Assembly (NCBI GenBank): GCA_963733135.1
Contig: CAVTBX010000005.1
Coordinates: 77,450 to 141,449 of the forward strand
DNA: 64,000 nucleotides
Reading direction: 5' to 3'
Source: an uncultured Actinomycetes bacterium
Lineage (GTDB): Bacteria > Actinomycetota > Thermoleophilia > Gaiellales > Gaiellaceae
The position numbers and the translations under genes are program-made. Below the pieces are notes generated by a model that saw nothing but the letters and a program-made list of their open reading frames with translations, searched no databases and had not been told where the DNA came from. Positions 1 through 64,000 of this stretch are shown piece by piece (the stretch's first letter is position 1; each line of letters opens with the position of its first letter).

Positions 1-576
1 TTCGCCGGCTCGGACGAGCTCGCGCTCCAGATCGAGGAAGGAGCGCCGGCCGACGTCTATGCGGCGGCGAGCCCGAAGTATCCCGACGAGCTTTTCGTGG
101 CCGAGCTCGTCGAGGAGCCGCAGATCTTCGCGACGAACGCGCTCGTTCTGATCGTCCCCTCCGACAATCCGGCCGGCATCGAGTCAGTGGCCGACCTCGC
201 CGAGCCGGGCGTCAAGCTCGTCATCGGCGCCGAGGGTGTCCCGGTCGGCGATTACACGCGCACCGTGCTCGAGAACATGGGCGAGTCGGACGTGCTCGAC
301 AACGTCGTCTCGAACGAGGACGACGTGAAGGCCGTCGTGGCGAAGGTGGCACAAGGCGAGGCCGACGCAGGCTTCGTGTACGTCACGGACGTCGGCCCGG
401 TCGGGGAGGACGTCGAGACGATCGATCTTCCGGAGGAGGCGCAGGCCCAGGTCGAGTATCCGATCGCCGTCGTCTCAGACGCCGAGAACTCGGAGGCAGC
501 TCAGGCGTTCGTCGACCTCGTGCTGTCCGACCGCGGGCGCGAGGCGCTCGAAGCCGCAGGCTTCGGCGTTCCGTGA
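1..576 (+). CDS. modA: Molybdate ABC transporter substrate-binding protein, 5' end cut by window edge
   Basis: Frame 1 is open from nt 1 into listed ORF 97..576. Translation is ModA-like (AGFVYVTDV, PIAVV). It has a 4-nt overlap with the downstream permease. Confidence 0.8.
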   Translation, partial: FAGSDELALQIEEGAPADVYAAASPKYPDELFVAELVEEPQIFATNALVLIVPSDNPAGIESVADLAEPGVKLVIGAEGVPVGDYTRTVLENMGESDVLDNVVSNEDDVKAVVAKVAQGEADAGFVYVTDVGPVGEDVETIDLPEEAQAQVEYPIAVVSDAENSEAAQAFVDLVLSDRGREALEAAGFGVP

Positions 577-1397
577 GGCGGCTCTTCGAGCTCACGCTCG
601 TCGTCTGCGCAGCGCTCGTCGTCCTGTTCCTGTTCGTTCCCCTGGTCGCTCTCTTCCTGCGGGTCTCACCCGGGACGCTCGTCGCGCAGCTCGGCAGCGA
701 CGTCGCCCTCGAGGCGCTCTGGATAACCGTCAAGACGGGGCTCATCGCACACGCGTTCGTTCTTGCGATCGGGACGCCGGCCGCGTATCTCCTCGGCACG
801 CGCCGCTTTCGTGGCCGGGAGTTCGTGCTGACCGCGCTCGAGCTTCCGCTCGTTCTGCCGCCCGCAGTGGCGGGCATCGCTCTGCTCGCCGCGTTCGGCC
901 GGCGCGGCCTCCTCGGGGAGCAGCTCTCGGTGCTCGGTCTCGAGATCCCTTTCACGCAGGTCGCGGTCGTCATGGCCGTGACCTTCGTCGCGCTCCCCTT
1001 CTACGTGCGACAGGCGGTCGCGTCGTTCGCCGCGCTCGACCGGACGCTCCTCGACGCCTCGCGGACGCTCGGGGCTAGCCCCTTCAGGACATTCGCCCGG
1101 ATCGCGCTGCCGCTCTCAGGAGCCGGCCTCGGGGCGGCCTCGACCCTCGCCTGGGCCCGTGGCACCGGAGAGTTCGGGGCCACGATCATGTTCGCCGGGA
1201 GCTTTCAAGGCGTCACCCAGACGCTCCCGCTCGCCATCTACGCCCAGCTCGACCAGGACCGAACCGTCGCGATCGCGATCGGGGCGCTTCTCGTCCTCCT
1301 GTCCGCCGTCGTCCTCCTCGCTGTCAAGCTCCTACCCTCGTGGCAGCGCTCCACGTTCGACTCGCCCATCCCCTACGCGACTTCCGGCTCGCCCTAG
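573..1397 (+). CDS. modB: Molybdate ABC transporter permease
   Basis: 274-aa polytopic protein with an ABC permease EAA-type loop (LDASRTLGASPFRTFARIALP). It sits between modA and modC. Confidence 0.9.
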   Translation: MRRLFELTLVVCAALVVLFLFVPLVALFLRVSPGTLVAQLGSDVALEALWITVKTGLIAHAFVLAIGTPAAYLLGTRRFRGREFVLTALELPLVLPPAVAGIALLAAFGRRGLLGEQLSVLGLEIPFTQVAVVMAVTFVALPFYVRQAVASFAALDRTLLDASRTLGASPFRTFARIALPLSGAGLGAASTLAWARGTGEFGATIMFAGSFQGVTQTLPLAIYAQLDQDRTVAIAIGALLVLLSAVVLLAVKLLPSWQRSTFDSPIPYATSGSP

Positions 1398-2371
1398 AGC
1401 TGGAGGTCGGCCGGACCGCCTCCGTGCTGGTCGGCCCGTCAGGCGCAGGGAAGACGACCGTCCTAAGGGCAATCGCGGGCCTCGTTCGCCCCGAGTCCGG
1501 CCGGGTCGCAATCGGAGACCGCGTCTGGCTCGACACCGAGACCGGCGTGAACCTGCCGCCCGAGGACCGGTCCGTCGGGCTTGTCTTCCAGGAGTACGCA
1601 CTCTTCCCGCACCTGAGCGTCCGGCGGAACGTCGCCTACGGCGCGACGGGCGAGGTCGACGAGCTGCTCGAGCGCTTTCGGATCGCTCGGCTCGCAGACG
1701 CGCGGCCCGGCGAGCTCTCGGGCGGCGAGCGCCAGCGGGTCGGGCTGGCGAGAGCACTGGCGCGGGAACCGGACGTCCTGCTGCTCGACGAGCCGCTGTC
1801 GGCGCTCGATGCCCGCACGCGCGCGCACGTCCGAGAGGAGCTGCGGGAGCTGCTCGACGGGCTCGACATCCCGACGCTGATAGTCACACACGACTTTGCC
1901 GACGCAGCCGCGCTCGCGCCCAGCGTCTCGGTGCTGGTGGAGGGCGAGGTCGTCCAGAGCGGCGCCCCGACCGACCTGATCGCTTCGCCGGCGAGCCCGT
2001 TCGTGGCCGACTTCGCGGGCGGCAACCTATTGGTCGGAACGGCACGCTCGGCCGCCGACGGACTCACCGACGTGGAGATCGGCGATGGACTCCTGGTGCG
2101 CTCGACCGACGATGCCGAGGGGCGAGTGGGCGTGGTCATCTACCCGTGGGAGATCGCGGTCGCGCTCGAGGCGCCGACCGACTCCGCGCAGAACCACGTG
2201 CGGGCCGAGATCGCGTCGCTCGTGCCCGTGGCGAACCGGATGCGCGTCCGAATCGGGCCGCTCACGGCCGAGATCACGGCGGCCTCGGCCGAGCGGCTCG
2301 GACTGAGACGCGGCCTGCCGGTCGTCGCGAGCTTCAAGGCGACCGGCACCCGCCTCGTGCCTCTGGACTAG
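1340..2371 (+). CDS. modC: Molybdate ABC transporter ATP-binding protein with C-terminal TOBE/Mop domain
   Basis: Walker A GPSGAGKT, signature LSGGERQRV, Walker B LLLDEP and a C-terminal TOBE-like region. GTG start, overlapping modB by 58 nt. Confidence 0.9.
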   Translation: MAALHVRLAHPLRDFRLALELEVGRTASVLVGPSGAGKTTVLRAIAGLVRPESGRVAIGDRVWLDTETGVNLPPEDRSVGLVFQEYALFPHLSVRRNVAYGATGEVDELLERFRIARLADARPGELSGGERQRVGLARALAREPDVLLLDEPLSALDARTRAHVREELRELLDGLDIPTLIVTHDFADAAALAPSVSVLVEGEVVQSGAPTDLIASPASPFVADFAGGNLLVGTARSAADGLTDVEIGDGLLVRSTDDAEGRVGVVIYPWEIAVALEAPTDSAQNHVRAEIASLVPVANRMRVRIGPLTAEITAASAERLGLRRGLPVVASFKATGTRLVPLD

Positions 2372-2769
2372 CCGGGCGGAGCGTCGGGGTGCCGCGGCAA
2401 GCCGTCGTCCGGGATCTCCTGCCAGGATGCGGCGTAGGCGACGAACTGATGCCACTGCGGACGAATGCCGGGGTCCTCGTCGAGCGTGCCGAGACGAACG
2501 CCCACGAGCTCCTCGGTCCCACCGGGACGGCTGAAGAGCGCCGAGCCGCAGCGGCCGCAGAAGAGCTTCTCGAAGCCGCCCTCCGGCGCCCATACGCGGA
2601 GCTCCTCCTCGCCGGAGAGGACTCGCACCGAGCCGGGCTCAGCCCGCGCGTTCGCCGAGGCGGCCGTTCCACTCCGCCGCTGGCAGCGGGTGCAATGGCA
2701 GTAGGCGGCGGAAACGAACGGGGTCGTGACCTCGTAGCGGATCGCTCCGCACCCGCAGGCGCCGGTCAC
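2368..2769 (-). CDS. GFA-family (glutathione-dependent formaldehyde-activating-like / CENP-V) zinc protein
   Basis: Cys pattern CGCG...CHCTRCQRRSG...CGRCGS is typical of the GFA fold. 4-nt overlaps at both ends. Confidence 0.8.
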   Translation of the reverse strand: MTGACGCGAIRYEVTTPFVSAAYCHCTRCQRRSGTAASANARAEPGSVRVLSGEEELRVWAPEGGFEKLFCGRCGSALFSRPGGTEELVGVRLGTLDEDPGIRPQWHQFVAYAASWQEIPDDGLPRHPDAPPG

Positions 2770-3293
2770 AGGGCGCCGCCGGCGGCCGGCGGTGCGCCGG
2801 CCGGATCACCTTCCCCGCGTGTGGTTCGGGCCAGATGCTCTTCGACGAGCAGCACGCTCGCCCCCTCGGCCCGCTCCACAAGAGCGAGGAGACTCGACAT
2901 GCTCGCGACCTCCTCGCGCTGCTCGTCGAGGAACCAGCCCAGGAACTGCTCGCCGACGAGATCGCCCTCCTCGCGGGCCAGCCGCGCGAGCCCGACGATC
3001 TGCTCGGTCACCTGCCGCTCCTGCTCGAGCGCGAGGCGGACAGGAGAGACGACGTCTCCGAACTCGGCCTGCGGCGCCTCGACGCCGGGGATTCGAACGG
3101 TCTCGCCGGCATCGAGGAGGTACTGGACGATCATCATCGCGTGGTTTCGCTCCTCGAGCGCCTGGCGGTAGAAGTGAGCGGCGAGCTGCGGCAACGTCTC
3201 GGCGTCGTAGTGCACCGCGATCGCGACGTACTGCTGCGAGGCCGCGAACTCCCGCCCGACCTGATCGTTCAGCGCGTCCGGGAAACGAGCCAT
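2766..3293 (-). CDS. Ferritin (non-heme, bacterial type)
   Basis: 175 aa. Ferritin di-iron motifs are present (EFAASQQY, EERNHA, EQERQVTE, EEHL). Confidence 0.88.
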   Translation of the reverse strand: MARFPDALNDQVGREFAASQQYVAIAVHYDAETLPQLAAHFYRQALEERNHAMMIVQYLLDAGETVRIPGVEAPQAEFGDVVSPVRLALEQERQVTEQIVGLARLAREEGDLVGEQFLGWFLDEQREEVASMSSLLALVERAEGASVLLVEEHLARTTRGEGDPAGAPPAAGGAL

Positions 3294-3331
3294 ACGGCGA
3301 TCCTACTCACCCTTCCGTCCCGACTGGGGCC

Positions 3332-3808
3332 CTAGCTCTGTGTGGCTGTCGCCAGAATCTGGCCGACGACTCGCCCCAGATCACGTGCTCCGAAGGGCTT
3401 CTGGAGGAACGCAGCGCCCTCCTCGAGCTCGCCGTCCCGAAGCGCTGCGTCATCCGAGTAGCCGGAGATATAGAGGATGGGTAGGGCCGGCCGGCGCTCG
3501 CGGAGCCTGGCCGCCAGGACGCGCCCGCTCATGTGCGGCATCACCACGTCGGTCACGAGGGCGTCGATGCGTTCCCCGTCGGCGACGCCGAGTGCCTCCA
3601 ACGGATCGGCGGCCACAAGCACGTCGTAGTGCTGCGCGCGAAGCATCTCTGCCGCGAGCTCACGGACGATAAGCTCGTCCTCGACGAGCAGGATCCGCTC
3701 GTTGCCGCCCTCCAGCAATGGGGCGGGCGCTGCGCTCGGAGACGGCGCTGCTGCATCTCGCGGGGGCGAGACGTCGAGAGTGGCGCCGACTCCCGGGTTG
3801 ATCGTCAC
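3332..3808 (-). CDS. Stand-alone response-regulator receiver domain protein (start uncertain; possibly the remnant of a hybrid histidine kinase)
   Basis: The C-terminal ~125 aa form a CheY-like receiver (ILLVEDE...DVVMP...ISGY...KPF). The upstream part of ORF 3332..4087 is low-complexity. The segment INPGVGATLDVSPP resembles the end of an HATPase domain. An in-frame GTG at 3808 was chosen as the start. Confidence 0.55.
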   Translation of the reverse strand: MTINPGVGATLDVSPPRDAAAPSPSAAPAPLLEGGNERILLVEDELIVRELAAEMLRAQHYDVLVAADPLEALGVADGERIDALVTDVVMPHMSGRVLAARLRERRPALPILYISGYSDDAALRDGELEEGAAFLQKPFGARDLGRVVGQILATATQS

Positions 3809-4093
3809 AGGATCGGCTCGCCGCCCTGATCCCTCGTCGCCGAGTTCCCAGGATCGAAGGGTCCCAGCCGGGTCGGCTGTTCCATCGCCACGACTCTGGC
3901 ATCGGCGCTCGCGCCCACGCTCACGAGGACAAGCCGGGGTGGTCGCGCATCCCCGATTCAGCGTAGTCCGGGCGGCCTGTAGGAGGCTCCGTTCGCCAGG
4001 AGGGTTTGGCGAAACAGCCGTTGTGCCGCCCTGGCCGTGCTGCTCGCCTCGAGGCGCACAACCAGACACCGAAGACCGTCTCCCCAAACCCTC

Positions 4094-4402
4094 CTAGTCG
4101 TCGTCTCCCCCGCCGTGACCGGAGTTGTCGCTCCCGGAGCCGCTGTTTCCTCCGTTGTCGTCGGTCGTCGTACCGTCCGTGGTGGTGTCCTCGGTCGTGG
4201 TTTCTTCGGTTGTCCCATCGTCGTCCGTGCCGGTGCGTCCGTCCTCGGTCTCGGTGCTCTCGGAGCCGATCGAGCCGACCGGGCTCAGGTTTCCGACCGG
4301 GTCGTTCCCGGTGCCGCTGGCATCCTCGAGGAGCGACGTGGCCGCGTAGGCCGCGCCGGCGGCGAGCAGACAGGCGGCGATCGTGATCGCTATGACTCGC
4401 AT
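4094..4402 (-). CDS. Small secreted Thr/Asp/Gly-rich protein
   Basis: Internal ATG (MRVIAITIAACLLAAGAAYA signal peptide) within ORF 4094..5008. 102 aa, ending SGHGGGDDD. It lies 10 nt downstream of the ferredoxin reductase stop. Confidence 0.55.
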   Translation of the reverse strand: MRVIAITIAACLLAAGAAYAATSLLEDASGTGNDPVGNLSPVGSIGSESTETEDGRTGTDDDGTTEETTTEDTTTDGTTTDDNGGNSGSGSDNSGHGGGDDD

Positions 4403-4412
4403 CGCGCTCACC

Positions 4413-5549
4413 TTACGCAGCCTCTGCGAGCGCCGAGCTGAGCTCGCGTCGAAGTGCGCCGATCTCGCGTGGGCGGTTGGCGACGAGCGCAGCCAGCGGA
4501 CGACCTGCGGCGTCGAGGTAGCGCACCGTGAACTCGCCGGGCCCGCCGTCGATCTCAACACGATGCCACTCCTCCGCATGGCCGACGTACTGGAGCCGAA
4601 GGCCGAACTGATCCGACCAGAAGTACGGGAGGTCGTCGTACGGCTCCTCCCGACCCAGGATCGCACGAGCCACCGCCGCGGCCTGGCCGGCCGCGCTCGT
4701 CCAGTGCTCGACCCGCAGGCGGCGGCCAAGAGCAGGCCGGTACGCGCTTGCCACGTCGCCGCACGCATAGACGCCCGGGAGCTCGGTCCGCCCGCAGGCG
4801 TCCGTCGGGATCCCGGCCTGCTCTCCGAGGAGCTCTCCCGCGGGCAGCACGCCGATGCCGACCAGGACAGCGGCGCAGTCGATCCGCGCCCCGTCGGCAA
4901 GTACGACCGCGCAGACGCGACCGTCGGGGCCGGCCTCGATCCGCTCGACGCCCGACCCGAGCCGAACATCTGCGCCCCGCCCCCGCCAGTGCTCCGCGAG
5001 AAGCCCACCGACCTCCGGCCCGAGCGCCCGGGTGAAGGGCCTCGGCGCGGCCTCGACGAGCGTCACGTCGACGCCGAGCGAAAGCGCGGTCGACGCGGCC
5101 TCGGCGCCGACGAACCCGGCGCCGATCACGCAGAGGCGCACGCCCGGCTCGAGGTCGGCCCGGAGGGCGTCGGCGTCCGAGCGAGTGCGGAGAACGTGAA
5201 CGCCGTCCGGCTGCTCGCCCGGGAGGCGGCGCGCCCGCGCGCCCGTAGCGATCACCAGGGCGGCCCACGAGACTCCTCCGGCGACGCGGCCGAGGAGGTC
5301 GACGGACTCGATGCGTTCTCCGAGCCTGAGCTCGATTCCCTGCGCGGCCCAGAAGTCGTCCGGCCGAAGGTCGACGCTCTCGCGCGCGCCGGCCAGAAGC
5401 TCCTTCGAGAGCGCCGGACGCTCATAGGGAGCGTGTGGCTCGTCGCCGAAGACCACGATCCGCCCGCCGAAGCCTTCGGCTCGGAGTGTTTCCGCGCAAC
5501 GCGAGCCGGCGAGCCCGGCTCCCACGATGACGACCGTCCCGGGGGTCAC
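4413..5549 (-). CDS. NAD(P)/FAD-dependent ferredoxin reductase (Pyr_redox_2 + reductase C-terminal domain)
   Basis: GTG start (VTPGTVVIVGAGLAGSR). A second dinucleotide motif is present (VIGAGFVGAE). The C-terminus is like putidaredoxin-reductase-type enzymes. GTGA overlap with the ferredoxin stop. Confidence 0.85.
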   Translation of the reverse strand: MTPGTVVIVGAGLAGSRCAETLRAEGFGGRIVVFGDEPHAPYERPALSKELLAGARESVDLRPDDFWAAQGIELRLGERIESVDLLGRVAGGVSWAALVIATGARARRLPGEQPDGVHVLRTRSDADALRADLEPGVRLCVIGAGFVGAEAASTALSLGVDVTLVEAAPRPFTRALGPEVGGLLAEHWRGRGADVRLGSGVERIEAGPDGRVCAVVLADGARIDCAAVLVGIGVLPAGELLGEQAGIPTDACGRTELPGVYACGDVASAYRPALGRRLRVEHWTSAAGQAAAVARAILGREEPYDDLPYFWSDQFGLRLQYVGHAEEWHRVEIDGGPGEFTVRYLDAAGRPLAALVANRPREIGALRRELSSALAEAA

Positions 5550-5761
5550 GCTGCCTGCCTTCCGGTCTCGATCTCGAAGACCGAGATCGCCCCCATCGGG
5601 CAGGAGCCGGCCGCGTCGAGGACGGACTCGTCGTCCGTCTCGCCGACGCGCGTGCCTGCGACGCCCGAACCGTCGAGCTCGAAGATCTCGGGCGCCATGT
5701 CGGCACACGAGCCGAACCCGCTGCAAAGCGAGCGGTCGATCTGGATGCGGTACGTGCTCAT
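5546..5761 (-). CDS. Single-cluster [3Fe-4S]/[4Fe-4S] ferredoxin
   Basis: 71 aa. Contains CSGFGSC...CP, as in actinobacterial P450-type ferredoxins. Confidence 0.85.
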   Translation of the reverse strand: MSTYRIQIDRSLCSGFGSCADMAPEIFELDGSGVAGTRVGETDDESVLDAAGSCPMGAISVFEIETGRQAA

Positions 5762-6318
5762 CGTTCCCCTTTCGGGACGGCGACCCTCGAGGTCGCGATT
5801 GGGAGCGCGCGCCAGGCGGTCGCGAGCGCGACCGCACCGACGGCGCCGAGGTACATGGACATGGCCCAGGGAGCCGCGGAGTCGGTGCCGGCGAAGAGCC
5901 CGTGCGCCGTCGCGGCGGCAAAGATGCCGTAGGTCGCCCAGTGAAGGCGCCGCCAGTTCTTCGGGCCGATGCGCTTCCGGAGCGCGAACGAGACGTAGAC
6001 GAGCAGCATGAGGTTCCCGGCGAGGACGCCGAGCGCCGTCGGGAGGGGCCGGTAGGACGCGAGACCTGGCACGACGAGCGCCGCGAGCGAGATCTCGACG
6101 GTCTCGTCCAGGACGAGGACAACGCCGTGAACGCCGACGAAGGCGAGGCCGAGCAGCGCCAGGAAGCGATGGGCGTCGACGACGGTCGGCTGGCGGAGCG
6201 CCGGCCCGAACGGCTTCGACTTCACGACGAGGCCGGCCACGACCGAGAGCGTCAGGAGCCCGTACGCGGCGATTCCGCTCGCGCGCGCGAGAAACCAGAA
6301 GGTTGGGTCGTGCTTCAT
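5758..6318 (-). CDS. Ferric-reductase-like (MsrQ/FRD-type) transmembrane heme-b protein
   Basis: 186 aa with about 6 TM helices. Conserved His pairs sit in the helices (DAHRF, GVHGV, LHWATY, TAHG). 4-nt overlaps on both sides. Confidence 0.72.
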   Translation of the reverse strand: MKHDPTFWFLARASGIAAYGLLTLSVVAGLVVKSKPFGPALRQPTVVDAHRFLALLGLAFVGVHGVVLVLDETVEISLAALVVPGLASYRPLPTALGVLAGNLMLLVYVSFALRKRIGPKNWRRLHWATYGIFAAATAHGLFAGTDSAAPWAMSMYLGAVGAVALATAWRALPIATSRVAVPKGER

Positions 6319-7160
6319 GCGAGCGCTCCCGTTCTCGTCACCGAGCCGTCAAGCCCGACGAGGATCGCGTCGCGGCCGCCAGACTCGGCGCCCAGGAAGA
6401 CGTCCTTCGCGGCCACCTCGGCGGCGACGGCGCTCGGCGCAGCGACCGTCACGCGAAGCCAGGGCGAGGTCGCCGGCCGACCCGTCGTGGGGTCGATGAG
6501 ATGGTGTCGCTCCTCCCCGTTTCGCACCCAGCGGCGCTTGTCCCGGCCCGAGGTGGCGAGGCCGCCGCCTGTGAGGCCGACCGTCAGAGGCCGCCCGGGC
6601 GTTTCCACCGAGACGGCCCACACGCCCGCCCTCGGTACGCCTGCGACAGCGACATCGCCGCCTGCGTTCACCAGGCAGGGGCCAAGGCCGGCCAAGCCCA
6701 CGACGGCGGTGTCGACGGCGTACCCCTTGCCGATCCCACCGAGATCGATCCGAACGCCGGGCCCGAGCACGACCGAGTCGCCGTCGACGCGAACCTCGGA
6801 GGCGGCCAAGTAGCAGTCTGTTACTTGGCCGGGGGCCTCCTCGGGGGACAGGTTCTCGAATGTCCGGTCGTAGCCCGCGGCGATGAGGGCGTCGTGGATC
6901 GTCGGGTCGAAGCGGCCGCAGGTCGCGTTCCTCGCCTCGAGCGCGAGCGCGACGACGTGGGCGAGCTCGGGCCGGCCCTCGATCCGACCCTCGCGGTTGA
7001 GCCGCGAGAGCGCGGAATCCGGCCGGAAGCGGGAAAGGCTGCCCTCGAGGCGCTCGAACTCGGCCTCGACCGCAAGCAGCGCCGCAGGAGCCTCGTGGTC
7101 GTCGGACTCGAGGAGCGCCTCGACGGTCGTCCCCATGGCCGGAAAGACGTGGCGCAGCAT
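6315..7160 (-). CDS. apbE: FAD:protein FMN transferase (ApbE family)
   Basis: Internal ATG (MLRHVFPAMGTTVE), the canonical ApbE N-terminus. DLGGIGKGYAVD motif present. RHHLIDPTTG present near the C-terminus. Confidence 0.85.
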   Translation of the reverse strand: MLRHVFPAMGTTVEALLESDDHEAPAALLAVEAEFERLEGSLSRFRPDSALSRLNREGRIEGRPELAHVVALALEARNATCGRFDPTIHDALIAAGYDRTFENLSPEEAPGQVTDCYLAASEVRVDGDSVVLGPGVRIDLGGIGKGYAVDTAVVGLAGLGPCLVNAGGDVAVAGVPRAGVWAVSVETPGRPLTVGLTGGGLATSGRDKRRWVRNGEERHHLIDPTTGRPATSPWLRVTVAAPSAVAAEVAAKDVFLGAESGGRDAILVGLDGSVTRTGALA

Positions 7161-7516
7161 CACGAGCTCCCCGAGGACGTGACGGGCGGCAGGGACGTCA
7201 CCTGCGCCGCGGGCGCCGAAGCAGGCGCCGCGGCGGGCGGAGCTGCGGCAGCGGGGGGAGCTGCGCCGAGTGCCGCGTGAACCCGCTGCTGGTCGGAGAA
7301 CTCTCGCCTGTAGGCGGCGAAGCGTCGCTCCACCAGGCGATTCACTCTCTCCTGCTCGCGCCCGAGCCTTGTCTCGCGCTTCTGGAGCGCAAGCAGCCTC
7401 GGATCCGTTGACGGCGCTGCCTTCGGGAAGGGATTCGCCGCCACGACCGCCCACGACATGAGGAAGACGAGGCAGCCCAGCGCGAGTGCGTAGAGCCTGG
7501 CGACGTGGTCAGTCAT
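7160..7516 (-). CDS. Membrane-anchored hypothetical protein (coiled-coil region, Ala/Pro-rich region, C-terminal SSGSS)
   Basis: ATG at 7516 (MTDHVARLYALALGCLVFLMSWAVV is a TM anchor). Overlaps the upstream gene by 8 nt and apbE by 1 nt. Confidence 0.5.
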   Translation of the reverse strand: MTDHVARLYALALGCLVFLMSWAVVAANPFPKAAPSTDPRLLALQKRETRLGREQERVNRLVERRFAAYRREFSDQQRVHAALGAAPPAAAAPPAAAPASAPAAQVTSLPPVTSSGSS

Positions 7517-7991
7517 CGTCCTCGGAGTCGTCGAGAGCGTCCTCACGGGCGTCCGCAAGATCGTCGGCGCGGTCCTCGGCGGCATCCGCGGCATCGTCTT
7601 CGCGGTCGTCGTCGTGGTCGTCGAAGTCGTCGTGACCGTGGTCGTCGTCGAAGTCGTGGCCGCTGCTCACCGAGCCGGGACCAGAGCTCGAGACGAGCTG
7701 CGGGCCCGGTCCGGGGCCGGAGGAGATCGAGCCTCCCGGGCTGCCAGAAGCGCCCGACGACGCCGGAACTGCGAGCGCGGACAGCTTCGGAGGCCGCTTG
7801 CGGGCCTGAGTGCGAATCCGCTTTGAGATCCGGTCTAGCTGTCTGTCACGAGTCTGGATCTGTGCGTCCGAGACCTCCGTGGCGCTTGACGCGGACGCGC
7901 CGAGCTCGGTCGTCCGCACCGCGGCGAACACACCCGCGACGAGCGCGAGGGCGACCACGAGCGAGATGAGTAGCGCGTGCTTTCGAGCCAT
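7509..7991 (-). CDS. Membrane-anchored/secreted protein with a Ser/Gly-rich linker and a strongly acidic His/Asp tail
   Basis: N-terminal TM/signal segment (LLISLVVALALVAGVFAAV). The tail reads HDFDDDHGHDDFDDHDDDREDD... An AAGGAGG RBS lies upstream of the ATG at 7991. Confidence 0.55.
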   Translation of the reverse strand: MARKHALLISLVVALALVAGVFAAVRTTELGASASSATEVSDAQIQTRDRQLDRISKRIRTQARKRPPKLSALAVPASSGASGSPGGSISSGPGPGPQLVSSSGPGSVSSGHDFDDDHGHDDFDDHDDDREDDAADAAEDRADDLADAREDALDDSEDDD

Positions 7992-8133
7992 GCGTGCCTC
8001 CTTGTCGGTCTGCTACGACCGTAGGAGCCGCCACCTGAACGGCGGGCTCACGGAAGGCAAAGACCTCCCCAAGCCCAGGCAAAGGTTCGGAAGCCAGGCC
8101 GCTCGCGGTCTCGCGGCGTGCCACCATGCGGCC

Positions 8134-8790
8134 GTGAGGCTCCTGATCGTCGAGGATGAGGATGCGATCGCAGAGCCGCTCGCCGAAGGTCTGCGGCGCG
8201 AGGGGTTCGACGTCACGCGGGTTGCGACCGGCGAGGAGGCGCTCGCGGCCGCGGAGCCCGATCTCGTGCTTCTCGACCTGCGGCTGCCCGACATCGACGG
8301 GTTCACGGTCTGCCGCGAGCTCCGCGCCCGGTCGGACGTGCCTATCATCGTCGTGACCGCGAAAGGTGAGGAGATCGACCGCGTCGTCGGGCTCGAGCTC
8401 GGGGCGGACGACTACGTCGTGAAGCCGTTCGGTCTCCGTGAGCTGATCGCCCGCATCCGCGCCGTCACGCGTCGGACCGGCAGGCGCGAGGACGCTCCTG
8501 TCTCGGTGACCGTCGGCGAGCTCGAGGTCGACTCGCGGGCGCGCCGGGTTTCGGTCGCCGGCGAGGAGATCGCGCTCACCGCCAAGGAGTTCGACCTCCT
8601 TGCTCTCCTCGCGCAGGAGCCGGGCGCGGTTCTGAGTCGTCAGCGGATCCTTGAGGAGGTCTGGCAGACGACCTGGTACGGATCTGGCAAGACGATCGAC
8701 GTCCATGTGGCCTCCCTCCGCAAGAAGCTAGGCGACCCGGGCTGGATCGAGACCGTCCGCGGCGTCGGCCTGCGGCTTCGCGACGCGTGA
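8134..8790 (+). CDS. OmpR/PhoB-family response regulator
   Basis: GTG start (VRLLIVEDE). A receiver domain is followed by a winged-helix output domain (TAKEFDLLALLA...GVGLRL). Confidence 0.9.
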   Translation: MRLLIVEDEDAIAEPLAEGLRREGFDVTRVATGEEALAAAEPDLVLLDLRLPDIDGFTVCRELRARSDVPIIVVTAKGEEIDRVVGLELGADDYVVKPFGLRELIARIRAVTRRTGRREDAPVSVTVGELEVDSRARRVSVAGEEIALTAKEFDLLALLAQEPGAVLSRQRILEEVWQTTWYGSGKTIDVHVASLRKKLGDPGWIETVRGVGLRLRDA

Positions 8791-10160
8791 CCCGGCGACT
8801 ACTGTTCGGCTATCTCGGGCTGACCGTGCTCGTCCTGGCCGTGCTCGAGGTTCCGCTGGCAATCACGCAGGCCAGAACGGCCAGGGCCGATCTCACGGCC
8901 AAGGTGGAGCGCGACGCGGTCGCCCTCGGGTCACTGGCACAGGAGGCGGTGCGCGTGCGCGACGCCGAGGCGCTCGACCGGGTCCGGGAGATCGCCGAGG
9001 AGTACGCAGCGGACACCGGCGGGAGGGTGGTCGTCACCGGAGCCCGAGGTACCTCACTCGTCGACAGCTCGGATGCCTTCGAGCTCGGACGTGACTTCTC
9101 GACGCGGCCGGAGGTTCAGGCTGCCCTCGCCGGAACGGTCGTCAGCGGCATCCGCGAGTCGGAGACCCTAGGCACGCGCCTTCTCTACGTCGCGGTTCCC
9201 GTCGCCTCGGGCGGCGTGGTCGACGGCGCGGTGCGGATTACTTACCCGACCTCCGAGCTCGACGAGCGTGTGCGCCGCTACCGGCTCACCTTGCTCGCGA
9301 TCGCGGGAATCGTCCTCCTCGCCGCAGCGGGGATCGGCGTCCTTCTCGCCCGTTCCGTCACCGGCCCGCTACGCCGTGTGGAGTCAACGGCTGCCGAGTT
9401 CGGCCGAGGCAACCTGAGCGCGCGCGCTCCGGTCGGCGGCCCACCCGAGGTGCGTGAGCTCGCGCACTCGTTCAACGACACCGCGGCCAAGCTCGAGAGC
9501 CTGCTGCACTCCCAGGAGCAGTTCGTGGCCGACGCCTCTCACGAGCTTCGGACGCCTCTGACGGCGCTCCGGCTCAGGCTCGAGAATCTCGAGCGAGATG
9601 TCCAGCCTGCCGGCCGCGGCGACCTCGAGGCCGCGATCGACGAGGCGGAGCGCCTGAACCGCATGGTGCAGGACCTGCTCGCCCTGGCCCGCGCGGACGC
9701 GACGGAGGCGCCTGCGGAGCCCGTCGATCTCGGCGAGCTCGCCCGCAGCCGTGCGGAGGCGTGGGAGGCCTACGCAGCCGAGCGAGGAGTCACAGTGGTC
9801 GCCGAGTCTGCGGGCAGACCGGTTGCCCGGGCCGGCCGCGGACGGGTCGAGCAGATCGTGGACAACCTGCTCTCCAACGCCCTCGAGGTCTCTCCCCGCG
9901 GGCGCCGGGTTCGGCTCGTCGCCGAAGCCCGCAGAGATACGGCGGTCATTCGGGTGATCGACGAAGGGCCGGGCATGACGGCCGACGAGCGCAGTCGGGC
10001 ATTCGACCGGTTCTGGCGCGGGCGCCAGGACGGGGCGGGCTCGGGGCTCGGTCTTGCCATCGTGAAACGCCTCGTCGAGGCCGACGACGGGGCCGTGGAG
10101 CTCTCCGAAGCCGAGAGCGGCGGCATCGACGCCGTCGTTACTCTCCGCACTGCCCGCTAA
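8787..10160 (+). CDS. Sensor histidine kinase (2 TM, HAMP, HisKA, HATPase_c)
   Basis: H-box SHELRTPL, N-box LLSNALEV, G-boxes DEGPGM and GSGLGLAIV. 4-nt overlap with the regulator. Confidence 0.9.
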   Translation: MTRRLLFGYLGLTVLVLAVLEVPLAITQARTARADLTAKVERDAVALGSLAQEAVRVRDAEALDRVREIAEEYAADTGGRVVVTGARGTSLVDSSDAFELGRDFSTRPEVQAALAGTVVSGIRESETLGTRLLYVAVPVASGGVVDGAVRITYPTSELDERVRRYRLTLLAIAGIVLLAAAGIGVLLARSVTGPLRRVESTAAEFGRGNLSARAPVGGPPEVRELAHSFNDTAAKLESLLHSQEQFVADASHELRTPLTALRLRLENLERDVQPAGRGDLEAAIDEAERLNRMVQDLLALARADATEAPAEPVDLGELARSRAEAWEAYAAERGVTVVAESAGRPVARAGRGRVEQIVDNLLSNALEVSPRGRRVRLVAEARRDTAVIRVIDEGPGMTADERSRAFDRFWRGRQDGAGSGLGLAIVKRLVEADDGAVELSEAESGGIDAVVTLRTAR

Positions 10161-11128
10161 TGCTTCTCGAGCAAGAGGACGCGGAAGCCAGCTAGCGCGC
10201 CTGGCGTCGGGTCGAACACGCCAGCCGAGCCCGGCGCGAGCCGCTCCCGCCAGCTCTCCTGCTGCTCGTAGCGAAGCTCGGTCAGCCCCGCTGCTCGGGC
10301 TGCACGGCGCAGCGGCCCGAAGTCGACGTCCGCGGTGATGTCCTGCGAGCCGGGCGACTCGAGCGAGTCGGCGCCGCGCATGCCGCCGACGTAGGTGCGT
10401 ACCGGCTCCCGGCCCGTATGCACGTCGTCGCCTTGGCCGCCGTAGTCCGCGACGAGGATGCGCCCACTCGCGATCGTGCCGGCCAGTGCGAGCAGGAGCG
10501 CCGGCGCTTGGGGCCGGACGGCATAGCGGCCGCCGAGCCGCGGCTCGATCTCCGCCTGGAGCGCGGCGGCGAGATCGGGCGAAGGCGCACGCCGCCCTTC
10601 GTGCAGGGCTCCGCCCCCGTCCGCGGTCACGACAACCTCCTCGGGCCACTCCAGGAGCCAGAAGGGGAGGGCGTCGAAGAGCTCGTTTGCGACGACGAAC
10701 CCGGCCGCTGCCCGTGCTTGGCCGGGCTCCTCGACCCATGAGGGCGGTACCGGCGAGCCAGCCAGTGCCTCCTCTTGGGCCACGCGCATCCCCTGAGCGC
10801 GCTCCACGAGGACGAGGTGCGAGAGGACGCCCTCGAGCCGCTCGGCAAGCCCGGCGGCGAGTGATCCGTCGCCGGGCCCTGCCTCGATCAGCGCGAACTC
10901 GCTCGGCGAGCCGAGCGCGGTGTGGGTCGCGCGCACCTCCGCGGCGACAGCGTCGACGAACCGTCCCTGACGTGTTGGAGTGGTGGAGAACGCGCCGCGC
11001 AGGCCGAGCCTCGTGCCACGCGCGTAGAACCCGGCCTCCGGGTAATAGAGGGCTGCTTCAACGTAGTCCGCGAAGGAGATCGGCCCCGAAGAGCGGATCC
11101 GCTCGACGAGCCGCCGGCGCAGGTTCAC
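10157..11128 (-). CDS. MidA/NDUFAF7-family SAM-dependent methyltransferase (DUF185)
   Basis: LIEAGPGDGSLA SAM motif and VANELFDALP motif. GTG start. Confidence 0.78.
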   Translation of the reverse strand: MNLRRRLVERIRSSGPISFADYVEAALYYPEAGFYARGTRLGLRGAFSTTPTRQGRFVDAVAAEVRATHTALGSPSEFALIEAGPGDGSLAAGLAERLEGVLSHLVLVERAQGMRVAQEEALAGSPVPPSWVEEPGQARAAAGFVVANELFDALPFWLLEWPEEVVVTADGGGALHEGRRAPSPDLAAALQAEIEPRLGGRYAVRPQAPALLLALAGTIASGRILVADYGGQGDDVHTGREPVRTYVGGMRGADSLESPGSQDITADVDFGPLRRAARAAGLTELRYEQQESWRERLAPGSAGVFDPTPGALAGFRVLLLEKH

Positions 11129-11155
11129 CCTCGGCCTTCTGAGTATGCTCGGGGC

Positions 11156-11428
11156 ATGTGTCGAAACATTCGCACGCTCTACAACTTCGAGCCGTCAGCC
11201 TCCGAGGAGGAAGTCCGCGCGGCCGCACTGCAGTACGTCCGCAAGATCAGCGGCTTCACAAAGCCGTCGCGGGCGAACGAGGAGGCGTTCGAGCGGGCCG
11301 TCGACGAGGTCGCCCACACGTCGAGGCACCTCCTCGAGTCGCTCGTCACGCACGCCGAGCCGAAAGACCGCGAGGTCGAAGCCGAGCGCAAGCGCGCCCG
11401 AGCGGCCAAGCGCTACGCGGCTGCGTAG
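11156..11428 (+). CDS. DUF2277 domain protein
   Basis: The N-terminus MCRNIRTLYNFEP...ALQYVRKISG is characteristic of this family. Internal ATG of ORF 10922..11428. Confidence 0.72.
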   Translation: MCRNIRTLYNFEPSASEEEVRAAALQYVRKISGFTKPSRANEEAFERAVDEVAHTSRHLLESLVTHAEPKDREVEAERKRARAAKRYAAA

Positions 11429-11448
11429 GCCTCCCGGCCGAACGGACA

Positions 11449-11467
11449 GGCCGCTGGTACAGCGGCC
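11449..11467. terminator. Possible bidirectional hairpin between convergent genes
   Basis: GGCCGCTG-GTA-CAGCGGCC is a perfect 8-bp stem between the DUF2277 stop and the pilC stop. There is no clear U-tract. Confidence 0.35.
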
Positions 11468-11482
11468 GCATCCTGTCTGGCC

Positions 11483-12697
11483 TTACGAGCCGCCGATCAG
11501 CGTGAGCAGCTTGAACATCGGCAGGTACATGCTGATGATGATCACCCCGACCATCAGGCCGACTCCGATCATCATCAGGGGCTCGATCACCGACGTCAGG
11601 GTCGCGATCGCGCTGTCGACCTCGTCCTCGTAGAAGTCGGCGATCTTCCCGAGCATCTTCTCGAGCTCACCGGTCTCCTCGCCGACTCGCACCATCTGCG
11701 AGACCATCGGCGGGAAGATCGGATCCTCGGTGAGCGGCACGGCGATAGGCACGCCCTGGTGCACCTTCTCCCGCACCTCCGCGACGGCGTCCTCGATGAG
11801 GCTGTTGCCTGACGTGGAGCCCGTGATCTCGAGGGCTCGGATGATGTCGACGCCCGAGCCGACGAGGGTCGAGAGCGTCCGCGAGAAGCGCGCCATGCCG
11901 ATCTTCAGGATCGTCGCGCCGATCGAGACCGGCAGCTTCATCCGGAAGCGATCCCAATGGCGCCGGCCTTGCTCGGTCTTCTTGTAGCGGAAGAAGCCCC
12001 AGATCACGAGCGCGATGCCCGGGAAGAGGATGTAGTACTGGTGGCGCACGATGTTCGACGCCTTCAGGACGTACTGCGTGAGCGTCGGCAGGTCGCCGCC
12101 GAGCTGCGAGAAGATCCCGACGAAGACCGGGACCAGGAACATCAGCATCCCGATCAGGACGAGGGTCGCGAAGAGCAGGACCATCGCCGGGTACATCATC
12201 GCGCCCTTGACGCGGCGCTTGATCTTCGTCTCCTTCTCGATCTGGAGCGCGACGCGGTCGAGCACGACGTCGAGGATTCCCGCTGCCTCGCCGGCCTCCA
12301 CCATGGCGATGTAGAGCCGGGAGAAGATGCGGGGGTGGCGTGCAAGCGCCTCGGAGAGAAGCAGGCCGCCCTCGACGTCGGCGCGCACCTCGGAGATGAC
12401 GGACGCGAACTTCTTGTCCTCGGTCTGCTCCTCCAGGATCACGAGCGCGGTCACGACGTTCAGGCCCGCCTCGATCATCGTCGCGAACTGGCGCGAGAAG
12501 ATCTGGAGCGACTTCGGCTTGACCTTCTTGACCGCGGCTCCGATTCCCTGCGAGCTCGACGCGCGCTGCGTCAGGTCGAGCGCGAGCAGCCCGCGCACAC
12601 GCAGGGCTTCGCGCGCCGAGTTCTCGTCGGGCGCGTTGACCTCGCCAGAGAGCTCGAGGCCCTCCGCGTTGATGGCGCTGTAGGCGAACGAAGCCAT
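11483..12697 (-). CDS. pilC: Type IV pilus platform protein PilC (GspF family)
   Basis: ATG at 12697 (MASFAYSAINAEG). Two T2SSF repeats and 3 TM segments. 404 aa. Confidence 0.9.
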   Translation of the reverse strand: MASFAYSAINAEGLELSGEVNAPDENSAREALRVRGLLALDLTQRASSSQGIGAAVKKVKPKSLQIFSRQFATMIEAGLNVVTALVILEEQTEDKKFASVISEVRADVEGGLLLSEALARHPRIFSRLYIAMVEAGEAAGILDVVLDRVALQIEKETKIKRRVKGAMMYPAMVLLFATLVLIGMLMFLVPVFVGIFSQLGGDLPTLTQYVLKASNIVRHQYYILFPGIALVIWGFFRYKKTEQGRRHWDRFRMKLPVSIGATILKIGMARFSRTLSTLVGSGVDIIRALEITGSTSGNSLIEDAVAEVREKVHQGVPIAVPLTEDPIFPPMVSQMVRVGEETGELEKMLGKIADFYEDEVDSAIATLTSVIEPLMMIGVGLMVGVIIISMYLPMFKLLTLIGGS

Positions 12698-12707
12698 CCA
12701 GCCAGGC

Positions 12708-12735
12708 AGATCGGCATCCCCCGCCTGCGGCTTGA
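12708..12735 (-). promoter_or_regulatory. Sigma-28 (FliA/SigD/WhiG)-type promoter of pilC
   Basis: Minus strand reads TCAAG-N15-GCCGATCT, then 10 nt to the ATG. Confidence 0.65.
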
Positions 12736-12759
12736 GGGCGAACGGACGCCTGCCGATGA
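12732..12759 (+). promoter_or_regulatory. Sigma-28-type promoter of the divergent minor pilin gene
   Basis: TTGAG-N15-GCCGATGA, then 8 nt to in-frame GTG 12768. Its -35 overlaps the pilC -35 within the hexamer CTTGAG (12731-12736). Confidence 0.55.
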
Positions 12760-12767
12760 AAGAACCG

Positions 12768-13530
12768 GTGTTCACGCGGCGTCTACGTGCGGTCCGGGCC
12801 GCCTCGCCAGAGGCCGGCTTCGGCATGATGGAGCTTCTGATCGCGGTCTCGATCCTGTCGATCGGGATTCTCGCGGTCTTCACGCTCATGAACTCCGGGA
12901 TGGTGCAGATCCAGCGCGCCGCCTCGATCTCGACGGCCGCGGCGCTCGCCGAGGTCGCGGATGGAGAACTTCCGCGCGGTGAAGTTCACCGCCATCGGGC
13001 TCGCGGACACGGAAGTCGCGACCGCGGACGCGACCTACGCCGCCGACAGCGCCTACCGCACGGACACGCCGACGACGACTGCGTCGACGGCTCTCACGAG
13101 CAGCGGCACGAGCCTGACGGTGGCGAGCACGGCCGGCTTTCCGGCCGCGGCGCCCTTCCGGGTCTCGATCGACAGCGAGGTCCTCCAGGTCGTGGCCGTC
13201 AGCGGCACGACGTGGACAGTCTCCCGCGGTCAGGACTACACGGTTGCGGCTGCCCATTCGGCAAGCGCGACGGTCGCCCTCAAGCAACGCGTTCACCTGC
13301 CGGTGTGTGGCACCTCCCCGTGCACGAACTGGCACCCGACGGAAACCGTGACAGGAGCCGACGACCGCAGCTACCGGGTCGACACGTACGTCACGTGGCA
13401 GCTCACTCAGAACTCGGCTGGCACGACCGGGCGAAACGCCAAGCGCGTCACGATCGTCGTTCGAAACGCGACGACCATGCAGGTCTTCGCTCGGGCGACC
13501 TCGACGTTCGACGAGGCCACAGGGCTCTAG
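12768..13530 (+). pseudogene. PilV-like minor (pseudo)pilin interrupted by a +1 frameshift near 12950-12962
   Basis: The prepilin N-terminus (PEAG/FGMMELLIAVSILSIGILAV) is in frame 3 (ORF 12732..). The body (MENFRAVKF...) is in frame 1 (ORF 12961..13530). Frame 1 has a TGA at 12889. Deleting one G in GTCGCGGATGG restores the reading ...AAALAEVAMENFRAVKF... Confidence 0.6.
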
Positions 13531-14816
13531 GAAACGCGGCCGGCCTGTTCCTGGAGGCTGACGGCCCGCTCCAGAAGCTCGAACGCCTCGTCCCGGCGAC
13601 CAAGGGCCTTCAGGACGTCGGCGAGGCGACGGTACGCCGTAACCAGTGATCCGCTGGCGCCGGTGCGCTCCAGGCGCTCGACGGCCCGCTCGTAGAGCTC
13701 GCGGGCGTGCTCTGTGTCGCCGAGGCTCTCGGAGATCTCTCCGAGGAGAAGCAAGGCTCGGCCCGACTCCGCAGGTTGCGAGCCGGTAATTCCGTGGGCG
13801 ACCTCACCGGCCACGGCCCTTGCCTCCTCCTTGCGCCCGACAGCGAGGAGGGCGCGCGCTTCCTCGAGCCGGTAACGCGCCTGCTCCTCGGGCGTGCCCA
13901 TCGCAGCGATCGCCGCTCGACCCTCGTCGAGCAGCCTGAGCGCCACTTGCGGGCGGTCGAGCTCCGTGCAGACGGAGGCGAGCAGCTCGCCGACGTGGGC
14001 GACCGCGAAGCCGTCCTCGGTCACTCGGAGAAGCTCCAAGGTGCTGCGGGCCGAGCGCTGTGCCGCCACCATCTGACCTTCATCGGCCAGCCGGCGCGAC
14101 CGAGACCGGAGGAGTCGCGCGCGGGCGTAAGGGTCGGTGATCGTCGAAGCGCGCTCGAGTGCGTCCGCGAGCACGCGCTCCGCATCCGCTGCGCTCCCGT
14201 TCTCGACCAGCACCGTGGCCAGGAGAGCGGAGAACCGAAGCTGTGTGGCGTCGTCGGCCCCTGCCTCGAGCGCCCGGCGAAGGAGCGCGATCGCCTGGGC
14301 CAGCTCCCCGAGCGTGGAGTAGGCGCGCACGAGGGTTTCGACGAGCACCGGCCGCTCGGAGACGTCGTCTCCAGCGAGCTCGAGCGCGAGCTCCAACTCC
14401 TTCACCGCGTCGCCTAGCTCGCCCTCCCGATACGCGAGGCGGCCGAGCCCTTCGTGAGCCCGCGAACGAGAGCCGTCGTCGCGGAGCTCCGGGAAGAGAG
14501 CGGTATAGAGCGTCCGCGCCTCGTCTCGCTCGTCAAGGCGAAGCGCCACTTCTGCGTCGACGAGCCTGCTTGCGAGCTCTTGGTCTCGGTCGCCGGTGGC
14601 CAGGTAGTCCTCCGTGACCCCGAGCCGCCGTCCGAGCTCCCGGAGGAGTTGGAGGGAAGGGATGCGGTCGCCGGCTTCGATCCGCGAGATGTACGCCGGG
14701 GAGCACCCCGAGAACGAGAGATCGCGCTGGCTCACCCCCGCCCGCTCACGGGCCTCACGGAGACGTCGACCCACCTCACGCGGAGAATCTACGTGCTGTG
14801 ACTTTTGTCTTGGCAC
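13527..14816 (-). CDS. XRE-family HTH + TPR-repeat transcriptional regulator
   Basis: N-terminal HTH_3 (GRRLREARERAGVSQRDLS...YISRIEAG), followed by about 350 aa of TPR-like helical repeats. GTG start. Confidence 0.8.
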   Translation of the reverse strand: MPRQKSQHVDSPREVGRRLREARERAGVSQRDLSFSGCSPAYISRIEAGDRIPSLQLLRELGRRLGVTEDYLATGDRDQELASRLVDAEVALRLDERDEARTLYTALFPELRDDGSRSRAHEGLGRLAYREGELGDAVKELELALELAGDDVSERPVLVETLVRAYSTLGELAQAIALLRRALEAGADDATQLRFSALLATVLVENGSAADAERVLADALERASTITDPYARARLLRSRSRRLADEGQMVAAQRSARSTLELLRVTEDGFAVAHVGELLASVCTELDRPQVALRLLDEGRAAIAAMGTPEEQARYRLEEARALLAVGRKEEARAVAGEVAHGITGSQPAESGRALLLLGEISESLGDTEHARELYERAVERLERTGASGSLVTAYRRLADVLKALGRRDEAFELLERAVSLQEQAGRVS

Positions 14817-14826
14817 TCATTAGCCT

Positions 14827-14832
14827 ATTGTA
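14827..14832 (-). promoter_or_regulatory. Housekeeping-type -10 box (TACAAT) of the regulator gene
   Basis: Minus strand reads GCGATACAATAGGCTAATGA-GTG, so the -10 box lies 10 nt from the start codon (leaderless-like). No GCCGAT motif is present here. Confidence 0.4.
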
Positions 14833-14926
14833 TCGCCTCACCGGGCAGCCAGCATCGCTTCGCCCCCGCGGCGGCGTTGGAGCGCGCGGCGAGGGACGAT
14901 AACTCCCCGCCCGATCGATCGCTCGG

Positions 14927-15703
14927 CTACTGGAACTGGATGCCGAGGAGCTTGATCGAGTAGCGGATCCCGTCCGGCTGGCTCACGAGGTTGAGCGTCT
15001 TGCCGAGCCTGACGCGGATCGCCTTCTTGCCGTTCGAGAACTCGCCGGTCACAAGGCCCACCCAGGCGCTGGAGCTCGAGAGCCTTGTGACTGTGAAGAG
15101 CTTGTCACCCTTCGGGAAGGGCTCGTCGAGAGCAACCGTCTGCCTGTCGCCGTTCACCTTGATGACAGCGGCGGTCGGCTCAGCATCGTCTGGATCGTCG
15201 GAGCCGGAGGGACCTGGATCGAAGGTTCCGCCGGAGCCCGAGCCGGCGCCTCCGCCTCCACCCGGATCGGTCGGCGCGGGCGTCACCGTGGCGCCGGCAG
15301 GCTCGGGCGGGGTCGTGTCGACGATCTGGCGGAACGGATCCTTGCCGAAAAAGCGGTCGAAGGTGACGAGCTGGCCGGTTTCGGCGGGCACCGGCTCATC
15401 CGACTCGGGAAGCGGCAGCGATCCGTCGGCCGGGGCCTCCATGGGCGCGGCGCCGGGGGCCGAGGTGGAGGGTGGGGGCGCGGTGGACGGATCGGGTGTC
15501 GCGCCGGGGGGAGTCGCCTCGGTCGGCGTCGGCGTCTCGACGGGCGTCGCAGCCGGCTCGTCCCCGCCGGTCAGCATCTTGAGGTAGCCCGGGCCCTGCC
15601 AGACCATCAAGAGGAGGAACACGGGCACGAGGACGAACAGCAGCTTCTTCTGCTTCGCCTCCTTTTGCTTGCGGAGCATCTCTTGGCCTCTGAGCTTCGC
15701 CAT
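14927..15703 (-). CDS. PilP-like pilus assembly protein (TM anchor, Pro-rich linker, C-terminal beta domain)
   Basis: Last gene of the pilT-pilMNO operon. The C-terminus (VIKVNGDRQTVALDEPFPKGDKLFTVTRL...) resembles the PilP beta-sandwich. The assignment rests on position and architecture. Confidence 0.5.
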   Translation of the reverse strand: MAKLRGQEMLRKQKEAKQKKLLFVLVPVFLLLMVWQGPGYLKMLTGGDEPAATPVETPTPTEATPPGATPDPSTAPPPSTSAPGAAPMEAPADGSLPLPESDEPVPAETGQLVTFDRFFGKDPFRQIVDTTPPEPAGATVTPAPTDPGGGGGAGSGSGGTFDPGPSGSDDPDDAEPTAAVIKVNGDRQTVALDEPFPKGDKLFTVTRLSSSSAWVGLVTGEFSNGKKAIRVRLGKTLNLVSQPDGIRYSIKLLGIQFQ

Positions 15704-15712
15704 GGCCAGTCC

Positions 15713-16411
15713 CTAGCTCCCGGCCGCCTGTGCGTCGGGCGGGTCCGTCGACGTCTCCTCGGTCGTCGTCTCGGTGCTGGTAGTCGTAGTCGTCTCAGTG
15801 GTGGTGGTCGCTGTGGCCGCTGGCGGGGCACCCGGAACGGTCGGCGCCGGGGCGGCTCCGTACGAGTAGGCCGAGAGCGTCAGCACGGCCTCGATCATCG
15901 GGAACTTCTCCTCCGCTGCTTCGTGGAGGTCGAGCGCATCGAGCGTGTACAGGCGACCGCTCGCGTCGAGCACGCCCTCCTTGACCGTGACGAGATTCCG
16001 CATCCGATATAGGAAGTCCGTCAGGTCGTAGTAGTTGCCGTGAAACGTGAGGTTGATCGGGAGCGCGCTCGAGTCGGTGAACGAGACCGGCTCGGCGGGC
16101 TGAATCGAGACGAACTCGATGCCGGCCGAAGCCGCCATCGCGTTCAGCTCGAGCATGATCCCGGCGATGTCCGAGCCGTCCGGCATCGCCTTCGCAAGCC
16201 GGAAGAGATCGGCGACGTCGATCCGGACGCGCGGCGGTGCGGCCGGCGTCTGCGGCCCGGCCAGTGCCGCCTGCTCTTCGAGCGCGGCGATCTCGTCGTC
16301 GAGCTTCGTCGCCTCGGCAGCCTTGGGGCGGATGAGCGCGAAGTAGGCGACTGCGAGAGCGATCGCAAGCGCGGCCGCGAGGACGGGGGTAAGCGGGACT
16401 TGCTTCTTCAC
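15713..16411 (-). CDS. pilO: Pilus assembly protein PilO
   Basis: TM helix, coiled coil and a PilO-like ferredoxin-type core (PINLTFHGNYYDLTDFLYRMRNL). It has a Thr-rich tail. 4-nt overlap with pilN. Confidence 0.72.
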   Translation of the reverse strand: MKKQVPLTPVLAAALAIALAVAYFALIRPKAAEATKLDDEIAALEEQAALAGPQTPAAPPRVRIDVADLFRLAKAMPDGSDIAGIMLELNAMAASAGIEFVSIQPAEPVSFTDSSALPINLTFHGNYYDLTDFLYRMRNLVTVKEGVLDASGRLYTLDALDLHEAAEEKFPMIEAVLTLSAYSYGAAPAPTVPGAPPAATATTTTETTTTTSTETTTEETSTDPPDAQAAGS

Positions 16412-17568
16412 AGCGTCGACCCCGTAGGCGGCTTGACGATCGTGCGGATCACGAACTGGTAGACCTTCGTCCTGGAGGGGCCGAGCAGCGTTTCGGTGCT
16501 CGACTCCAGATCGACGACCGAGAGCTCGGGCAGCACGGCGAGACGCCCGAGCAGCCTGGCGACGGACTCCTGGCTCTTCGTATAGCCCTCGATCGTGAAC
16601 GCGCTCTCCGGGAGCGGGGTTCCCGCCGGCGCTGCGGGATCAGCCGAAGCACCCGCACCGCCCCCTGAAGCCGTGAGCTTCGTCAGGGAGATGTCGTCCG
16701 GCACGACGAGCGAGAACTCGCGCAGCAGACGATCCCAGGCGACACGCCGTCCAAGAGCGCCCGCGAGCGCAACCGTGCGGGCTTCTTCCTCCTGCTGAAG
16801 CTGCGTGTTCGCCTCGTCCTCGGGCGACGGGGCCGGGACGGCCGGATTCGGGCGGGCCGCGGCCGAGGCGCGCAGGCTGTCGGCCTCGGCGCGCTTGTCC
16901 GCGACGCTCGCGTGGAGCATCAGGAAGTACGCGCCGAGCGCTGCGAGGGCGATCAGCGCGACGACCGCGAGTACGAGCTGGGCTGTGTTCGGACGTCGGC
17001 CACGCCCCTCCCGCACGTCGTCCCGGGGGAGAAGATTGAACGCGCGCATGAGCGGCACGGCCGGTGTCGCCGGTGCTTCCCGGCGCGCACGGCGCGGCTC
17101 GCGAGGCATTTTCCCTCGCGCGCGCTTCTCGGCTCTCGCGGCCTCGCGCGTCTCCTGTCTGGCGGCGCGGCGCTCAGCGCGAGAGGGCTTCGGCGCACCG
17201 CGTTCCTTCGGCTCTTTGGGCGCCTTGGGCGCCTTCGAGCCGCCGTCCTTGCGGCGGAGCGAGAAGTTGATCTCCTTCCTCAGGACGCTCTGCTTCTCGG
17301 CAGATGCTTGCGCAGAATCGGTGGACGGGGGCGCCTTTGGGGCCTTGGGGGCTTTGGGCGCCTTGGAGGCGCCGGCCTTGCGACGGAGCGAGAAGTTGAT
17401 CTCCTTCTTCAGGACGCTCTGCTTCTCGGCGGGTGCCTCCGCCGGCCCGGCCGCGGCGTTGGCCGCGGACGCGTCAGGCTCGGGCGATGCCGCCTCGGGC
17501 TTCTTCGGCTTCCCCTTTCCTCGCGCGAAGAGGTCCGAGACCTTGATCTCCTTGTTCCAGTCGGGCAT
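16408..17568 (-). CDS. pilN: Pilus assembly protein PilN with a ~165-aa Lys/Pro/Ala-rich N-terminal extension
   Basis: The conserved PilN motif FNLLPRD is followed by a TM helix and a coiled coil. The N-terminal extension contains 43-aa tandem repeats. 1-nt overlap with pilM. Confidence 0.72.
   Translation of the reverse strand: MPDWNKEIKVSDLFARGKGKPKKPEAASPEPDASAANAAAGPAEAPAEKQSVLKKEINFSLRRKAGASKAPKAPKAPKAPPSTDSAQASAEKQSVLRKEINFSLRRKDGGSKAPKAPKEPKERGAPKPSRAERRAARQETREAARAEKRARGKMPREPRRARREAPATPAVPLMRAFNLLPRDDVREGRGRRPNTAQLVLAVVALIALAALGAYFLMLHASVADKRAEADSLRASAAARPNPAVPAPSPEDEANTQLQQEEEARTVALAGALGRRVAWDRLLREFSLVVPDDISLTKLTASGGGAGASADPAAPAGTPLPESAFTIEGYTKSQESVARLLGRLAVLPELSVVDLESSTETLLGPSRTKVYQFVIRTIVKPPTGSTL
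17205..17430 (-). repeat. Tandem 129-bp (43-aa) coding repeat inside pilN
   Basis: GGAGCGAGAAGTTGATCTCCTTC(C/T)TCAGGACGCTCTGCTTCTCGGC occurs at 17256 and 17385. It encodes AEKQSVL(K/R)KEINFSLRRK...SKAPKAPK. Confidence 0.85.
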
Positions 17569-18635
17569 CAGACGCCCATCCCGAGACCGATCGGAACGGC
17601 GGAATCGGGGCCGGGCTCGGCCTTGACCCGCTTGCCGAACGTCACGGCAACGGCCGGATCGCCGACCCGCACCGAGACGCCAATCATCTGCTGCACAGCG
17701 GCTGCGAGGCCCGGGAGCTGGGAGCCCCCACCGGCGAGAACGACCTCGCGGATCCCGAGCGAGCCTTCCTGCGACTGGTAGAACTGAAGCGACGAGACGA
17801 GCTCGCGGCCGAAGCTCTGGAGCCCGAGCGTGATCGCCTCACGGGCCTTCGCCGCCTGATCCGGCTCGAGCCCCTCGGGGAGTGCGCCGCCCTCCAGGGG
17901 AAGTTCCCGCTTGATCCGCTCGGCCTCGTCGACATCGACTTCGAGGGCGCGCGCGACAGCGCCGGTGAGCGAGGCTCCGCCCCACGCGAGGACACGCGTG
18001 AAGTCGCACGTCACGCCGTCCGAGACCGCCAGCGTCGAGCGTTCTGAGCCGACCGCGACCGCGACGAGGGCGGCCCGCTCGGTTCCCGGCGCGACCGCCA
18101 CGTCGGCCGGCGGAAGGAGCGACCGAAGGAGGGCGAAGGCTTCCAGGTCGATCCCGACGAGCTTCACCCCGGCCGCCTTGCAGGCCTGCGTGTAGCCCGA
18201 GATCAGATCGCGATAGGCGACGACCAGGAGCACCTTCTTTCGCGGGAGCCCCTCTGGGTCGCAGTCCTCGGAGAGAACCTGGTAGTCCAGCACCGCCTGG
18301 TCGAGCGGTATCGGCAGCGCCTCCTGGGCGCGGAACCGCACGGCGTTCGCGACTTGCTTCGGGTCGGCGATGCCCTCGAGCTCGATCGTCCGGACGCCGA
18401 TCCGGTTGTTGGCGACACCGACCCGGACGGCCCGCTTCGGGAGCTTGTGCTTCCGGAAGAACGACTTCAGGGCCTGGCCGAGAGCCTCGACCTCTCTCAC
18501 TTCGCCGCCCATCACGATGCCGCGCGGGAGCGGCTCAGAGGCGATCTGGTGCACCTCGACAGAGCCGTTGACGGACACGCGGGCAGCGACCAGCCGCGAC
18601 GCCCCGATCTTCAGTCCGACGATCTCGCGGGCCAC
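17568..18635 (-). CDS. pilM: Pilus assembly ATPase-like protein PilM (actin/FtsA fold)
   Basis: 355 aa with a PilM_2-like sequence (VGLKIGASRL...VLAGGGSQLPGL). GTG start directly after the pilT stop. Confidence 0.9.
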   Translation of the reverse strand: MAREIVGLKIGASRLVAARVSVNGSVEVHQIASEPLPRGIVMGGEVREVEALGQALKSFFRKHKLPKRAVRVGVANNRIGVRTIELEGIADPKQVANAVRFRAQEALPIPLDQAVLDYQVLSEDCDPEGLPRKKVLLVVAYRDLISGYTQACKAAGVKLVGIDLEAFALLRSLLPPADVAVAPGTERAALVAVAVGSERSTLAVSDGVTCDFTRVLAWGGASLTGAVARALEVDVDEAERIKRELPLEGGALPEGLEPDQAAKAREAITLGLQSFGRELVSSLQFYQSQEGSLGIREVVLAGGGSQLPGLAAAVQQMIGVSVRVGDPAVAVTFGKRVKAEPGPDSAVPIGLGMGV

Positions 18636-19778
18636 CTAGTTCACCGCCCGCAGGCTGGAGGCGTCGACGCCGCCTCGCTTCAGGATTCCCTCGAGCTGGT
18701 CGGGACGGCTCGAGCGCGCGAGCGCGACCTCGACCGAGACGATGCCCTTCATCACGAAGTCGGCGAGGTTCTGCTCGAGGGTCTGCATGCCGCGCTGCGT
18801 GCCGGTCTGCATGACCGAGTAGATCTGCTCGACCTTCGCCTGGCGAATCAAGTTCCGGACGGCGTCGTCTGGGAAGAGGATCTCGACCGCGGCGACCCGG
18901 CCGCTGCCGTCGAGACGCGGGAGGAGCGTCTGGGTCACGACGCCCTGGAGCGTGGCCGCGATCTGGACGCGCACCTGCTCCTGCTGAGCCGCCGGGAAGA
19001 CATCGATCAGACGGTCGACTGTCGACGGCGCGTCCTGCGTGTGGAGCGTCGCGAAGACGAGGTGGCCGGTCTCGGCCGCGGTCAGGGCGGTCGCGATGGT
19101 CTCGAGGTCGCGCATCTCGCCGAGAAGAATCACGTCGGGGTCCTGGCGGAGCGCGCCACGGAGAGCATCGGCGAAGCTGGTTGCGTCCGGGCCGATCTCC
19201 CGCTGGTTGACGATGCAGCGCTTATGCCGGTGGAGGAACTCGATCGGGTCCTCGATGGTCATGATGTGGTCGGCCCGCGACTCGTTGATCTCGTCGATGA
19301 GCGCCGCGAGCGTGGTCGACTTGCCGGAGCCGGTCGGGCCCGTGACGAGCACCAGGCCGCGGGGGCGCTTGCCGAGCTCCGAGATCGATTGCGGCATGCC
19401 GAGGTCGGTGAGCGTCTTCAGCTCGGCCGGGATCATCCGGAAAGCCGCGCCGAGGCTTTCCCGCTGGAAGTAGACATTCACGCGGAAGCGCGCGAGGCCG
19501 GGGATCGAGTACGAGACGTCGATCTGGCGCTTGATCTCGAGGTGCTTCTGCTGCTCGGTGGAGAGGATCCGGTAGAGCAGCCGCTGGGTCTCGTCCGGCA
19601 TCAGCCGGTCGAACTCCTTCAGGCGCTCGAGCTGGCCCATCACGCGCACGGTCGGCTCAGCGCCGACGGTGACGTGCAGGTCCGAGGATCCGCGCGCGAC
19701 CATCTGCTCGAGCAGATCGTCGATCGAGCGGACCGCTCGAGGCTCTGTAACTCCATGCGCTGCGTACGTGGCTTCCAT
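18636..19778 (-). CDS. pilT: Twitching-motility retraction ATPase PilT
   Basis: ATG at 19778 with a GGAGGGAG RBS. Walker A GPTGSGKST, Asp box, Walker B VILLGEMRD and His box TLHT are present. 380 aa. Confidence 0.9.
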   Translation of the reverse strand: MEATYAAHGVTEPRAVRSIDDLLEQMVARGSSDLHVTVGAEPTVRVMGQLERLKEFDRLMPDETQRLLYRILSTEQQKHLEIKRQIDVSYSIPGLARFRVNVYFQRESLGAAFRMIPAELKTLTDLGMPQSISELGKRPRGLVLVTGPTGSGKSTTLAALIDEINESRADHIMTIEDPIEFLHRHKRCIVNQREIGPDATSFADALRGALRQDPDVILLGEMRDLETIATALTAAETGHLVFATLHTQDAPSTVDRLIDVFPAAQQEQVRVQIAATLQGVVTQTLLPRLDGSGRVAAVEILFPDDAVRNLIRQAKVEQIYSVMQTGTQRGMQTLEQNLADFVMKGIVSVEVALARSSRPDQLEGILKRGGVDASSLRAVN

Positions 19779-19795
19779 GGCTCCCTCCGCGCCAC

Positions 19796-19823
19796 CTATC
19801 GGCAGGCACACGACGCCTCTTGA
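19796..19823 (-). promoter_or_regulatory. Sigma-28-type promoter of the pilT-pilMNOP operon
   Basis: Minus strand reads TCAAG-N15-GCCGATAG, then 17 nt containing the SD, then the ATG. Confidence 0.65.
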
Positions 19824-19872
19824 GCGGGATCTCAAATCCCTCTTTCGGGTGCCGGGCCGGCGGCTCCGAAAC

Positions 19873-19880
19873 GCCGATAG
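19873..19880 (+). promoter_or_regulatory. GCCGATAG -10-like element upstream of pilA (no matching -35)
   Basis: The same 11-mer CGCCGATAGAG occurs upstream of ORF21430 and pilD. It lies 45 nt before the pilA ATG, which has its own AAGGAGG SD. Confidence 0.45.
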
Positions 19881-19925
19881 AGGCAGTCGAGCCAATTGCC
19901 TACGCCAACAAGGAGGAGCGACTAC

Positions 19926-20324
19926 ATGCTCATCGACCGGCTCAGGAAGCGGATTACGCGCGGTAACTCGGAGAGTGGTTTCACGCTCATCGAGCTCCTC
20001 GTCGTGATCATCATCATCGGGATCCTCCTCGCCATCGCGATCCCGTCGTACCTCAAGTTCCGCGATCGCGCGAACGACCAGGCCGCGAGGGCCAACGTCC
20101 GCGCAGCTGTCCCCGGCGTCGAGGCGTACTTCGCAGACAACGGCACGTACGTCGGCGTCAACCTGGCCGGCCTGCAGGCGTCTTACGATGCAGGTATCAA
20201 GAACGTCAGCTTCGGAACGCTGACCGCGACCACGTACTGCGTGCAGAACGTCGCGGCGGCCACAGGCCAGAAGCAGTGGCACCTGAACGGCCCCGGTGGC
20301 GACATCGTCACGGGTCCCTGCTAG
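19926..20324 (+). CDS. pilA: Type IV major pilin
   Basis: AAGGAGG RBS. An 18-aa leader ends in G, followed by FTLIELLVVIIIIGILLAIAIP with Glu at +5. A C-terminal Cys pair is present (YC...GPC). 132 aa. Confidence 0.9.
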   Translation: MLIDRLRKRITRGNSESGFTLIELLVVIIIIGILLAIAIPSYLKFRDRANDQAARANVRAAVPGVEAYFADNGTYVGVNLAGLQASYDAGIKNVSFGTLTATTYCVQNVAAATGQKQWHLNGPGGDIVTGPC

Positions 20325-20344
20325 TTCAGGCTCTGGTTCGGTAC

Positions 20345-20380
20345 GAGAGGGCGCGGGAGACCGCGCCCTCTCTCTTTAAT
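20345..20380 (+). terminator. Rho-independent terminator after pilA
   Basis: Perfect 12-bp stem GAGAGGGCGCGG-GAGA-CCGCGCCCTCTC, followed by TCTTTAAT. Confidence 0.7.
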
Positions 20381-20392
20381 ACGCGCGAGATC

Positions 20393-20420
20393 TCAAGACG
20401 GCCTCACGCCGAGCCGATTC
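20393..20420 (+). promoter_or_regulatory. Sigma-28-type promoter of ORF 20428
   Basis: TCAAG-N15-GCCGATTC, then 7 nt to the ATG (leaderless-like). Confidence 0.65.
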
Positions 20421-20427
20421 CTTCCGT

Positions 20428-21420
20428 ATGACGAGCGCCCTCGCGAGATTCTGGTGGCTCCCCGCGTTCGTGGGCGCCGGGCTCGTCGCGACCATGGATC
20501 GCCACGGGGACGCGGGCGACGTGATCTTCTTCGCGCATACCGGCGAGGCGCTCTGGGAGCCCGCCTGGGTCGACCTCTTCGCAGACCCGGTGCTCCAGAG
20601 CGGGCCGCTCCAGCTCGCGGCGCTCGGGACGCTGTCGAAGCTCGCCGACGGAATCGGCGTCTCGCTCGGCTTCGTTCTCGCCTATGCGGTCGAGCTGGGC
20701 TCCATGGCCGCGATCCTTCTCGTCCTGCGCAGGATCACCGCCAAGCGGCTGCTCCTTCTCGCCGCCTCCGTTGCCGCACTCGTCCTCGGGCTGGCGCAGT
20801 CCGCCTACCTGGACGGACATCCCGCGCAGCTCCTCGTGCCGCTCCTCTGGGTGGTCGCGGGGCTGGCGCTACGCCGCGGTGAGGGCGGCTGGGCAGGAGT
20901 CCTCGTCGGTCTCTCCGCCGGCCTCGAGCTGTGGGGCCTGCTCGGGATCTGCATCTTCGCGGCTGCGCCATCCCGGCGCGCCGCTGTTCAGGGCCTGGTT
21001 GGGGCAGGAGTCGTGGCCGGCGTCCTCTTTGCGCCGTTCGTCCTCTTCGGCGACTTCGCGATGTTCGAGTTCGAGTGGACGGTCGCCGCGGGAACGCTGG
21101 TGTCGCTCTTCGTCGAGCCGGGCTCCTCGTATGAGTGGGCCGTGCGGCTGGTTCAAGCCGCCGCCGCGGTTGGGGCCGGAGCCGGGGTCGCCTGGGTGCT
21201 CCGAGGCCGAAGCTCGGTGATCTGGGCCGCACCACTCGCTGCCGTGCTCGTGCGGCTTCTCTTCGATCCGGTCTTCTACGCGGCCTACCTGCTCGCCCCC
21301 CTCACACTCGCGCTCGTCGCCGCTCTCGAGTTCCCGACCGGAGACCTGATCCGCGAGGCTCGAACGGCCCGGACGGCCAGGCGCGCGCCTGGTCAAGCTC
21401 CGGCTGCAATCCGCCGATAG
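20428..21420 (+). CDS. Polytopic integral membrane protein of unknown function (about 9 TM)
   Basis: 330 aa, very hydrophobic. An acidic first loop is present (DRHGDAGD). It lies immediately downstream of pilA and has its own pilus-type promoter. Confidence 0.6.
   Translation: MTSALARFWWLPAFVGAGLVATMDRHGDAGDVIFFAHTGEALWEPAWVDLFADPVLQSGPLQLAALGTLSKLADGIGVSLGFVLAYAVELGSMAAILLVLRRITAKRLLLLAASVAALVLGLAQSAYLDGHPAQLLVPLLWVVAGLALRRGEGGWAGVLVGLSAGLELWGLLGICIFAAAPSRRAAVQGLVGAGVVAGVLFAPFVLFGDFAMFEFEWTVAAGTLVSLFVEPGSSYEWAVRLVQAAAAVGAGAGVAWVLRGRSSVIWAAPLAAVLVRLLFDPVFYAAYLLAPLTLALVAALEFPTGDLIREARTARTARRAPGQAPAAIRR
21393..21420 (+). promoter_or_regulatory. Sigma-28-type promoter of ORF 21430 (inside the 3' end of the preceding gene)
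   Basis: TCAAG-N15-GCCGATAG, then 9 nt to the ATG. Confidence 0.6.
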
Positions 21421-21429
21421 AGACGGGGT

Positions 21430-22335
21430 ATGCGGCAAGAGCTACGTCTCCGTGTGCTGATCCCGATCGCCGTCGTGGCCCTGCTCGGCCTCGGTGTCGG
21501 GGCCATGGCGTTCACGGGCACCCCCGAGGAGGAGCCTCTGCCGGCGCCGGTACCCCCGGCCTCGACCGGCCAGGACAGGGTGAAGAAGGACAAAGAGCCG
21601 AGCGCAAAGACGCAGAAGAGGCAGCTGACGAAGCAGGAGCGCGCGGCCGAGCGAGTCGCCCGCATGGAGTGGCGGAAGGCCGCGAACCAGATCTGCGCCG
21701 GCCTCAATGCCCAGGTCGCCGAGCTCAGCGAGCCGCAGAGCCCCGAAGACATCCTTGTGGTGCTCCCCGAGACCGTCGCCCTCGCCGAGTCCGCGCTCAC
21801 ACGGCTCCAGCCGCTTCAGCCTGCCAAGGCAGACGCGCGCAAGGTCGCCGCGATGCTCGACGAGTTCGCCGCGTTCGTCCGGCTCGAGAAGGCCGCCTCC
21901 GAGGCGCTCACGAACCAGGACGTCGCGCGCTTCACGAAGCTGAACGCACGCGCTTTCCGGCACAACGACCGTGGCAGCGCGATCGCGCGCCGGCTCGGCG
22001 CCAGGGCCTGCGCTGCCGGCTCGTCGGCCGACTCGGCGCTCGAACGCGAGCTCGAGCGTCACAAGGTCGTCGTCGCAGTCCTCTACACGCCCGACGCAGC
22101 GCTCGACAGCCTGCTCGTCCGCGAAGCGCGGGCGGGCGCCGCCGACGTACGGGTGGGCTTCGTCGGGATCACACCGGCAGACACGCGCTCGGCCGCGCTC
22201 CTCGCGAAGCGCTACAACGTACGAGCCGCTCCGGCGGTCCTGATCTTCGTCCGCTGGCGCGGCGCCGTGACGACGTTCACGGACTACGTCGACCGCGAGA
22301 CGATCGCCCAGGCCGCGGAGAACGCCGGGCTGTGA
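21430..22335 (+). CDS. Membrane-anchored hypothetical protein
   Basis: N-terminal TM (VLIPIAVVALLGLGVGAMAF), a charged linker and a helical region. The C-terminal ~90 aa look thioredoxin-fold-like but lack CXXC. Confidence 0.55.
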   Translation: MRQELRLRVLIPIAVVALLGLGVGAMAFTGTPEEEPLPAPVPPASTGQDRVKKDKEPSAKTQKRQLTKQERAAERVARMEWRKAANQICAGLNAQVAELSEPQSPEDILVVLPETVALAESALTRLQPLQPAKADARKVAAMLDEFAAFVRLEKAASEALTNQDVARFTKLNARAFRHNDRGSAIARRLGARACAAGSSADSALERELERHKVVVAVLYTPDAALDSLLVREARAGAADVRVGFVGITPADTRSAALLAKRYNVRAAPAVLIFVRWRGAVTTFTDYVDRETIAQAAENAGL

Positions 22336-22613
22336 AGAAGTCTGCGGCGCGGGTCCCCGCGGTCGAAGGCGCTCAGGTCGAGCAGAAGCTGCCGATGCAA
22401 TCCGCGCGCAAGGACGGCCGCCAGGTCGTGACGCTCCGCTGCGTCGAGTCGGACGGCGAGTACGTCGTGGACGCCGAGGTCTATCCCGTCTCGGGCCTTC
22501 GGGTCGATCCCCTCCGCCCTGGGCCGTACCGCTTTCCCTCGCTCGTACAGGCGAAGGCCTTCGTGGACGAGGCGATGCAGGCCCTGGCCTTTCTCGGCTG
22601 CGAAACCGCGTAG
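22332..22613 (+). CDS. Small hypothetical protein
   Basis: GTG start overlapping the previous stop (GTGA). Only the last ~93 codons of shadow-like ORF 21135..22613 look protein-like. Confidence 0.35.
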   Translation: MKKSAARVPAVEGAQVEQKLPMQSARKDGRQVVTLRCVESDGEYVVDAEVYPVSGLRVDPLRPGPYRFPSLVQAKAFVDEAMQALAFLGCETA

Positions 22614-22670
22614 AGAACTGAAACGGCCACGGCCGGGGGACTGTCCCCTTGGCATGGCTCAGTAGGACGA

Positions 22671-24479
22671 TCAGATGAGGACGCGGCCTAGCTCTTCGAG
22701 ACTCGTAAGGCCTGAGGCGGCCTTGGCGAGGCCGTCGTCCCAGAGCATCTTCATGCCGCTCTCCATGGCCGCTCGCTCGAGGTCCTCGCGGCTCGCGTGC
22801 CGGGCAGCGAGCGCGCCGAGCTCCTCCGTCATGACCATGAGCTGGTAGACGCCGATCCGGCCCTTGTAGCCCGTCTGCCCGCACCGGGGGCAGCCGCGCT
22901 TGCGATAGAGGCTGATGCCGTCTGCGGCCGCCACCTGCTCGGGCGAGAAGCGGGCCGCGAGCATCTCCTCGCGCGTCGGGATGTACATCTCGCAACAGTG
23001 CGTGCAGAGCTTCCGCGCGAGTCGCTGGGCCAGCACCGCTGAGACAGCTGCGCCGGTCAAGAACGGCTCGACACCCATCTCGTTGAGCCGCGTCAGAGCG
23101 GCCGGAGCATCGTTCGTGTGGAGCGTCGAGAGCACGAAGTGACCGGTGAGTGCCGCCTCGATCGCCATCTTGGCCGTCTCGACGTCGCGGATTTCGCCGA
23201 CCATCACGACGTCGGGATCGGAACGCAGGATCGAGCGGAGCGCCGCCGAGAACGTCATTCCGGCTCGGGGATTGACCTGCACCTGGTTCAAGCCCGCGAG
23301 CCGGTACTCGACCGGGTCCTCGACGGTGATGATGTTGACCTCGGCGCGGTTGATCTCCGCGAGCGACGCGTAGAGCGTCGTCGACTTACCGGAGCCGGTC
23401 GGCCCGGTGACGAGCAGCGCGCCCGTCGGCTTGCGGATGATCTCCTCGAGCTGAGCGCGCATGTCGTCTGCCAGACCAAGCTCTTCGAGGGTCGGCGCCT
23501 TCTTCGACTTGTCGAGGAGGCGCATGACGATCATCTCGCCCTCGACGCTCGGGAGCACAGCGACACGGATGTCGAGCAAGCGCCCGGCCGCCTTCGCGGA
23601 CAGCGAGATGCGCCCGTCCTGCGGCTTTCGCCGCTCGGCGATGTCGAGCTTCGCGAGCACCTTGAGGCGTGTCGTCACGGCCATCGAGAGCCGCTTCGGG
23701 ATCCGCTGCACCTCGTGGAGAACACCGTCGACCCTGAGCCGAACGACGAGCGCGTCCTCCTGCGGGTCGAAATGGACGTCCGAGGCGCCGTCCTCGGCCG
23801 CCTGGAGGATGATCGAGTTCACGAGCCGGACGAGCGGCGCATCGGAGACCCCGTCGTCCGCTTCGAGATCGTCCTCGTCGTCGGATTCCGTCTCGACCTC
23901 GAGCTCGTCTTCGACGAGCGCCGCACGCTCCCACGCCTCGCTCTGGCGGATCTTGCGCCGGAGCTCGATCTCGATGTCCTCGCGCGGCGCAACCCCGATC
24001 TCGAGCGTGTGGCGGGTCGCGAGGCGAAGCTCGTCGACCGTCTGGATGTTCGACGGGTCGGCGATTGCGATCTTCAGGACGTTGCCCTCCAGCGCGTACG
24101 GCAGGGCGACCGCGCGCTCGAGCACGTGCGTCGGAATCTCGTCGAGCGCGGCCTTGTCGATCCCGACCGCGGAAAGGTCGACGAACGGCATGTGATGCGT
24201 GGAGGCGAGCACGCGCGCCAGGCCGGACCCGGGCGCGGCGCCTTCGTCGACGAGTGCCTTCGCGAGCGAGCCGGTGCCGGCGCGCGAGCGAGCCTGCGCC
24301 AGCCGGTCGGGGGCGATCAGCCCAGTCGTCTCGAGGAGATCGGCGACGAGCTCGGTGATCGGGTTCGGCGCGATGCCTGCGCCACGCAGAGGCTCGCCCG
24401 AGATCTCGGGCAGCCGTGACCCCTCACCGCTCGTGCCGGCGCCGGGCCCCCTGATCTGATGCAGATCGTCGAACTCCAC
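22671..24479 (-). CDS. pilB: Type IV pilus assembly (extension) ATPase PilB/GspE
   Basis: 602 aa. Contains an N-terminal MshEN/GSPII domain, Walker A GPTGSGKST and the tetracysteine motif CTHCC...CPRC. Confidence 0.92.
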   Translation of the reverse strand: MEFDDLHQIRGPGAGTSGEGSRLPEISGEPLRGAGIAPNPITELVADLLETTGLIAPDRLAQARSRAGTGSLAKALVDEGAAPGSGLARVLASTHHMPFVDLSAVGIDKAALDEIPTHVLERAVALPYALEGNVLKIAIADPSNIQTVDELRLATRHTLEIGVAPREDIEIELRRKIRQSEAWERAALVEDELEVETESDDEDDLEADDGVSDAPLVRLVNSIILQAAEDGASDVHFDPQEDALVVRLRVDGVLHEVQRIPKRLSMAVTTRLKVLAKLDIAERRKPQDGRISLSAKAAGRLLDIRVAVLPSVEGEMIVMRLLDKSKKAPTLEELGLADDMRAQLEEIIRKPTGALLVTGPTGSGKSTTLYASLAEINRAEVNIITVEDPVEYRLAGLNQVQVNPRAGMTFSAALRSILRSDPDVVMVGEIRDVETAKMAIEAALTGHFVLSTLHTNDAPAALTRLNEMGVEPFLTGAAVSAVLAQRLARKLCTHCCEMYIPTREEMLAARFSPEQVAAADGISLYRKRGCPRCGQTGYKGRIGVYQLMVMTEELGALAARHASREDLERAAMESGMKMLWDDGLAKAASGLTSLEELGRVLI

Positions 24480-24488
24480 CTGATCTCG

Positions 24489-24516
24489 TTATCGGCCTAC
24501 GGGGCGAGATCCCTGA
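24489..24516 (-). promoter_or_regulatory. Sigma-28-type promoter of pilB
   Basis: Minus strand reads TCAGG-N15-GCCGATAA (an exact sigma-28 -10 consensus), then 9 nt to the GTG. Confidence 0.65.
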
Positions 24517-24551
24517 GAGGGGGGATCGACAGCGCGGACCTCGCCGCGCGG

Positions 24552-25304
24552 CTAGAAGCCTGCGAGGTACGCGTCGAGCATCTGCTCGCCCGCGAAGAGG
24601 GCGACGACGGCGCCGAGCGCCAGGAACGGCCCGAACGGAATCCCCATCTTGCGGGCCGCGAGCCCGTGCCTGGCGAGCAAGAAGACCGCCGGGACGAGGG
24701 CAGCGACCATGCCGATCATCAGCCCGACAGTCACGGTCTTACCAAGCATCGCGCCGAGGAGGAGGGCGAGCTTGACGTCGCCCATTCCCATCCCGGCCGG
24801 ATAGGCGAGGAGCGCGAGGAAGAGAAAGAGCGAGGCGCCGAGCGACCCGGCCACCCACTCGACCGTACGATCGGGCTGAAGAGCGACGTGGGTTACGAGC
24901 ACGACGCCAAAGGACGGAAGGACGATCAGGTCGGGCAGGATCCGGCGCTCGACGTCGATTGCCGAGAGCGCGACCAAGACGGCGCAGAAGAACGCTGCGA
25001 CGAACGCCTCACCGGTCAGCCCGAACCGGAAGAAGCAGGCTGCGGCGAGAACGGCTGTCCCGAGCTCGACGACGACATAGCGGACGCCGATGGGCGCCCC
25101 GCACGCCCGGCAACGGCCGCGAAGCGCGACGTAGGAGACGAGCGGGACGTTGTCGTACCAGGCGATCTCGCGCGCGCATGACAGGCACGCCGAGCGCGGC
25201 CTGACGAGCGAGCGGCGCTCGGGGAGCCGTGCGACGAGGACGTTCAGGAAGCTCCCGACGGCAAGTGCGGGCGCGAAGACGAGTCCGGCGAGGGCGAGCT
25301 CCAC
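24552..25304 (-). CDS. pilD: Prepilin peptidase / N-methyltransferase PilD (A24 family)
   Basis: Only the C-terminal 250 aa of ORF 24552..26258 are PilD-like (CLSC...CRAC zinc motif, catalytic GMGMGDVKL). GTG at 25304. Confidence 0.82.
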   Translation of the reverse strand: MELALAGLVFAPALAVGSFLNVLVARLPERRSLVRPRSACLSCAREIAWYDNVPLVSYVALRGRCRACGAPIGVRYVVVELGTAVLAAACFFRFGLTGEAFVAAFFCAVLVALSAIDVERRILPDLIVLPSFGVVLVTHVALQPDRTVEWVAGSLGASLFLFLALLAYPAGMGMGDVKLALLLGAMLGKTVTVGLMIGMVAALVPAVFLLARHGLAARKMGIPFGPFLALGAVVALFAGEQMLDAYLAGF

Positions 25305-25311
25305 CCTCTCT

Positions 25312-25339
25312 CTATCGGCGTGAGGAGCTAGCCGCTTAA
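25312..25339 (-). promoter_or_regulatory. Sigma-28-type promoter of pilD
   Basis: Minus strand reads TTAAG-N15-GCCGATAG, then 7 nt to the GTG. The -35 overlaps the stop codon of the upstream pseudopilin. Confidence 0.6.
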
Positions 25340-27108
25340 CCGCTGTAGAGCTGAGGTGGGTTCGGCTGCGCGTAGACCGCCGGGTTGCCCGGCATGCCGA
25401 CCGGAACCGTGACGATGTTCGGGAACGAGCTCGTCGCCACGTTGTTCGACAGGATGATGTGCGACGCGACGATCGGCCCGTCGGACTTCGAGTTGTTCCC
25501 GAAGGAGACCGCGCCGTTGTGCGCGTAGAGCGCACCCTGGAAGCTCGAGTTGTTGGCGAACTGGATGCCGTTTCCGGCGGACACGCCGCCCTGGCCGGAG
25601 CGCTCGGTGACGAACGTGAGCATCTCCGTGTTCGGGTTCCAGGCGTCGAAGTCGCAGTCGGCGCCGACGACGCCGCCACACAGCTTGCCGCTGAAGTTGA
25701 GGCTTCCTGAGAGGTAGATGGCCGCTTGTCCGTTGTACTGGTTGACCGCACCGTTCGAGATTTGTGCGCTCCCGTCGATGTAGATCGTGCCGCTGACTGT
25801 GAGCACCTTGGTGGTCGCGTTCCATGAGAGCTCGCCCGTGGCAGGATCGATGTGCGTGACCGCCGCGCCGTTGCTGTGGGTAGCTGCCGCCGTGCCCTGC
25901 TGAGCGCGCATGACGGTCCACGTCGTTGTGCCAGCGCCTCCTGTGACGACCATGTACTCGTTATCGATCTTGATCGTGAAGGTTCCGTAGGTGGGGAAGC
26001 CGGCTGCCGATGCCACTGTGAGCGTGGTGTTCGTCGTCGTCGTCGAGCCCGAGAGAGTGGTCGCGTCGGTGGCCGCGGCGGGGCCCACGCGGCAGGTGTA
26101 TGAGGACGCAGGCGTGAGGTTCTGGACCGAGAGGCTGTTGTCCCGGACGCCGTTGTTGTCGAATTGAGGCGGCGAGCCGCTGACGGTCGTGCAGGCCTGG
26201 CTCGGGCCCGGCATGGCGTTTGTGTACCACCCCGTGAAGTCCGCCGACGGGATCGCAAGGACCGGCACAGACGCGCTGACGCCGTTCGTGTACTGGCCCG
26301 AGCCGTTCAAGTACTTGGCCCAGATATTCTTGGCGGAGGTCAAGGTCGCGTCTGAATATCCCCCGCAGGCACCGATCACGTTGCTCGGTGTCGAGCTGGT
26401 TCCGTAGACGCAGTCCTTGCCGACGTAGGTCTCGACGCGCGAGCTCGAGCTGCCTACGCTGGTGTTATTGCTGAGCGAGAGATTCCCCCCGACGACGAGG
26501 TTCGAGGGAGAAAGGTTCGAGTTGTTGCTGAGACAGAGATTTCCCACGACGTAGAATCGCGAGGCTCCCCCGACGTTGTTGTTGAGCGTCTGGTCGCATG
26601 TGTTGCCCGTTCGGGTCGAGAACATGTAGTCCCAGGCTGGGTTGTTGAGCGGCTGCGTCACTGTCGGGACGACGGGAATTTTCGCCGACAACGTGCGAGT
26701 GACATCATTGGTCGCAGCGGTGGGGTTGGCGATCCGGCCCGTGGACGAGACCGACCAAACTTGAGTGCTATGGTCGAGCGTTCCCGACCAGGTCACGGTC
26801 CCGTTGTCGTAGCTTGTCGTTGTGCTCGGTAGAAGATTGGCCTTGAGTGCATTGTTCTCGGGCTTCGAGAGGATCGCGACCATCTCGTTGATCCCGGCCT
26901 CGGCGAGGTCGTAGGCGCTCGCGTTCTCCTTTGAGAACTCGGCGCTTCGCACGTTGGCGCTCGAGTAGTAGATGAGCGTCGTCCCGCTCACCGAGAGCAC
27001 ACCGAGGACCCCGATGGCCATGACGAGAGAAATCCCGTCTTGCCGTCGGAGCCGCCGCAGAAACCTGGAAAGCCGCATGGGTGGTGATAGACCTTTCGGA
27101 GCTCTCAT
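25336..27108 (-). CDS. Large PilX-like pseudopilin / putative pilus tip protein
   Basis: PilX_N-like hydrophobic N-terminus (RRQDGISLVMAIGVLGVLSVSG). About 560 aa are rich in Asn/Ser/Thr/Gly, with beta-helix-like repeats (GNLCLSNNSNLSPSNLVVGGNLSLSNN). The alternative start is ATG 27078. Confidence 0.68.
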   Translation of the reverse strand: MRAPKGLSPPMRLSRFLRRLRRQDGISLVMAIGVLGVLSVSGTTLIYYSSANVRSAEFSKENASAYDLAEAGINEMVAILSKPENNALKANLLPSTTTSYDNGTVTWSGTLDHSTQVWSVSSTGRIANPTAATNDVTRTLSAKIPVVPTVTQPLNNPAWDYMFSTRTGNTCDQTLNNNVGGASRFYVVGNLCLSNNSNLSPSNLVVGGNLSLSNNTSVGSSSSRVETYVGKDCVYGTSSTPSNVIGACGGYSDATLTSAKNIWAKYLNGSGQYTNGVSASVPVLAIPSADFTGWYTNAMPGPSQACTTVSGSPPQFDNNGVRDNSLSVQNLTPASSYTCRVGPAAATDATTLSGSTTTTNTTLTVASAAGFPTYGTFTIKIDNEYMVVTGGAGTTTWTVMRAQQGTAAATHSNGAAVTHIDPATGELSWNATTKVLTVSGTIYIDGSAQISNGAVNQYNGQAAIYLSGSLNFSGKLCGGVVGADCDFDAWNPNTEMLTFVTERSGQGGVSAGNGIQFANNSSFQGALYAHNGAVSFGNNSKSDGPIVASHIILSNNVATSSFPNIVTVPVGMPGNPAVYAQPNPPQLYSG

Positions 27109-27122
27109 CAGAGCCTCGGCTC

Positions 27123-27130
27123 AGATCGGC
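27123..27130 (-). promoter_or_regulatory. GCCGATCT -10-like element upstream of the PilX-like gene
   Basis: Same octamer as at pilC, 14 nt before the ATG at 27108. The best -35 candidate, TCGAA, is at N17 (off-spacing). Confidence 0.35.
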
Positions 27131-27157
27131 GAACCCGCTATCCCCCGTTCGAGCGGA

Positions 27158-27776
27158 TCAGGCTCGGATCGTGTTCCGGAGCACGATGTCCGTCTGGAGC
27201 CGCCAGGTCTGCCAGCCCTCGGTCGGCTTGACGTTGACCCGGAAGTCGACACCGAGCTTCCCGAGCGACGACGACGAGGGGGCCGCGTACGTGAAGGCGC
27301 TGTCGGTCGTGATGTAGTCGGCCACCGTCGCCGCCGTGCCGCCGTTCACCGCGCGGCGAAGCTTGTAGCGGCTCGTACCTACGTTCTGGAAGCTGTAGAC
27401 GACTGTCGTCGTGGCGGCCGCCGACGGCGCTCGGGCAGTGACCCGGCAAGGTCGCCGTCACCGAGGTCGCTGTCGACGTGATGGCGCTCGCGCAGTGGAT
27501 CTCCCGGCGCATCCGGTCGACGGCCAGGCGCGCCTGATCCTGGGCGCGGAAGCGCTGATCGGCTGCGAGCTCGGCTTTCATGCCACGGACGAACAGCGTC
27601 GTCAGCGCTCCGAGGATCACACCCATGATGATCAGCACGATCAGGAGCTCGACAACCGTGACGCCGCGCTGGGAGGTCAGCGAGCGAGAGTGTGAACGGA
27701 ACGGCTTCGCCGTTCCTCCATACGAATCGCGCGGAAAGCGGCGCGATTCGCCCGGCCGCTTAACCGCGGCCTCCAT
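27158..27776 (-). pseudogene. PilW-like pseudopilin interrupted by a +1 frameshift near 27413-27432
   Basis: The N-terminus (QRG/VTVVELLIVLIIMGVILGAL...TATLPGHCPSAV) is in the frame of ORF 27138..27776. The continuation (AAATTTVVYSFQNVGTSRYKLRRAVNGGTAATVADY...LRNTIRA) is in the frame of ORF 27158..27349. The junction lies in GGCGGCCGCC. Confidence 0.6.
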
Positions 27777-28668
27777 CCTCGACCTTCGCGAGCACTCGCT
27801 CGGCGAGCCTGGCGCTCTTCGCGCCGAAGTCCCAGCGCTCCATGATCGACCGGTCGACCCGGATCAGGATCCGGAGCGCTTCGTCGCCGTCATGCCAGCC
27901 GAAGCTCGCGCCCGTCACGATCCACGCGTGCTGGTAGAGCCACCAGTTGACGAGTGCTTTCGTCGGCTTGTTCGCCGCTGCGATGCGCTCTTCGACCAGC
28001 TTGGCCCGGTCGGGTAGCGGCATCTCGTCGGCCGGCTCGACCGGTGCGCCCTCGACGACGAAGTCGGGCTTTCGACTGTCAGTTCCGGCGGGCTCCTCCT
28101 CAGGCTTTTCCTCGAGGGCCGGCTCGTCTTCCTTCGGCCGAGGCTCGTCCTTCTTGGCCTCGTCCGACGGCTTGGGCTCGGCGCCCTGGCCCTCAGGGTT
28201 GCCAGGGTCGGCGGGCTCCTGCTCGCCCTCGTCGGCCGGATCGGGGTCGGCGACGAGGCGGAGAGCGGTGCCGTCGTAGGGGGACGAGTTCTCGGGCAAG
28301 CCGCGCTCGGAATAGGCGGGGTTCCGCTCGAGGCGCAGCTCGATCGTCGGTGTACCTGTGTCGAACACGAGAGTCTCCGGCGCGGGGTTCTGAAGCGCCA
28401 CGAGGTTCGCGGCGTACCCGTCGACCGAGCCGACGACGCGCCAGGCGAACCCGGCGTCCTCGAGGATCCCCTTCGCGAACACGTACGCCTGCCCTCGCAC
28501 GTCCGGCGTGCGCAGGGTCTTGGGACCGACCTGAACTTGGGCGGCTGCGTCCTCCTTCGCCTTCAACTTGTTCGACGCCGCCGCGAAGGTGAGCGAGGTC
28601 GCCGCGAGGAGACCGATCACGATCAGGGCAGCAAGGCGCGGCAAGAGAGCAGCGAGGCGCGCAGTCAT
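27760..28668 (-). CDS. Membrane-anchored protein with a PASTA-like domain, an acidic/Pro-rich linker and an unknown C-terminal domain
   Basis: ATG 28668 (MTARLAALLPRLAALIVIGLLAA), while the ORF track starts at TTG 28695. The segment TPDVRGQAYVFAKGILEDAGF...IELRLE is PASTA-like. Overlaps the next gene by 17 nt. Confidence 0.5.
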   Translation of the reverse strand: MTARLAALLPRLAALIVIGLLAATSLTFAAASNKLKAKEDAAAQVQVGPKTLRTPDVRGQAYVFAKGILEDAGFAWRVVGSVDGYAANLVALQNPAPETLVFDTGTPTIELRLERNPAYSERGLPENSSPYDGTALRLVADPDPADEGEQEPADPGNPEGQGAEPKPSDEAKKDEPRPKEDEPALEEKPEEEPAGTDSRKPDFVVEGAPVEPADEMPLPDRAKLVEERIAAANKPTKALVNWWLYQHAWIVTGASFGWHDGDEALRILIRVDRSIMERWDFGAKSARLAERVLAKVEDGGRG

Positions 28669-28707
28669 AGAGGGAAAATCGGCACGGCGAGGCAAACGCT
28701 CGTGCCT

Positions 28708-30171
28708 CTATCGGGTGAAGGTCACGACGCCCGAGTCAACGGGCTCGGAGTCGACGACGTCTGAGCGAGCGACTTCGAAGAGCGGACCGCCGCCCGTGGG
28801 CGCCTCGTCGCCACCCGCGTCCTGCCAGCTGAACGCGCGATCGGCGAACGACTGGAACCAGGCCGCGTCCTGCGGGTACGAGTGCGTCGGCGAATACTGG
28901 AGATGGAGGTGCGGGCCGGTGGTGTTGCCGGTCAGCCCGACGATGCCGAGCGGAGCGCCGGCCGCGAGCGCCGCGCCGGGCTCGACCGTCGGCTCGAGGT
29001 AGGCGAGATGGCAGTAGACGTAGTCCTGCCCGTCCTCGGCACGGATTGAGAGGCCGATTCCGCAGCGACCAGTGGACGATGGCCAGGCGTCCGTCACGAC
29101 CGCGTCCGCGAGCGCGAAGACGGGCGAGCCTTCCGGGGCCGCGATGTCCGCAGCCGGATAGTCGTGGTGGCGATGCGAGACGGAGACCACCCCGGCGCCA
29201 CCTCCCACGGGGAAGACGTATTCGCCCGAGACCATCACGCCCCCGAAAGCGGCGGCAGTCGCCGGCCTCGTGAACGTGACGGCGCCTGCGGTTGTTGCCG
29301 CCTCCTTGCGAAGCTCGTCGAGGCGCGTGACCTCGTAGTCGAGCTTGGCCCCAAGCCGGTCGAGGCGCTGCGCCACCTCTTCTCGCGCCTGACTCAGGCT
29401 CACGACCTCGGCCTCGAGCTTCCGGAACTGCCGGTCGCCGAGGCTCGGGTCGCCCGCCTTCTGCTCTGCGGCGAGAATGTCCCACTCGAGCTCGTCGGCT
29501 TCCCGCTCGACGGAGACCATCGCCTGGCGGGCTCGGGTGACGCGCTTCCGGGCGTTCGTGATCCGCTTCTCGATGTCGTCGATCGCGAAGACGAGTCGAG
29601 GCCCGGCCGGCTGCGTCGGGAAGCCCGGGGCGAAGAGGCTCGAGCCCAGGTCGTCGCCGAACAGCCGGGCAAGCTCGAGGACGTCGTCGACGTACCACTG
29701 CGCGTGGTTGTAGGCGAAGATCGCACGCGACAGGTCGGTCGCCGCGCCGGCGGCCGCGAGGTAACGGGCGGCCGAGTAGACACCGTCCTCGGGATTCCAG
29801 GGGCTCGCGACGCCGTCCCCGTTCCCGTCGGTGCCCCAGCGAAGCCAGGTGTCCGGGATGAACTGCATCCAGCCGAGCGCACCCGCCGAGCTGGGCCCCA
29901 TGTTCTGGCCGAAGTTCGACTCGATCTTGTTGATCGCCCCGAGCACCTGCCACGGGACGCCGTAGGCCGCGCCCGCGGCACGCCAGAGAGTCAGGAGCTC
30001 GTCGTAGGTGCGTACCTCGTAGACAGCAGGCGGCGTCTTCCAGTTCGGGGGGAGCCTGAGACCTGGGCCGTTCGGGGTCGAGGCGCTCGGGAGCGGGGCC
30101 GCGCTCGACGTGCTCCCGGCGATCGCTGCGAACACGAGCGCCAGAGCCGAGATAACGATGACCCGCCGCAT
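28708..30171 (-). CDS. Secreted bifunctional cell-wall hydrolase: lytic transglycosylase + coiled coil + M23 peptidase
   Basis: Signal peptide present. SLT-type segment (NKIESNFGQN...GALGWMQFIP). About 100 aa of coiled coil. M23 motifs present (HHDYPAADI, GPHLHLQ). Confidence 0.85.
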   Translation of the reverse strand: MRRVIVISALALVFAAIAGSTSSAAPLPSASTPNGPGLRLPPNWKTPPAVYEVRTYDELLTLWRAAGAAYGVPWQVLGAINKIESNFGQNMGPSSAGALGWMQFIPDTWLRWGTDGNGDGVASPWNPEDGVYSAARYLAAAGAATDLSRAIFAYNHAQWYVDDVLELARLFGDDLGSSLFAPGFPTQPAGPRLVFAIDDIEKRITNARKRVTRARQAMVSVEREADELEWDILAAEQKAGDPSLGDRQFRKLEAEVVSLSQAREEVAQRLDRLGAKLDYEVTRLDELRKEAATTAGAVTFTRPATAAAFGGVMVSGEYVFPVGGGAGVVSVSHRHHDYPAADIAAPEGSPVFALADAVVTDAWPSSTGRCGIGLSIRAEDGQDYVYCHLAYLEPTVEPGAALAAGAPLGIVGLTGNTTGPHLHLQYSPTHSYPQDAAWFQSFADRAFSWQDAGGDEAPTGGGPLFEVARSDVVDSEPVDSGVVTFTR

Positions 30172-30180
30172 GTCCTCGGC

Positions 30181-31353
30181 CTAACCCGCGACCCGAAGGC
30201 CGACTGACTCGTCGTCTGGCTCCGAGTCTTGCTCAGCGGACGCCTCCTCCTCGACGGCCTCCGCACTCTCCTCGAACTTCTTCTTGCGGAGCGCCTGGTC
30301 GACTTCGATCTCGAAGTCGTGCCGGTTGCTCGCTGCGGCCGCGGCGGTCTCGAAGTCGACGACATCGTCGAGAACCAGCCTCACGAGGTGCTGCGAGAAG
30401 CTCTGCATGAGGTGGAAGGAGCCGTCCTCGATCGCCTCGGTGATCTCCTCGGCCCTCGCGTCGCGGATGAGGTCGGCGACACGCGCGGTGTTAACCATCA
30501 CCTCGACGGCTGCGATCCGGCCGTTGTCCTTGCGCGGCAAGAGGCGCTGGCTGATGACGCCGCGCAGGACGCCGGCGAGGATCTGCCGCGTCATCTCCTG
30601 CTTCTCGGGAGGGAAGAACTCGACGAGCCGGCCGATGGTCTCGGCGGCGTCGACCGTGTGGAGCGTCGAGAGCACGAGGTGCCCGGACTCGGAGGCCTGA
30701 AGCGCCGCCCGCGCCGACTCCTCGTCGCGGAGCTCGCCGATCAGGATCACGTCGGGGTCCTGGCGGAGCGCCCGGCGCAGTCCCTCGAGGTACGAGGAGG
30801 TGTCGAGCCCGACCTCGCGCTGGTTGACGATGCAGCCCTTGTCGTCGTGGACGATCTCGATCGGGTCTTCGATCGTGACGATGTGCTGCTGTCGCGAACG
30901 GTTGATCTTGTCGAGCATGGCGGCGAGCGTCGTCGACTTGCCGGACCCGGTCGCTCCGGTCACGAGGATGAGCCCGCGGTGCTCGTCCGCCAGCTTCTCC
31001 ACGCCATGCGGCAGGCCGAGCTTCTCGAAGCTCGGCACGGTCTTCGGGATGTAGCGGAACGCGAAGGAGATCGCGCCGCGCTGCCGGTACCCGTTGACGC
31101 GAAAGCGCCCGTTGCCGAGGCTCACGTAGGCGGTGTCGAGATCCCCGGACTCGGCGAACTCCTCGCGCTTTCGCGGCGTCCGTTCGGTGACGACGTCGAT
31201 GAAGTGCGCGAGCGTCTTGTCGTCGAGCATGCCCTCGCCGATCACCGGTGTGAGCGTCCCGTCGACGCGAACCATCGGTGGCGAGTCGATCTTCAAGTGA
31301 AGATCGCTGCCGCCGATCTCGATCATGTGTTGGAGGAGGTCGTCCAGGTCCAT
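30181..31353 (-). CDS. Second PilT/PilU-family retraction ATPase
   Basis: ATG 31353 (MDLDDLLQHM). Walker A GATGSGKST and His box TLHT are present. It has an acidic C-terminal tail. 390 aa. Confidence 0.88.
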   Translation of the reverse strand: MDLDDLLQHMIEIGGSDLHLKIDSPPMVRVDGTLTPVIGEGMLDDKTLAHFIDVVTERTPRKREEFAESGDLDTAYVSLGNGRFRVNGYRQRGAISFAFRYIPKTVPSFEKLGLPHGVEKLADEHRGLILVTGATGSGKSTTLAAMLDKINRSRQQHIVTIEDPIEIVHDDKGCIVNQREVGLDTSSYLEGLRRALRQDPDVILIGELRDEESARAALQASESGHLVLSTLHTVDAAETIGRLVEFFPPEKQEMTRQILAGVLRGVISQRLLPRKDNGRIAAVEVMVNTARVADLIRDARAEEITEAIEDGSFHLMQSFSQHLVRLVLDDVVDFETAAAAASNRHDFEIEVDQALRKKKFEESAEAVEEEASAEQDSEPDDESVGLRVAG

Positions 31354-31369
31354 GGCGCAGCCTTTGCGA

Positions 31370-31397
31370 GCATCGGCTGCGAAGGCTCTTTTCTTTA
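31370..31397 (-). promoter_or_regulatory. Sigma-28-type promoter of the pilT2 operon
   Basis: Minus strand reads TAAAG-N15-GCCGATGC (the -35 equals the FliA consensus TAAAG), then 16 nt to the ATG. Confidence 0.6.
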
Positions 31398-31423
31398 GGA
31401 GGGGCGGGGCGGCCCCGTCCCTC

Positions 31424-31506
31424 CCGTTCACCCGTAGGGGCGGGACTTGTCCCGCCCGCGTCCGGCGTACCGTTCACCCGTAGGGGCGAGGCATGCCTCG
31501 CCCGCG
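31424..31506. repeat. Two tandem REP-like units (46-bp period), each with a perfect GC hairpin
   Basis: CCGTTCACCCGTAGGGGCGGGACTTGTCCCGCCCGCG (31424-31460) and CCGTTCACCCGTAGGGGCGAGGCATGCCTCGCCCGCG (31470-31506). The stems are 9 and 10 bp. Confidence 0.7.
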
Positions 31507-31599
31507 CCTCACCGCAGGCCGGCGGGTGTACGGATCCGGCTCGTCGAACCGACCGCACGATCCACTCAGCCGCGGCTTTGGCCGCCTCCGGCCTCGGGC

Positions 31600-31605
31600 T
31601 AGAAT
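31600..31605 (+). promoter_or_regulatory. -10 box TAGAAT of tRNA-Tyr
   Basis: GGGCTAGAAT lies 11 nt before the mature 5' end. tRNA-Thr shows the same GGGCTAnnAT arrangement. Confidence 0.45.
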
Positions 31606-31616
31606 GCGCGCCGGCC

Positions 31617-31698
31617 GGGGGAGTTCCCGAGTGGCCAAAGGGGACCGGCTGTAAACCGGTTGGCTCCGCCTTCGGAGGTTCGAATCCTCCCTCCCCCA
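31617..31698 (+). tRNA. tRNA-Tyr (GTA), class II with long variable arm, no encoded CCA
   Basis: Manual fold: acceptor GGGGGAG/CTCCCCC, anticodon stem ACCGG/CCGGT, loop CTGTAAA, T-arm GGAGG-TTCGAAT-CCTCC, discriminator A. Confidence 0.9.
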
Positions 31699-31834
31699 TA
31701 CCCCAACCGACGCGAGTCCGGCCGCGCCTTCGGCGCGACCATGACGACTCGCTTCGGGATCGGGCAACCTGGTCGTGCTGATGGGAGCAGCACCGGGCAA
31801 AGCCCGGCGCTGCTCGGACGTGAAAGGCTTGGGC

Positions 31835-32293
31835 ATGGCTTTGCACCCGACTGCTCAGCGCGTTGCTGACCGGTTGCGGCTCGCTGGGCTGGCCGTTGAC
31901 GTTCACGAGCTGCCTTCGTCCACTCGGACTGCCGTCGAGGCTGCGGAGGCTGTGGGATGTGAGGTCGGGCAGATCGTCAAGTCGCTCGTCTTTGTGGCGG
32001 ACAATGGGCCGCTGCTTTGCCTTTGTGCTGGCGATCGACGAGTCGACGTCTCGATGCTCGGCGCGGCGGTTCGGCAGGCCTCGGCTGACGAGGTTCGGGC
32101 TGCCACCGGGTTTGCGATCGGCGGAGTGCCGCCGCTCGGGCACGACTCTCGGCTCGACACGGTGATCGACGAGTCGCTCGGGCGCTACGAGACCGTCTGG
32201 TGCGCGGCGGGAACGCCCTTCGCGGTGTTCGAGGCGCGCTTCGCCGACCTCGTCGCGGCGATCCCTGGCGCTTCGGTTCGGGCGGTGTCCTAG
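31835..32293 (+). CDS. YbaK/EbsC-family aminoacyl-tRNA deacylase
   Basis: Internal ATG (MALHPTAQRV). The segment VGCEVGQIVKSLVF...AIGGVPPLGH is typical of the YbaK fold. Confidence 0.78.
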   Translation: MALHPTAQRVADRLRLAGLAVDVHELPSSTRTAVEAAEAVGCEVGQIVKSLVFVADNGPLLCLCAGDRRVDVSMLGAAVRQASADEVRAATGFAIGGVPPLGHDSRLDTVIDESLGRYETVWCAAGTPFAVFEARFADLVAAIPGASVRAVS

Positions 32294-32571
32294 CGCTGGA
32301 GGATGCGGAAGCGCCCGATGCGGGCCTTCTCGTCGCCCTCACGGCCGCGGCGCGCGAAGTAGCGCATCGTCGCGCCGATCCCGCCCGCGACCACGAAGCC
32401 GACCCCGACTGCCCCGGCGGCGACGGCCGGCAGGTTGGCGCGCACCTTGCCCGCGACATCCGTGGCAGACGCCAGGCCGCCACGCAGCTCTTCGACCGCG
32501 CCGGCGAGCTCCTCGCGCTCGCGCGCGATGTCTCTCCGGACGTCCTCCGGCGTTCGTCCGTTCCTAGGCAT
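32290..32571 (-). CDS. DUF3618 domain protein
   Basis: 93 aa. The N-terminus reads RTPEDVRRDIAREREELAGAVEEL, followed by a C-terminal TM helix. Confidence 0.68.
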   Translation of the reverse strand: MPRNGRTPEDVRRDIAREREELAGAVEELRGGLASATDVAGKVRANLPAVAAGAVGVGFVVAGGIGATMRYFARRGREGDEKARIGRFRILQR

Positions 32572-32956
32572 GGCTCTTGATCCGATCCTGGGTCAGCTTC
32601 GCTTCTTCGATCGCCTGCTCGGGCACCGGCGGCGTTCCCTTCTTCACGCGGCTGAGCCCGACTAGGGCAAGCACGACGGCCACGAGTAGCAGGCCTCCGA
32701 AGACGATGAGCAGGGCAAGCCAGGTCGAGAGTGCCGTCGCAATCCCGGCAGCGGCCGCGGCGAGCCCGAAGCCGAACGCATAGAGGCCGAAGAGCGCAGC
32801 GCCGATGAGCAGCCCGGCACCCAGGCCGAGGTTCGTGGCCTTGCGCTTGAGCTCGAGGGAGGCGAGCTCCATCTCGAGGCGGGCGAGCGCGCTGGCGTGT
32901 TCGGCGACGCTCTTCGCTGAGCTGCCGACGCCGCCGTTAGTCGTTCGGGTGGGCAT
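32564..32956 (-). CDS. Actinobacterial Holin-X (phage_holin_3_6) family membrane protein
   Basis: 130 aa. An amphipathic N-terminus is followed by 2 long TM helices. Overlaps both neighbours. Confidence 0.68.
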   Translation of the reverse strand: MPTRTTNGGVGSSAKSVAEHASALARLEMELASLELKRKATNLGLGAGLLIGAALFGLYAFGFGLAAAAAGIATALSTWLALLIVFGGLLLVAVVLALVGLSRVKKGTPPVPEQAIEEAKLTQDRIKSHA

Positions 32957-33288
32957 GGCCCCTCCAGTCGATCAGCTTGGCGATCAGGATGCCTGCGGCG
33001 AACATCGCGCCGACGATGACGAGCGGATTCGGGCCGCCGCTCTTCTTCGCGCGCGGCGGCTGCGTCCCGACGGGAGCTGCCGGCAGGCTGGCCGGGTGTC
33101 CCGTCGGTCGGGGCCTCTCCTCGCGCGCGCGCGGCTATGAGACTCGGCTTCAGCTTCCGGAGGAAGGCGGCGTCGTCCGCGAGCGGCTGCGCCAGCTTGG
33201 CGGCCACACCGCCGCGCGCCGCAGCCTTCTGCGACAGATCGCGAAGCTTCGCGGAGCCCTTCTCGACTGATCCGTCGCCGCGCGTCAT
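32937..33288 (-). pseudogene. Small C-terminally anchored membrane protein, apparent +1 frameshift near 33060-33110
   Basis: The N-terminus (MTRGDGSVEKGSAKLRDLSQKAAARGG...) is in the frame of ORF 32662..33288. A convincing TM C-terminus (KKSGGPNPLVIVGAMFAAGILIAKLIDWRGHAHPND, stop at 32937) is in another frame with no usable start codon. Confidence 0.45.
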
Positions 33289-33413
33289 TTTTTCGTCGGC
33301 GGCGTTTCGCCGGTCGCTACCCGCCAGATCCGCGAGGCTAGCCGCCGAGCAGCCATCGTCGCGCCGGCCGCGAGCCCGGCGTAGAGCCCGGTCCAGAGCA
33401 GTTTCCGAAGCAT
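33285..33413 (-). CDS. Short DUF4235-like protein
   Basis: MLRKLLWTGLYAGLAAGATMAARRLASRIWRVATGETPPTKK. ATGA overlap with the next gene. It forms the tail of shadow ORF 33285..34118. Confidence 0.45.
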   Translation of the reverse strand: MLRKLLWTGLYAGLAAGATMAARRLASRIWRVATGETPPTKK

Positions 33414-33458
33414 GGCCTGGACGTTACCGCCCCGAGGCCGCCCTAAACAACCCTGGGC

Positions 33459-33464
33459 TACGAT
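33459..33464 (+). promoter_or_regulatory. -10 box TACGAT of tRNA-Thr
   Basis: GGGCTACGAT lies 11 nt before the mature 5' end. Confidence 0.45.
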
Positions 33465-33475
33465 GACCCGAAAGC

Positions 33476-33548
33476 GCCCTCTTAGCTCAGTTGGTAGAGC
33501 ACCTCCATGGTAAGGAGGGGGTCGACGGTTCGAGTCCGTCAGAGGGCT
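33476..33548 (+). tRNA. tRNA-Thr (GGT)
   Basis: Manual fold: acceptor GCCCTCT/AGAGGGC, D-arm GCTC-AGTTGGTA-GAGC, anticodon stem CCTCC/GGAGG, loop ATGGTAA, T-arm GACGG-TTCGAGT-CCGTC, discriminator T. Confidence 0.92.
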
Positions 33549-33760
33549 TGCAAAAGTCGCCGGAAATCGGCACTTGTTCACGTCGCTCGTTGTCGACTTC
33601 GGCGACACAGGTCGCACAGCCGTGACGCGGTGCCCATGGGGTCGATTATGCTGACGCCCTTTACGAGGAGGGCGGCGCAGGGAATCAAGGGCACCGGGTC
33701 GCACAGGCAGCAAGCACTCGATGTCGCCGCTGTGCGGCCGAGGATCGGAAAGCGGCACCG

Positions 33761-36181
33761 CTACGCGGAAACCAGTCCGAATCGACTCGCGTCGGCACGT
33801 TCCAATGGTACAGGACGGGGCCGACAGTTCACGTCCGTCAGAGGGCTTGACTTGCAGGGGTTTTCGCAGCGAAGTGACCACCTTTGTAAGCGTGCAAACG
33901 GCATGCGAACACCGCCACGAAGGCGCGCGAGAGCACGGCATTCTGGGCTGCTCGTAGGCGAAACCCCAGTGGAGGCCGGTGAAGATGGCGGTCGGCGTTC
34001 CCCACGGCTGCGTCGGTCGGCCGACCCACACGATCTGAGGGGCGGCTTTCGGGAGCGCCTCGGGCTGGACGGCGACGGCTCGACGCGGAGGATGCGCGCG
34101 GCCCAGTCCGGCAGCCACCAGTTCCAGCGGCCCAGGAGGGCGACGGCCGCGGGCGCGAGGACGCCGCGGATGATGGTCGCGTCGATGAGGATGCCGCCGC
34201 CGAGCGCGGTGGCGAAGATCTTCGCTTCGGTGCTTGGCTGGAGTGCGAAGGCGACGAAGGCAAGAAAGAGGATCAGCGCCGCGCTGGTGACAAGTCGGCC
34301 GGTGCGGCCGATTCCCTCGACGATGGCGGTCTCGGTCGAGCCGGTGCGGTCGTAGGCTTCGCGCATCCGGCTGATGATGAAGACCTGGTAGTCCATCGAG
34401 ATGCCGAAGAGGAAGGCGAACACGACGACCGGCAGCTCGACGTTGATCGCCTGGGTCGCCTCGATGCCCCAGATCGCCTCGGAGCCGATGCCCTTCTGGT
34501 AGACGAGCACGATCAGTCCCCAGGCTGCCGCGACTGAGAGCAGGTTCAGGAGGACGGCCTTCAGCGGCAGGATCAGCGAGCGGAAGGCGCGCGCGAGCAG
34601 GATGAAGGTGAGGATCGAGATCAGCGCGACCATCAGCGGGAAGTTGCCGTAGACGGCCCCGAGGAAGTCGGCGCCCTGCGCCGCCTCACCACCGATCGTC
34701 ACTTCTGCCGGTAGTGCCTCCGCGTCGGCACGTAGGCGGTCGAGCGTCTCGCGTCCAGCCGGAGAGTTCCCGTCCGCGGTCGGGATCACGACGACGATCG
34801 CCGTCCCGTCTCGGCGCCACTCGGCCGGTGCTGCGGCGCTGCGGACACCATCGACCTGCGCGAGCGCCTGCGCGACATCGCCGGGGTCGCCTGAGCGAAC
34901 GAGCGCGTCGAATGGCGAGAGCGGGCCGGTGCCGATGCCGGAGTCCTCCAGGTTCTCGAGACCGGCCCGAGCCGGCCCTTCCTTCGAGAGCGAGGCGGCG
35001 AGCGGGTTTCCGAGCTGGATGTTCGCGGCCGCCACCACCAGAGCAACGAGCACTGCGGTCGACGCGGCTGCCGCGGGCCAGCGGTGGCGCACGATCAGGC
35101 GCGCCCAGGCCGACCAGCCGCGACTGGCCTGCGCGTCGCGTCGATTGCGTGGCCAGTCGAGCCTCGGCCCGATCGTCGCCAGCACGACCGGTAACAACGT
35201 GACGGCCACGGCGACGCTGACGAGCGCGATCAGGAGGCCGGCGACGCCGATGCTGCGCATGAACGGCACCGGCAGAGCGAGCAGCGCGAGCAGCGAGATC
35301 GCCACAGTGGTGCCGCTGAAGACGACGGCGGTACCGGCGTGCTGCATCGCGTTTCGCACCGCCAGCTCGTTCGTGACGTCCGGCCGCTGCCGTTCCTCCC
35401 GCCAGCGGACGACGACGAGGAGCGCGTAGTCGATCGCGATCCCGAGCCCGATCAGCGCGACCAGGAACTGGACGATCACCGAGACGTCGGTGACGCTGGC
35501 GAGCGGCCAGACCAGCAGGAACGTCGTCGGGATCGCGACCAGCGCCATCAAGAGCGGCACAAAAGCCATAAACGAACGGAAGACGAAGACAAGGACGAGC
35601 AGCGCGCCAAGCGCCGCCACCAGCGTCCCCAGCAGGACGCCGGCACTACCCCCCTCGTTGTCCCCGACGGAGGCCCGGAGCGCGTCGAGCCCAGTCACCT
35701 CGACCGAGGATCCCCCGACGGTGACACCGTCGAGCGCGGCTTGCGCGGCACGGGCCTCCTCCTGCCCTGGGTCGACACCGCCCTTGGCAGGAATGTAGAC
35801 GAGCGCGAACGTGGTGCGGCCATCGTCGGAGACAAACGCCCGGTCGCCGGTCGAGGCGTACGAGGAGGTCATCGCCTGAGGGAGCGCCTCTTCCACTCGC
35901 GCCAGCGCCGCGTCGAGCTCCGCGCGCACACCCGCCGAATCGACCGTCTTCCCCTCTGGGAGGGTCACGACGGGCACGATCGGCGCGACGTCGCCGCCGG
36001 CGCCGTAGATCGCGGCGAGCTCCTTGTTCGTCTCGAAACCCTCACGGCCCGGAATGTTGAACTGCTGCGACAGCGCGTCGCCCGCCGGCCCGATCGCGGC
36101 GAATGCGCCGATCGTGACGGCGACCCAGAACCCGACAACCAGTCGCTTGTGGTCGAGAACCCATCCGGTCAGCGCGGTCAT
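33761..36181 (-). CDS. MMPL-family (RND superfamily) membrane transporter
   Basis: ATG 36181 with a GAGGAGGGG RBS. 12-TM MMPL architecture (two MMPL halves, ...LLGRWNWWLPDW near the normal C-terminus). The last ~110 codons are an Arg/Ser/Pro-rich tail that runs through the tRNA remnant. Confidence 0.82.
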   Translation of the reverse strand: MTALTGWVLDHKRLVVGFWVAVTIGAFAAIGPAGDALSQQFNIPGREGFETNKELAAIYGAGGDVAPIVPVVTLPEGKTVDSAGVRAELDAALARVEEALPQAMTSSYASTGDRAFVSDDGRTTFALVYIPAKGGVDPGQEEARAAQAALDGVTVGGSSVEVTGLDALRASVGDNEGGSAGVLLGTLVAALGALLVLVFVFRSFMAFVPLLMALVAIPTTFLLVWPLASVTDVSVIVQFLVALIGLGIAIDYALLVVVRWREERQRPDVTNELAVRNAMQHAGTAVVFSGTTVAISLLALLALPVPFMRSIGVAGLLIALVSVAVAVTLLPVVLATIGPRLDWPRNRRDAQASRGWSAWARLIVRHRWPAAAASTAVLVALVVAAANIQLGNPLAASLSKEGPARAGLENLEDSGIGTGPLSPFDALVRSGDPGDVAQALAQVDGVRSAAAPAEWRRDGTAIVVVIPTADGNSPAGRETLDRLRADAEALPAEVTIGGEAAQGADFLGAVYGNFPLMVALISILTFILLARAFRSLILPLKAVLLNLLSVAAAWGLIVLVYQKGIGSEAIWGIEATQAINVELPVVVFAFLFGISMDYQVFIISRMREAYDRTGSTETAIVEGIGRTGRLVTSAALILFLAFVAFALQPSTEAKIFATALGGGILIDATIIRGVLAPAAVALLGRWNWWLPDWAARILRVEPSPSSPRRSRKPPLRSCGSADRRSRGERRPPSSPASTGVSPTSSPECRALARLRGGVRMPFARLQRWSLRCENPCKSSPLTDVNCRPRPVPLERADASRFGLVSA
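33817..33849 (+). repeat. Remnant copy of the 3' end of tRNA-Thr (att-like direct repeat)
   Basis: GTCCGTCAGAGGGCTTG at 33833-33849 is identical to 33534-33550. The upstream TTCACGT versus TTCGAGT extends the similarity into the T-loop. Confidence 0.7.
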
Positions 36182-36195
36182 AACCCCTCCTCGGC

Positions 36196-36381
36196 TCACG
36201 AGCCTATGGCTGCTCGGCGGTGAGAGCGCATCATTTCACGAAAGATGATGGCGACCCGACCTGCGGCGACCTCGGCGAGCTCGGCGCCGAACGTCGCCAT
36301 CGCCCCCTGGCGCGCAAAGCTCGCGCGGACGCGCTCGGCGGCGGCAGCGTCAAGCGGTGCGGAGCTCAACGGTGCCGCCAT
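36196..36381 (-). pseudogene. N-terminal fragment of a PaaI/hotdog thioesterase
   Basis: ASFARQGAMATFGAELAEVAAGRVAI matches the first ~45 aa of PaaI-type proteins. The sequence then ends abruptly, abutting the MMPL start. Confidence 0.35.
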
Positions 36382-36694
36382 GCCCGTGTCGCGATCGCTA
36401 TCGCGTGCATCCTGGAGCTCGAGGTCACGCGTGCCGTACCGCGACCGGGGCGTGAAGCCGGTTCGCATACCTGAGCCGCGCGAGCATGAGGATGTGTCGA
36501 GACGCCGGTGAGGCCGAGGGTGATCAGCTGCGGGTCCAGCTCGTGCAGCCCGAAGATCGTCCAGCAGGAAAGCTCGCCGAGGATGAGCAGCCACGTTCCA
36601 GCGGAGATTCCGCTCGGCCGCGCCGTTGCGTCAGCACGTCTGAAAGAAGTCATCATGACTCACATATCAACCACTACCGCGGCAGTCGGAAGCA

Positions 36695-37324
36695 ATGAAC
36701 CACCCCGCCTCAATCACCATCACGGCGATCCTCGTTGCCGACCTGCTCGTTGAGGGCGAGCCGATGCCGCTCTACGTGCACGTCATCGACCATCCTGATG
36801 CGCGCGTGCTGGTCGACACCGGCATGACCGAGCTGCACCCGGCGGTGGTAGACGCGCTCAATCCCCGCCTCTATCCACTGAGCAAGCAGGACTTCGACCT
36901 CGCCGGCATCGACATCGTCGTCAACACACACCTGCACGCCGACCATTGCGGCGGCAACCACCTCTTCCCCGACAAGCCGATCTACGTCCAGCGTCGGGAG
37001 GTCGACGACGCCCACAGCGACGAGGACGAGTACCCCATTCGCGAATGGGTCGATGCGCCCGGCGTGCGGTACGTGCCGGTCGACGGCGAGCACGAGCTGC
37101 TGCCCGGGCTCCGACTCGTCCCGGCGCCGGGCCACACACCCGGCATGCAGATGGTCGTCGTCGAGACTGGCGGGCGCCCGGTCATCGTCGGCGGCGACGT
37201 GGCGGTGTGGTTCGGCGAGTTCGACGAGCCGCCCACCGAAGGCCGGCAGCGGGTCCTTGCACTCGACCCCGAGCTGGTCTGGCTCGCGCACGAGCACGAG
37301 CCGTGGCGACCCCGCACCGTCTAA
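36695..37324 (+). CDS. MBL-fold metallo-hydrolase (N-acyl-homoserine-lactonase-like)
   Basis: HLHADHCGG (HxHxDH) motif, plus downstream PGHTPG and a His/Asp ligand. Confidence 0.85.
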   Translation: MNHPASITITAILVADLLVEGEPMPLYVHVIDHPDARVLVDTGMTELHPAVVDALNPRLYPLSKQDFDLAGIDIVVNTHLHADHCGGNHLFPDKPIYVQRREVDDAHSDEDEYPIREWVDAPGVRYVPVDGEHELLPGLRLVPAPGHTPGMQMVVVETGGRPVIVGGDVAVWFGEFDEPPTEGRQRVLALDPELVWLAHEHEPWRPRTV

Positions 37325-37462
37325 GGCGTCACGCCGGGCCCCCGGCAACGCGTCGGGCCACGAGTCGATCGTCACGTTGACCATGTCCGACTCAGGTGAC
37401 TGGGCGCTCGGCTGGGCCAGTTCGGGAAGGTCCCCCTGGGCTCCCAATCGTAGGATCGTGAC

Positions 37463-37864
37463 GTGCCATTCACGCTCAGGAACATCAAGGAGGATCTGGA
37501 GGACATCGGCTCTAGATTCGACGGCGCGCCGGACCTGGAGTTCCGTGCGGCGACCAAGGCGCTCGAGCTTGAGAAATCCGGCCTGAGCTACCAGCGCGTC
37601 CCGCCCGGCTATCGCTTTCCGTACGGCCACACGCACGTGAAGCAAGAGGAGGTGTACGTGGTCGTGCGCGGGAGCGGGAGGATGAAGGTCGACGACGAGA
37701 TCGTCGAGCTCAAGGAATGGGACGCAGTCCGGGTCCCGCCCGGCGCGTGGCGAGGCTACGAGGCCGGGCCAGAAGGCCTCGAGATCCTCGTCATCGGCGC
37801 GCCCAACCTCGGTGAAGATCCGCGCGAAGACGTCGATGGCCAGCGCGACTGGTGGGCTGACTAG
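37463..37864 (+). CDS. Cupin domain protein
   Basis: 133 aa. Cupin motifs GHTHVKQEEVYVV and VRVPPGAWRG are present. Confidence 0.8.
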   Translation: MPFTLRNIKEDLEDIGSRFDGAPDLEFRAATKALELEKSGLSYQRVPPGYRFPYGHTHVKQEEVYVVVRGSGRMKVDDEIVELKEWDAVRVPPGAWRGYEAGPEGLEILVIGAPNLGEDPREDVDGQRDWWAD

Positions 37865-37995
37865 CCGAGTTTTCCGGACGTTTGATCGTCTCGGTCGCAG
37901 CACAAGCCGGCGCCCGACATCGAAGCCGTGACCTCGACTGGGCCGACGTTCGGGAATGACGCCTGAGGCTCTCCCGTCGCGAAAAGTTCAGTCCG

Positions 37996-38433
37996 CTAGC
38001 CGATCTGCTCGGCCAGCCCGATGAGGATCCCCTCAGGGCCTCGGACGTAACAGAGCCGATACTTATCCTCGTACTGCGCCAGTTCTCCAACCAACTCGGC
38101 TCCGTGCGGGCGGAGCCGGGCGAGCGTATCGTCGATGTCCTCCACGGCGAACATGACGCGTAGGTAGCCGAGAGCGTTCACCGGGGCGTTCCGGTGATCG
38201 GCGACCGCAGGCGGCGTGAGAAATCGCGAGATCTCGAGCCGGCTGTGGCCGTCCGGCGTGCGCATCATGGCGATCTCGGCGCGCATGTGGCGCAGGCCAG
38301 TGACGCGCTCTGCCCAGTCTCCTTCGACCGTGGCTCGCCCTTCGAGCTCGAGGCCGAGCTCGGCGAAAAAAGAGATAGCGGCATCGAGCGATTCCACCAC
38401 GATGCCGACGTTGTCCATCCGTTGAAGCGTCAC
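37996..38433 (-). CDS. VOC-family (glyoxalase/bleomycin-resistance/dioxygenase) protein
   Basis: 145 aa. MDNVGIVVESLDAAISFF...GPEGILIGLAEQ is typical of the VOC fold. Confidence 0.85.
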   Translation of the reverse strand: MTLQRMDNVGIVVESLDAAISFFAELGLELEGRATVEGDWAERVTGLRHMRAEIAMMRTPDGHSRLEISRFLTPPAVADHRNAPVNALGYLRVMFAVEDIDDTLARLRPHGAELVGELAQYEDKYRLCYVRGPEGILIGLAEQIG

Positions 38434-38597
38434 GCGGCCGACTCTAGTCCCGTTGTCGCTTCGACACGCCCACCGGACGAGCGCACCGGCTCATGGTTGC
38501 GCCGTCGGCACGCTGGCTTCGCTGTTCGTTCCTCTCCCGCTGACGTGCCCCAGTGTTCAGGAATGTTCCCCGGAGGTCGCGCTCTAAGGTAGAGGGC

Positions 38598-38999
38598 GTG
38601 TCGCCGCCCGTGACGCTTCCCCTGATCGACCACTTGGCCCTGCGAGTACGTGACGAGAGACGCAGCCGCACCTTCTACGAGCAGGCTCTCGAGCCGTTCG
38701 GAGTGAAGGTACTGGAGAGCTCGCGGGGGCCTGGGTTCGCCATCGAGGGCGGTGGAGACTTCTGGATCGAGGAAGGGGAACCCCCGGCCGCTCCCGTTCA
38801 TGTGGCCTTCGCCGCAGCCGACCGAGCCACTGTCGACAAGTTCCACCGCGCCGCTGTCGAAGCCGGCGGCCGCGACAACGGCGCGCCGGGTCTTCGCCCG
38901 CACTACCACGCCGGGTATTACGCAGCGTTCGTCATTGACCCCGACGGGAACAACGTCGAAGCGGTCTTCCACGGGGACCGCCAGCTGCCAGCCACGTGA
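38598..38999 (+). CDS. VOC-family protein
   Basis: In-frame GTG within ORF 38553..38999. IDHLALRVRD...HVAFAA...DPDGNNVEAV matches the family. Confidence 0.78.
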   Translation: MSPPVTLPLIDHLALRVRDERRSRTFYEQALEPFGVKVLESSRGPGFAIEGGGDFWIEEGEPPAAPVHVAFAAADRATVDKFHRAAVEAGGRDNGAPGLRPHYHAGYYAAFVIDPDGNNVEAVFHGDRQLPAT

Positions 39000-39039
39000 C
39001 ACTCGCTTGGGCCAGTGTTCGGGAATGTAACCCGAGCTT

Positions 39040-39552
39040 TTGCGGCAGCTAGCGTTAACGGCCGTGCGGGAGGGCTCGGGACCGCTTGTCCTTCGCGAGA
39101 TCGAAGATCGTGATCTCGGGGTTCTGTTCGAGCACGCGACGGATCCCGACGCGATCCGGATGGCCGCGTTCACTTCGCCGGATTTTGACGATCGAACCGC
39201 CTTTGGGCGACGGTGGGCGCGGCTGAGGAGCGACGGCTCAACGACGAACAGGGTCGTCGAGGTCGACGGTCGGGTCGTGGGTCACATCGCGAGCTTCGAC
39301 TTGGAGGGCCAGCGCGAGGTCACCTACTGGATAGGCCGTGAAGATTGGGGCCGCGGCCTAGCCACGCGTGCTCTACAAGAGTTCTTGCAGGTGGAGGCAA
39401 CCCGTCCTCTCTACGCTGGCGCTGCGAGCGACAACGTCGCGTCGATTCGTGTGTTGACCAAGTGCCGCTTTCGTATCGTGGGCGAGAGGCGCGCGTTCGC
39501 CCATGGGCGCAACGAGGAAACGGACGAGCTCGTGCTCCGACTCGATCCATGA
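39040..39552 (+). CDS. GNAT-family N-acetyltransferase
   Basis: 170 aa, TTG start. WGRGLATRAL is the acetyl-CoA-binding motif. Confidence 0.85.
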   Translation: MRQLALTAVREGSGPLVLREIEDRDLGVLFEHATDPDAIRMAAFTSPDFDDRTAFGRRWARLRSDGSTTNRVVEVDGRVVGHIASFDLEGQREVTYWIGREDWGRGLATRALQEFLQVEATRPLYAGAASDNVASIRVLTKCRFRIVGERRAFAHGRNEETDELVLRLDP

Positions 39553-39719
39553 CCCCAACCGCCCTCGGCTGCGCCAGTCTGCCGCGATGACGCCCGAAGA
39601 AGTGAGGCTGGATCTGGCCGGACCGACGAGTTCTCGGTGGCTTGTCGGTCTCCATTGCGCGGGTGTCCGCAGCTGGGTGAGATGCGGCCGGAGCAGGCCG
39701 CCGGGAAAGGAGTCGTGAG

Positions 39720-39952
39720 ATGACGCGGTATCTGATCTCGTTCGATGACGGCGCAATGACGTTTCCCGAGGAGGATCTCCCCGACGTGGCCGAGGCAGCG
39801 CACGCGGTGGTGCAAGCAAGGCGTACATCGGCGGATTCTCGGTTGCCGACGTTCCCTCACGTGAGGAGGCGCTGGAGTGGGCTGGCAGGATCGCCGTCGC
39901 CTGCCGTTGTGCGCAGGAGGTTCGCGAGTTCGTGCCCGGCTCTGCGCCCTGA
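39720..39952 (+). pseudogene. YciI-like protein with an internal out-of-frame deletion
   Basis: The N-terminus MTRYLISFDDGAMTFPEEDLPDVAEAAHAVVQ is in one frame. The C-terminus KAYIGGFSVADVPSREEALEWAGRIAVACRCAQEVREFVPGSAP (stop 39950-39952) is in the -1 frame. About 40 central codons of the family are missing. Confidence 0.55.
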
Positions 39953-40145
39953 TCAAGGCCATCCGCGAGAGGCGGCGGAAGGCGTTTCGCGTTTCGCCGT
40001 TCGCCCACCAACGCCTGCGCCAGTGTTCCGGAAGGACGCCACGGCGCCGCTTGCCCCAGCGTTACGAAGGGCCGCACGATCGAGCGAAGCGCCGGGTGCA
40101 CCAAATCGCCTCTCACCAGTGATTCGCCAGGTGAGGGTGGAGCGT

Positions 40146-41390
40146 CTATCGAGAACTGGTCGCCCGCGCTCGAGCCTGACCGTCGCGCGGGCCCACGAGC
40201 CGCCAGGTCTCGACCGCGCCTTTGCCCTTCACGTCGACACGCCCCAACGGCTCGGCCACGAAGTCGTCGCGCAGGAGCTCCCACGTCGAGCGAGTGATCT
40301 GGATGGCGTCGGGGGTCCCGTGGGACTCCATCCTGCTCGCCATGTTCACGGTGTCGCCCCAGAGGTCGTAGAGGAAACGGCGGCGCCCGATCACGCCCGC
40401 CACGACCGGTCCCGAGCTGATGCCGATGCGGAGGCGCAGGTTGTGCTCGGTGTCTTCGGGAAGGCAGTCCTTCGCGCACTCGCGCATTTCGAGCGCGAGC
40501 CCCGCCAGCGCGTGTGCGTGATCCGGCCGCTGCCTAGGTACGCCCGCCGCGACCATGTAGCAATCGCCGATCGTCTTGATCTTCTCGACGTCGTGGCGGT
40601 CGACGAGCTCGTCGAAGCTCGTGAAGAGCCGATTGAGGAGCTCGACCACCTCGCGCGCGTCGAGTCGGCTCGAGAGCGGCGTGAAGTCGACGACGTCCGC
40701 GAACAGGATGCTCGTGTCGTCGAAGTGGTCGGCGATCGAGTTGGGATCTGACTGGAGGCGCTGCGCGACCTCGGCCGGGAGCACGTTGAGCAGGAGCGCC
40801 TCGACGCGCGCCTGCGCGGTCTCCCGTCCTCGCGCGAAGGTGACGAGCAAGAGCATCGCCACGAACGAGACGAGAACGATGTTGAGCACGTCGAACGTGC
40901 GGACGAAGCCGTTGGGGAGATCGGCGCCGTCCGGCCGAACGACCTCTGAGAGAGCGACCGAGAGCAGGATCGCGGCGACGAAGGCTCCGAACCACGGCCA
41001 GGCACGGCCCGGCCTGTCGAACGCGACCGCCCCGAGCGGCGCTAGCAGCGACCACATGAGCACCGAGCTCGACTCATCGATGCCGCCGACCATGATGGTC
41101 CCCAGCGCCGGCGCGACGAGGATCAGTAGGAACTGCGCCGTGCGCAGGAAGGCGAAGCTCCGGGTTCGCGCGAAGACCGCGAGGCTGATTACCGACCCGG
41201 CGACGTAGGCCCACGGCGTGAGCGCGACTCCATGCTCGCCGAAGGCCCAGTACATACAACCCCAGGCGAAGGCCACCGGAAGGATGAGGAGCGCCACTCC
41301 GACGAGGAGGCGCTTCCGGGAGCGCTCGTCCGCCGAGTCGCCTGGGTCTGCGCCGATGGAGAGGGCCCGATCGAGGAGCGCCGCGGTCAT
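40146..41390 (-). CDS. Class III adenylate/guanylate cyclase with 6-TM N-terminal domain
   Basis: The catalytic domain reads ILFADVVDFT...KTIGDCYMVAAG...DLWGDTVNMASRMES. Confidence 0.85.
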   Translation of the reverse strand: MTAALLDRALSIGADPGDSADERSRKRLLVGVALLILPVAFAWGCMYWAFGEHGVALTPWAYVAGSVISLAVFARTRSFAFLRTAQFLLILVAPALGTIMVGGIDESSSVLMWSLLAPLGAVAFDRPGRAWPWFGAFVAAILLSVALSEVVRPDGADLPNGFVRTFDVLNIVLVSFVAMLLLVTFARGRETAQARVEALLLNVLPAEVAQRLQSDPNSIADHFDDTSILFADVVDFTPLSSRLDAREVVELLNRLFTSFDELVDRHDVEKIKTIGDCYMVAAGVPRQRPDHAHALAGLALEMRECAKDCLPEDTEHNLRLRIGISSGPVVAGVIGRRRFLYDLWGDTVNMASRMESHGTPDAIQITRSTWELLRDDFVAEPLGRVDVKGKGAVETWRLVGPRDGQARARATSSR

Positions 41391-41496
41391 GACGGGCGAG
41401 CCTAGACGACGCGTGCTCGTAGGTTTCGGGGTGAACAGTTCGAGCGGCCCGCCGGAGCTGGCGCACTAGAGAACCTGCTGTGCGGGTGTCGTTCGC

Positions 41497-41997
41497 TTAC
41501 GAAGCGCTGGTGCCGGCCGCCAGTAGGGCGTCCATCTGGCCGACCGACTGCTGCAGGCCCTCGAGCATGCCCATCTCGACCAGCTTGTCCAGTTCCTCGC
41601 GCGACTCGTAGGTCGACCGGATCTCCATCCGGATGCCGCCGCCACGTTCGCTGAGCCGCACGTCGACGGTGATCACCGGCATCTCCTCGTTGGGCGTTCC
41701 GTCGTCGTTGGCGAAGCCGTCGGTGAACTGCAGCGACATCGGCGGATCGACGGAAGTGACGCGCCACCAGCCGCGTGCCTGATCGCCCTCCGGGCCGGTC
41801 ATGAAGTAGGTGACCTCGCCGCCTGGCGACAGGTCGTGCTTCTCGAAGGTCGAGGGGTAGGTCGGCGGGCCCCACCAGCGCTCCAGCTTGCGTGGATCGG
41901 CCCAGAGTTGCCACACCTCGTCCATCGGAGCGTCGAAGTCAGCCAACAGGGTCGTCGTCAGGTTGTCGTAGTCCGTATCGACGCTTGTCACGCTCAT
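41497..41997 (-). CDS. SRPBCC/AHSA1-family protein
   Basis: Internal ATG with ATGA overlap onto the ArsR stop. WADPRKLERWWGP is typical of the family. Confidence 0.8.
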   Translation of the reverse strand: MSVTSVDTDYDNLTTTLLADFDAPMDEVWQLWADPRKLERWWGPPTYPSTFEKHDLSPGGEVTYFMTGPEGDQARGWWRVTSVDPPMSLQFTDGFANDDGTPNEEMPVITVDVRLSERGGGIRMEIRSTYESREELDKLVEMGMLEGLQQSVGQMDALLAAGTSAS

Positions 41998-42368
41998 CCT
42001 GTCGTGTCCTCCTCTGAGTTTGTCTTTCGCGGCTTCGGACGTCCCGCGAGCAGATCCGACATCCGCCCGGCGCGGCCCAGCCAAGTCTGTTCGAGCTCGT
42101 CGAGAACCTGTCGCACCCGCTCCATGGCGGCGCGGTCGGTCTGCACCAGCTGTTCTCGCCCGCGCCGCTCCTTCGTGACCAAGCCCGCCCGTTCCAGCAC
42201 CGCGACGTGCTTCTGCACCGCCGCAAAGCTCATCGGGTAGCCCTCAGCCAGACGCGACACAGACCGGTCTCCCTCCGCGCAGCGGCGAAGGATGTCCCGA
42301 CGGGTGGCGTCCGAGAGCGCGCGGAACAGGTCGTCCGCGGCTTCGCCGGTCAGTTCATCTACAACCAT
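41994..42368 (-). CDS. ArsR/SmtB-family transcriptional regulator
   Basis: The HTH reads LSDATRRDILRRCAEGDRSVSRLAEGYPMSFAAVQKHVAVLERAGLV. Confidence 0.85.
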   Translation of the reverse strand: MVVDELTGEAADDLFRALSDATRRDILRRCAEGDRSVSRLAEGYPMSFAAVQKHVAVLERAGLVTKERRGREQLVQTDRAAMERVRQVLDELEQTWLGRAGRMSDLLAGRPKPRKTNSEEDTTG

Positions 42369-42377
42369 TTAGTTGTA
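42360..42377. promoter_or_regulatory. Inverted repeat TACAAC-N6-GTTGTA over the ArsR start codon (candidate auto-operator)
   Basis: Perfect 6-bp arms in an AT-rich patch. On the minus strand a TAACGT -10-like box (42377-42382) lies 8 nt before the ATG. Confidence 0.4.
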
Positions 42378-42476
42378 CGTTAGAGCAAGCCGCCGTCTGC
42401 TGCAAAGGGGGCGCTGCTCGCGGCATCCGCGACCAGAGAGGCGGAAGAGTTGGCTGCCGCCGCCGACGTACGGGCG

Positions 42477-43556
42477 TCAGCGCACGTCGACGTAGGAGAC
42501 TTCGATTGCGTTGTTTCCGTAGCCGAGCCGGTTCCAGGGCGGGACCTCGGGTTGCACGTCGCCGGCCGCGTCGGTTGCTCGGGCGCGAAGGGAGTGTCGG
42601 CCGATGTTGGACGCCTCCCAGTCGAGCGACCAATCCTGCCATTGGTACGGACCCTTCGGGCGCTCGAGCTTCGCCGGGTGCCAGTCTCCCTCGCCGGTGA
42701 AGCTGACGTGGACGTCGGTTACCGGTCCGCTGCCTGACCAGGCCTTCCCGCGCACGGTGTACTCGCCGGTGGCGATCGTCGCGCCGGGGGCGGGGTCGGT
42801 AATGCGGGCGCGGACCCGCATCAGGGTGACGCGTTCGTGCTCTTGATCCGGCCATTCGTACACGTAGTGGCCGGTCTGAAACTCGCCCACGTACGGTTCG
42901 GTCAGGACGTCGATCCGCTTCAGCCATTTCACGGAGGCGACGGCGTACCAGTGGGGCACGATCAGCCGGAAGGGGGCCCCGTGGTCGGCGATCAGCGGCT
43001 GGCCGTTCATCTCGTAGGCGATCAGGATCTCTGCCGCCGGATCGGTTGCGTGAGCGAGGGCGAGCGAGCGCACGAAGCGCAAGTCGGACTGATTGGTCTC
43101 CGCAAGCACCGGCTTGAGGTGATACGGGCCGTGATCGGCGCCCTCGAAGCGCACCTCGAGGCCGTCCGCTGCCGGGTGCGCTTGCTCTAGCACCTCGTGC
43201 AGGAGAACGCCCTTCCACCGGGCGGTCGAGACCGCGAAGTCGCCCCATGGCTCGCCGACCGGCAGCGGCCGCGTCTCGAGGCGCCCGTTCCCGGCACATT
43301 CGAGCGTCACGGCGCGTTCGACCGCCGGCATGGCGCGCAGTTCGTCGAGCGTGAGCTTGGTCGGGTGATCGACCGCGCCGCCGACTTCGAGCGTGCCGTC
43401 GTGGGTCGGTACCGCGAAGTTGCTGCGGACGTAGTGGAGCTCGACCGGGGTGATCTCGCCGGCGAGTGCTTCAGGCGGCGCTTCAGCATTGAAGGGCGCC
43501 GGGTTGATCATTCGAAGCGCGGCGCGCGATTTTTCAAGCTCGTCTGCTACGGCCAT
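42477..43556 (-). CDS. Sulfite-oxidase-family molybdopterin oxidoreductase
   Basis: Oxidored_molyb core (HYVRSNF...LECAGNGR) plus a C-terminal Mo-co dimerisation domain. Confidence 0.85.
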   Translation of the reverse strand: MAVADELEKSRAALRMINPAPFNAEAPPEALAGEITPVELHYVRSNFAVPTHDGTLEVGGAVDHPTKLTLDELRAMPAVERAVTLECAGNGRLETRPLPVGEPWGDFAVSTARWKGVLLHEVLEQAHPAADGLEVRFEGADHGPYHLKPVLAETNQSDLRFVRSLALAHATDPAAEILIAYEMNGQPLIADHGAPFRLIVPHWYAVASVKWLKRIDVLTEPYVGEFQTGHYVYEWPDQEHERVTLMRVRARITDPAPGATIATGEYTVRGKAWSGSGPVTDVHVSFTGEGDWHPAKLERPKGPYQWQDWSLDWEASNIGRHSLRARATDAAGDVQPEVPPWNRLGYGNNAIEVSYVDVR

Positions 43557-43598
43557 GTCTCAGTCTCCTCGCGTTTGGTTTGGTTCGCGGTGCCGGCG

Positions 43599-44465
43599 TC
43601 AGTAGTCGGTGTCCTGGAACGTCGGGTCGCGGTCGTCGTTGAAGGCGCCTATGCCCTCGATGCGGTCGGGATGCACGGCCGAGCGCCAGTGCGCCTCCAT
43701 CATGATCGCGATCGCCTGCTCGATGGGTTGCCCCTCACCCATCCGCACGGCCCGCTTCACGGACTGGACTGCCGTCGGCGAGTTGCTCGCGATCTTCGCT
43801 GCGATCCGGTGCGCAGCGTCCATCAGCTCGGCCTGCGGGTAGAGCTCGTTGACCATCCCCAGGCGGTAGGCCTCTTCCGCGGTTATCGGGTCGCCGGTCA
43901 TCAGCATCTGCAGTGCTTTCCCCGGCGGCAGAGCGCGTGGAAGAAAGACTGGTGAGCCGCCGCCGGCAGCGAGGCCGATCATCGCTTCGGGCTGGCCGAA
44001 CGTGGCGTTTTCGGAAGCGATGATGAAATCGGTGCTCTGGGCGATCTCGGAGCCGCCGCCGTAAGCGATCCCGTTCACGGCGGCGAAGATCGGCTTTCGC
44101 AGCTGCCGCAGCGTATAGAGCGTGCGATCGAAGTCCTGACGCTGGCGCAGCCAGTCCTCTTTGGTCATGTCCTTGCGTTGACGCAGATCGCTGCCCACCG
44201 AGAACGCGCGCGTACCGGCGCCGGTGATGATGGCGACGCGGATAGAGGGACGAACCGCGATCGTCTCGAGGATCTCGGTCAGCCGCGCGCCCATCTCGGT
44301 GGTGATCGCGTTGTCGGCGTGTGGCCGGTTCAGGGTGATCACAGCGACGTGCCCGTCGGCGACGTAGTCTGCGAGCACGGGCTGGTCGGGCTCGTCCTCG
44401 CCGGACGGCGGCGGGCCGAAGTCGAGCGCCTTCCAGCGATCGGTGCCTGTGTGGGTCGTTGCCAC
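43599..44465 (-). CDS. Enoyl-CoA hydratase/isomerase (crotonase) family protein
   Basis: GTG 44465 with a GGAAGGAG RBS. ITGAGTRAFSVGSDL and AAVNGIAYGGGSEIA motifs are present. Confidence 0.85.
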   Translation of the reverse strand: MATTHTGTDRWKALDFGPPPSGEDEPDQPVLADYVADGHVAVITLNRPHADNAITTEMGARLTEILETIAVRPSIRVAIITGAGTRAFSVGSDLRQRKDMTKEDWLRQRQDFDRTLYTLRQLRKPIFAAVNGIAYGGGSEIAQSTDFIIASENATFGQPEAMIGLAAGGGSPVFLPRALPPGKALQMLMTGDPITAEEAYRLGMVNELYPQAELMDAAHRIAAKIASNSPTAVQSVKRAVRMGEGQPIEQAIAIMMEAHWRSAVHPDRIEGIGAFNDDRDPTFQDTDY

Positions 44466-44479
44466 GTCTTCTCCTTCCG

Positions 44480-45844
44480 TCACGTCGTGAGCTCCCCTAG
44501 CCAGCGCAGCGCTCGCATGCCCGGGGCGAAGCAGTACTCGCCGCCGCGGGTGACGACGAAGGGCGGCAGTTCCTGCAGGCGGCGGCGGATGGGCCGCTCG
44601 GGGATTGTGAAGCTGCTGGATCCTTTCTTCGATCCGACGAGGGGGTCGCTCTCGGCTGGGGCGCCGATGAAGATGCCGTCGTTCAGCCATTGGGTCTTGA
44701 CGAACTCGAACTGGCGCTTCACGTGTGCGCCGGCGAACACGAAGATGATCCCGCGGTCCTCACCGTCGTCCTCGAGCGTCCCTTCGGGCAGCATCGGCCC
44801 GTAGCTCGTGCCGCGGCGAATCATCCGGTGGAGGCGAACGTTGACGCTTCCTTCCTGGTCGAGCGCGTCCCGCGGGTTGGCGCGGCGTGCGTGCGCGCCG
44901 GCCGGGCACTTGAACCCACGCAGATCGTCTCCGTAGAGGAAATCGTTGTTGCGCTTCGGGTCGGCGCCGAGCTGGGGATCGTCGCGCTCGTGGGAGAGCG
45001 CCAACGGCGCCCCGCTCTGCCAGCGTCCGACCATCTTCGCCCCCAGCAACGCCTCCTCTTCGCGGCTCGCTGCCTTCGCGTGCAAGTACTGCCGGTAGGC
45101 CGCGACCCGCGTGTGCAGCTTGCGGAAGACGACGTAGGTGCCGTTGCGGCCGAGCACCTCGGGAGTCGGCATCGGCGGCAGCTCTCCGGTCTCGTCCGGG
45201 TAGCCGAGGATGATCTCGCCGGCCCTGATCAGCTGCTCCTTCGGGTTGGATGGCGAAATCCCGCTTCCTTCGACCGCGGGCTGGCCAATGCCGTCCTTGA
45301 ATCCAAAGGAGGTCCGTCCGGTCGGGAGCTGGTAGCAGTCCTGGCGCCAGATCACCTCGACACCGGGCAGCCGCTCGTGCGCGTCACGTGCCCGCTCGGC
45401 GAGCGCCTCTAAGCCTGCCGCATCGGGCGAGAGCACCGCCAGCGCGACGTGCACGTCGGCCGTCCCGAGCGGCTTCTCCCAGTGTTCGGGGCTGCTCTCG
45501 CCGACGTCGCCGAGGTCGGCCGCGCGCGCCGCCATCCCCTGCCGGAACTCTGGCGAGAAGCTGTCGAGCGACTCCCGCGGTACGCCCAGCGCCTCAAGAC
45601 CGTGATAGGTGAAGGCGACGGTGATCCAGGCGTCGTGCGCCGGATCCGCCGACGGCCGGCCGGAGTCGACGAAGGGATGCAGACGCCGCACCAGTTCCCG
45701 TCCCGCCGCTCGGTCGTCGATTCGGAGCAGCAGGTACCTGCCCACATAGGGCGAGGGTCGCTCGTGCAGCGCGCCGCTCTGGATGTCGTCGAGCTCCAAG
45801 CTCGCACCCTCGCCCACGGTCATCGTGCCCTCGGTCATCCCCAT
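44480..45844 (-). CDS. Dyp-type (dye-decolorizing) heme peroxidase
   Basis: 454 aa. FGFKDGIGQP and GAHARRANPRD (proximal His region) are present. No signal peptide was seen. Confidence 0.88.
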   Translation of the reverse strand: MGMTEGTMTVGEGASLELDDIQSGALHERPSPYVGRYLLLRIDDRAAGRELVRRLHPFVDSGRPSADPAHDAWITVAFTYHGLEALGVPRESLDSFSPEFRQGMAARAADLGDVGESSPEHWEKPLGTADVHVALAVLSPDAAGLEALAERARDAHERLPGVEVIWRQDCYQLPTGRTSFGFKDGIGQPAVEGSGISPSNPKEQLIRAGEIILGYPDETGELPPMPTPEVLGRNGTYVVFRKLHTRVAAYRQYLHAKAASREEEALLGAKMVGRWQSGAPLALSHERDDPQLGADPKRNNDFLYGDDLRGFKCPAGAHARRANPRDALDQEGSVNVRLHRMIRRGTSYGPMLPEGTLEDDGEDRGIIFVFAGAHVKRQFEFVKTQWLNDGIFIGAPAESDPLVGSKKGSSSFTIPERPIRRRLQELPPFVVTRGGEYCFAPGMRALRWLGELTT

Positions 45845-46974
45845 CAGTGGTGCTCAGGGGGCTCGGGCGGATCCGGATTCGCGGGCGCAAGGTAGGGGAA
45901 GCTGCGCGAGGCGGGCCTGGTCGACTGGTCAACGCCGTCGCGGATCACGGGGCCGTTGCCCGCGTTGATCAGCAGCGTGAAGATCGTGTCCATGACGTCG
46001 TCGTTGAGCGCCCGTCCACCGCACGTTTCGTGTCCACGGCCCTCGCGGGCGGCACGCTCGATCTCCAGGAACGAGCCCTGCTCGGCGTGCGGCTTGGTGG
46101 CGTCGACGACCAAGTAATCGGCGAGAACGAGCTCGGTCAGCGGGTGGGTGCCATTCCCGTCCGTAGGCCAGTCCGTCTTGCCGTCGAGGCCGTCCCAGAA
46201 AGTGAGATTGGCGTTGAGCCGCGCCCGGTATGCGTCTTGGTAACCATCGGCGAGGTGAAACGCGTCCTCCATGTTGTAGAGATCGCGGATCTCGAGGTCG
46301 CGGTTCACCGGATCGAACTGCTTCGGCGCGAGCATCATGTTCTTCACCTCCGGCCTGCCGACGCGCTCGATCCGCACCGCGAGCCTACCCCGAGTCAGCG
46401 TCTCCGCGACCACCCCAACCAGCTCCAGATCGTTCAAGACCTGCGCGCAGTCGACCTCGACCACGAGGCTGAGGACGTTCTTCCCATCCATGTAGATCGC
46501 GCCCGGATCGGTGAACGCGAGCTTTCCGGTCGCGATCGTCTTCAGCGCCGCCGGGGCGTCCATTATGAACGAATCCCAGCGCGGGCCGGCAAACACACGC
46601 ACGCCATGACCGGAACCGCCCTGCTCGTCGTTTACAAAAAAGGTGACCGTGTCGCCTGCCGGCGTCGTGCATACGCCTTCCTGTCCTCGCACACCGTCGC
46701 CCGTGGCGGGTTCGGAAAACACGCAATCGAATACGAACTCTTCCTCGGCGACAGCGAACGGCGCAGGGTCGCTCGGGGCTCCCGCCGCGAGCGGTCGCAA
46801 CCGGAAGCGGTAGACAAGCCCGTCCGAGAACAGTGCCGTCGGCTGCGCGAACGGGAGCGTGTTCTGCACAAGCACCAGATGCCCCTGACGCTCGGGGCTT
46901 GGAAACGCGTACACGTCGGTGATGTCCGCGATCGGCTCCGCCAGCGCCCGAGGACCCGAGATGTGATCCGACAT
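45844..46974 (-). CDS. DUF4331 family protein
   Basis: The N-terminus HISGPRALAEPIADITDVYAFPSP is the family hallmark. 1-nt overlap with the Dyp start. Confidence 0.8.
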   Translation of the reverse strand: MSDHISGPRALAEPIADITDVYAFPSPERQGHLVLVQNTLPFAQPTALFSDGLVYRFRLRPLAAGAPSDPAPFAVAEEEFVFDCVFSEPATGDGVRGQEGVCTTPAGDTVTFFVNDEQGGSGHGVRVFAGPRWDSFIMDAPAALKTIATGKLAFTDPGAIYMDGKNVLSLVVEVDCAQVLNDLELVGVVAETLTRGRLAVRIERVGRPEVKNMMLAPKQFDPVNRDLEIRDLYNMEDAFHLADGYQDAYRARLNANLTFWDGLDGKTDWPTDGNGTHPLTELVLADYLVVDATKPHAEQGSFLEIERAAREGRGHETCGGRALNDDVMDTIFTLLINAGNGPVIRDGVDQSTRPASRSFPYLAPANPDPPEPPEHH

Positions 46975-47004
46975 CGGCTCGTCCCGTCGCGTGCGCCCGG
47001 CTAG

Positions 47005-47553
47005 CTAGTCCGCTGCCTCGTCGAGCAGCGGCTTCAGCGCAGGATGCTGGAGCGCTTCGCCGGCTTCCGGATCATCGAGCACCCGCTGGAACGCTTCGTT
47101 CACACGCAAGGCTTTCCTGATCTCCTTCACGGTGCCTCCGTAGTTCCGCTGGTACGCCGCCGCCGTCTCCTCAGCCCCGAGGATGAACGCCTTCAGCGCC
47201 TCGAGGTCAGGCAGTCCCTCGTAGCCCTCGACATGCCGGAAGACGACGTCGAAGAGCGCCAGCGTCGGCCCTGAAATGAAGAAGTCGTCCATGTAGGCGT
47301 CCCAGGACCCGTCAAAGCTCGTGATGAACGCGAGCCGCTTGTCGCCGTCGAACAGAACGAATCTCGCCTCGTGAATCGTCGCGACCGCCATGCCGTAGTC
47401 GCCAGGCCGGTACCCCGGCGTCTCCTGCAGCTCACGAAGCGCCGCTCGAAGGCCTTCAGCCTCGCCAGGCTTGACACGGAAAAACAAGCTGAACTCGCTC
47501 GTTGGCCCAACCGAAAGGCCCGGGCGAACCGTCCCCGTTTCAGATGCTGACAT
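47005..47553 (-). CDS. Hypothetical protein (182 aa) heading the DUF4331-Dyp operon
   Basis: Internal ATG with a GGGAGG RBS. The sequence is globular-looking (IHEARFVLFDGDKRLAFITSFDGSWDAYMDDFF). I cannot name a family. Confidence 0.55.
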   Translation of the reverse strand: MSASETGTVRPGLSVGPTSEFSLFFRVKPGEAEGLRAALRELQETPGYRPGDYGMAVATIHEARFVLFDGDKRLAFITSFDGSWDAYMDDFFISGPTLALFDVVFRHVEGYEGLPDLEALKAFILGAEETAAAYQRNYGGTVKEIRKALRVNEAFQRVLDDPEAGEALQHPALKPLLDEAAD

Positions 47554-47651
47554 CCCTACCTCCCGTCGATCCGACGTTCCAGACGACACACGCCTAGCTC
47601 CCGACCAGCCAACGAGAAGCTTAATGCGGGGAGCGGGCTCGGGAGCCGGGC

Positions 47652-48131
<480 letters not shown>

Positions 48132-48514
48132 CGTTCCCTCCTGTGCAGGTCGGCGTGGCTCGATCAAGCCAGCTTCGAGCCGTAGCCGTGGATGTGGATC
48201 ACGTTTCCTGCAGGATCGCGGAAAGTGCCGCCGACGCGACGTCTCTGCAGCGCTCACCCAGTCAGCGCGCGCTCGCGGTCGCTGCATTCTTCGGCGGCAG
48301 CCTCACGCCTGCGGTCGGTAGGCACGTCACCCACATTCTCCAGAGGCTGAATCTCCGCGATCGCGTCCAAGCGGTCGTGCTCGCATACCAGGCCGGGATC
48401 TTCGAAGCGGATACGCAGACGGCCAGGCAGCTCCGGTAGCAGGCCCACCGACCGCGCCTGATCGATCCCAAGCCCCGCCGCTTGACAGGGCAGCTCACGT
48501 CTGGTCGAATTGAT

Positions 48515-48532
48515 CTTAGTCAAGTGACTAAG
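48515..48532. promoter_or_regulatory. Perfect palindrome CTTAGTCA-AG-TGACTAAG (candidate TetR operator)
   Basis: 8-bp arms. It lies 28 nt downstream of a TTGACA hexamer (48482-48487) and just upstream of or over the TetR start. Confidence 0.5.
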
Positions 48533-49144
48533 ACTCTGGATCCCCTTCATGATTCAGCGACCGACGTGACCGAGCTCGCTCAGAAGACCCCGGCCCGCTT
48601 GGCCGCCGAGGAGGCGCTGCTCAACGCGGCGGAGCGGCTGCTGGCCGACGTCGGCTACGCGGGCATCACGACGCGGCGGCTCGCCGAGGCCGCGGGCGTC
48701 AACCACGGGCTCGTTCACTACTACTTCGGCTCGAACGAGGCCCTGCTAGTCCGTGCGCTCGAGCGGTTCACCGAGCGGCTGGTCACCCGCCAGCGCGAGC
48801 TGTACGCGGCCGACGAGCCGATCGTCGACAAGTGGCGGACAGCGATGCGCTACCTCGTGAGCGAGGACGCCACCTACGAAAAGATCTGGCTCGAGCTGCA
48901 GGCGCTCGGCTGGAACGACCCGGGCCTGCGCGCGCGCCTTGCGCAGGTGAACGCCGAGTGGCGCGCGGTGCTCACGGAGGCGTTCGAGGAACCGCACCGC
49001 CAGCTGGAGATCGAGATGCCGCTCGAGGCGCTCGTCTCGCTCGTGATGACGTTCAACCTCGGGATGATCGTCGAGCGCCTTGGCGGCATCGACACCGGTC
49101 ACGCAGAGCTCCTCGACTGGATCGACCAGTGGCTGTCGAGCTGA
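48524..49144 (+). CDS. TetR/AcrR-family transcriptional regulator (start uncertain: 48482 TTG, 48524 GTG or 48566 GTG)
   Basis: The HTH reads YAGITTRRLAEAAGVNHGLVHYYF. The operator and promoter lie inside the longest ORF, so a downstream start is favoured. Confidence 0.78.
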   Translation: MTKTLDPLHDSATDVTELAQKTPARLAAEEALLNAAERLLADVGYAGITTRRLAEAAGVNHGLVHYYFGSNEALLVRALERFTERLVTRQRELYAADEPIVDKWRTAMRYLVSEDATYEKIWLELQALGWNDPGLRARLAQVNAEWRAVLTEAFEEPHRQLEIEMPLEALVSLVMTFNLGMIVERLGGIDTGHAELLDWIDQWLSS

Positions 49145-51237
49145 CCGCACCCGCACCTGAGCAGACACGGGCGCACTATCCGGATGAATCGGGCTACGTC
49201 GAGCGCGACGGCGTGCGGCTCTACTGGGAGGTCTACGGCTCCGGCGAGCCGACGGTCTTCCTCCTGCCGACCTGGTCGATCATCCACTCGCGCCACTGGA
49301 AGATGCAGATCCCCTACCTCGCGCGGCACTGCCGCGTGCTCACGTTCGACGGGCGCGGCAACGGCCGCTCGGACCGGCCCGCGAGCGGCTACGAGGAGCA
49401 GGAGTTCGCTGCCGATTCGCTTGCGGTGCTGGATGCGACCGGCACCGAACACGCAGTCTTGGTCTCGCTCTCACTCGGCGCGCAGCGAGCGCTCCTTTTG
49501 GCGGCCAAGCAGCCTGAACGGGTTGATGGCGCGGTCTTCGTCTGTCCTTTCGTGCCGTTCGGCGAGCCGCCCGAGGGCCGCATCGACTACCCGTGGGACG
49601 AAGTGCTCGACACCGACGAAGGGTGGGCGAAGTACAACCCCTACTACTGGCTCCGCGACTACCGCGGCTTCCTCGAGTTCTTCTTCTCGCAGATGTTCAA
49701 CGAGCCGCACTCGACGAAGCCGATCGAGGACTGCATCGGCTGGGGTCTGGAGACGACGCCGGAGACGCTCGTCGCCACGGAGCTCGGCGAAGGGCTCGAC
49801 GAGGAAACCGCGCGCGACCTGTGCCGGCGCGTCAGCTGCCCCGTGCTCGTCATCCAGGGGACGAACGACGCGATCACGGGCCCAGGCGGCGGGATCGCGC
49901 TCGCCGAGGCGACTGGTGGCGACCTCGTCCTGCTGGACGGATCAGGTCATGGCCCGCACGTGCGCGACCCGGTCAAGGTGAACCTGCTCTTGCGCGACTT
50001 CGCCGTACCGACGCGGCAGCCCACGCGCTGGGTGCGCGGCAGGTCACGCCGAAAGCGCGCGCTCTACGTCTCCTCCCCCATCGGCCTCGGTCACGCGCAG
50101 CGAGACGCCGCCATCGCCGACGAGTTGCGCAAGCTCCACCCCGACCTCGAGATCGACTGGCTCGCGCAGCACCCGGTCACCGCGGTTCTGGAGGCGCGCG
50201 GCGAGCGCGTGCATCCGGCGAGCGGGCACCTGGCCAACGAATCGACGCACATCGAAAGCGAGTCGGCCGAGCACGATCTGCACTGCTTCCAGGCCATCCG
50301 GCGGATGGATGAGATCCTGCTCGCGAACTTCATGGTCTTCCACGACCTCGTCCGCGACGAGGACTACGACCTCTGGATCGGCGACGAGGCCTGGGAGCTG
50401 GACTACTACCTCCACGAGAACCCGGAGCAGAAGCGCGCCGCCTATGTGTGGCTGACGGACTTCGTCGGCTGGCTGCCCATGGAAGACGGCGGCTCGCGCG
50501 AGGCATTCCTGACCGCCGACTACAACGCTGAGATGATCGAGCACATCGCGCGCTTCCCGCGGGTGCGCGACCGGGCCGTCTTCGTCGGCAACTCCGACGA
50601 CATCGTCCCCGACGTCTTCGGCCCTGAGCTACCGCTGATCCGTGACTGGACCGAGCGCCACTACGACTTCGCCGGCTACGTCACGGGCTTCGACCCCCGC
50701 GAGCTCGGCGACCGGGGCGCTCTCGGCTACGCGGACGACGAGCGCGTCTGCATCGTGACCGTCGGCGGCTCGGGCGTGGGAGCTCACCTGCTGCGGCGCG
50801 TCATCGATGCGTTCCCGGAGGCGAAGGAGCGCGTGCCAGACCTGCGGATGATCGTCGTCGCGGGTCCCCGGATCGACCCCGAGAGCCTGCCGCAGCACGA
50901 CGGCCTCGAAGTGCGGGCCTACGTCCACGATCTCTACCGCCACCTGGCCGTGTGCGACCTGGCGGTCGTGCAGGGTGGGCTGACGACAGCGATGGAGCTG
51001 ACCGCGAACAGGCGGCCGTTCCTCTACTTCCCGCTCCGTCACCACTTCGAGCAGAACTTCCACGTACGCCACAGACTGGAGCGCTACGGCGCGGGACGCT
51101 GTATGGACTTCGAGCACGACGGACCAGCCGAGATCGCCGCAGCGATCTCCGAGGAGATCAGGCGCGAGGTCGACTACCGGCCCGTCGAGACCGACGGGGC
51201 TGCGCGCGCAGCGAAGCTGATCGCCGACCTGATCTAG
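49129..51237 (+). CDS. Fusion protein: alpha/beta hydrolase (N) + GT-B-fold glycosyltransferase-like domain (C)
   Basis: GTG 49129 overlaps the TetR end by 16 nt. The N-terminal half has hydrolase motifs (LVSLSLGAQ nucleophile elbow, GSGHGPH). The C-terminal ~400 aa (SSPIGLGHAQRD...VVQGGLTTAMEL) resemble MGT/UDP-glycosyltransferase-type enzymes. Confidence 0.78.
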   Translation: MAVELTAPAPEQTRAHYPDESGYVERDGVRLYWEVYGSGEPTVFLLPTWSIIHSRHWKMQIPYLARHCRVLTFDGRGNGRSDRPASGYEEQEFAADSLAVLDATGTEHAVLVSLSLGAQRALLLAAKQPERVDGAVFVCPFVPFGEPPEGRIDYPWDEVLDTDEGWAKYNPYYWLRDYRGFLEFFFSQMFNEPHSTKPIEDCIGWGLETTPETLVATELGEGLDEETARDLCRRVSCPVLVIQGTNDAITGPGGGIALAEATGGDLVLLDGSGHGPHVRDPVKVNLLLRDFAVPTRQPTRWVRGRSRRKRALYVSSPIGLGHAQRDAAIADELRKLHPDLEIDWLAQHPVTAVLEARGERVHPASGHLANESTHIESESAEHDLHCFQAIRRMDEILLANFMVFHDLVRDEDYDLWIGDEAWELDYYLHENPEQKRAAYVWLTDFVGWLPMEDGGSREAFLTADYNAEMIEHIARFPRVRDRAVFVGNSDDIVPDVFGPELPLIRDWTERHYDFAGYVTGFDPRELGDRGALGYADDERVCIVTVGGSGVGAHLLRRVIDAFPEAKERVPDLRMIVVAGPRIDPESLPQHDGLEVRAYVHDLYRHLAVCDLAVVQGGLTTAMELTANRRPFLYFPLRHHFEQNFHVRHRLERYGAGRCMDFEHDGPAEIAAAISEEIRREVDYRPVETDGAARAAKLIADLI

Positions 51238-51250
51238 GAGGGCTTCTTGG

Positions 51251-51808
51251 CTAAAGAGCTTCTTGACCGCTCTTGTAGGCGATCTGGAGGAAGTCGGCGA
51301 CCGCGACGGTGGCAAACACGCCGGCCGTGAGGCGAGCCGCGCGCGGCGCGAAGACGGACCCTGCCACGAACCCGGCCGCGAGCCACTGGTCGAGGCAGTA
51401 CGGGCAGGTGAGGAGCTCGCCGACGGCCCGGCGCGGGCCCCTTCCACGCGGGCGCTCCTCCACCTCGGCCGGGCCGCCCTTCTCCTCGTACTCGGTGAAG
51501 GGAGCACGAAGGGCCGCTGTGACCTTGTCCTTCGCGAGCAGGCGGCTCAGCTTGTGGGTGGCCACGCCGAACAGGGCGAGATCGCCGAGCGTGGGGGTAG
51601 GAAGCGTGCGCCCGGCCGCGCGCGCCAAGAGGAGCGCGCCGGCGAAGGTCGCACCGTACGCAACCATGAAAGCCGCATAGGAGCCGAGCGGCGCCTGCTC
51701 GTCGCCGTAGCGCTCCCTCTCCGTCGCGGCTGGCGTTTCTACGCCCACAGCTCGCCAAAGTACCGATCCCGGCGCCCTGGCGGCGACACCGTGACCCTTC
51801 CCGGTCAC
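51251..51808 (-). CDS. DUF1360 domain membrane protein
   Basis: THKLSRLLAKDKVTAALRAPFT and CPYCLDQW motifs are present. GTG start. Confidence 0.72.
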   Translation of the reverse strand: MTGKGHGVAARAPGSVLWRAVGVETPAATERERYGDEQAPLGSYAAFMVAYGATFAGALLLARAAGRTLPTPTLGDLALFGVATHKLSRLLAKDKVTAALRAPFTEYEEKGGPAEVEERPRGRGPRRAVGELLTCPYCLDQWLAAGFVAGSVFAPRAARLTAGVFATVAVADFLQIAYKSGQEAL

Positions 51809-51938
51809 CGGCGCCGTGAGCCCTCGGGGGTCGCGAGGTCACGGCAGAGCCTCTCGTCCGAGTGGGCGCTCAAGTGAGGGGAGCCGATCGCAATGGCGCC
51901 GGCGACCACGTTCGTCTCCGGCGGGGAATCCGGCCTCG

Positions 51939-52655
51939 CTACGGAGCGCCGAGCCAGGTGGTCGTGCTGGTTCCGACGTTGGCGTGGTAGACGGTGACCG
52001 GTTGCGGGGAGGTGCCCGCATACTCTTCGATCCCGACCCGCAGGTAGCGCGGATTGCCCGTCGTCGCGCCCGAGAGGCCCGTCAGCGTGATCTTGTCGAC
52101 GCCGTTCACACGCACGACCACTGAGTCGTTTCGAAGCGCCGACACCTCGACCCGAACCGCCGTGCCGTTGTTCGGCACCGTCGTGGCCGTCGACTGGTCG
52201 ATCGCAGCCGCCCCCAAGCCTCCCGCCGGGCTCTTCAGCCGCAGCAGCCGCGCCTGGTTCAGGAACAGCTCGTACACGACCTTGTTGTTCACATCCACGA
52301 CCTCGAACACGAACAGCTGACCCGCCAACGTCTGCCCCGGCTCGAACCGGAACACCGTCCGCGTGAACAAGCGCCCAGACACACCGGCCGGGCCGCCCAC
52401 ATCATCGATCGCCAACGCCGTGTCCACCTCGCTCGGCGCGCCCTGAATCGTCGCCTTCAGCTCAGGATCGTTCCAGACCAGCTGACAGCCACCACAACCC
52501 GCATCCGTCGTGAATGACTCATACGGGCCCATCCCGCCCCCGCCACCCGTGGGCGGAGTCGTCACGCTCACCCCAGCCGACTGCGCCGACTCATTCCCCG
52601 ACGTATCAACCGACGACACCTTGTACCACGACGTCGAATTGGCAGGCGCGCCGAC
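51939..52655 (-). pseudogene. Out-of-frame C-terminal module of the giant surface protein
   Basis: ORF 51939..52619 and its upstream extension (PANSTSWYKVSSVDTSGNESAQSAGVSVTTPPTGGGGGMGPYESF...) are a near copy of the preceding in-frame module. Two indels at 52641-52686 separate it from the main ORF. Confidence 0.65.
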
Positions 52656-54378
52656 GAGTCCGTGTACTGAGACGCAGACAACGCGGCCCGTTCAGCTTCG
52701 TATACGTCCCGCTCTGCGTCGCCGAGCGGAACACGTTGTACCCAGCCAGATCCGTCGCCGACACGTCACTCCAGTTCAGATCCACCGACGTCGAGCTCGT
52801 CGCAGTCCCAGCCAGACCGGCCGGAACACCAGGCGGAGTCGTATCCGTTGGAGCCGGCGTCGTCACACTCGCCGCAGTCGACTGCGTCGACTCATTCCCC
52901 GTCGTATCAACCGACGAGACCTTGTACCACGACGTCGCGTTCGCCGGGGCGCTCGAATCCGTGAACTGAGACGCAGACACCAGCGGGCCGTTCAGCTTCG
53001 TATACGTCCCGCTCTCAGTCGCCGACCGGAACACGTTGTACCCGGCCAGATCCGACGCCGACACATCGTTCCAGTTCAGGTTGACCGTCGTCGGGCCGCC
53101 CGCGCTCCCGCTCAGGCCGGCCGGAACACCAGGCGGAGTCGTGTCGGACCCACCGCCACCGGGAGCTCCGAGCCAGTCGGTTGTGCTGAACCCGACGTGG
53201 GCGTGGTAGACGGTGACCGGCTGGGCCGCGCTGCCGGCGAGCTCGTTGATCCCGACCCGCAGGTAGCGCGGGTTGCCGGTCGTCCCACCTGTGAGACCCG
53301 TCAGGTTCACCTTGTCGACGCCGTCCACGCGCACCACGACCGACGAGTTGCGGAGCGCCGACACTTCGATTCTGACCGCGTTGCCGTTGTTCGGCACCGT
53401 GACGCCCGTCGACTCGTTGATTGCGGTCGTCCGCAGACCGCCGGCCGGGCTGCTCAACCGAAGTACACGGTTCTGATTCAGGAATAGCTCATAGACGACC
53501 TTGCCGGTGACGTCGACGACCTCGAACACGAAGAGCTGACCGGTCAACGTCTGCCCGGGCTCGAACCGGAACATCGTGCGGGTGAAGATGCGGCCGGGAA
53601 GGCCTGTCGCGCCGCCGACATCGTCCGTAGCAAAGGCATCGTCGACGTTGCTGGAACCTCCCGCCACCGTCGCCTTCAGTTCGGGGTCGTTCCAAACGAG
53701 CTGGCAGCCACCGCAACCCGCATCGGTCGTGAACGACTCATACGGGCCCATCCCGCCCCCGCCACCCGTGGGCGGCGTCGTCACGCTCACCGCAGCCGAC
53801 TGGGCCGACTCGTTCCCGGTCGTATCGACGGAAGAGACCTTGTACCAAGAGGTAGTTCCTGCCGGGGCGGTCGCGTCCGTGTACTGCGACGGCGAGACCA
53901 GCGGCCCATTCAGCTTCGAATACGTGCCACCCTCAGTCGCCGAGCGGAACACGTTGTACCCAGCCAGATCAGCCGCCGACACGTCATTCCAGTTCAAATT
54001 CACCGTCGTCGGACCCGCCGCCGTCCCCGTCAAACCAGACGGCACGCCAGGCGGCGTCGTATCCGACGGAGCCGGCGTGGTGACGCTCGTCGCAGCCGAC
54101 TGCGCCGACTCATTCCCGGTCGTGTCGACCGACGAGACCTTGTACCACGACGTCGCGTTCGCAGGAGCGCTCGAGTCCGCGTACTGCGACGCAGACACCA
54201 GCGGCCCATTCACCTTCGTGTACGTGCCGTTCTGAGTCGCCGAGCGGTACACGTTGTACCCGGCCAGATCCGCCGCCGAGACATCGTTCCAGTTCAAATT
54301 CACCGTCGTCGGGCCACCAGCACTTCCGGTCAGACCAGACGGAACGCCAGGCGGGGTCGTGTCGGAGCCACCCGAGCT
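51939..54378 (-). repeat. Tandem duplication (~1.2 kb unit) of an FN3-FN3-beta-sandwich module at the 3' end of the giant gene
   Basis: Copy 1 is about 53166-54378 and copy 2 about 51939-53165. The encoded ~400-aa units are collinear and highly similar (SDTTPPGVP...WYKVSSVDTTGNES...GGGGGMGPYESFTTDAGCGGCQLVWNDPELKAT...). Confidence 0.85.
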
Positions 54379-57300
54379 CTCGGGGCGGAGGTTCTTGACG
54401 ATGTAGACGTTGTCGTTGTAGTCGTAGTTGATGCTGTCGCTGTCCATCGTCAGCAGGTACTGGTTCGGGATGATCACGCCGCTTCGGTTCTTCAAGGGCC
54501 AGAAGCGGACGTGATGGCCGCAGGGCTCGACGCAGCCCTTGGAGATGTCCACCGAGTGATCGTTGAGCGCAGGGTCGCTCCATTCGTCCTGGATCTCGAA
54601 GCCGAACGCTCCCGACGGGTTGAACGAAGCCGACGTCGTAGGTGCGCCTACGCCGAGCGGCAACACGCTCTGGCGATAGATACCGCGATGAGTCGCAAGG
54701 TTTGTGTTCCCCGAGACATTGCCCTTCGGCCACCAGGCGACCGTGGCCTGGCCGCCGCCGTGGTAGGCCGCGATCTGCCGCACGGTGACCGGTTGCGTGT
54801 TGTCCACCCGCACCCAGTACGGGGAGAGAACCTCGTCGCCGATCGCCTCGAGCCGGCCCTCGTTCGCGAGCTGCTGGCCCGGCCCGACGATGACGGTCTG
54901 GTAGCCGAACACATCCATGATCTCGACGAGGTCGGGCTCCTGCCCGCCCTCCGAGACGCTCTGCCAGAACCCTGAGAGCTCGACGACCTTCGACCCTTCG
55001 TCGGTGTCATTCGTCTCGATCGTGAGCGAGCCGTCGATGACGTTGCCGCTCTCGGCGATAAAGCGCACGTTCAGGGTCACCCCGGCGCCTGGCGCGAGGT
55101 TGAGCGGGAGCGTCGGAGGCGTGTCGAGCTGCCACGGACCGACGATGTTGAGCGCAGCGATCTGGAGCGTTTGCGTACCGACGTTGTTGACCCTGAGCTT
55201 GACGAGATCATGTACCGCGACCTCAGTCGGCGGAGCTGCCAGCGATCCGATCCGGTTGAACACGAGGCGATCGGCGAACGGCTCGCCGTCCTGGTTCACC
55301 AGGTCGATCTCGGCGCCGCTCGGCGGCGGGGTGACGACGCTGAAGCTCTGTTGCGCGGTCGTCGTCACGTTGCCGGCGCCGTCGATCGCGCGCGCGCGAA
55401 TCGTGTGCGAGCCCACGGAGGTGACGTCGAACGGCCCTGTGTAGTTCTGGTACGGGGAGCCGTCCAGGCTGTAGGCGGTGGTCGCGAGGCCGGAGCCGCC
55501 TTCGTCTGCGGCCGTGATCGTCACGGTCGCCTTGTTCTTGTAGACGCCAGGCGTGTCGCTCAGCCCGCTCAGCTGTACCGAGGCCGTCGGATTGGTCGTG
55601 TCCGGCCCGGTCGAGGTACCGGAGATGTCGACGTAGTTCAGCTTCGTGTTCGTGCCGCCGTTTGCGTCGACGGTCAGCCTGCCGTCCGCGACGGCGACGG
55701 TCACGGTCGCGCTCGCAAAGAGGTTCGAGGTCGTCGGCACGAAGTTGTTGATGGCGTTCACGCCCTCGACGTTGACCCGGTGGGTCGAATCCGTGAAGCC
55801 CGCGTCACCGACGCTCAAGGTGACCTGGTAGCTGCCGTTCGGCAGTGCGTATTCCCACGCGCCCTGGTTCCCGTTGGTTGCGCCCTGCATGAGGATCAGC
55901 GTGTCGAGCCGCTGATCGGTCACGAGGTTCCGCTCGCGGGTCGCGCTGGACATGTCCTTCGGCGTCGAGGTGCCCGGGGTGACCCAGCCGAAGCCGCGGG
56001 TCGCGTCGAAGCCGAGGCCGGCGTCCTTGGTGTAGCCGGCCGGAACGGTCGCTCCGTCGGTCTGGAAGTTGATCTTCGCCACGTTCCCGCTGAGGCCGCT
56101 GGCCGGCATGACGTTCGAGACCACGAAGACCGTGTCTTGGTAGTCGCTTCCGGCCGCTTCCTCGAAAGCGACGACGTACGTGTCCTCGATCGGCTGCCCG
56201 GCGCGGTTCTCGGCCGGGTACACGCGCACGGCGTGCGCGACCGGGCCGGTGTTGAGGCCGTCCTGCGTGAGGGTCTTCCGACCCGTCGCCGCGCTGTCGA
56301 CGTAGAGACCGAACGTCTGGGTTCCAGGGTCGAAGCTCGTCGAGCCGCCCGAAAGCGTCGGGTTCAGCGTGAAGTGCTGGCCAGCCGCGATCGTGGCGCG
56401 CTGCGTGAAGGTCGGGTCGGCGCCGCCGAGGGTGTACGACCCGAACGGCAGTGCCTCGTTGACCGAGTAGCGCGCAACCGGCTTGATCGTGACCGTTCCC
56501 GCTCCCGCCTTCTGGAAGAGCTGCGCGCGAACCTCGTCGCCGATCGGTGTCGCCCCGTTCCCGAGGACGAGACCGGTTCCGCCGACGTCGACCGGATGGC
56601 CGACCGTATCCACGATCTGCTTCAGAGGGGGCTCGTCGCCGGCGCCCTGCGCGTTCGTCGACAGGCCGAAGAGGCCCACGTCGAGGGTTCCCTCGTCGGC
56701 GTCGTTCGAGACGAGTCGGAGGGCGGCGGCAAGGGAGCCTGTGACCGCCGCCCCCGGTGCGAATGCAATGTTGAACGTCGCAGTCTCGGCAGGATCGAGA
56801 TCGACGGGAGGTGTCGGCCCCGTGTTCGTGAATGCGCCCGCGTTCGCTCCGGTGAGCGTCGAGCTCGAGATCGAGAGCGGCTCGTTGCCGACGTTCGTGA
56901 CGACGACACTCTGGGTCGGGCTCGTCGTGCCCTTGGCCGTGCTGAAGACGAGCTCACCAGGGGCGGCTGAGATCTCCGGCCCGTCCGCCTGCGCAGTCGC
57001 AGGCTTCACGTTCCGCGCAATGAAGACCACGTCCTGATAGTCGAAGCCGGCCGTGTGCTCCTCGGTCGCGACCACGTAGGCGTTCGGCACCGTGCCGCCG
57101 CCCGCGCTCTTCAACGGGTAGACGCGAACCTTGTGGCGATTCGCCGCCGTCGGCTCCCAGGTGTTGAACGTGTCCTGACCGAAGACGTCGCGGTCGGAGA
57201 AGAACGGCCAGGTGGAATAGAAGCTGAACGTGGTGGAGCCCGGATCGAAGGCGAGCGTGCCGGTCGTCGCCGGAGCAAGCGCCTGCGAGCCGGTGTTCGG

Positions 57301-60300
57301 CACGGTGAAGAGCTGCTGCTTCGCGGTCGGCGTACCCGACGGGTAGTGGCCGACGGCAACGGTCGTCCCGGAGGGGCCTCCCGGCCCGAACACCGCAAGC
57401 GGCTCGAGCGTGACGTTGCCGGCGGTCGCCTTCTCGAAGCGCTGGCTTGCGATCTCCTCGCCGAGGAGCGGGCTGGTTCCGAGGGTCGCGTTCGTCGGAT
57501 CGGTGTCGCCGACGTTCACCGGGATCTCCCAGGTGTCGAGGACCCACTGGAGCGAAGGCTCGAGGTCGCCGCCCGTCCCGGCCGTGCCGAGGCCGCGGAG
57601 TGTCACCGTCGCGTTCGGCGTATCCGGGTCGTTCGAGGCGATCTGGAGGGTCGCGCCCTTCGGCCCGGTCGAGGTCGGGTTGAAGACCAGCTGCACCTGC
57701 GCCGAGGCGCCGGCGGGAACCGTCGCAGGCAGCGAAGGCTGGTTCGTGATCTGGAACTGCGAGGCGTTGGCGCCGCCGAGGGTCAGCCCGGTGATCGTCA
57801 GCGCTGCGTTGCCGGTGTTCTGGATCGTGACCGTCTTCTCTGCGCTCGCGGCGCCGCCGGAGACGTCGTTGAAGATGTGCCTGGCGGGCGTCGGCGCCAC
57901 GTTCGGCGCCGTCACGCCGCCGCCGGTCGGGCGCAGGAGCGTGATCTTGTTCGCGGCGAACTCGGTCACGTAGAGGTAGCCGTTGGCCACGTTCTCGGTG
58001 ACGTCCAGCGGGTCGCTGAAACCTGTGAAGCCCGTGATGCCGGTCTGGGCGGCGACGATGTCGTTCGAGGGCCCGCCGGGTGTCAGGACGATGAGGTCGT
58101 CGCCCTGGCTGTAGCGGGTGACGATCAGCTTGCCCTGGAGGGCGCCACCGAAGGCGTTGCTCTTGTACTCGATGACCCCGTTCGGCGACTTGTTGTTCGC
58201 GAAGTCGTAGGCGAAGCCGCGCCAGTTGCGGTCGGGCAGCGTGCCGTCCGGGTACTGCGACACCTGGGCGGGATCGGTCCCGGCCGTCGGGTCACCGCCG
58301 TTCAGCACCCACTCGCAGCGCTGCGGGTTCGGGTGGCCGTAGTACCCGCCGTCGACGACCCGGAACAGGAAGTCGTTCTGGGTCGCACTGACGTTCCCGA
58401 TGCCGGCGACGGAGGGACCCGTGTAGTTGCCGTTCGCGGCCTTGTCGATGCGGTTCGAGCACGAGGCCGGGAGCGGGCTCGGGGTCGCCGGCGTCGCACC
58501 ACCGGCCGCGGATCCGTTCGTCGGCACGTAGACCTGGCCGTTCGAGTGCCAGACGTGGTCGTACGAGTTGCGGATGCCGCTGCCGAAGACGCGAACCGGC
58601 GCTCCGCTCGCGGTCGGGTCATAGGTGCCGCCGTCCTCCGTCTTGACGTCGAGCGGCGGCGAGGAGATGTCGTCGACATCGATCCGCAGCAGAGCCGCGC
58701 TCAGCGCGCGCTCGGGGCGGAGGCCCCAGGCGCTGTCGGGAGCGCCCATAGCCGTGTTCGAGCCCTGGTTCGCGTACAGCGCCCCGTCGGGACCGAAGGA
58801 GATGCTGTTCGTCAGGTGATCCCGGATCGAGCGCGGGAGGTTGACGACGTAGTCCTGATACGTGCCGAGATTCGGGCCGGAGAGCCGCGAGATCTTGCCG
58901 GCCCAGTCGGGCCCGTTGTTGAACGCGAAGAAGGTGTGGCTGACCCAGAGGATCAGGTTGTCCGCCGTCGAGCTCGGATCGAAGGCGACGCCGATCAGCA
59001 TGCGGTCGTTACCGCCATTCGAGGTCTTGACCGTGTTGATGATCTCCGCGGCACCCGTCGTGCCGTCCGGGTTCAGCGGGTACCGGCGAATCTCACCGTC
59101 GATCGTGGCCGCGTAGAGCTTCCCGTCCGGGCCCATCGTGAGGCTCGTGAAGGACTTGCCGGTCGAGTTCGGGAGCGCGACCTTCTCGAACGAGATGTCG
59201 CCCCCGCCGCCGCCGCCGCCCGAGCCGGTCGTGAACGTGCTCGAGAACGGGAGGAAGGCGGCCCCGCTCAGGTCTTTCACGCCGTCGGTCACGTCGAAGC
59301 GGTAGCTCGTGTTGATGCTGAGCGGTGACGCCGGCTGGAGCACGATGATGTCACCGCCGCCGCTCGTGTTCGTGTTGGCCGGGATCTGGACGCCGTCCGA
59401 GAGCCGCGTCAGCTTGACCGTCGACGAGGTGAGGGTCGCAGGATCGACGCCCTGACCCACGTTCGGCAGGTTGACCGTCGCCGCCACACCGGAGTCGACC
59501 GTGACGCCGGTGGCGCCGTTGGCCGGAGTCACGCCCGTGACCGAGGGACGGTTCGCGATGTCCGTCGACGCGATGTCGACGTAGTGGACCTTCGAGTTCG
59601 TCCCGCCGCTCGCGTCGAGGGTCAGCCGCCCGTCCGAGACGGTGACCGTCTTCGTCGCGCTCGTGCTACGGGTCGCCGACCCGGCCGCGCCGCTCGGGAC
59701 GAAGTTTGTGATCGCCGAATTGCCCTCGATGTTGATCGTGTGGCTCTCGGGATCCGCGCCGACGGAGGGATCGCCGGCCGCCACGGTGACCTGGTACGCG
59801 CCGTTCGGGACGGCGATCTCCCACGAGCCCGGCAGCGGCGTGCCGTTGAACGTGCCCGAGATGTTGTTGGCCTGCATGTGCATCAGCGTGTCGAGGCGCT
59901 GATCGGCAACGAGGTTCCGGTCGCGGCCGTTTCCGGGCGTCGAGCCGCCGACCGAGAGATCGCGCGGCGTGCTCGTGCCCGGGACAACCCAGCCGTACGT
60001 GAGCCCGGTTCCCTGGTTCGCGAGCGTTCGCGGGCCGTACGGCTCACCGAAGTCGCGTACGTATCCGGTCGGAACGGCCGCCGCCGCGCTCTGGAAGTTG
60101 ACCTTCAAGTCGACGGACGTGTCGTCGGGCTCGGGCGTCGCGCTCACGGATGCGGAGTCGGCCTCGTTCCCACTCGTGTCGACCGCCTGGACCACGTAGT
60201 GGTAGGTCGTGCCGTTCACGGCCGTCGAGTCGACGTAGGAGGTTCCGGTCAGGAGCGACCCTCCGTTCAGCGGCGTGCCACTCGTGTCGACGGGGCTGCT

Positions 60301-63117
60301 CGTCCCCCGATAGACGTTGTAGCCGGCGAAGTCGACCTCGTTGTTCGACGTCCAGCTGAGCGAGACCTCGCTGTCGCCGGCAGTCGCGGTCGCCGTGGGC
60401 GCTGCGGGCGGCGTCGTGTCGGGCGGAGGCGTTCCGCTCGCGACGTCGACGTAGTTGATCTTCGTGTTAGTACCGCCGGTCGCGTCGAGGGTCAGCCGGC
60501 CGTCGGCCAGCGTCACCGTGCGCGTCGTGGAGGAGAACCGCGTGACCGAGCCGGCGACGCCGCTCGGGACGAACGCGCTGATCGCGTTGACGCCCTCGAT
60601 GTTGATCGTGTGGCTCTCGGGATCCGTCGTGCTGACGTTCGCGTCGCCCGCGCTGACAGTGACGGTGTAGGTGCCGTTCGGAAGGTCGATCTCCCACGAG
60701 CCGGGTAGCGGCGTCCCGTTGAACGTGCCCGAGATGTTGTTGGCCTGCATGTGCATCAGCGTGTCGAGCCGCTGAGCGAGTCCCTGCGAGTCCGAGAAGC
60801 CGCGGTCGCGCCCGTTCCCCGGCGTCGAGCCGCCGACCGAGAGGTCGCGCGGTGTCGTCGTCCCGGGCTCGACCCAGCCGTACGTGAGCCCCGTGCCCTG
60901 ACCCGTCAGGGTTCGGCTTCCGTAGGCCTCGCCGAAGTCCCGCACGTAACCGGTCGGGATCGCAGCGGCCGGGCTCTGGAAGTTGACCTTCACCTCGACG
61001 TCCGGAAGGTCCACGCTGGCCGAGGAGGACAGCGGCGACTCGTTTCCGGACGCGTCGACCGCCGAGACCTTGTAGTGCGAGGTCTGGCCGGGAGGCGCGT
61101 CGTCATCGTCGAAGTCGGAGGCGTCGACGGCGGTCGCCGTCAGCTTCGTGTACGTGCCGTCAGCGGCGTCGCTGCGATACACGTGGTACCCGTCGAGATC
61201 CGTCTCCGTGTTCGCGTCCCAGTCGAGCTCGACCGTCCCGCCGCTGACGACCGCGGCAAGACCCGCGGGTGCTGCGGGCGGCGTCGTGTCGGTCGGAAGC
61301 GGTCGCGTCGCGCTGACCGCGGCGAACCCGGACTCGTTCCCGACCGCGTCGACCGCCGTGACGCGGTAGAACGACTCCTGGCCGGCCGGGGCTTCGCCGT
61401 CGGTGTACTGCGACGCCGTGAGCAGCGTCGGATTGAGCTTGGTGAAGGTCCCGGCGGCCGCGTCGCTCCGGTAGACGTTGAAGCCGGCGAAGTCGCCGTC
61501 CCCGGTGTTGTCGTCCCAGTCGAGGTCGATTCCGGCTTCAGAAGGAGTCGCGCCGAGGTTCGCCGGGTCAGCGGGCGGCGTGACGTCGGCCGCGGAGATG
61601 ATCAGGTAGTTGATCTTGGTGTTCGTGCCGCCGATCGCGTCAACCGTGAGCTTCCCGTCCGAGACCGGCGCCGTGACGGTCGCCGCCTTCCAGCGCGCGT
61701 CGCCGGTCGTCGACGCCGTCACGACGTAGTTGTCGATCGCGTTCACGCCCTCGACGTTGATCTCGTGCGAGGTGGCGTCCGCTCCCGGGTTCGGGTCGCC
61801 GACGGAGACCTCGACGTGGTAAGTGCCGTTCGGAAGAGCTATCTCCCAAGCGCCCGGTAGCGGCGTCCCGTTGAAGCTCGGAAGGTTGTTCCCCTGCATG
61901 TGCATGAACGTGTCGAGCCGCTGGTCGGTCACCCCAGCCGCGTTTCGGTCACGGCCGTTCCCCGGAGTCGAGCCGCCGACCGAGAGATCGCGCGGCGAGC
62001 TCGTCCCCGGCTCGACCCAGCCGAAGCCCTGCGTGTTCGAGTAGTTCTTGCCGTGATCCCGCGTGTAACCGGCCGGAATCGGCGCCGCAAAGCTCTGGAA
62101 GTTGATCTGGACGGGCAGCGAGAAGCTCGGAGGAGCCGCGACGTCCGGCATCGCCCGCGTCGTCGCCGGGGCCGGAGAAACCTTCGAGGCGGCATCGACG
62201 GCGACGACCGCGTAGTAGTAGAGCGTCCCGTTCGTGAGGCCGGTCGAATCCGTGAAGGTCGACGACGTCGGCGTCGCGAGCGGCGTGCCCGTCGTGCTGA
62301 CCGGCTGAGACGTGCTGCGGTAGACGCGGTAGCCGGCGAGGTCGGTCTCGGTGTTGTCGTTCCAGTCCAGAACGACCTGCCCGTCGCTCGACGTCGTCGA
62401 GAGGCTGGCCGGCGTCGCCGGCGGGAGGTCGCTCGAGATCTCGAGGTAGTCGATCTTCGTGTTGGTGCCCGTCAGGCCGTCGATCGTGAGCTTGCCGTCG
62501 TTCACCGTGGTGATGGCGGTCGCGATCCTGTGGCGCGTCGCCGAGCCGTTCGCCCCGCTCGGGACGAAGTTCTGGATGACGTTCACACCCTCCGCGTTGA
62601 TGACGTGGCTCTCGGGATCGGAGCCCGCCTGCGCATCGCCAACGGCAACCGTGACGGCGTACGTGCCGTTCTCGATCACGTACTCCCAAGCCGCCCGGGT
62701 CTTCACCGCCGTCGGGTTCGTGCTCGCGGGCGGGAACTGCATGTGCAGGAGCGTGTTCAGCCTCGCGTCCGCGTTCTGCGTCCGTGCCCTCGAGTTCGGA
62801 ACGATGTCGAGCGGGACAGGCGTCGGCCCGATGCTGTCCTCCCGGATCCAGCCGAAGCCGCGGGTCGCATCGAACGGGAGTCCGATGTCCTTGACGTAGC
62901 CGGCGGGAACCGGAGACGTGTCGGGCTGGAAGTTGATCTTGACCTCGACCGGATCGCCCGGCGCGCCGGCCGCTCCCTGGCCTAGGAGAAGGAGCCCGGC
63001 CAGGACGGCGCCGAAGATGCCCAGACGGCTCCCCCGCTGGGTTCGACGGCCATTTCCAGCCGCGCCAAGGCTGGTAGCCGAGGGCGTAGCCGCCCTACGT
63101 AGTTGCCGCAATTCCAC
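52606..63117 (-). CDS. Giant secreted multidomain protein (malectin-like CBMs, FN3, Ig-like, beta-propeller, choice-of-anchor-D-like, beta-sandwich modules)
   Basis: Single 3,536-codon ORF (52606..63216). The likely start is GTG 63117 (GGGGAG RBS, then the signal peptide RLGIFGAVLAGLLLLGQGAAGAPG). The domain calls come from recognisable sequence patterns, not from a search. Confidence 0.85.
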   Translation of the reverse strand: MELRQLRRAATPSATSLGAAGNGRRTQRGSRLGIFGAVLAGLLLLGQGAAGAPGDPVEVKINFQPDTSPVPAGYVKDIGLPFDATRGFGWIREDSIGPTPVPLDIVPNSRARTQNADARLNTLLHMQFPPASTNPTAVKTRAAWEYVIENGTYAVTVAVGDAQAGSDPESHVINAEGVNVIQNFVPSGANGSATRHRIATAITTVNDGKLTIDGLTGTNTKIDYLEISSDLPPATPASLSTTSSDGQVVLDWNDNTETDLAGYRVYRSTSQPVSTTGTPLATPTSSTFTDSTGLTNGTLYYYAVVAVDAASKVSPAPATTRAMPDVAAPPSFSLPVQINFQSFAAPIPAGYTRDHGKNYSNTQGFGWVEPGTSSPRDLSVGGSTPGNGRDRNAAGVTDQRLDTFMHMQGNNLPSFNGTPLPGAWEIALPNGTYHVEVSVGDPNPGADATSHEINVEGVNAIDNYVVTASTTGDARWKAATVTAPVSDGKLTVDAIGGTNTKINYLIISAADVTPPADPANLGATPSEAGIDLDWDDNTGDGDFAGFNVYRSDAAAGTFTKLNPTLLTASQYTDGEAPAGQESFYRVTAVDAVGNESGFAAVSATRPLPTDTTPPAAPAGLAAVVSGGTVELDWDANTETDLDGYHVYRSDAADGTYTKLTATAVDASDFDDDDAPPGQTSHYKVSAVDASGNESPLSSSASVDLPDVEVKVNFQSPAAAIPTGYVRDFGEAYGSRTLTGQGTGLTYGWVEPGTTTPRDLSVGGSTPGNGRDRGFSDSQGLAQRLDTLMHMQANNISGTFNGTPLPGSWEIDLPNGTYTVTVSAGDANVSTTDPESHTINIEGVNAISAFVPSGVAGSVTRFSSTTRTVTLADGRLTLDATGGTNTKINYVDVASGTPPPDTTPPAAPTATATAGDSEVSLSWTSNNEVDFAGYNVYRGTSSPVDTSGTPLNGGSLLTGTSYVDSTAVNGTTYHYVVQAVDTSGNEADSASVSATPEPDDTSVDLKVNFQSAAAAVPTGYVRDFGEPYGPRTLANQGTGLTYGWVVPGTSTPRDLSVGGSTPGNGRDRNLVADQRLDTLMHMQANNISGTFNGTPLPGSWEIAVPNGAYQVTVAAGDPSVGADPESHTINIEGNSAITNFVPSGAAGSATRSTSATKTVTVSDGRLTLDASGGTNSKVHYVDIASTDIANRPSVTGVTPANGATGVTVDSGVAATVNLPNVGQGVDPATLTSSTVKLTRLSDGVQIPANTNTSGGGDIIVLQPASPLSINTSYRFDVTDGVKDLSGAAFLPFSSTFTTGSGGGGGGGDISFEKVALPNSTGKSFTSLTMGPDGKLYAATIDGEIRRYPLNPDGTTGAAEIINTVKTSNGGNDRMLIGVAFDPSSTADNLILWVSHTFFAFNNGPDWAGKISRLSGPNLGTYQDYVVNLPRSIRDHLTNSISFGPDGALYANQGSNTAMGAPDSAWGLRPERALSAALLRIDVDDISSPPLDVKTEDGGTYDPTASGAPVRVFGSGIRNSYDHVWHSNGQVYVPTNGSAAGGATPATPSPLPASCSNRIDKAANGNYTGPSVAGIGNVSATQNDFLFRVVDGGYYGHPNPQRCEWVLNGGDPTAGTDPAQVSQYPDGTLPDRNWRGFAYDFANNKSPNGVIEYKSNAFGGALQGKLIVTRYSQGDDLIVLTPGGPSNDIVAAQTGITGFTGFSDPLDVTENVANGYLYVTEFAANKITLLRPTGGGVTAPNVAPTPARHIFNDVSGGAASAEKTVTIQNTGNAALTITGLTLGGANASQFQITNQPSLPATVPAGASAQVQLVFNPTSTGPKGATLQIASNDPDTPNATVTLRGLGTAGTGGDLEPSLQWVLDTWEIPVNVGDTDPTNATLGTSPLLGEEIASQRFEKATAGNVTLEPLAVFGPGGPSGTTVAVGHYPSGTPTAKQQLFTVPNTGSQALAPATTGTLAFDPGSTTFSFYSTWPFFSDRDVFGQDTFNTWEPTAANRHKVRVYPLKSAGGGTVPNAYVVATEEHTAGFDYQDVVFIARNVKPATAQADGPEISAAPGELVFSTAKGTTSPTQSVVVTNVGNEPLSISSSTLTGANAGAFTNTGPTPPVDLDPAETATFNIAFAPGAAVTGSLAAALRLVSNDADEGTLDVGLFGLSTNAQGAGDEPPLKQIVDTVGHPVDVGGTGLVLGNGATPIGDEVRAQLFQKAGAGTVTIKPVARYSVNEALPFGSYTLGGADPTFTQRATIAAGQHFTLNPTLSGGSTSFDPGTQTFGLYVDSAATGRKTLTQDGLNTGPVAHAVRVYPAENRAGQPIEDTYVVAFEEAAGSDYQDTVFVVSNVMPASGLSGNVAKINFQTDGATVPAGYTKDAGLGFDATRGFGWVTPGTSTPKDMSSATRERNLVTDQRLDTLILMQGATNGNQGAWEYALPNGSYQVTLSVGDAGFTDSTHRVNVEGVNAINNFVPTTSNLFASATVTVAVADGRLTVDANGGTNTKLNYVDISGTSTGPDTTNPTASVQLSGLSDTPGVYKNKATVTITAADEGGSGLATTAYSLDGSPYQNYTGPFDVTSVGSHTIRARAIDGAGNVTTTAQQSFSVVTPPPSGAEIDLVNQDGEPFADRLVFNRIGSLAAPPTEVAVHDLVKLRVNNVGTQTLQIAALNIVGPWQLDTPPTLPLNLAPGAGVTLNVRFIAESGNVIDGSLTIETNDTDEGSKVVELSGFWQSVSEGGQEPDLVEIMDVFGYQTVIVGPGQQLANEGRLEAIGDEVLSPYWVRVDNTQPVTVRQIAAYHGGGQATVAWWPKGNVSGNTNLATHRGIYRQSVLPLGVGAPTTSASFNPSGAFGFEIQDEWSDPALNDHSVDISKGCVEPCGHHVRFWPLKNRSGVIIPNQYLLTMDSDSINYDYNDNVYIVKNLRPESSGGSDTTPPGVPSGLTGSAGGPTTVNLNWNDVSAADLAGYNVYRSATQNGTYTKVNGPLVSASQYADSSAPANATSWYKVSSVDTTGNESAQSAATSVTTPAPSDTTPPGVPSGLTGTAAGPTTVNLNWNDVSAADLAGYNVFRSATEGGTYSKLNGPLVSPSQYTDATAPAGTTSWYKVSSVDTTGNESAQSAAVSVTTPPTGGGGGMGPYESFTTDAGCGGCQLVWNDPELKATVAGGSSNVDDAFATDDVGGATGLPGRIFTRTMFRFEPGQTLTGQLFVFEVVDVTGKVVYELFLNQNRVLRLSSPAGGLRTTAINESTGVTVPNNGNAVRIEVSALRNSSVVVRVDGVDKVNLTGLTGGTTGNPRYLRVGINELAGSAAQPVTVYHAHVGFSTTDWLGAPGGGGSDTTPPGVPAGLSGSAGGPTTVNLNWNDVSASDLAGYNVFRSATESGTYTKLNGPLVSASQFTDSSAPANATSWYKVSSVDTTGNESTQSTAASVTTPAPTDTTPPGVPAGLAGTATSSTSVDLNWSDVSATDLAGYNVFRSATQSGTYTKLNGPRCLRLSTRTRRRACQFDVVVQGVVG

Positions 63118-63259
63118 AGACTCCCCACAAGCCTTGTAGCACGTCTTTCGAGAAAGTGCCAGTCCTTGACATCTCCGCTTGGCTTCGAACTGGTGACCGA
63201 ATAGAGGCCACAGCACGCAGCGGATCAGTGGAGCTGAGAGGACTTCCTCCCGCCCCTTT

Positions 63260-63300
63260 TTGAGCCATGCCTAAAGCTTCCGGTAATGTTTAGGCATGGC
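63260..63300 (+). promoter_or_regulatory. Sigma-A-like leaderless promoter of the multicopper oxidase, overlapped by a 12-bp perfect inverted repeat
   Basis: TTGAGC (63260-65), N18, TAATGT (63284-89), then 6 nt to ATG 63296. The inverted repeat GCCATGCCTAAA (63264-75) / TTTAGGCATGGC (63289-300) spans the spacer and the start codon. Confidence 0.45.
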
Positions 63301-64000
63301 GAAATCTCGGCTGACACGGCGAATGCTGCTCGCCGGGGCGGCGCCGATCGTCGCCGCCGGCCCCCTCGCCAGACTTGCTTCCGGCGACGACCACGCGGGA
63401 CATCCGGAGGCCGCGAGCGGCGAGGGCTCCGGCCACGCCCGGATAGCAGGCGCACACGGCGGCGGCCACGCAGGACCGACGTTCAAGCTCGGCGAGGTCG
63501 TCGACCACGAGGCCAACGGCTTCAACCCGACGGACATCCTCCGCGACTTCGATTACGGCGTCACGACACGCCTTCCGGGCGGGCGGATTCTCCGGGAGTA
63601 CACGCTCGTCGCCGAGGACAAGGAGCTCGAGCTCGCGCCCGGAGTGAAGTACCCGGCCTGGACGTACAACGGCCGCGTTCCGGGCCCGACGCTGAGAGCG
63701 ACCGATGGCGACCTCATGCGCGTCCGGTTCGTGAACACGTCAGACCATCCGCACACGATTCACTTCCACGGCTTTCACCCGCCCGTGATGGACGGCATCC
63801 CCGGGATCGGGGCCGGGATCATCGAGCCGGGCCAGAGCACGACCTACGAGTTCGAGGCCGAGCCGTTCGGGCTCCATCTCTACCACTGCCATGTCGCGCC
63901 GCTCGCCGAGCACATCGCGCGAGGCCTCTACGGGGCATTCGTCTGCGACCCGAAGGAACCCCGGGCGGAGGCCGACGAGCTGGTCATGGTGATGAACGGG
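63296..64000 (+). CDS. Multicopper oxidase domain protein (two-domain MCO / NirK-like), 3' end cut by window edge
   Basis: My own translation, since this ORF is not in the track: MAKSRLTRRMLLAGAAP (Tat-like), a His-rich linker, HTIHFHGFH (HxH) and LYHCHVAPLAEH (HCH) copper motifs. The frame is open to nt 64000. Confidence 0.8.
   Translation, partial: MAKSRLTRRMLLAGAAPIVAAGPLARLASGDDHAGHPEAASGEGSGHARIAGAHGGGHAGPTFKLGEVVDHEANGFNPTDILRDFDYGVTTRLPGGRILREYTLVAEDKELELAPGVKYPAWTYNGRVPGPTLRATDGDLMRVRFVNTSDHPHTIHFHGFHPPVMDGIPGIGAGIIEPGQSTTYEFEAEPFGLHLYHCHVAPLAEHIARGLYGAFVCDPKEPRAEADELVMVMNG

Follow-up and report, generated by a model that had tools for sequence, protein, structure and literature searches.

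Introduction

In the 'MsrQ-like' flavinylation-associated clusters, a PF01794 membrane cytochrome is encoded beside apbE. [quoted passage not shown] 2021, eLife, PMC8238504; Huang et al. 2024, mSystems, PMC11334425). The published examples typically include a gene for an FMN-binding domain, and by definition either ApbE or its substrate must carry a signal peptide or a lipidation site (PMC8238504; PMC11334425). The operon analysed here, located in a 64-kb stretch of DNA (the window), likewise has a PF01794 membrane cytochrome encoded beside apbE. Unlike these clusters, it lacks an FMN-binding domain, a fused NAD domain, and a signal peptide on ApbE, and it encodes a separate three-Cys ferredoxin (Fd), a ferredoxin reductase (FdR), and three small tail proteins.

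The ferric-reductase-domain (FRD) protein of the operon shares with NOX, SpNOX, and yeast FRE a di-haem core with His spacings of 13 and 12, and NAD(P)H would be the ultimate donor in each case. Unlike those proteins, it has five helices rather than six and no fused FAD/NADPH dehydrogenase domain; electrons would instead enter through FdR and Fd as separate proteins, possibly with the ApbE-family protein as a further component. E. coli MsrPQ with Fre, a 'two-component NOX-like system', similarly combines an FRD-only membrane protein with a separate cytosolic reductase as feeder. As with HprSR, a divergent OmpR/HK pair adjoins the operon, but the operon has no MsrP molybdoenzyme and its putative donor is Fd/FdR rather than Fre. 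[quoted passage not shown] It differs in that its substrate carries a canonical FMN-binding domain and motif and that it has no membrane cytochrome partner.

The operon seems to carry electrons over the cell membrane by way of a two-haem protein. Our preferred reading, whose chances we judge to be about even, is that it encodes a transmembrane electron-transfer module that is specific to its lineage and has a minimal di-haem FRD protein at its centre, with roles for ApbE, the tails, and regulation as proposed below.

Gene organization and conservation

The seven genes of the operon, from g1 to g7, and the nearby ferritin gene are as follows.

g1: 7509-7991, minus strand, 160 aa, N-terminal transmembrane (TM) segment and acidic/His tail
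g2: 7160-7516, minus strand, 118 aa, N-terminal TM segment
ApbE: 6315-7160, minus strand, 281 aa, PF02424 (164 bits)
FRD: 5758-6318, minus strand, 186 aa, PF01794 (29 bits, cut-off 28)
Fd: 5546-5761, minus strand, 71 aa, Fer4_15 / Fer4_13
FdR: 4413-5549, minus strand, 378 aa, GTG start, Pyr_redox_2, Pyr_redox, and Reductase_C
g7: 4094-4402, minus strand, 102 aa, signal-peptide-like N-terminus, Thr/Asp-rich
Ferritin: 2766-3293, minus strand, with a REC-domain gene between it and the operon

In the window sequence, consecutive genes from g1 to FdR overlap by 8, 1, 4, 4, and 4 nt, and 10 nt separate FdR from g7. These values match those of the first-pass annotation exactly, and the domain assignments upheld all seven of its gene identities.

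A pattern scan detected relatives of the FRD protein in 376 species-level genomes. Architecture was counted in the best 79 loci, all from Gaiellales/Thermoleophilia MAGs. Conservation of the gene combination elsewhere was the first-pass annotation's own test of its reading. Indeed, the gene order recurs in these 79 other genomes at protein identities of 25-93% and the operon is thus more than a chance arrangement: it is genuine and kept in hundreds of soil actinobacterial genomes. Specifically, g1 adjoins g2 in 77 of the 79 loci, an ApbE gene is found in 77, and g2 lies directly 5' of FRD or ApbE-FRD in at least 74. The three-Cys Fd comes after an FRD gene in 63 loci, the Fd-FdR pair is present in 56, and the Thr/Asp-rich g7 in at least 45. 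At least 14-16 loci contain a second, paralogous triad, small2-ApbE2-FRD2, and in rearranged loci Fd-FdR comes after FRD2. ApbE also adjoins FRD in three Chloroflexota-related loci (L085-L087), with overlapping frames in L086 and L087. In L087, a gene for an HtrA-like protease separates the module from the two-component system.

The universal core is ApbE-FRD and, within the operon, ApbE-FRD with g1 and g2. Fd-FdR often accompanies this core as an accessory (56-63 of 79 loci) but is not obligatory, since it is missing from 16 of the 79 loci and from the Chloroflexota relatives. Ferritin was cited earlier, together with the OmpR/HK pair, as a hint of metal (for example iron) reduction or uptake or of envelope redox repair. 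Of the relatives, just the closest two, L004 and L005, have it beside the cluster, and it carries no weight for an iron function.

The linkage might be partly incidental, such that ApbE serves canonical FMN-binding proteins encoded elsewhere, Fd-FdR serves unrelated oxygenases, and the genes merely share an operon. The cluster's lack of a recognisable substrate and the loci without Fd-FdR agree with such an arrangement, but ApbE-FRD adjacency with overlapping frames persists at 25-60% identity, in the paralogous copy, and in a second phylum; Fd-FdR stays with an FRD gene after rearrangement; and a P450 signature occurs in just 1 of 84 related loci. We regard incidental linkage as very improbable.

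The membrane cytochrome

FRD is a minimal five-TM ferric-reductase-domain protein. Its four His residues are invariant in the family alignment and 95-98% conserved in 150 representatives. They sit as pairs in two helices, spaced 13 and 12 residues apart, and were assigned to an inner haem (His50/His126) and an outer haem (His64/His139). MsrQ has a single haem, and FMN occupies its inner site; in true MsrQ and STEAP proteins, one of the His ligands is missing and the inner site contains a flavin (PMC12525009). Based on the four invariant His residues, FRD is classed by sequence as a NOX-type di-haem protein rather than an MsrQ/STEAP type. The earlier description of a 'ferric-reductase/MsrQ-like di-heme' protein thus holds for the haem ligands and for the predicted fold, which is NOX/STEAP-like, but not for the MsrQ type. 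The AF2 model (pLDDT 83) had DUOX1, the NOX5 TM domain, SpNOX, and STEAP as its top Foldseek matches, all at probability 1.0, and the predicted fold resembles the TM domains of NOX5, DUOX1, and SpNOX.

From loop charges (positive-inside rule) and natural fusions, FRD is predicted to be N-out, C-in. In five relatives (P0266, P0268, P0280, P0284, and P0343), a signal peptide and an acidic/His stretch are fused to FRD; in P0247, FRD is followed by a TM segment and a g7-like tail. The FRD of L087 has an extra N-terminal TM segment.

The ferredoxin and its reductase

Fd has the pattern C-x2-F-x2-C...C-P, with three Cys for a single cluster, which suggests a [3Fe-4S] type. Aligned with the 4Fe-4S Fd of T. 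maritima, its second Cys is replaced by Phe; 62 of 66 family members have this Phe and 61 of 66 have three Cys. FdR is, from its sequence and PDB matches (6tuk, 3lxd, BphA4, TodA, and PdR), a ferredoxin-NAD(P)+ reductase of the putidaredoxin-reductase/BphA4 type. NADH is the donor suggested by the Glu at the end of the second strand of its NAD fold (VTLVE).

The same reductase type occurs in Class I P450 and Rieske-dioxygenase pairs, and Fd resembles the small single-cluster ferredoxins fused to or paired with actinobacterial P450s. Unlike in those pairs, the operon's Fd-FdR comes after an FRD gene, and neither the window nor 83 of 84 related loci contain a P450 or oxygenase. As the first-pass annotation had noted, the P450 haem-binding signature is lacking from the 64-kb window; with its single occurrence among the related loci, Fd and FdR are not P450 partners here.

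The direction of electron flow that we infer begins with NADH, which would reduce the FAD of FdR and, through it, the putative [3Fe-4S] ferredoxin. The ferredoxin would pass electrons to the cytoplasmic face of FRD, from where they would reach the inner haem, the outer haem, and an extracytoplasmic acceptor. The 'split NOX-like chain' put forward earlier is supported in part: the conserved FRD with its haem ligands and the nearby Fd-FdR agree with it, Fd-FdR being an accessory, but the exported flavinylated acceptor is not supported.

The small tail proteins

The g1 protein is predicted to be single-pass, N-in, C-out. Its features are an Arg-rich helix, an R-P-P-x-L-P motif, a linker of low complexity, and a C-terminal acidic/His-rich tail whose last residues are DD; it had no match in Pfam or NCBIfam. 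The g7 protein, predicted to be exported or anchored, contains the motif N-D-P-V-G-x-L-S-P, which recurs in other loci, and also has an acidic/His tail ending in DD. Related FRDs carry stretches comparable to the g1 tail at their extracytoplasmic N-terminus, and such fusions place the g1 and g7 tails outside the cell. Located there beside FRD, these His/Asp/Glu-rich tails would most plausibly hold the acceptor, which may be a metal ion, for example Fe(III) or Cu(II); that they bind metal is a guess based on their composition.

The g2 protein is a single-pass membrane protein and a conserved partner of FRD. It begins with an invariant N-terminus (M-T-x-H..R-L-Y), continues through a TM helix, a long basic helix, and a variable Ala/Pro linker, and ends in a conserved peptide, V-R-V-V-T-L-P-P-[LV]-T-x-T-[RKG]-[TS]-S (VTSLPPVTSSGSS in the window). 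In the AF2 model, helices span residues 2-27 and 39-84 and the tail is disordered. More than 1073 homologues were found, all annotated 'hypothetical' and lacking Pfam domains. If g2 shares the topology of g1, the best-conserved Thr/Ser motifs, which are those at the C-terminal ends of g2 and small2, probably lie outside the cytoplasm, on the opposite side of the membrane from a cytoplasmic ApbE.

An ApbE-family protein without a signal peptide

ApbE matched ApbE/Ftp structures in the PDB. No signal peptide or lipobox was found in the 72 loci with a readable N-terminus (M-x-R-R-x-F-R-A-M-G-T) or in the L087 relative, and on this basis ApbE is classed as cytoplasmic. Flavinylation of an exported acceptor, which the first-pass annotation put forward as one option, therefore does not follow directly. 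The annotation was right that a recognisable FMN-binding domain is lacking from the cluster proteins, and none was found in the window. The D-x-x-[ST]-G-A-[ST] motif was also absent from the cluster proteins and the window, and no real ORF of the window has a canonical flavinylation motif. ApbE is thus unusual in remaining inside the cell with no recognisable target.

Metal ligands were compared with those in PMC5655446 and PMC4767422. The catalytic-His motif HH-x-I-D-P is present in all 74 ApbE sequences. At metal site 1, the conserved Asp...Thr is replaced by Glu...Lys in 63 of the 74, as well as in L086 and L087; ApbE2 retains the Thr. The Thr-to-Lys change could alter or abolish transferase activity. 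The aromatic FAD-stacking residue is retained as Phe.

Proteins of the FRD superfamily generally have a flavin at their cytoplasmic face, FAD in NOX and STEAP and FMN in MsrQ (PMC12525009). We propose that the signal-less ApbE, whose translational coupling to FRD holds across all lineages, supplies this cytoplasmic flavin function, which every characterised FRD protein needs, either by placing covalent FMN on a non-canonical cytoplasmic site or by itself being the FAD-bearing partner. FRD has no family-specific conserved cytoplasmic Ser/Thr; S110 is a general feature of FRDs.

An alternative closest to the first-pass annotation is that ApbE flavinylates the exported small protein, whose covalent FMN, outside the membrane, accepts electrons from the outer haem and stands in for the missing FMN-binding domain. 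The sites would be ..T-x-T-[RK]-[TS]-S at the C-terminus of g2 and H-A-T-T-x-T-S in small2. Both triads encode a small single-pass protein directly 5' of a signal-less ApbE, with overlaps of 1-4 nt, such that ApbE1 is paired with g2 and ApbE2 with small2. The conserved Thr/Ser-rich ends, P-L-T-I-T-R-T-S in g2 and H-A-T-T-Q-T-S in small2, resemble S-G-A-T-L-T-S of the known motif (PMC12052999), specifically the part after the modified Thr. Flavin tags are most effective at protein termini (PMC12052999), and the modelled g2 tail is disordered and tethered through the variable linker. However, the [ST]-G-A-[ST] core is missing, and several members have Val in place of the first Thr of the g2 motif. 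Moreover, g2 lies directly 5' of FRD in eight loci that lack ApbE1, two of the best 79 loci have no ApbE within 7 kb, and the ApbE-FRD pair of L085 (Chloroflexota) has no small protein. With no signal peptide on any ApbE whose N-terminus is readable, modification would have to occur in the cytoplasm before translocation of the tail, or ApbE would have to be exported non-classically. We consider this alternative unlikely.

ApbE might instead be a non-transferase that is stably docked on FRD as a cytoplasmic FAD subunit, replacing the dehydrogenase domain of NOX and passing on to the inner haem the electrons that it receives from Fd or another donor. This would agree with the strict ApbE-FRD coupling in two phyla without a substrate domain, the missing signal peptide, and the changed metal ligands (Thr to Lys, Asp to Glu). 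The isoalloxazine ring of ApbE-bound FAD is solvent-exposed (PMC12052999); the retention of Phe is also in keeping, as loss of the aromatic residue converts E. coli Ftp into a pyrophosphatase (PMC4767422). But a redox role for ApbE-bound FAD has no known precedent, ApbE2 keeps the Thr ligand, and the catalytic His is invariant, although it is conserved family-wide too. A dedicated subunit of this kind is decidedly unlikely.

Regulation

The features upstream of the operon are as follows.

Direct repeat: 8055-8084, AGGCAAAG in two copies (CTTTGCCT on the operon strand), in the divergent promoter region
OmpR-family response regulator: about 8134-8790, plus strand, divergent
Cognate sensor histidine kinase: 8787-10160, plus strand, divergent

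The likely start of the response regulator is the GTG at 8134 (M-R-L-L-I-V-E-D-E). Sub-threshold NCBIfam matches were to CreB, MtrA, CseB, and HprR for the regulator and to CreC and the heavy-metal sensor kinase family for the kinase. The OmpR/HK adjacency reported in the first-pass annotation is conserved: the pair is present in at least 42 of the 79 loci, the kinase being conserved together with the regulator, whose orthologues are 70-81% identical. It also lies beside ApbE-FRD in L085 and L087, the two Chloroflexota-related loci with flanks kept.

In E. coli, hprRS-msrPQ is a redox-repair arrangement. By analogy, the operon could be an envelope-stress or redox-repair device in which FRD feeds an extracytoplasmic reductase or repair enzyme encoded elsewhere and the acidic tails are structural. 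The conserved divergent pair, its sub-threshold scores against the heavy-metal/HprR families, and the HtrA-like protease of L087 lean this way, but the recurrent neighbours include no gene for an MsrP-like or other extracytoplasmic reductase, and FRD is di-haem, unlike MsrQ (PMC12525009). We rate a repair device as highly unlikely.

In our preferred reading of an electron-transfer module, the OmpR/HK pair probably controls expression via the direct repeat, a candidate binding site for the OmpR-family regulator. Its copies are 22 nt apart, start to start, and lie 64-93 nt 5' of the g1 ATG. A repeat of the form CYTT[AG]CC-N13-16-CYT[TC][AG]CC was found upstream of g1 in 27 of 64 loci, compared with 0.1 expected from shuffles.

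Composition and gene boundaries of the operon

Analysis of the window, whose G+C content is ~70%, revealed seven consecutive minus-strand ORFs spanning positions 4094-7991:

7509-7991, minus strand: g1, small membrane/exported protein, 160 aa
7160-7516, minus strand: g2, small membrane/exported protein, 118 aa
6315-7160, minus strand: ApbE-family protein (ApbE), 281 aa; Pfam ApbE, 164 bits
5758-6318, minus strand: ferric-reductase-domain membrane protein (FRD), 186 aa; Pfam Ferric_reduct, 29 bits (cut-off 28)
5546-5761, minus strand: ferredoxin (Fd), 71 aa; Pfam Fer4_15 and Fer4_13
4413-5549, minus strand: ferredoxin reductase (FdR), 378 aa, GTG start; Pfam Pyr_redox_2 and Reductase_C
4094-4402, minus strand: g7, small membrane/exported protein, 102 aa

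The g1 and g2 genes overlap by 8 nt (ATGACTGA). The next four junctions overlap by 1, 4, 4, and 4 nt, the first of the 4-nt overlaps being that of ApbE and FRD, and a 10-nt gap precedes g7. These are the junctions described in the first-pass annotation, and the Pfam matches agree with the identities that it assigned to ApbE, FRD, Fd, and FdR. The products of g1, g2, and g7 had no Pfam or NCBIfam match, even at E = 10. Similarly, FMN_bind or other weak Pfam similarity was sought in these three proteins and in small2, the small protein of a paralogous gene set, and none was found at E values up to 10. The downstream flank holds a REC-domain gene, a ferritin gene, and a GFA-family gene; upstream lie a divergent OmpR-type regulator (8134-8790) and a histidine kinase (8787-10160).

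Conservation of the cluster

In a large protein collection, the FRD had 2514 relatives at E ≤ 0.001; among the matches listed, all those bearing an organism name were from Gaiellaceae. A look-up of the exact sequence of the window FRD returned no matching record. A pattern scan in which each species was represented by one genome located FRD relatives in 376 genomes, and its best 80 loci were from Gaiellales/Thermoleophilia MAGs, bar two with apparently mis-binned labels. Gaiellales and Thermoleophilia are soil Actinomycetota, mostly uncultured. They account for nearly all genomes carrying the cluster, the operon being present in hundreds of genomes plus thousands of metagenomic protein clusters. 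Positions of the window proteins, and of a range of family members, were then mapped in the best loci, and feature counts cover 79 of these.

Cluster features in the 79 mapped loci
g1 and g2 adjacent: 77/79
g2 directly ahead of (ApbE-)FRD: at least 74/79
ApbE gene in locus: 77/79
Fd right behind an FRD gene: 63/79
Fd-FdR pair: 56/79
Fd without FdR: 7/79
Fd absent: 16/79
g7: at least 45/79
Divergent two-component pair: at least 42/79

The combination of ApbE, FRD, Fd, and FdR, from which the first-pass annotation had built a split electron-transfer chain, is thus kept, with the Fd-FdR pair as a frequent accessory and not part of the core. In rearranged loci, the pair lies behind the second FRD gene, indicating that it tracks FRD genes. 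The neighboring ferritin, previously taken as a hint of metal reduction or uptake, did not prove to be linked: it adjoins the cluster only in the two closest relatives, L004 and L005.

At least 14-16 loci contain a second nearby set consisting of small2 (70-74 aa, single-pass), a signal-less ApbE2, and FRD2. This triad lies a few kb or less from the main cluster in loci L047 (9419-11165) and L056 (8113-9814), and also occurs in L023, L026, L065, L067, L070, L072, L074, L077, L078, L080, L081, and L084. Outside Actinomycetota, in Thermomicrobiales and related metagenome contigs, an ApbE gene is again immediately upstream of an FRD gene, and the two overlap in the Chloroflexota-related loci L086 and L087. 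The OmpR/histidine kinase pair adjoins ApbE-FRD in L085 and L087; the short L086 contig has none. L087 also holds g1-like and g2-like genes, and the protein encoded by the latter reads ...VATLPPLQPLPS...RTGGS*. Based on the recurrence of ApbE-FRD in the paralogous triad and in the Chloroflexota-related loci, this pair is the invariant unit.

Two further observations concern the surroundings of these loci. In L087, an HtrA-like protease (Trypsin and PDZ domains; 4007-5260) is encoded between the two-component system and the g1-like, g2-like, ApbE, and FRD genes, which hints at an envelope-stress regulon. In 22-25 loci (L006-L055 and others), the riboflavin-synthesis genes ribBA and ribH recur 5-7 kb downstream of the cluster within a housekeeping block that includes rpmB, DAK2/YloV, and DegV, with rsmD and coaD upstream (all named by eye). 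This recurrence may reflect plain synteny or a flavin-supply link.

The FRD protein

The PF01794 match of the window FRD was marginal; its homologs carry precomputed PF01794 matches. Residues H50, H64, H126, and H139 did not vary among 28 family members and showed 95-98% conservation across 150 representatives (50% clustering). They form two pairs, H50/H64 and H126/H139, which are 13 and 12 residues apart, respectively, on two TM helices. An AF2 model of the protein contained five TM helices (pLDDT 83, pTM 0.76). Its best PDB matches in Foldseek were DUOX1, the NOX5 TM domain, SpNOX, and STEAP1/2, with probabilities of 0.98-1.0, TM of about 0.5-0.6, and weak E-values (0.02-0.3). A profile search of PDB sequences yielded no match.

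In true MsrQ and in STEAPs, one His ligand is missing and a flavin occupies the inner site; in MsrQ, which has a single haem, the missing ligand is that of the inner site and the flavin is FMN (PMC12525009). Judged from its four invariant His residues, the window FRD is of the NOX-type di-haem variety and not MsrQ proper. The earlier label of ferric-reductase/MsrQ-like di-haem protein therefore stands for the di-haem FRD and falls for the MsrQ type. No MsrP molybdoenzyme was found among the Pfam-scanned neighbors in the window or the recurrent neighbor families sampled in the 79 loci. An envelope-repair role resembling HprSR-MsrPQ is possible but improbable, the operon being unlike MsrPQ in both respects. 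Unlike NOX/FRE proper, the window FRD is the TM core only (186 aa), without a fused FAD/NAD(P)H dehydrogenase domain.

Loop charges predict an N-out, C-in topology, and natural fusions are concordant. Specifically, P0266, P0268, P0280, P0284, and P0343 carry a signal peptide and an acidic/His-rich stretch fused to the N-terminus of the FRD, in some cases with an additional beta-rich domain. In P0247, a single TM helix and then a g7-like tail, ending HEGEHEGAGDDD, come after the FRD. Such fusions also link the acidic/His tails of the separate g1 and g7 proteins functionally to the outer side of the FRD. The FRD of L087 has an additional N-terminal helix, with basic residues ahead of it. This locus also has a g2-like gene, so the idea that g2 supplies the helix lacking at the start of a six-TM FRD was rejected. 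The N-terminal A-R-A-S-G-L-T of the FRD was rejected as a mimic of the flavinylation motif because its Thr is not conserved. Among cytoplasmic Ser/Thr residues considered as a family-specific site, S110 alone is conserved, and this is presumably a general FRD feature.

The ApbE-family protein

The window ApbE matched PF02424 with 164 bits (cut-off 25.6) over residues 9-259, and ApbE/Ftp structures in the PDB matched it with E-values of 1e-21 to 1e-8. [quoted passage not shown] Its equivalent was invariant in 74/74 cluster ApbEs, within the motif H-H-L-I-D-P in the window protein. The aromatic residue equivalent to Tyr60 of E. coli is Phe in the cluster ApbE. The ligands of metal site 1, described as completely conserved, are Asp284/Thr288 in T. 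pallidum and Asp297/Thr301 in P. stutzeri (PMC5655446), and D280/T284 in E. coli (PMC4767422). At this site, 63 of the 74 cluster ApbEs, the window protein included, have Glu...Lys, as do the proteins of L086 and L087. ApbE2 has Glu...Thr, retaining Thr where ApbE1, the ApbE of the main cluster, has Lys.

The N-terminus reads M-x-R-R-x-F-R-A-M-G-T wherever readable (72 loci). The M-G-T that opens the ApbE fold is already reached at residues 9-11, too early for a signal peptide or lipobox to precede it; neither was present in the 72 loci or in L087, whose ApbE has the same short N-terminus. The L086 gene is cut by the contig end. Consistent with the earlier remark that no recognizable FMN-binding domain is present, Pfam searches of the cluster proteins identified no FMN-binding domain, DUF2271, or comparable domain, and the D-x-x-[ST]-G-A-[ST] motif was absent from every real ORF of the 64-kb window. 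On these sequence features, the cluster ApbE is a distinct subfamily, predicted to be cytoplasmic, without a recognizable client.

Several other readings of these sequences were rejected. The idea that g2 and ApbE are one frameshifted, membrane-anchored ApbE does not fit the junction, which varies from 1-nt or 4-nt overlaps to gaps of 6-30 nt, or the presence of a separate ApbE start at every locus with a readable N-terminus. A Tat signal on ApbE (R-R-x-F) was dismissed because no hydrophobic region follows the RR, which is not conserved in the window ApbE, and one on small2 (M-R-R) because the RR pair is not conserved. The S-G-A-S of the window g1 was discarded as a flavinylation site as it is not conserved among g1 homologs.

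The small proteins

The more than 1073 homologs of g2 are all annotated as "hypothetical". The g2 family has an invariant N-terminus (M-T-x-H..R-L-Y), then a TM helix, a long basic helix, and, joined to it by a linker of some 15-150 residues, a conserved C-terminal peptide, V-R-V-V-T-L-P-P-[LV]-T-x-T-[RKG]-[TS]-S*. The tail is disordered in the AF2 model of g2. The C-terminal end of small2 is H-A-T-T-x-T-S. The main alternative to a cytoplasmic flavin role for ApbE is a canonical exported flavinylated acceptor, with the C-terminal peptides of g2 and small2 as its site. The adjacency of the genes is consistent with such an arrangement, which is nonetheless unlikely given an ApbE without a signal peptide.

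The g1 protein comprises a TM segment, a helix with R-P-P-x-L-P, and a His/Asp/Glu/Gly tail ending DD; most members also contain a V-x-Y-V-R-P-A-P-I-V-V-V-K-H segment. Profile comparison of g1 and g2 gave a probability of 57% (E = 1e-4), and the two may be distant paralogs with the same N-in/C-out topology. Common to the g7 family are N-D-P-V-G-K-L-[ST]-P and an acidic/His tail with DD at its end.

Apparent g1-g2 fusions, P0148 and P0165, were set aside: their acidic tail is out of frame and appears as an Arg-rich stretch, pointing to long-read indel artefacts. P0275, an ApbE-FRD-FdR protein of 889 aa, likewise looks chimeric. Frameshifts in long-read MAGs (P0148, P0165, and P0275; L005 and L085) create apparent gene fusions or fragments in this G+C-rich, low-complexity region, and fusions from such assemblies need care. 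In a sub-clade (L018, L025, L032, L035, L036, L057, L063, and L064), g2 is 240-250 aa with a very long Ala/Pro linker, a Cys-containing helical end (..EQQCR..ERQCEALKQAAE..) replaces the acidic/His tail of g1, and Fd-FdR is missing. SufBD-like genes, named by eye, adjoin the L018 cluster.

Ferredoxin and ferredoxin reductase

The Fd aligns with single-cluster 4Fe-4S ferredoxins, with Phe in place of the second Cys. Within the family, this Phe is present in 62/66 proteins and exactly three Cys in 61/66, which indicates a putative [3Fe-4S]-type cluster. The FdR is closest to putidaredoxin-reductase/BphA4-type enzymes, and the Glu that ends its second NAD-fold strand (VTLVE) suggests that it uses NADH. 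Unlike such pairs in P450 systems, these genes have no P450 partner in the window, as noted earlier: the P450 haem-binding signature was absent from the window and found in one of 84 loci.

Proposed electron path

The best-supported interpretation of the operon is that it forms a conduit for electrons through the membrane. Reducing power from the cytoplasm would enter via FdR and Fd, where present, and electrons would cross the di-haem FRD to an acceptor retained on the outer side, alongside the His/acid tails that g1 and g7 would place there. The acceptor might be a metal (Fe or Cu), a guess based on tail composition and the behavior of FRE and STEAP proteins. Characterized FRD proteins all receive electrons from a flavin at the cytoplasmic face, FAD in NOX and STEAP and FMN in MsrQ (PMC12525009). 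As FRDs need such a flavin and ApbE is the only flavin-handling protein universally coupled to the FRD, we infer that ApbE would provide the flavin function, either by attaching FMN covalently at a non-canonical site or by acting as a partner that carries FAD.

More specifically, the signal-less Glu...Lys subfamily, which ranges over Gaiellales and the Chloroflexota-related loci, is tentatively read as a cytoplasmic flavin module devoted to a minimal di-haem FRD, a possible if doubtful assignment. By one route, ApbE would transfer FMN to a site lacking [ST]-G-A-[ST] on g2, small2, or the FRD; by the other, it would be the FAD subunit of the FRD. If this reading were true, ApbE and FRD, with FdR and the 3Fe-4S Fd, would form a NOX-like oxidoreductase from at least four separate proteins, and ApbE would have a new class of client or function.

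Comparison with described systems

Among flavinylation-associated systems, the closest described kind is the "MsrQ-like" cluster of Actinobacteria, which shares the pairing of PF01794 and apbE with the operon (PMC8238504). Compared with the features usual for that kind, the operon has no gene for an FMN-binding domain (FMN-bind, DUF3570, and DUF2271 are absent), no signal peptide or lipidation site, its ApbE being signal-less, and separate Fd and FdR instead of a cytochrome NAD-binding domain or NuoF-like gene. Gaiella, Thermoleophilia, and related names did not occur in the searched portion of the supplementary-table text of that survey. By the survey's definition, a signal peptide is demanded on ApbE or its substrate (PMC8238504); the cluster would therefore go uncounted. 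A literature search found no paper describing the architecture of the operon, and a signal-less Glu/Lys ApbE without a client could exceed variation on the known "MsrQ-like" theme.

The operon provides a direct test of whether ApbE acts on targets without the canonical motif or has a non-transferase role, of how a di-haem FRD without a fused dehydrogenase domain is reduced, and of the job of His/acid-rich extracytoplasmic tails beside a ferric-reductase-type cytochrome.

Regulatory region

At 8055-8084, the divergent intergenic region contains a direct repeat with a spacing of 22 nt, which on the operon strand reads CTTTGCCT-N14-CTTTGCCT. Of 64 loci, 27 had a repeat of this form upstream of g1, versus 0.1 expected from shuffles; these included loci without an adjacent two-component system. 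The pattern is that expected of an OmpR-family site, for which the repeat is a candidate. A -10-like TACGGT and a strong ribosome-binding site, AAGGAGG, lie ahead of g1. Scans with consensus sigma-70 and terminator patterns gave no match, a result that carries no information for this organism.

Flanking genes

An ORF at 3332-4087 on the minus strand, 6 nt past the g7 stop, encodes ~120 low-complexity residues followed by a C-terminal REC domain. It may be co-transcribed with the operon; a homolog occupies the same position only in the closest relative, L005. At the start of the window, a molybdate-transporter-like operon (97-2371, plus strand; modA fragment, modB, and modC-like ATPase, named by eye) precedes the GFA and ferritin genes, which are encoded on the other strand. 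The region 11483-13530, a few kb away from the histidine kinase, has a gene for a GspF/PilC-like membrane protein (11483-12889, minus strand) and then prepilin-like ORFs on the plus strand; these genes, all identified by eye, suggest a locus for a type IV pilus or for type II secretion. Finally, a giant ORF of 3536 aa (52606-63216, minus strand) appears unrelated to the operon; its product is a secreted multi-domain protein, the C-terminus of which contains repeated FN3-like modules.
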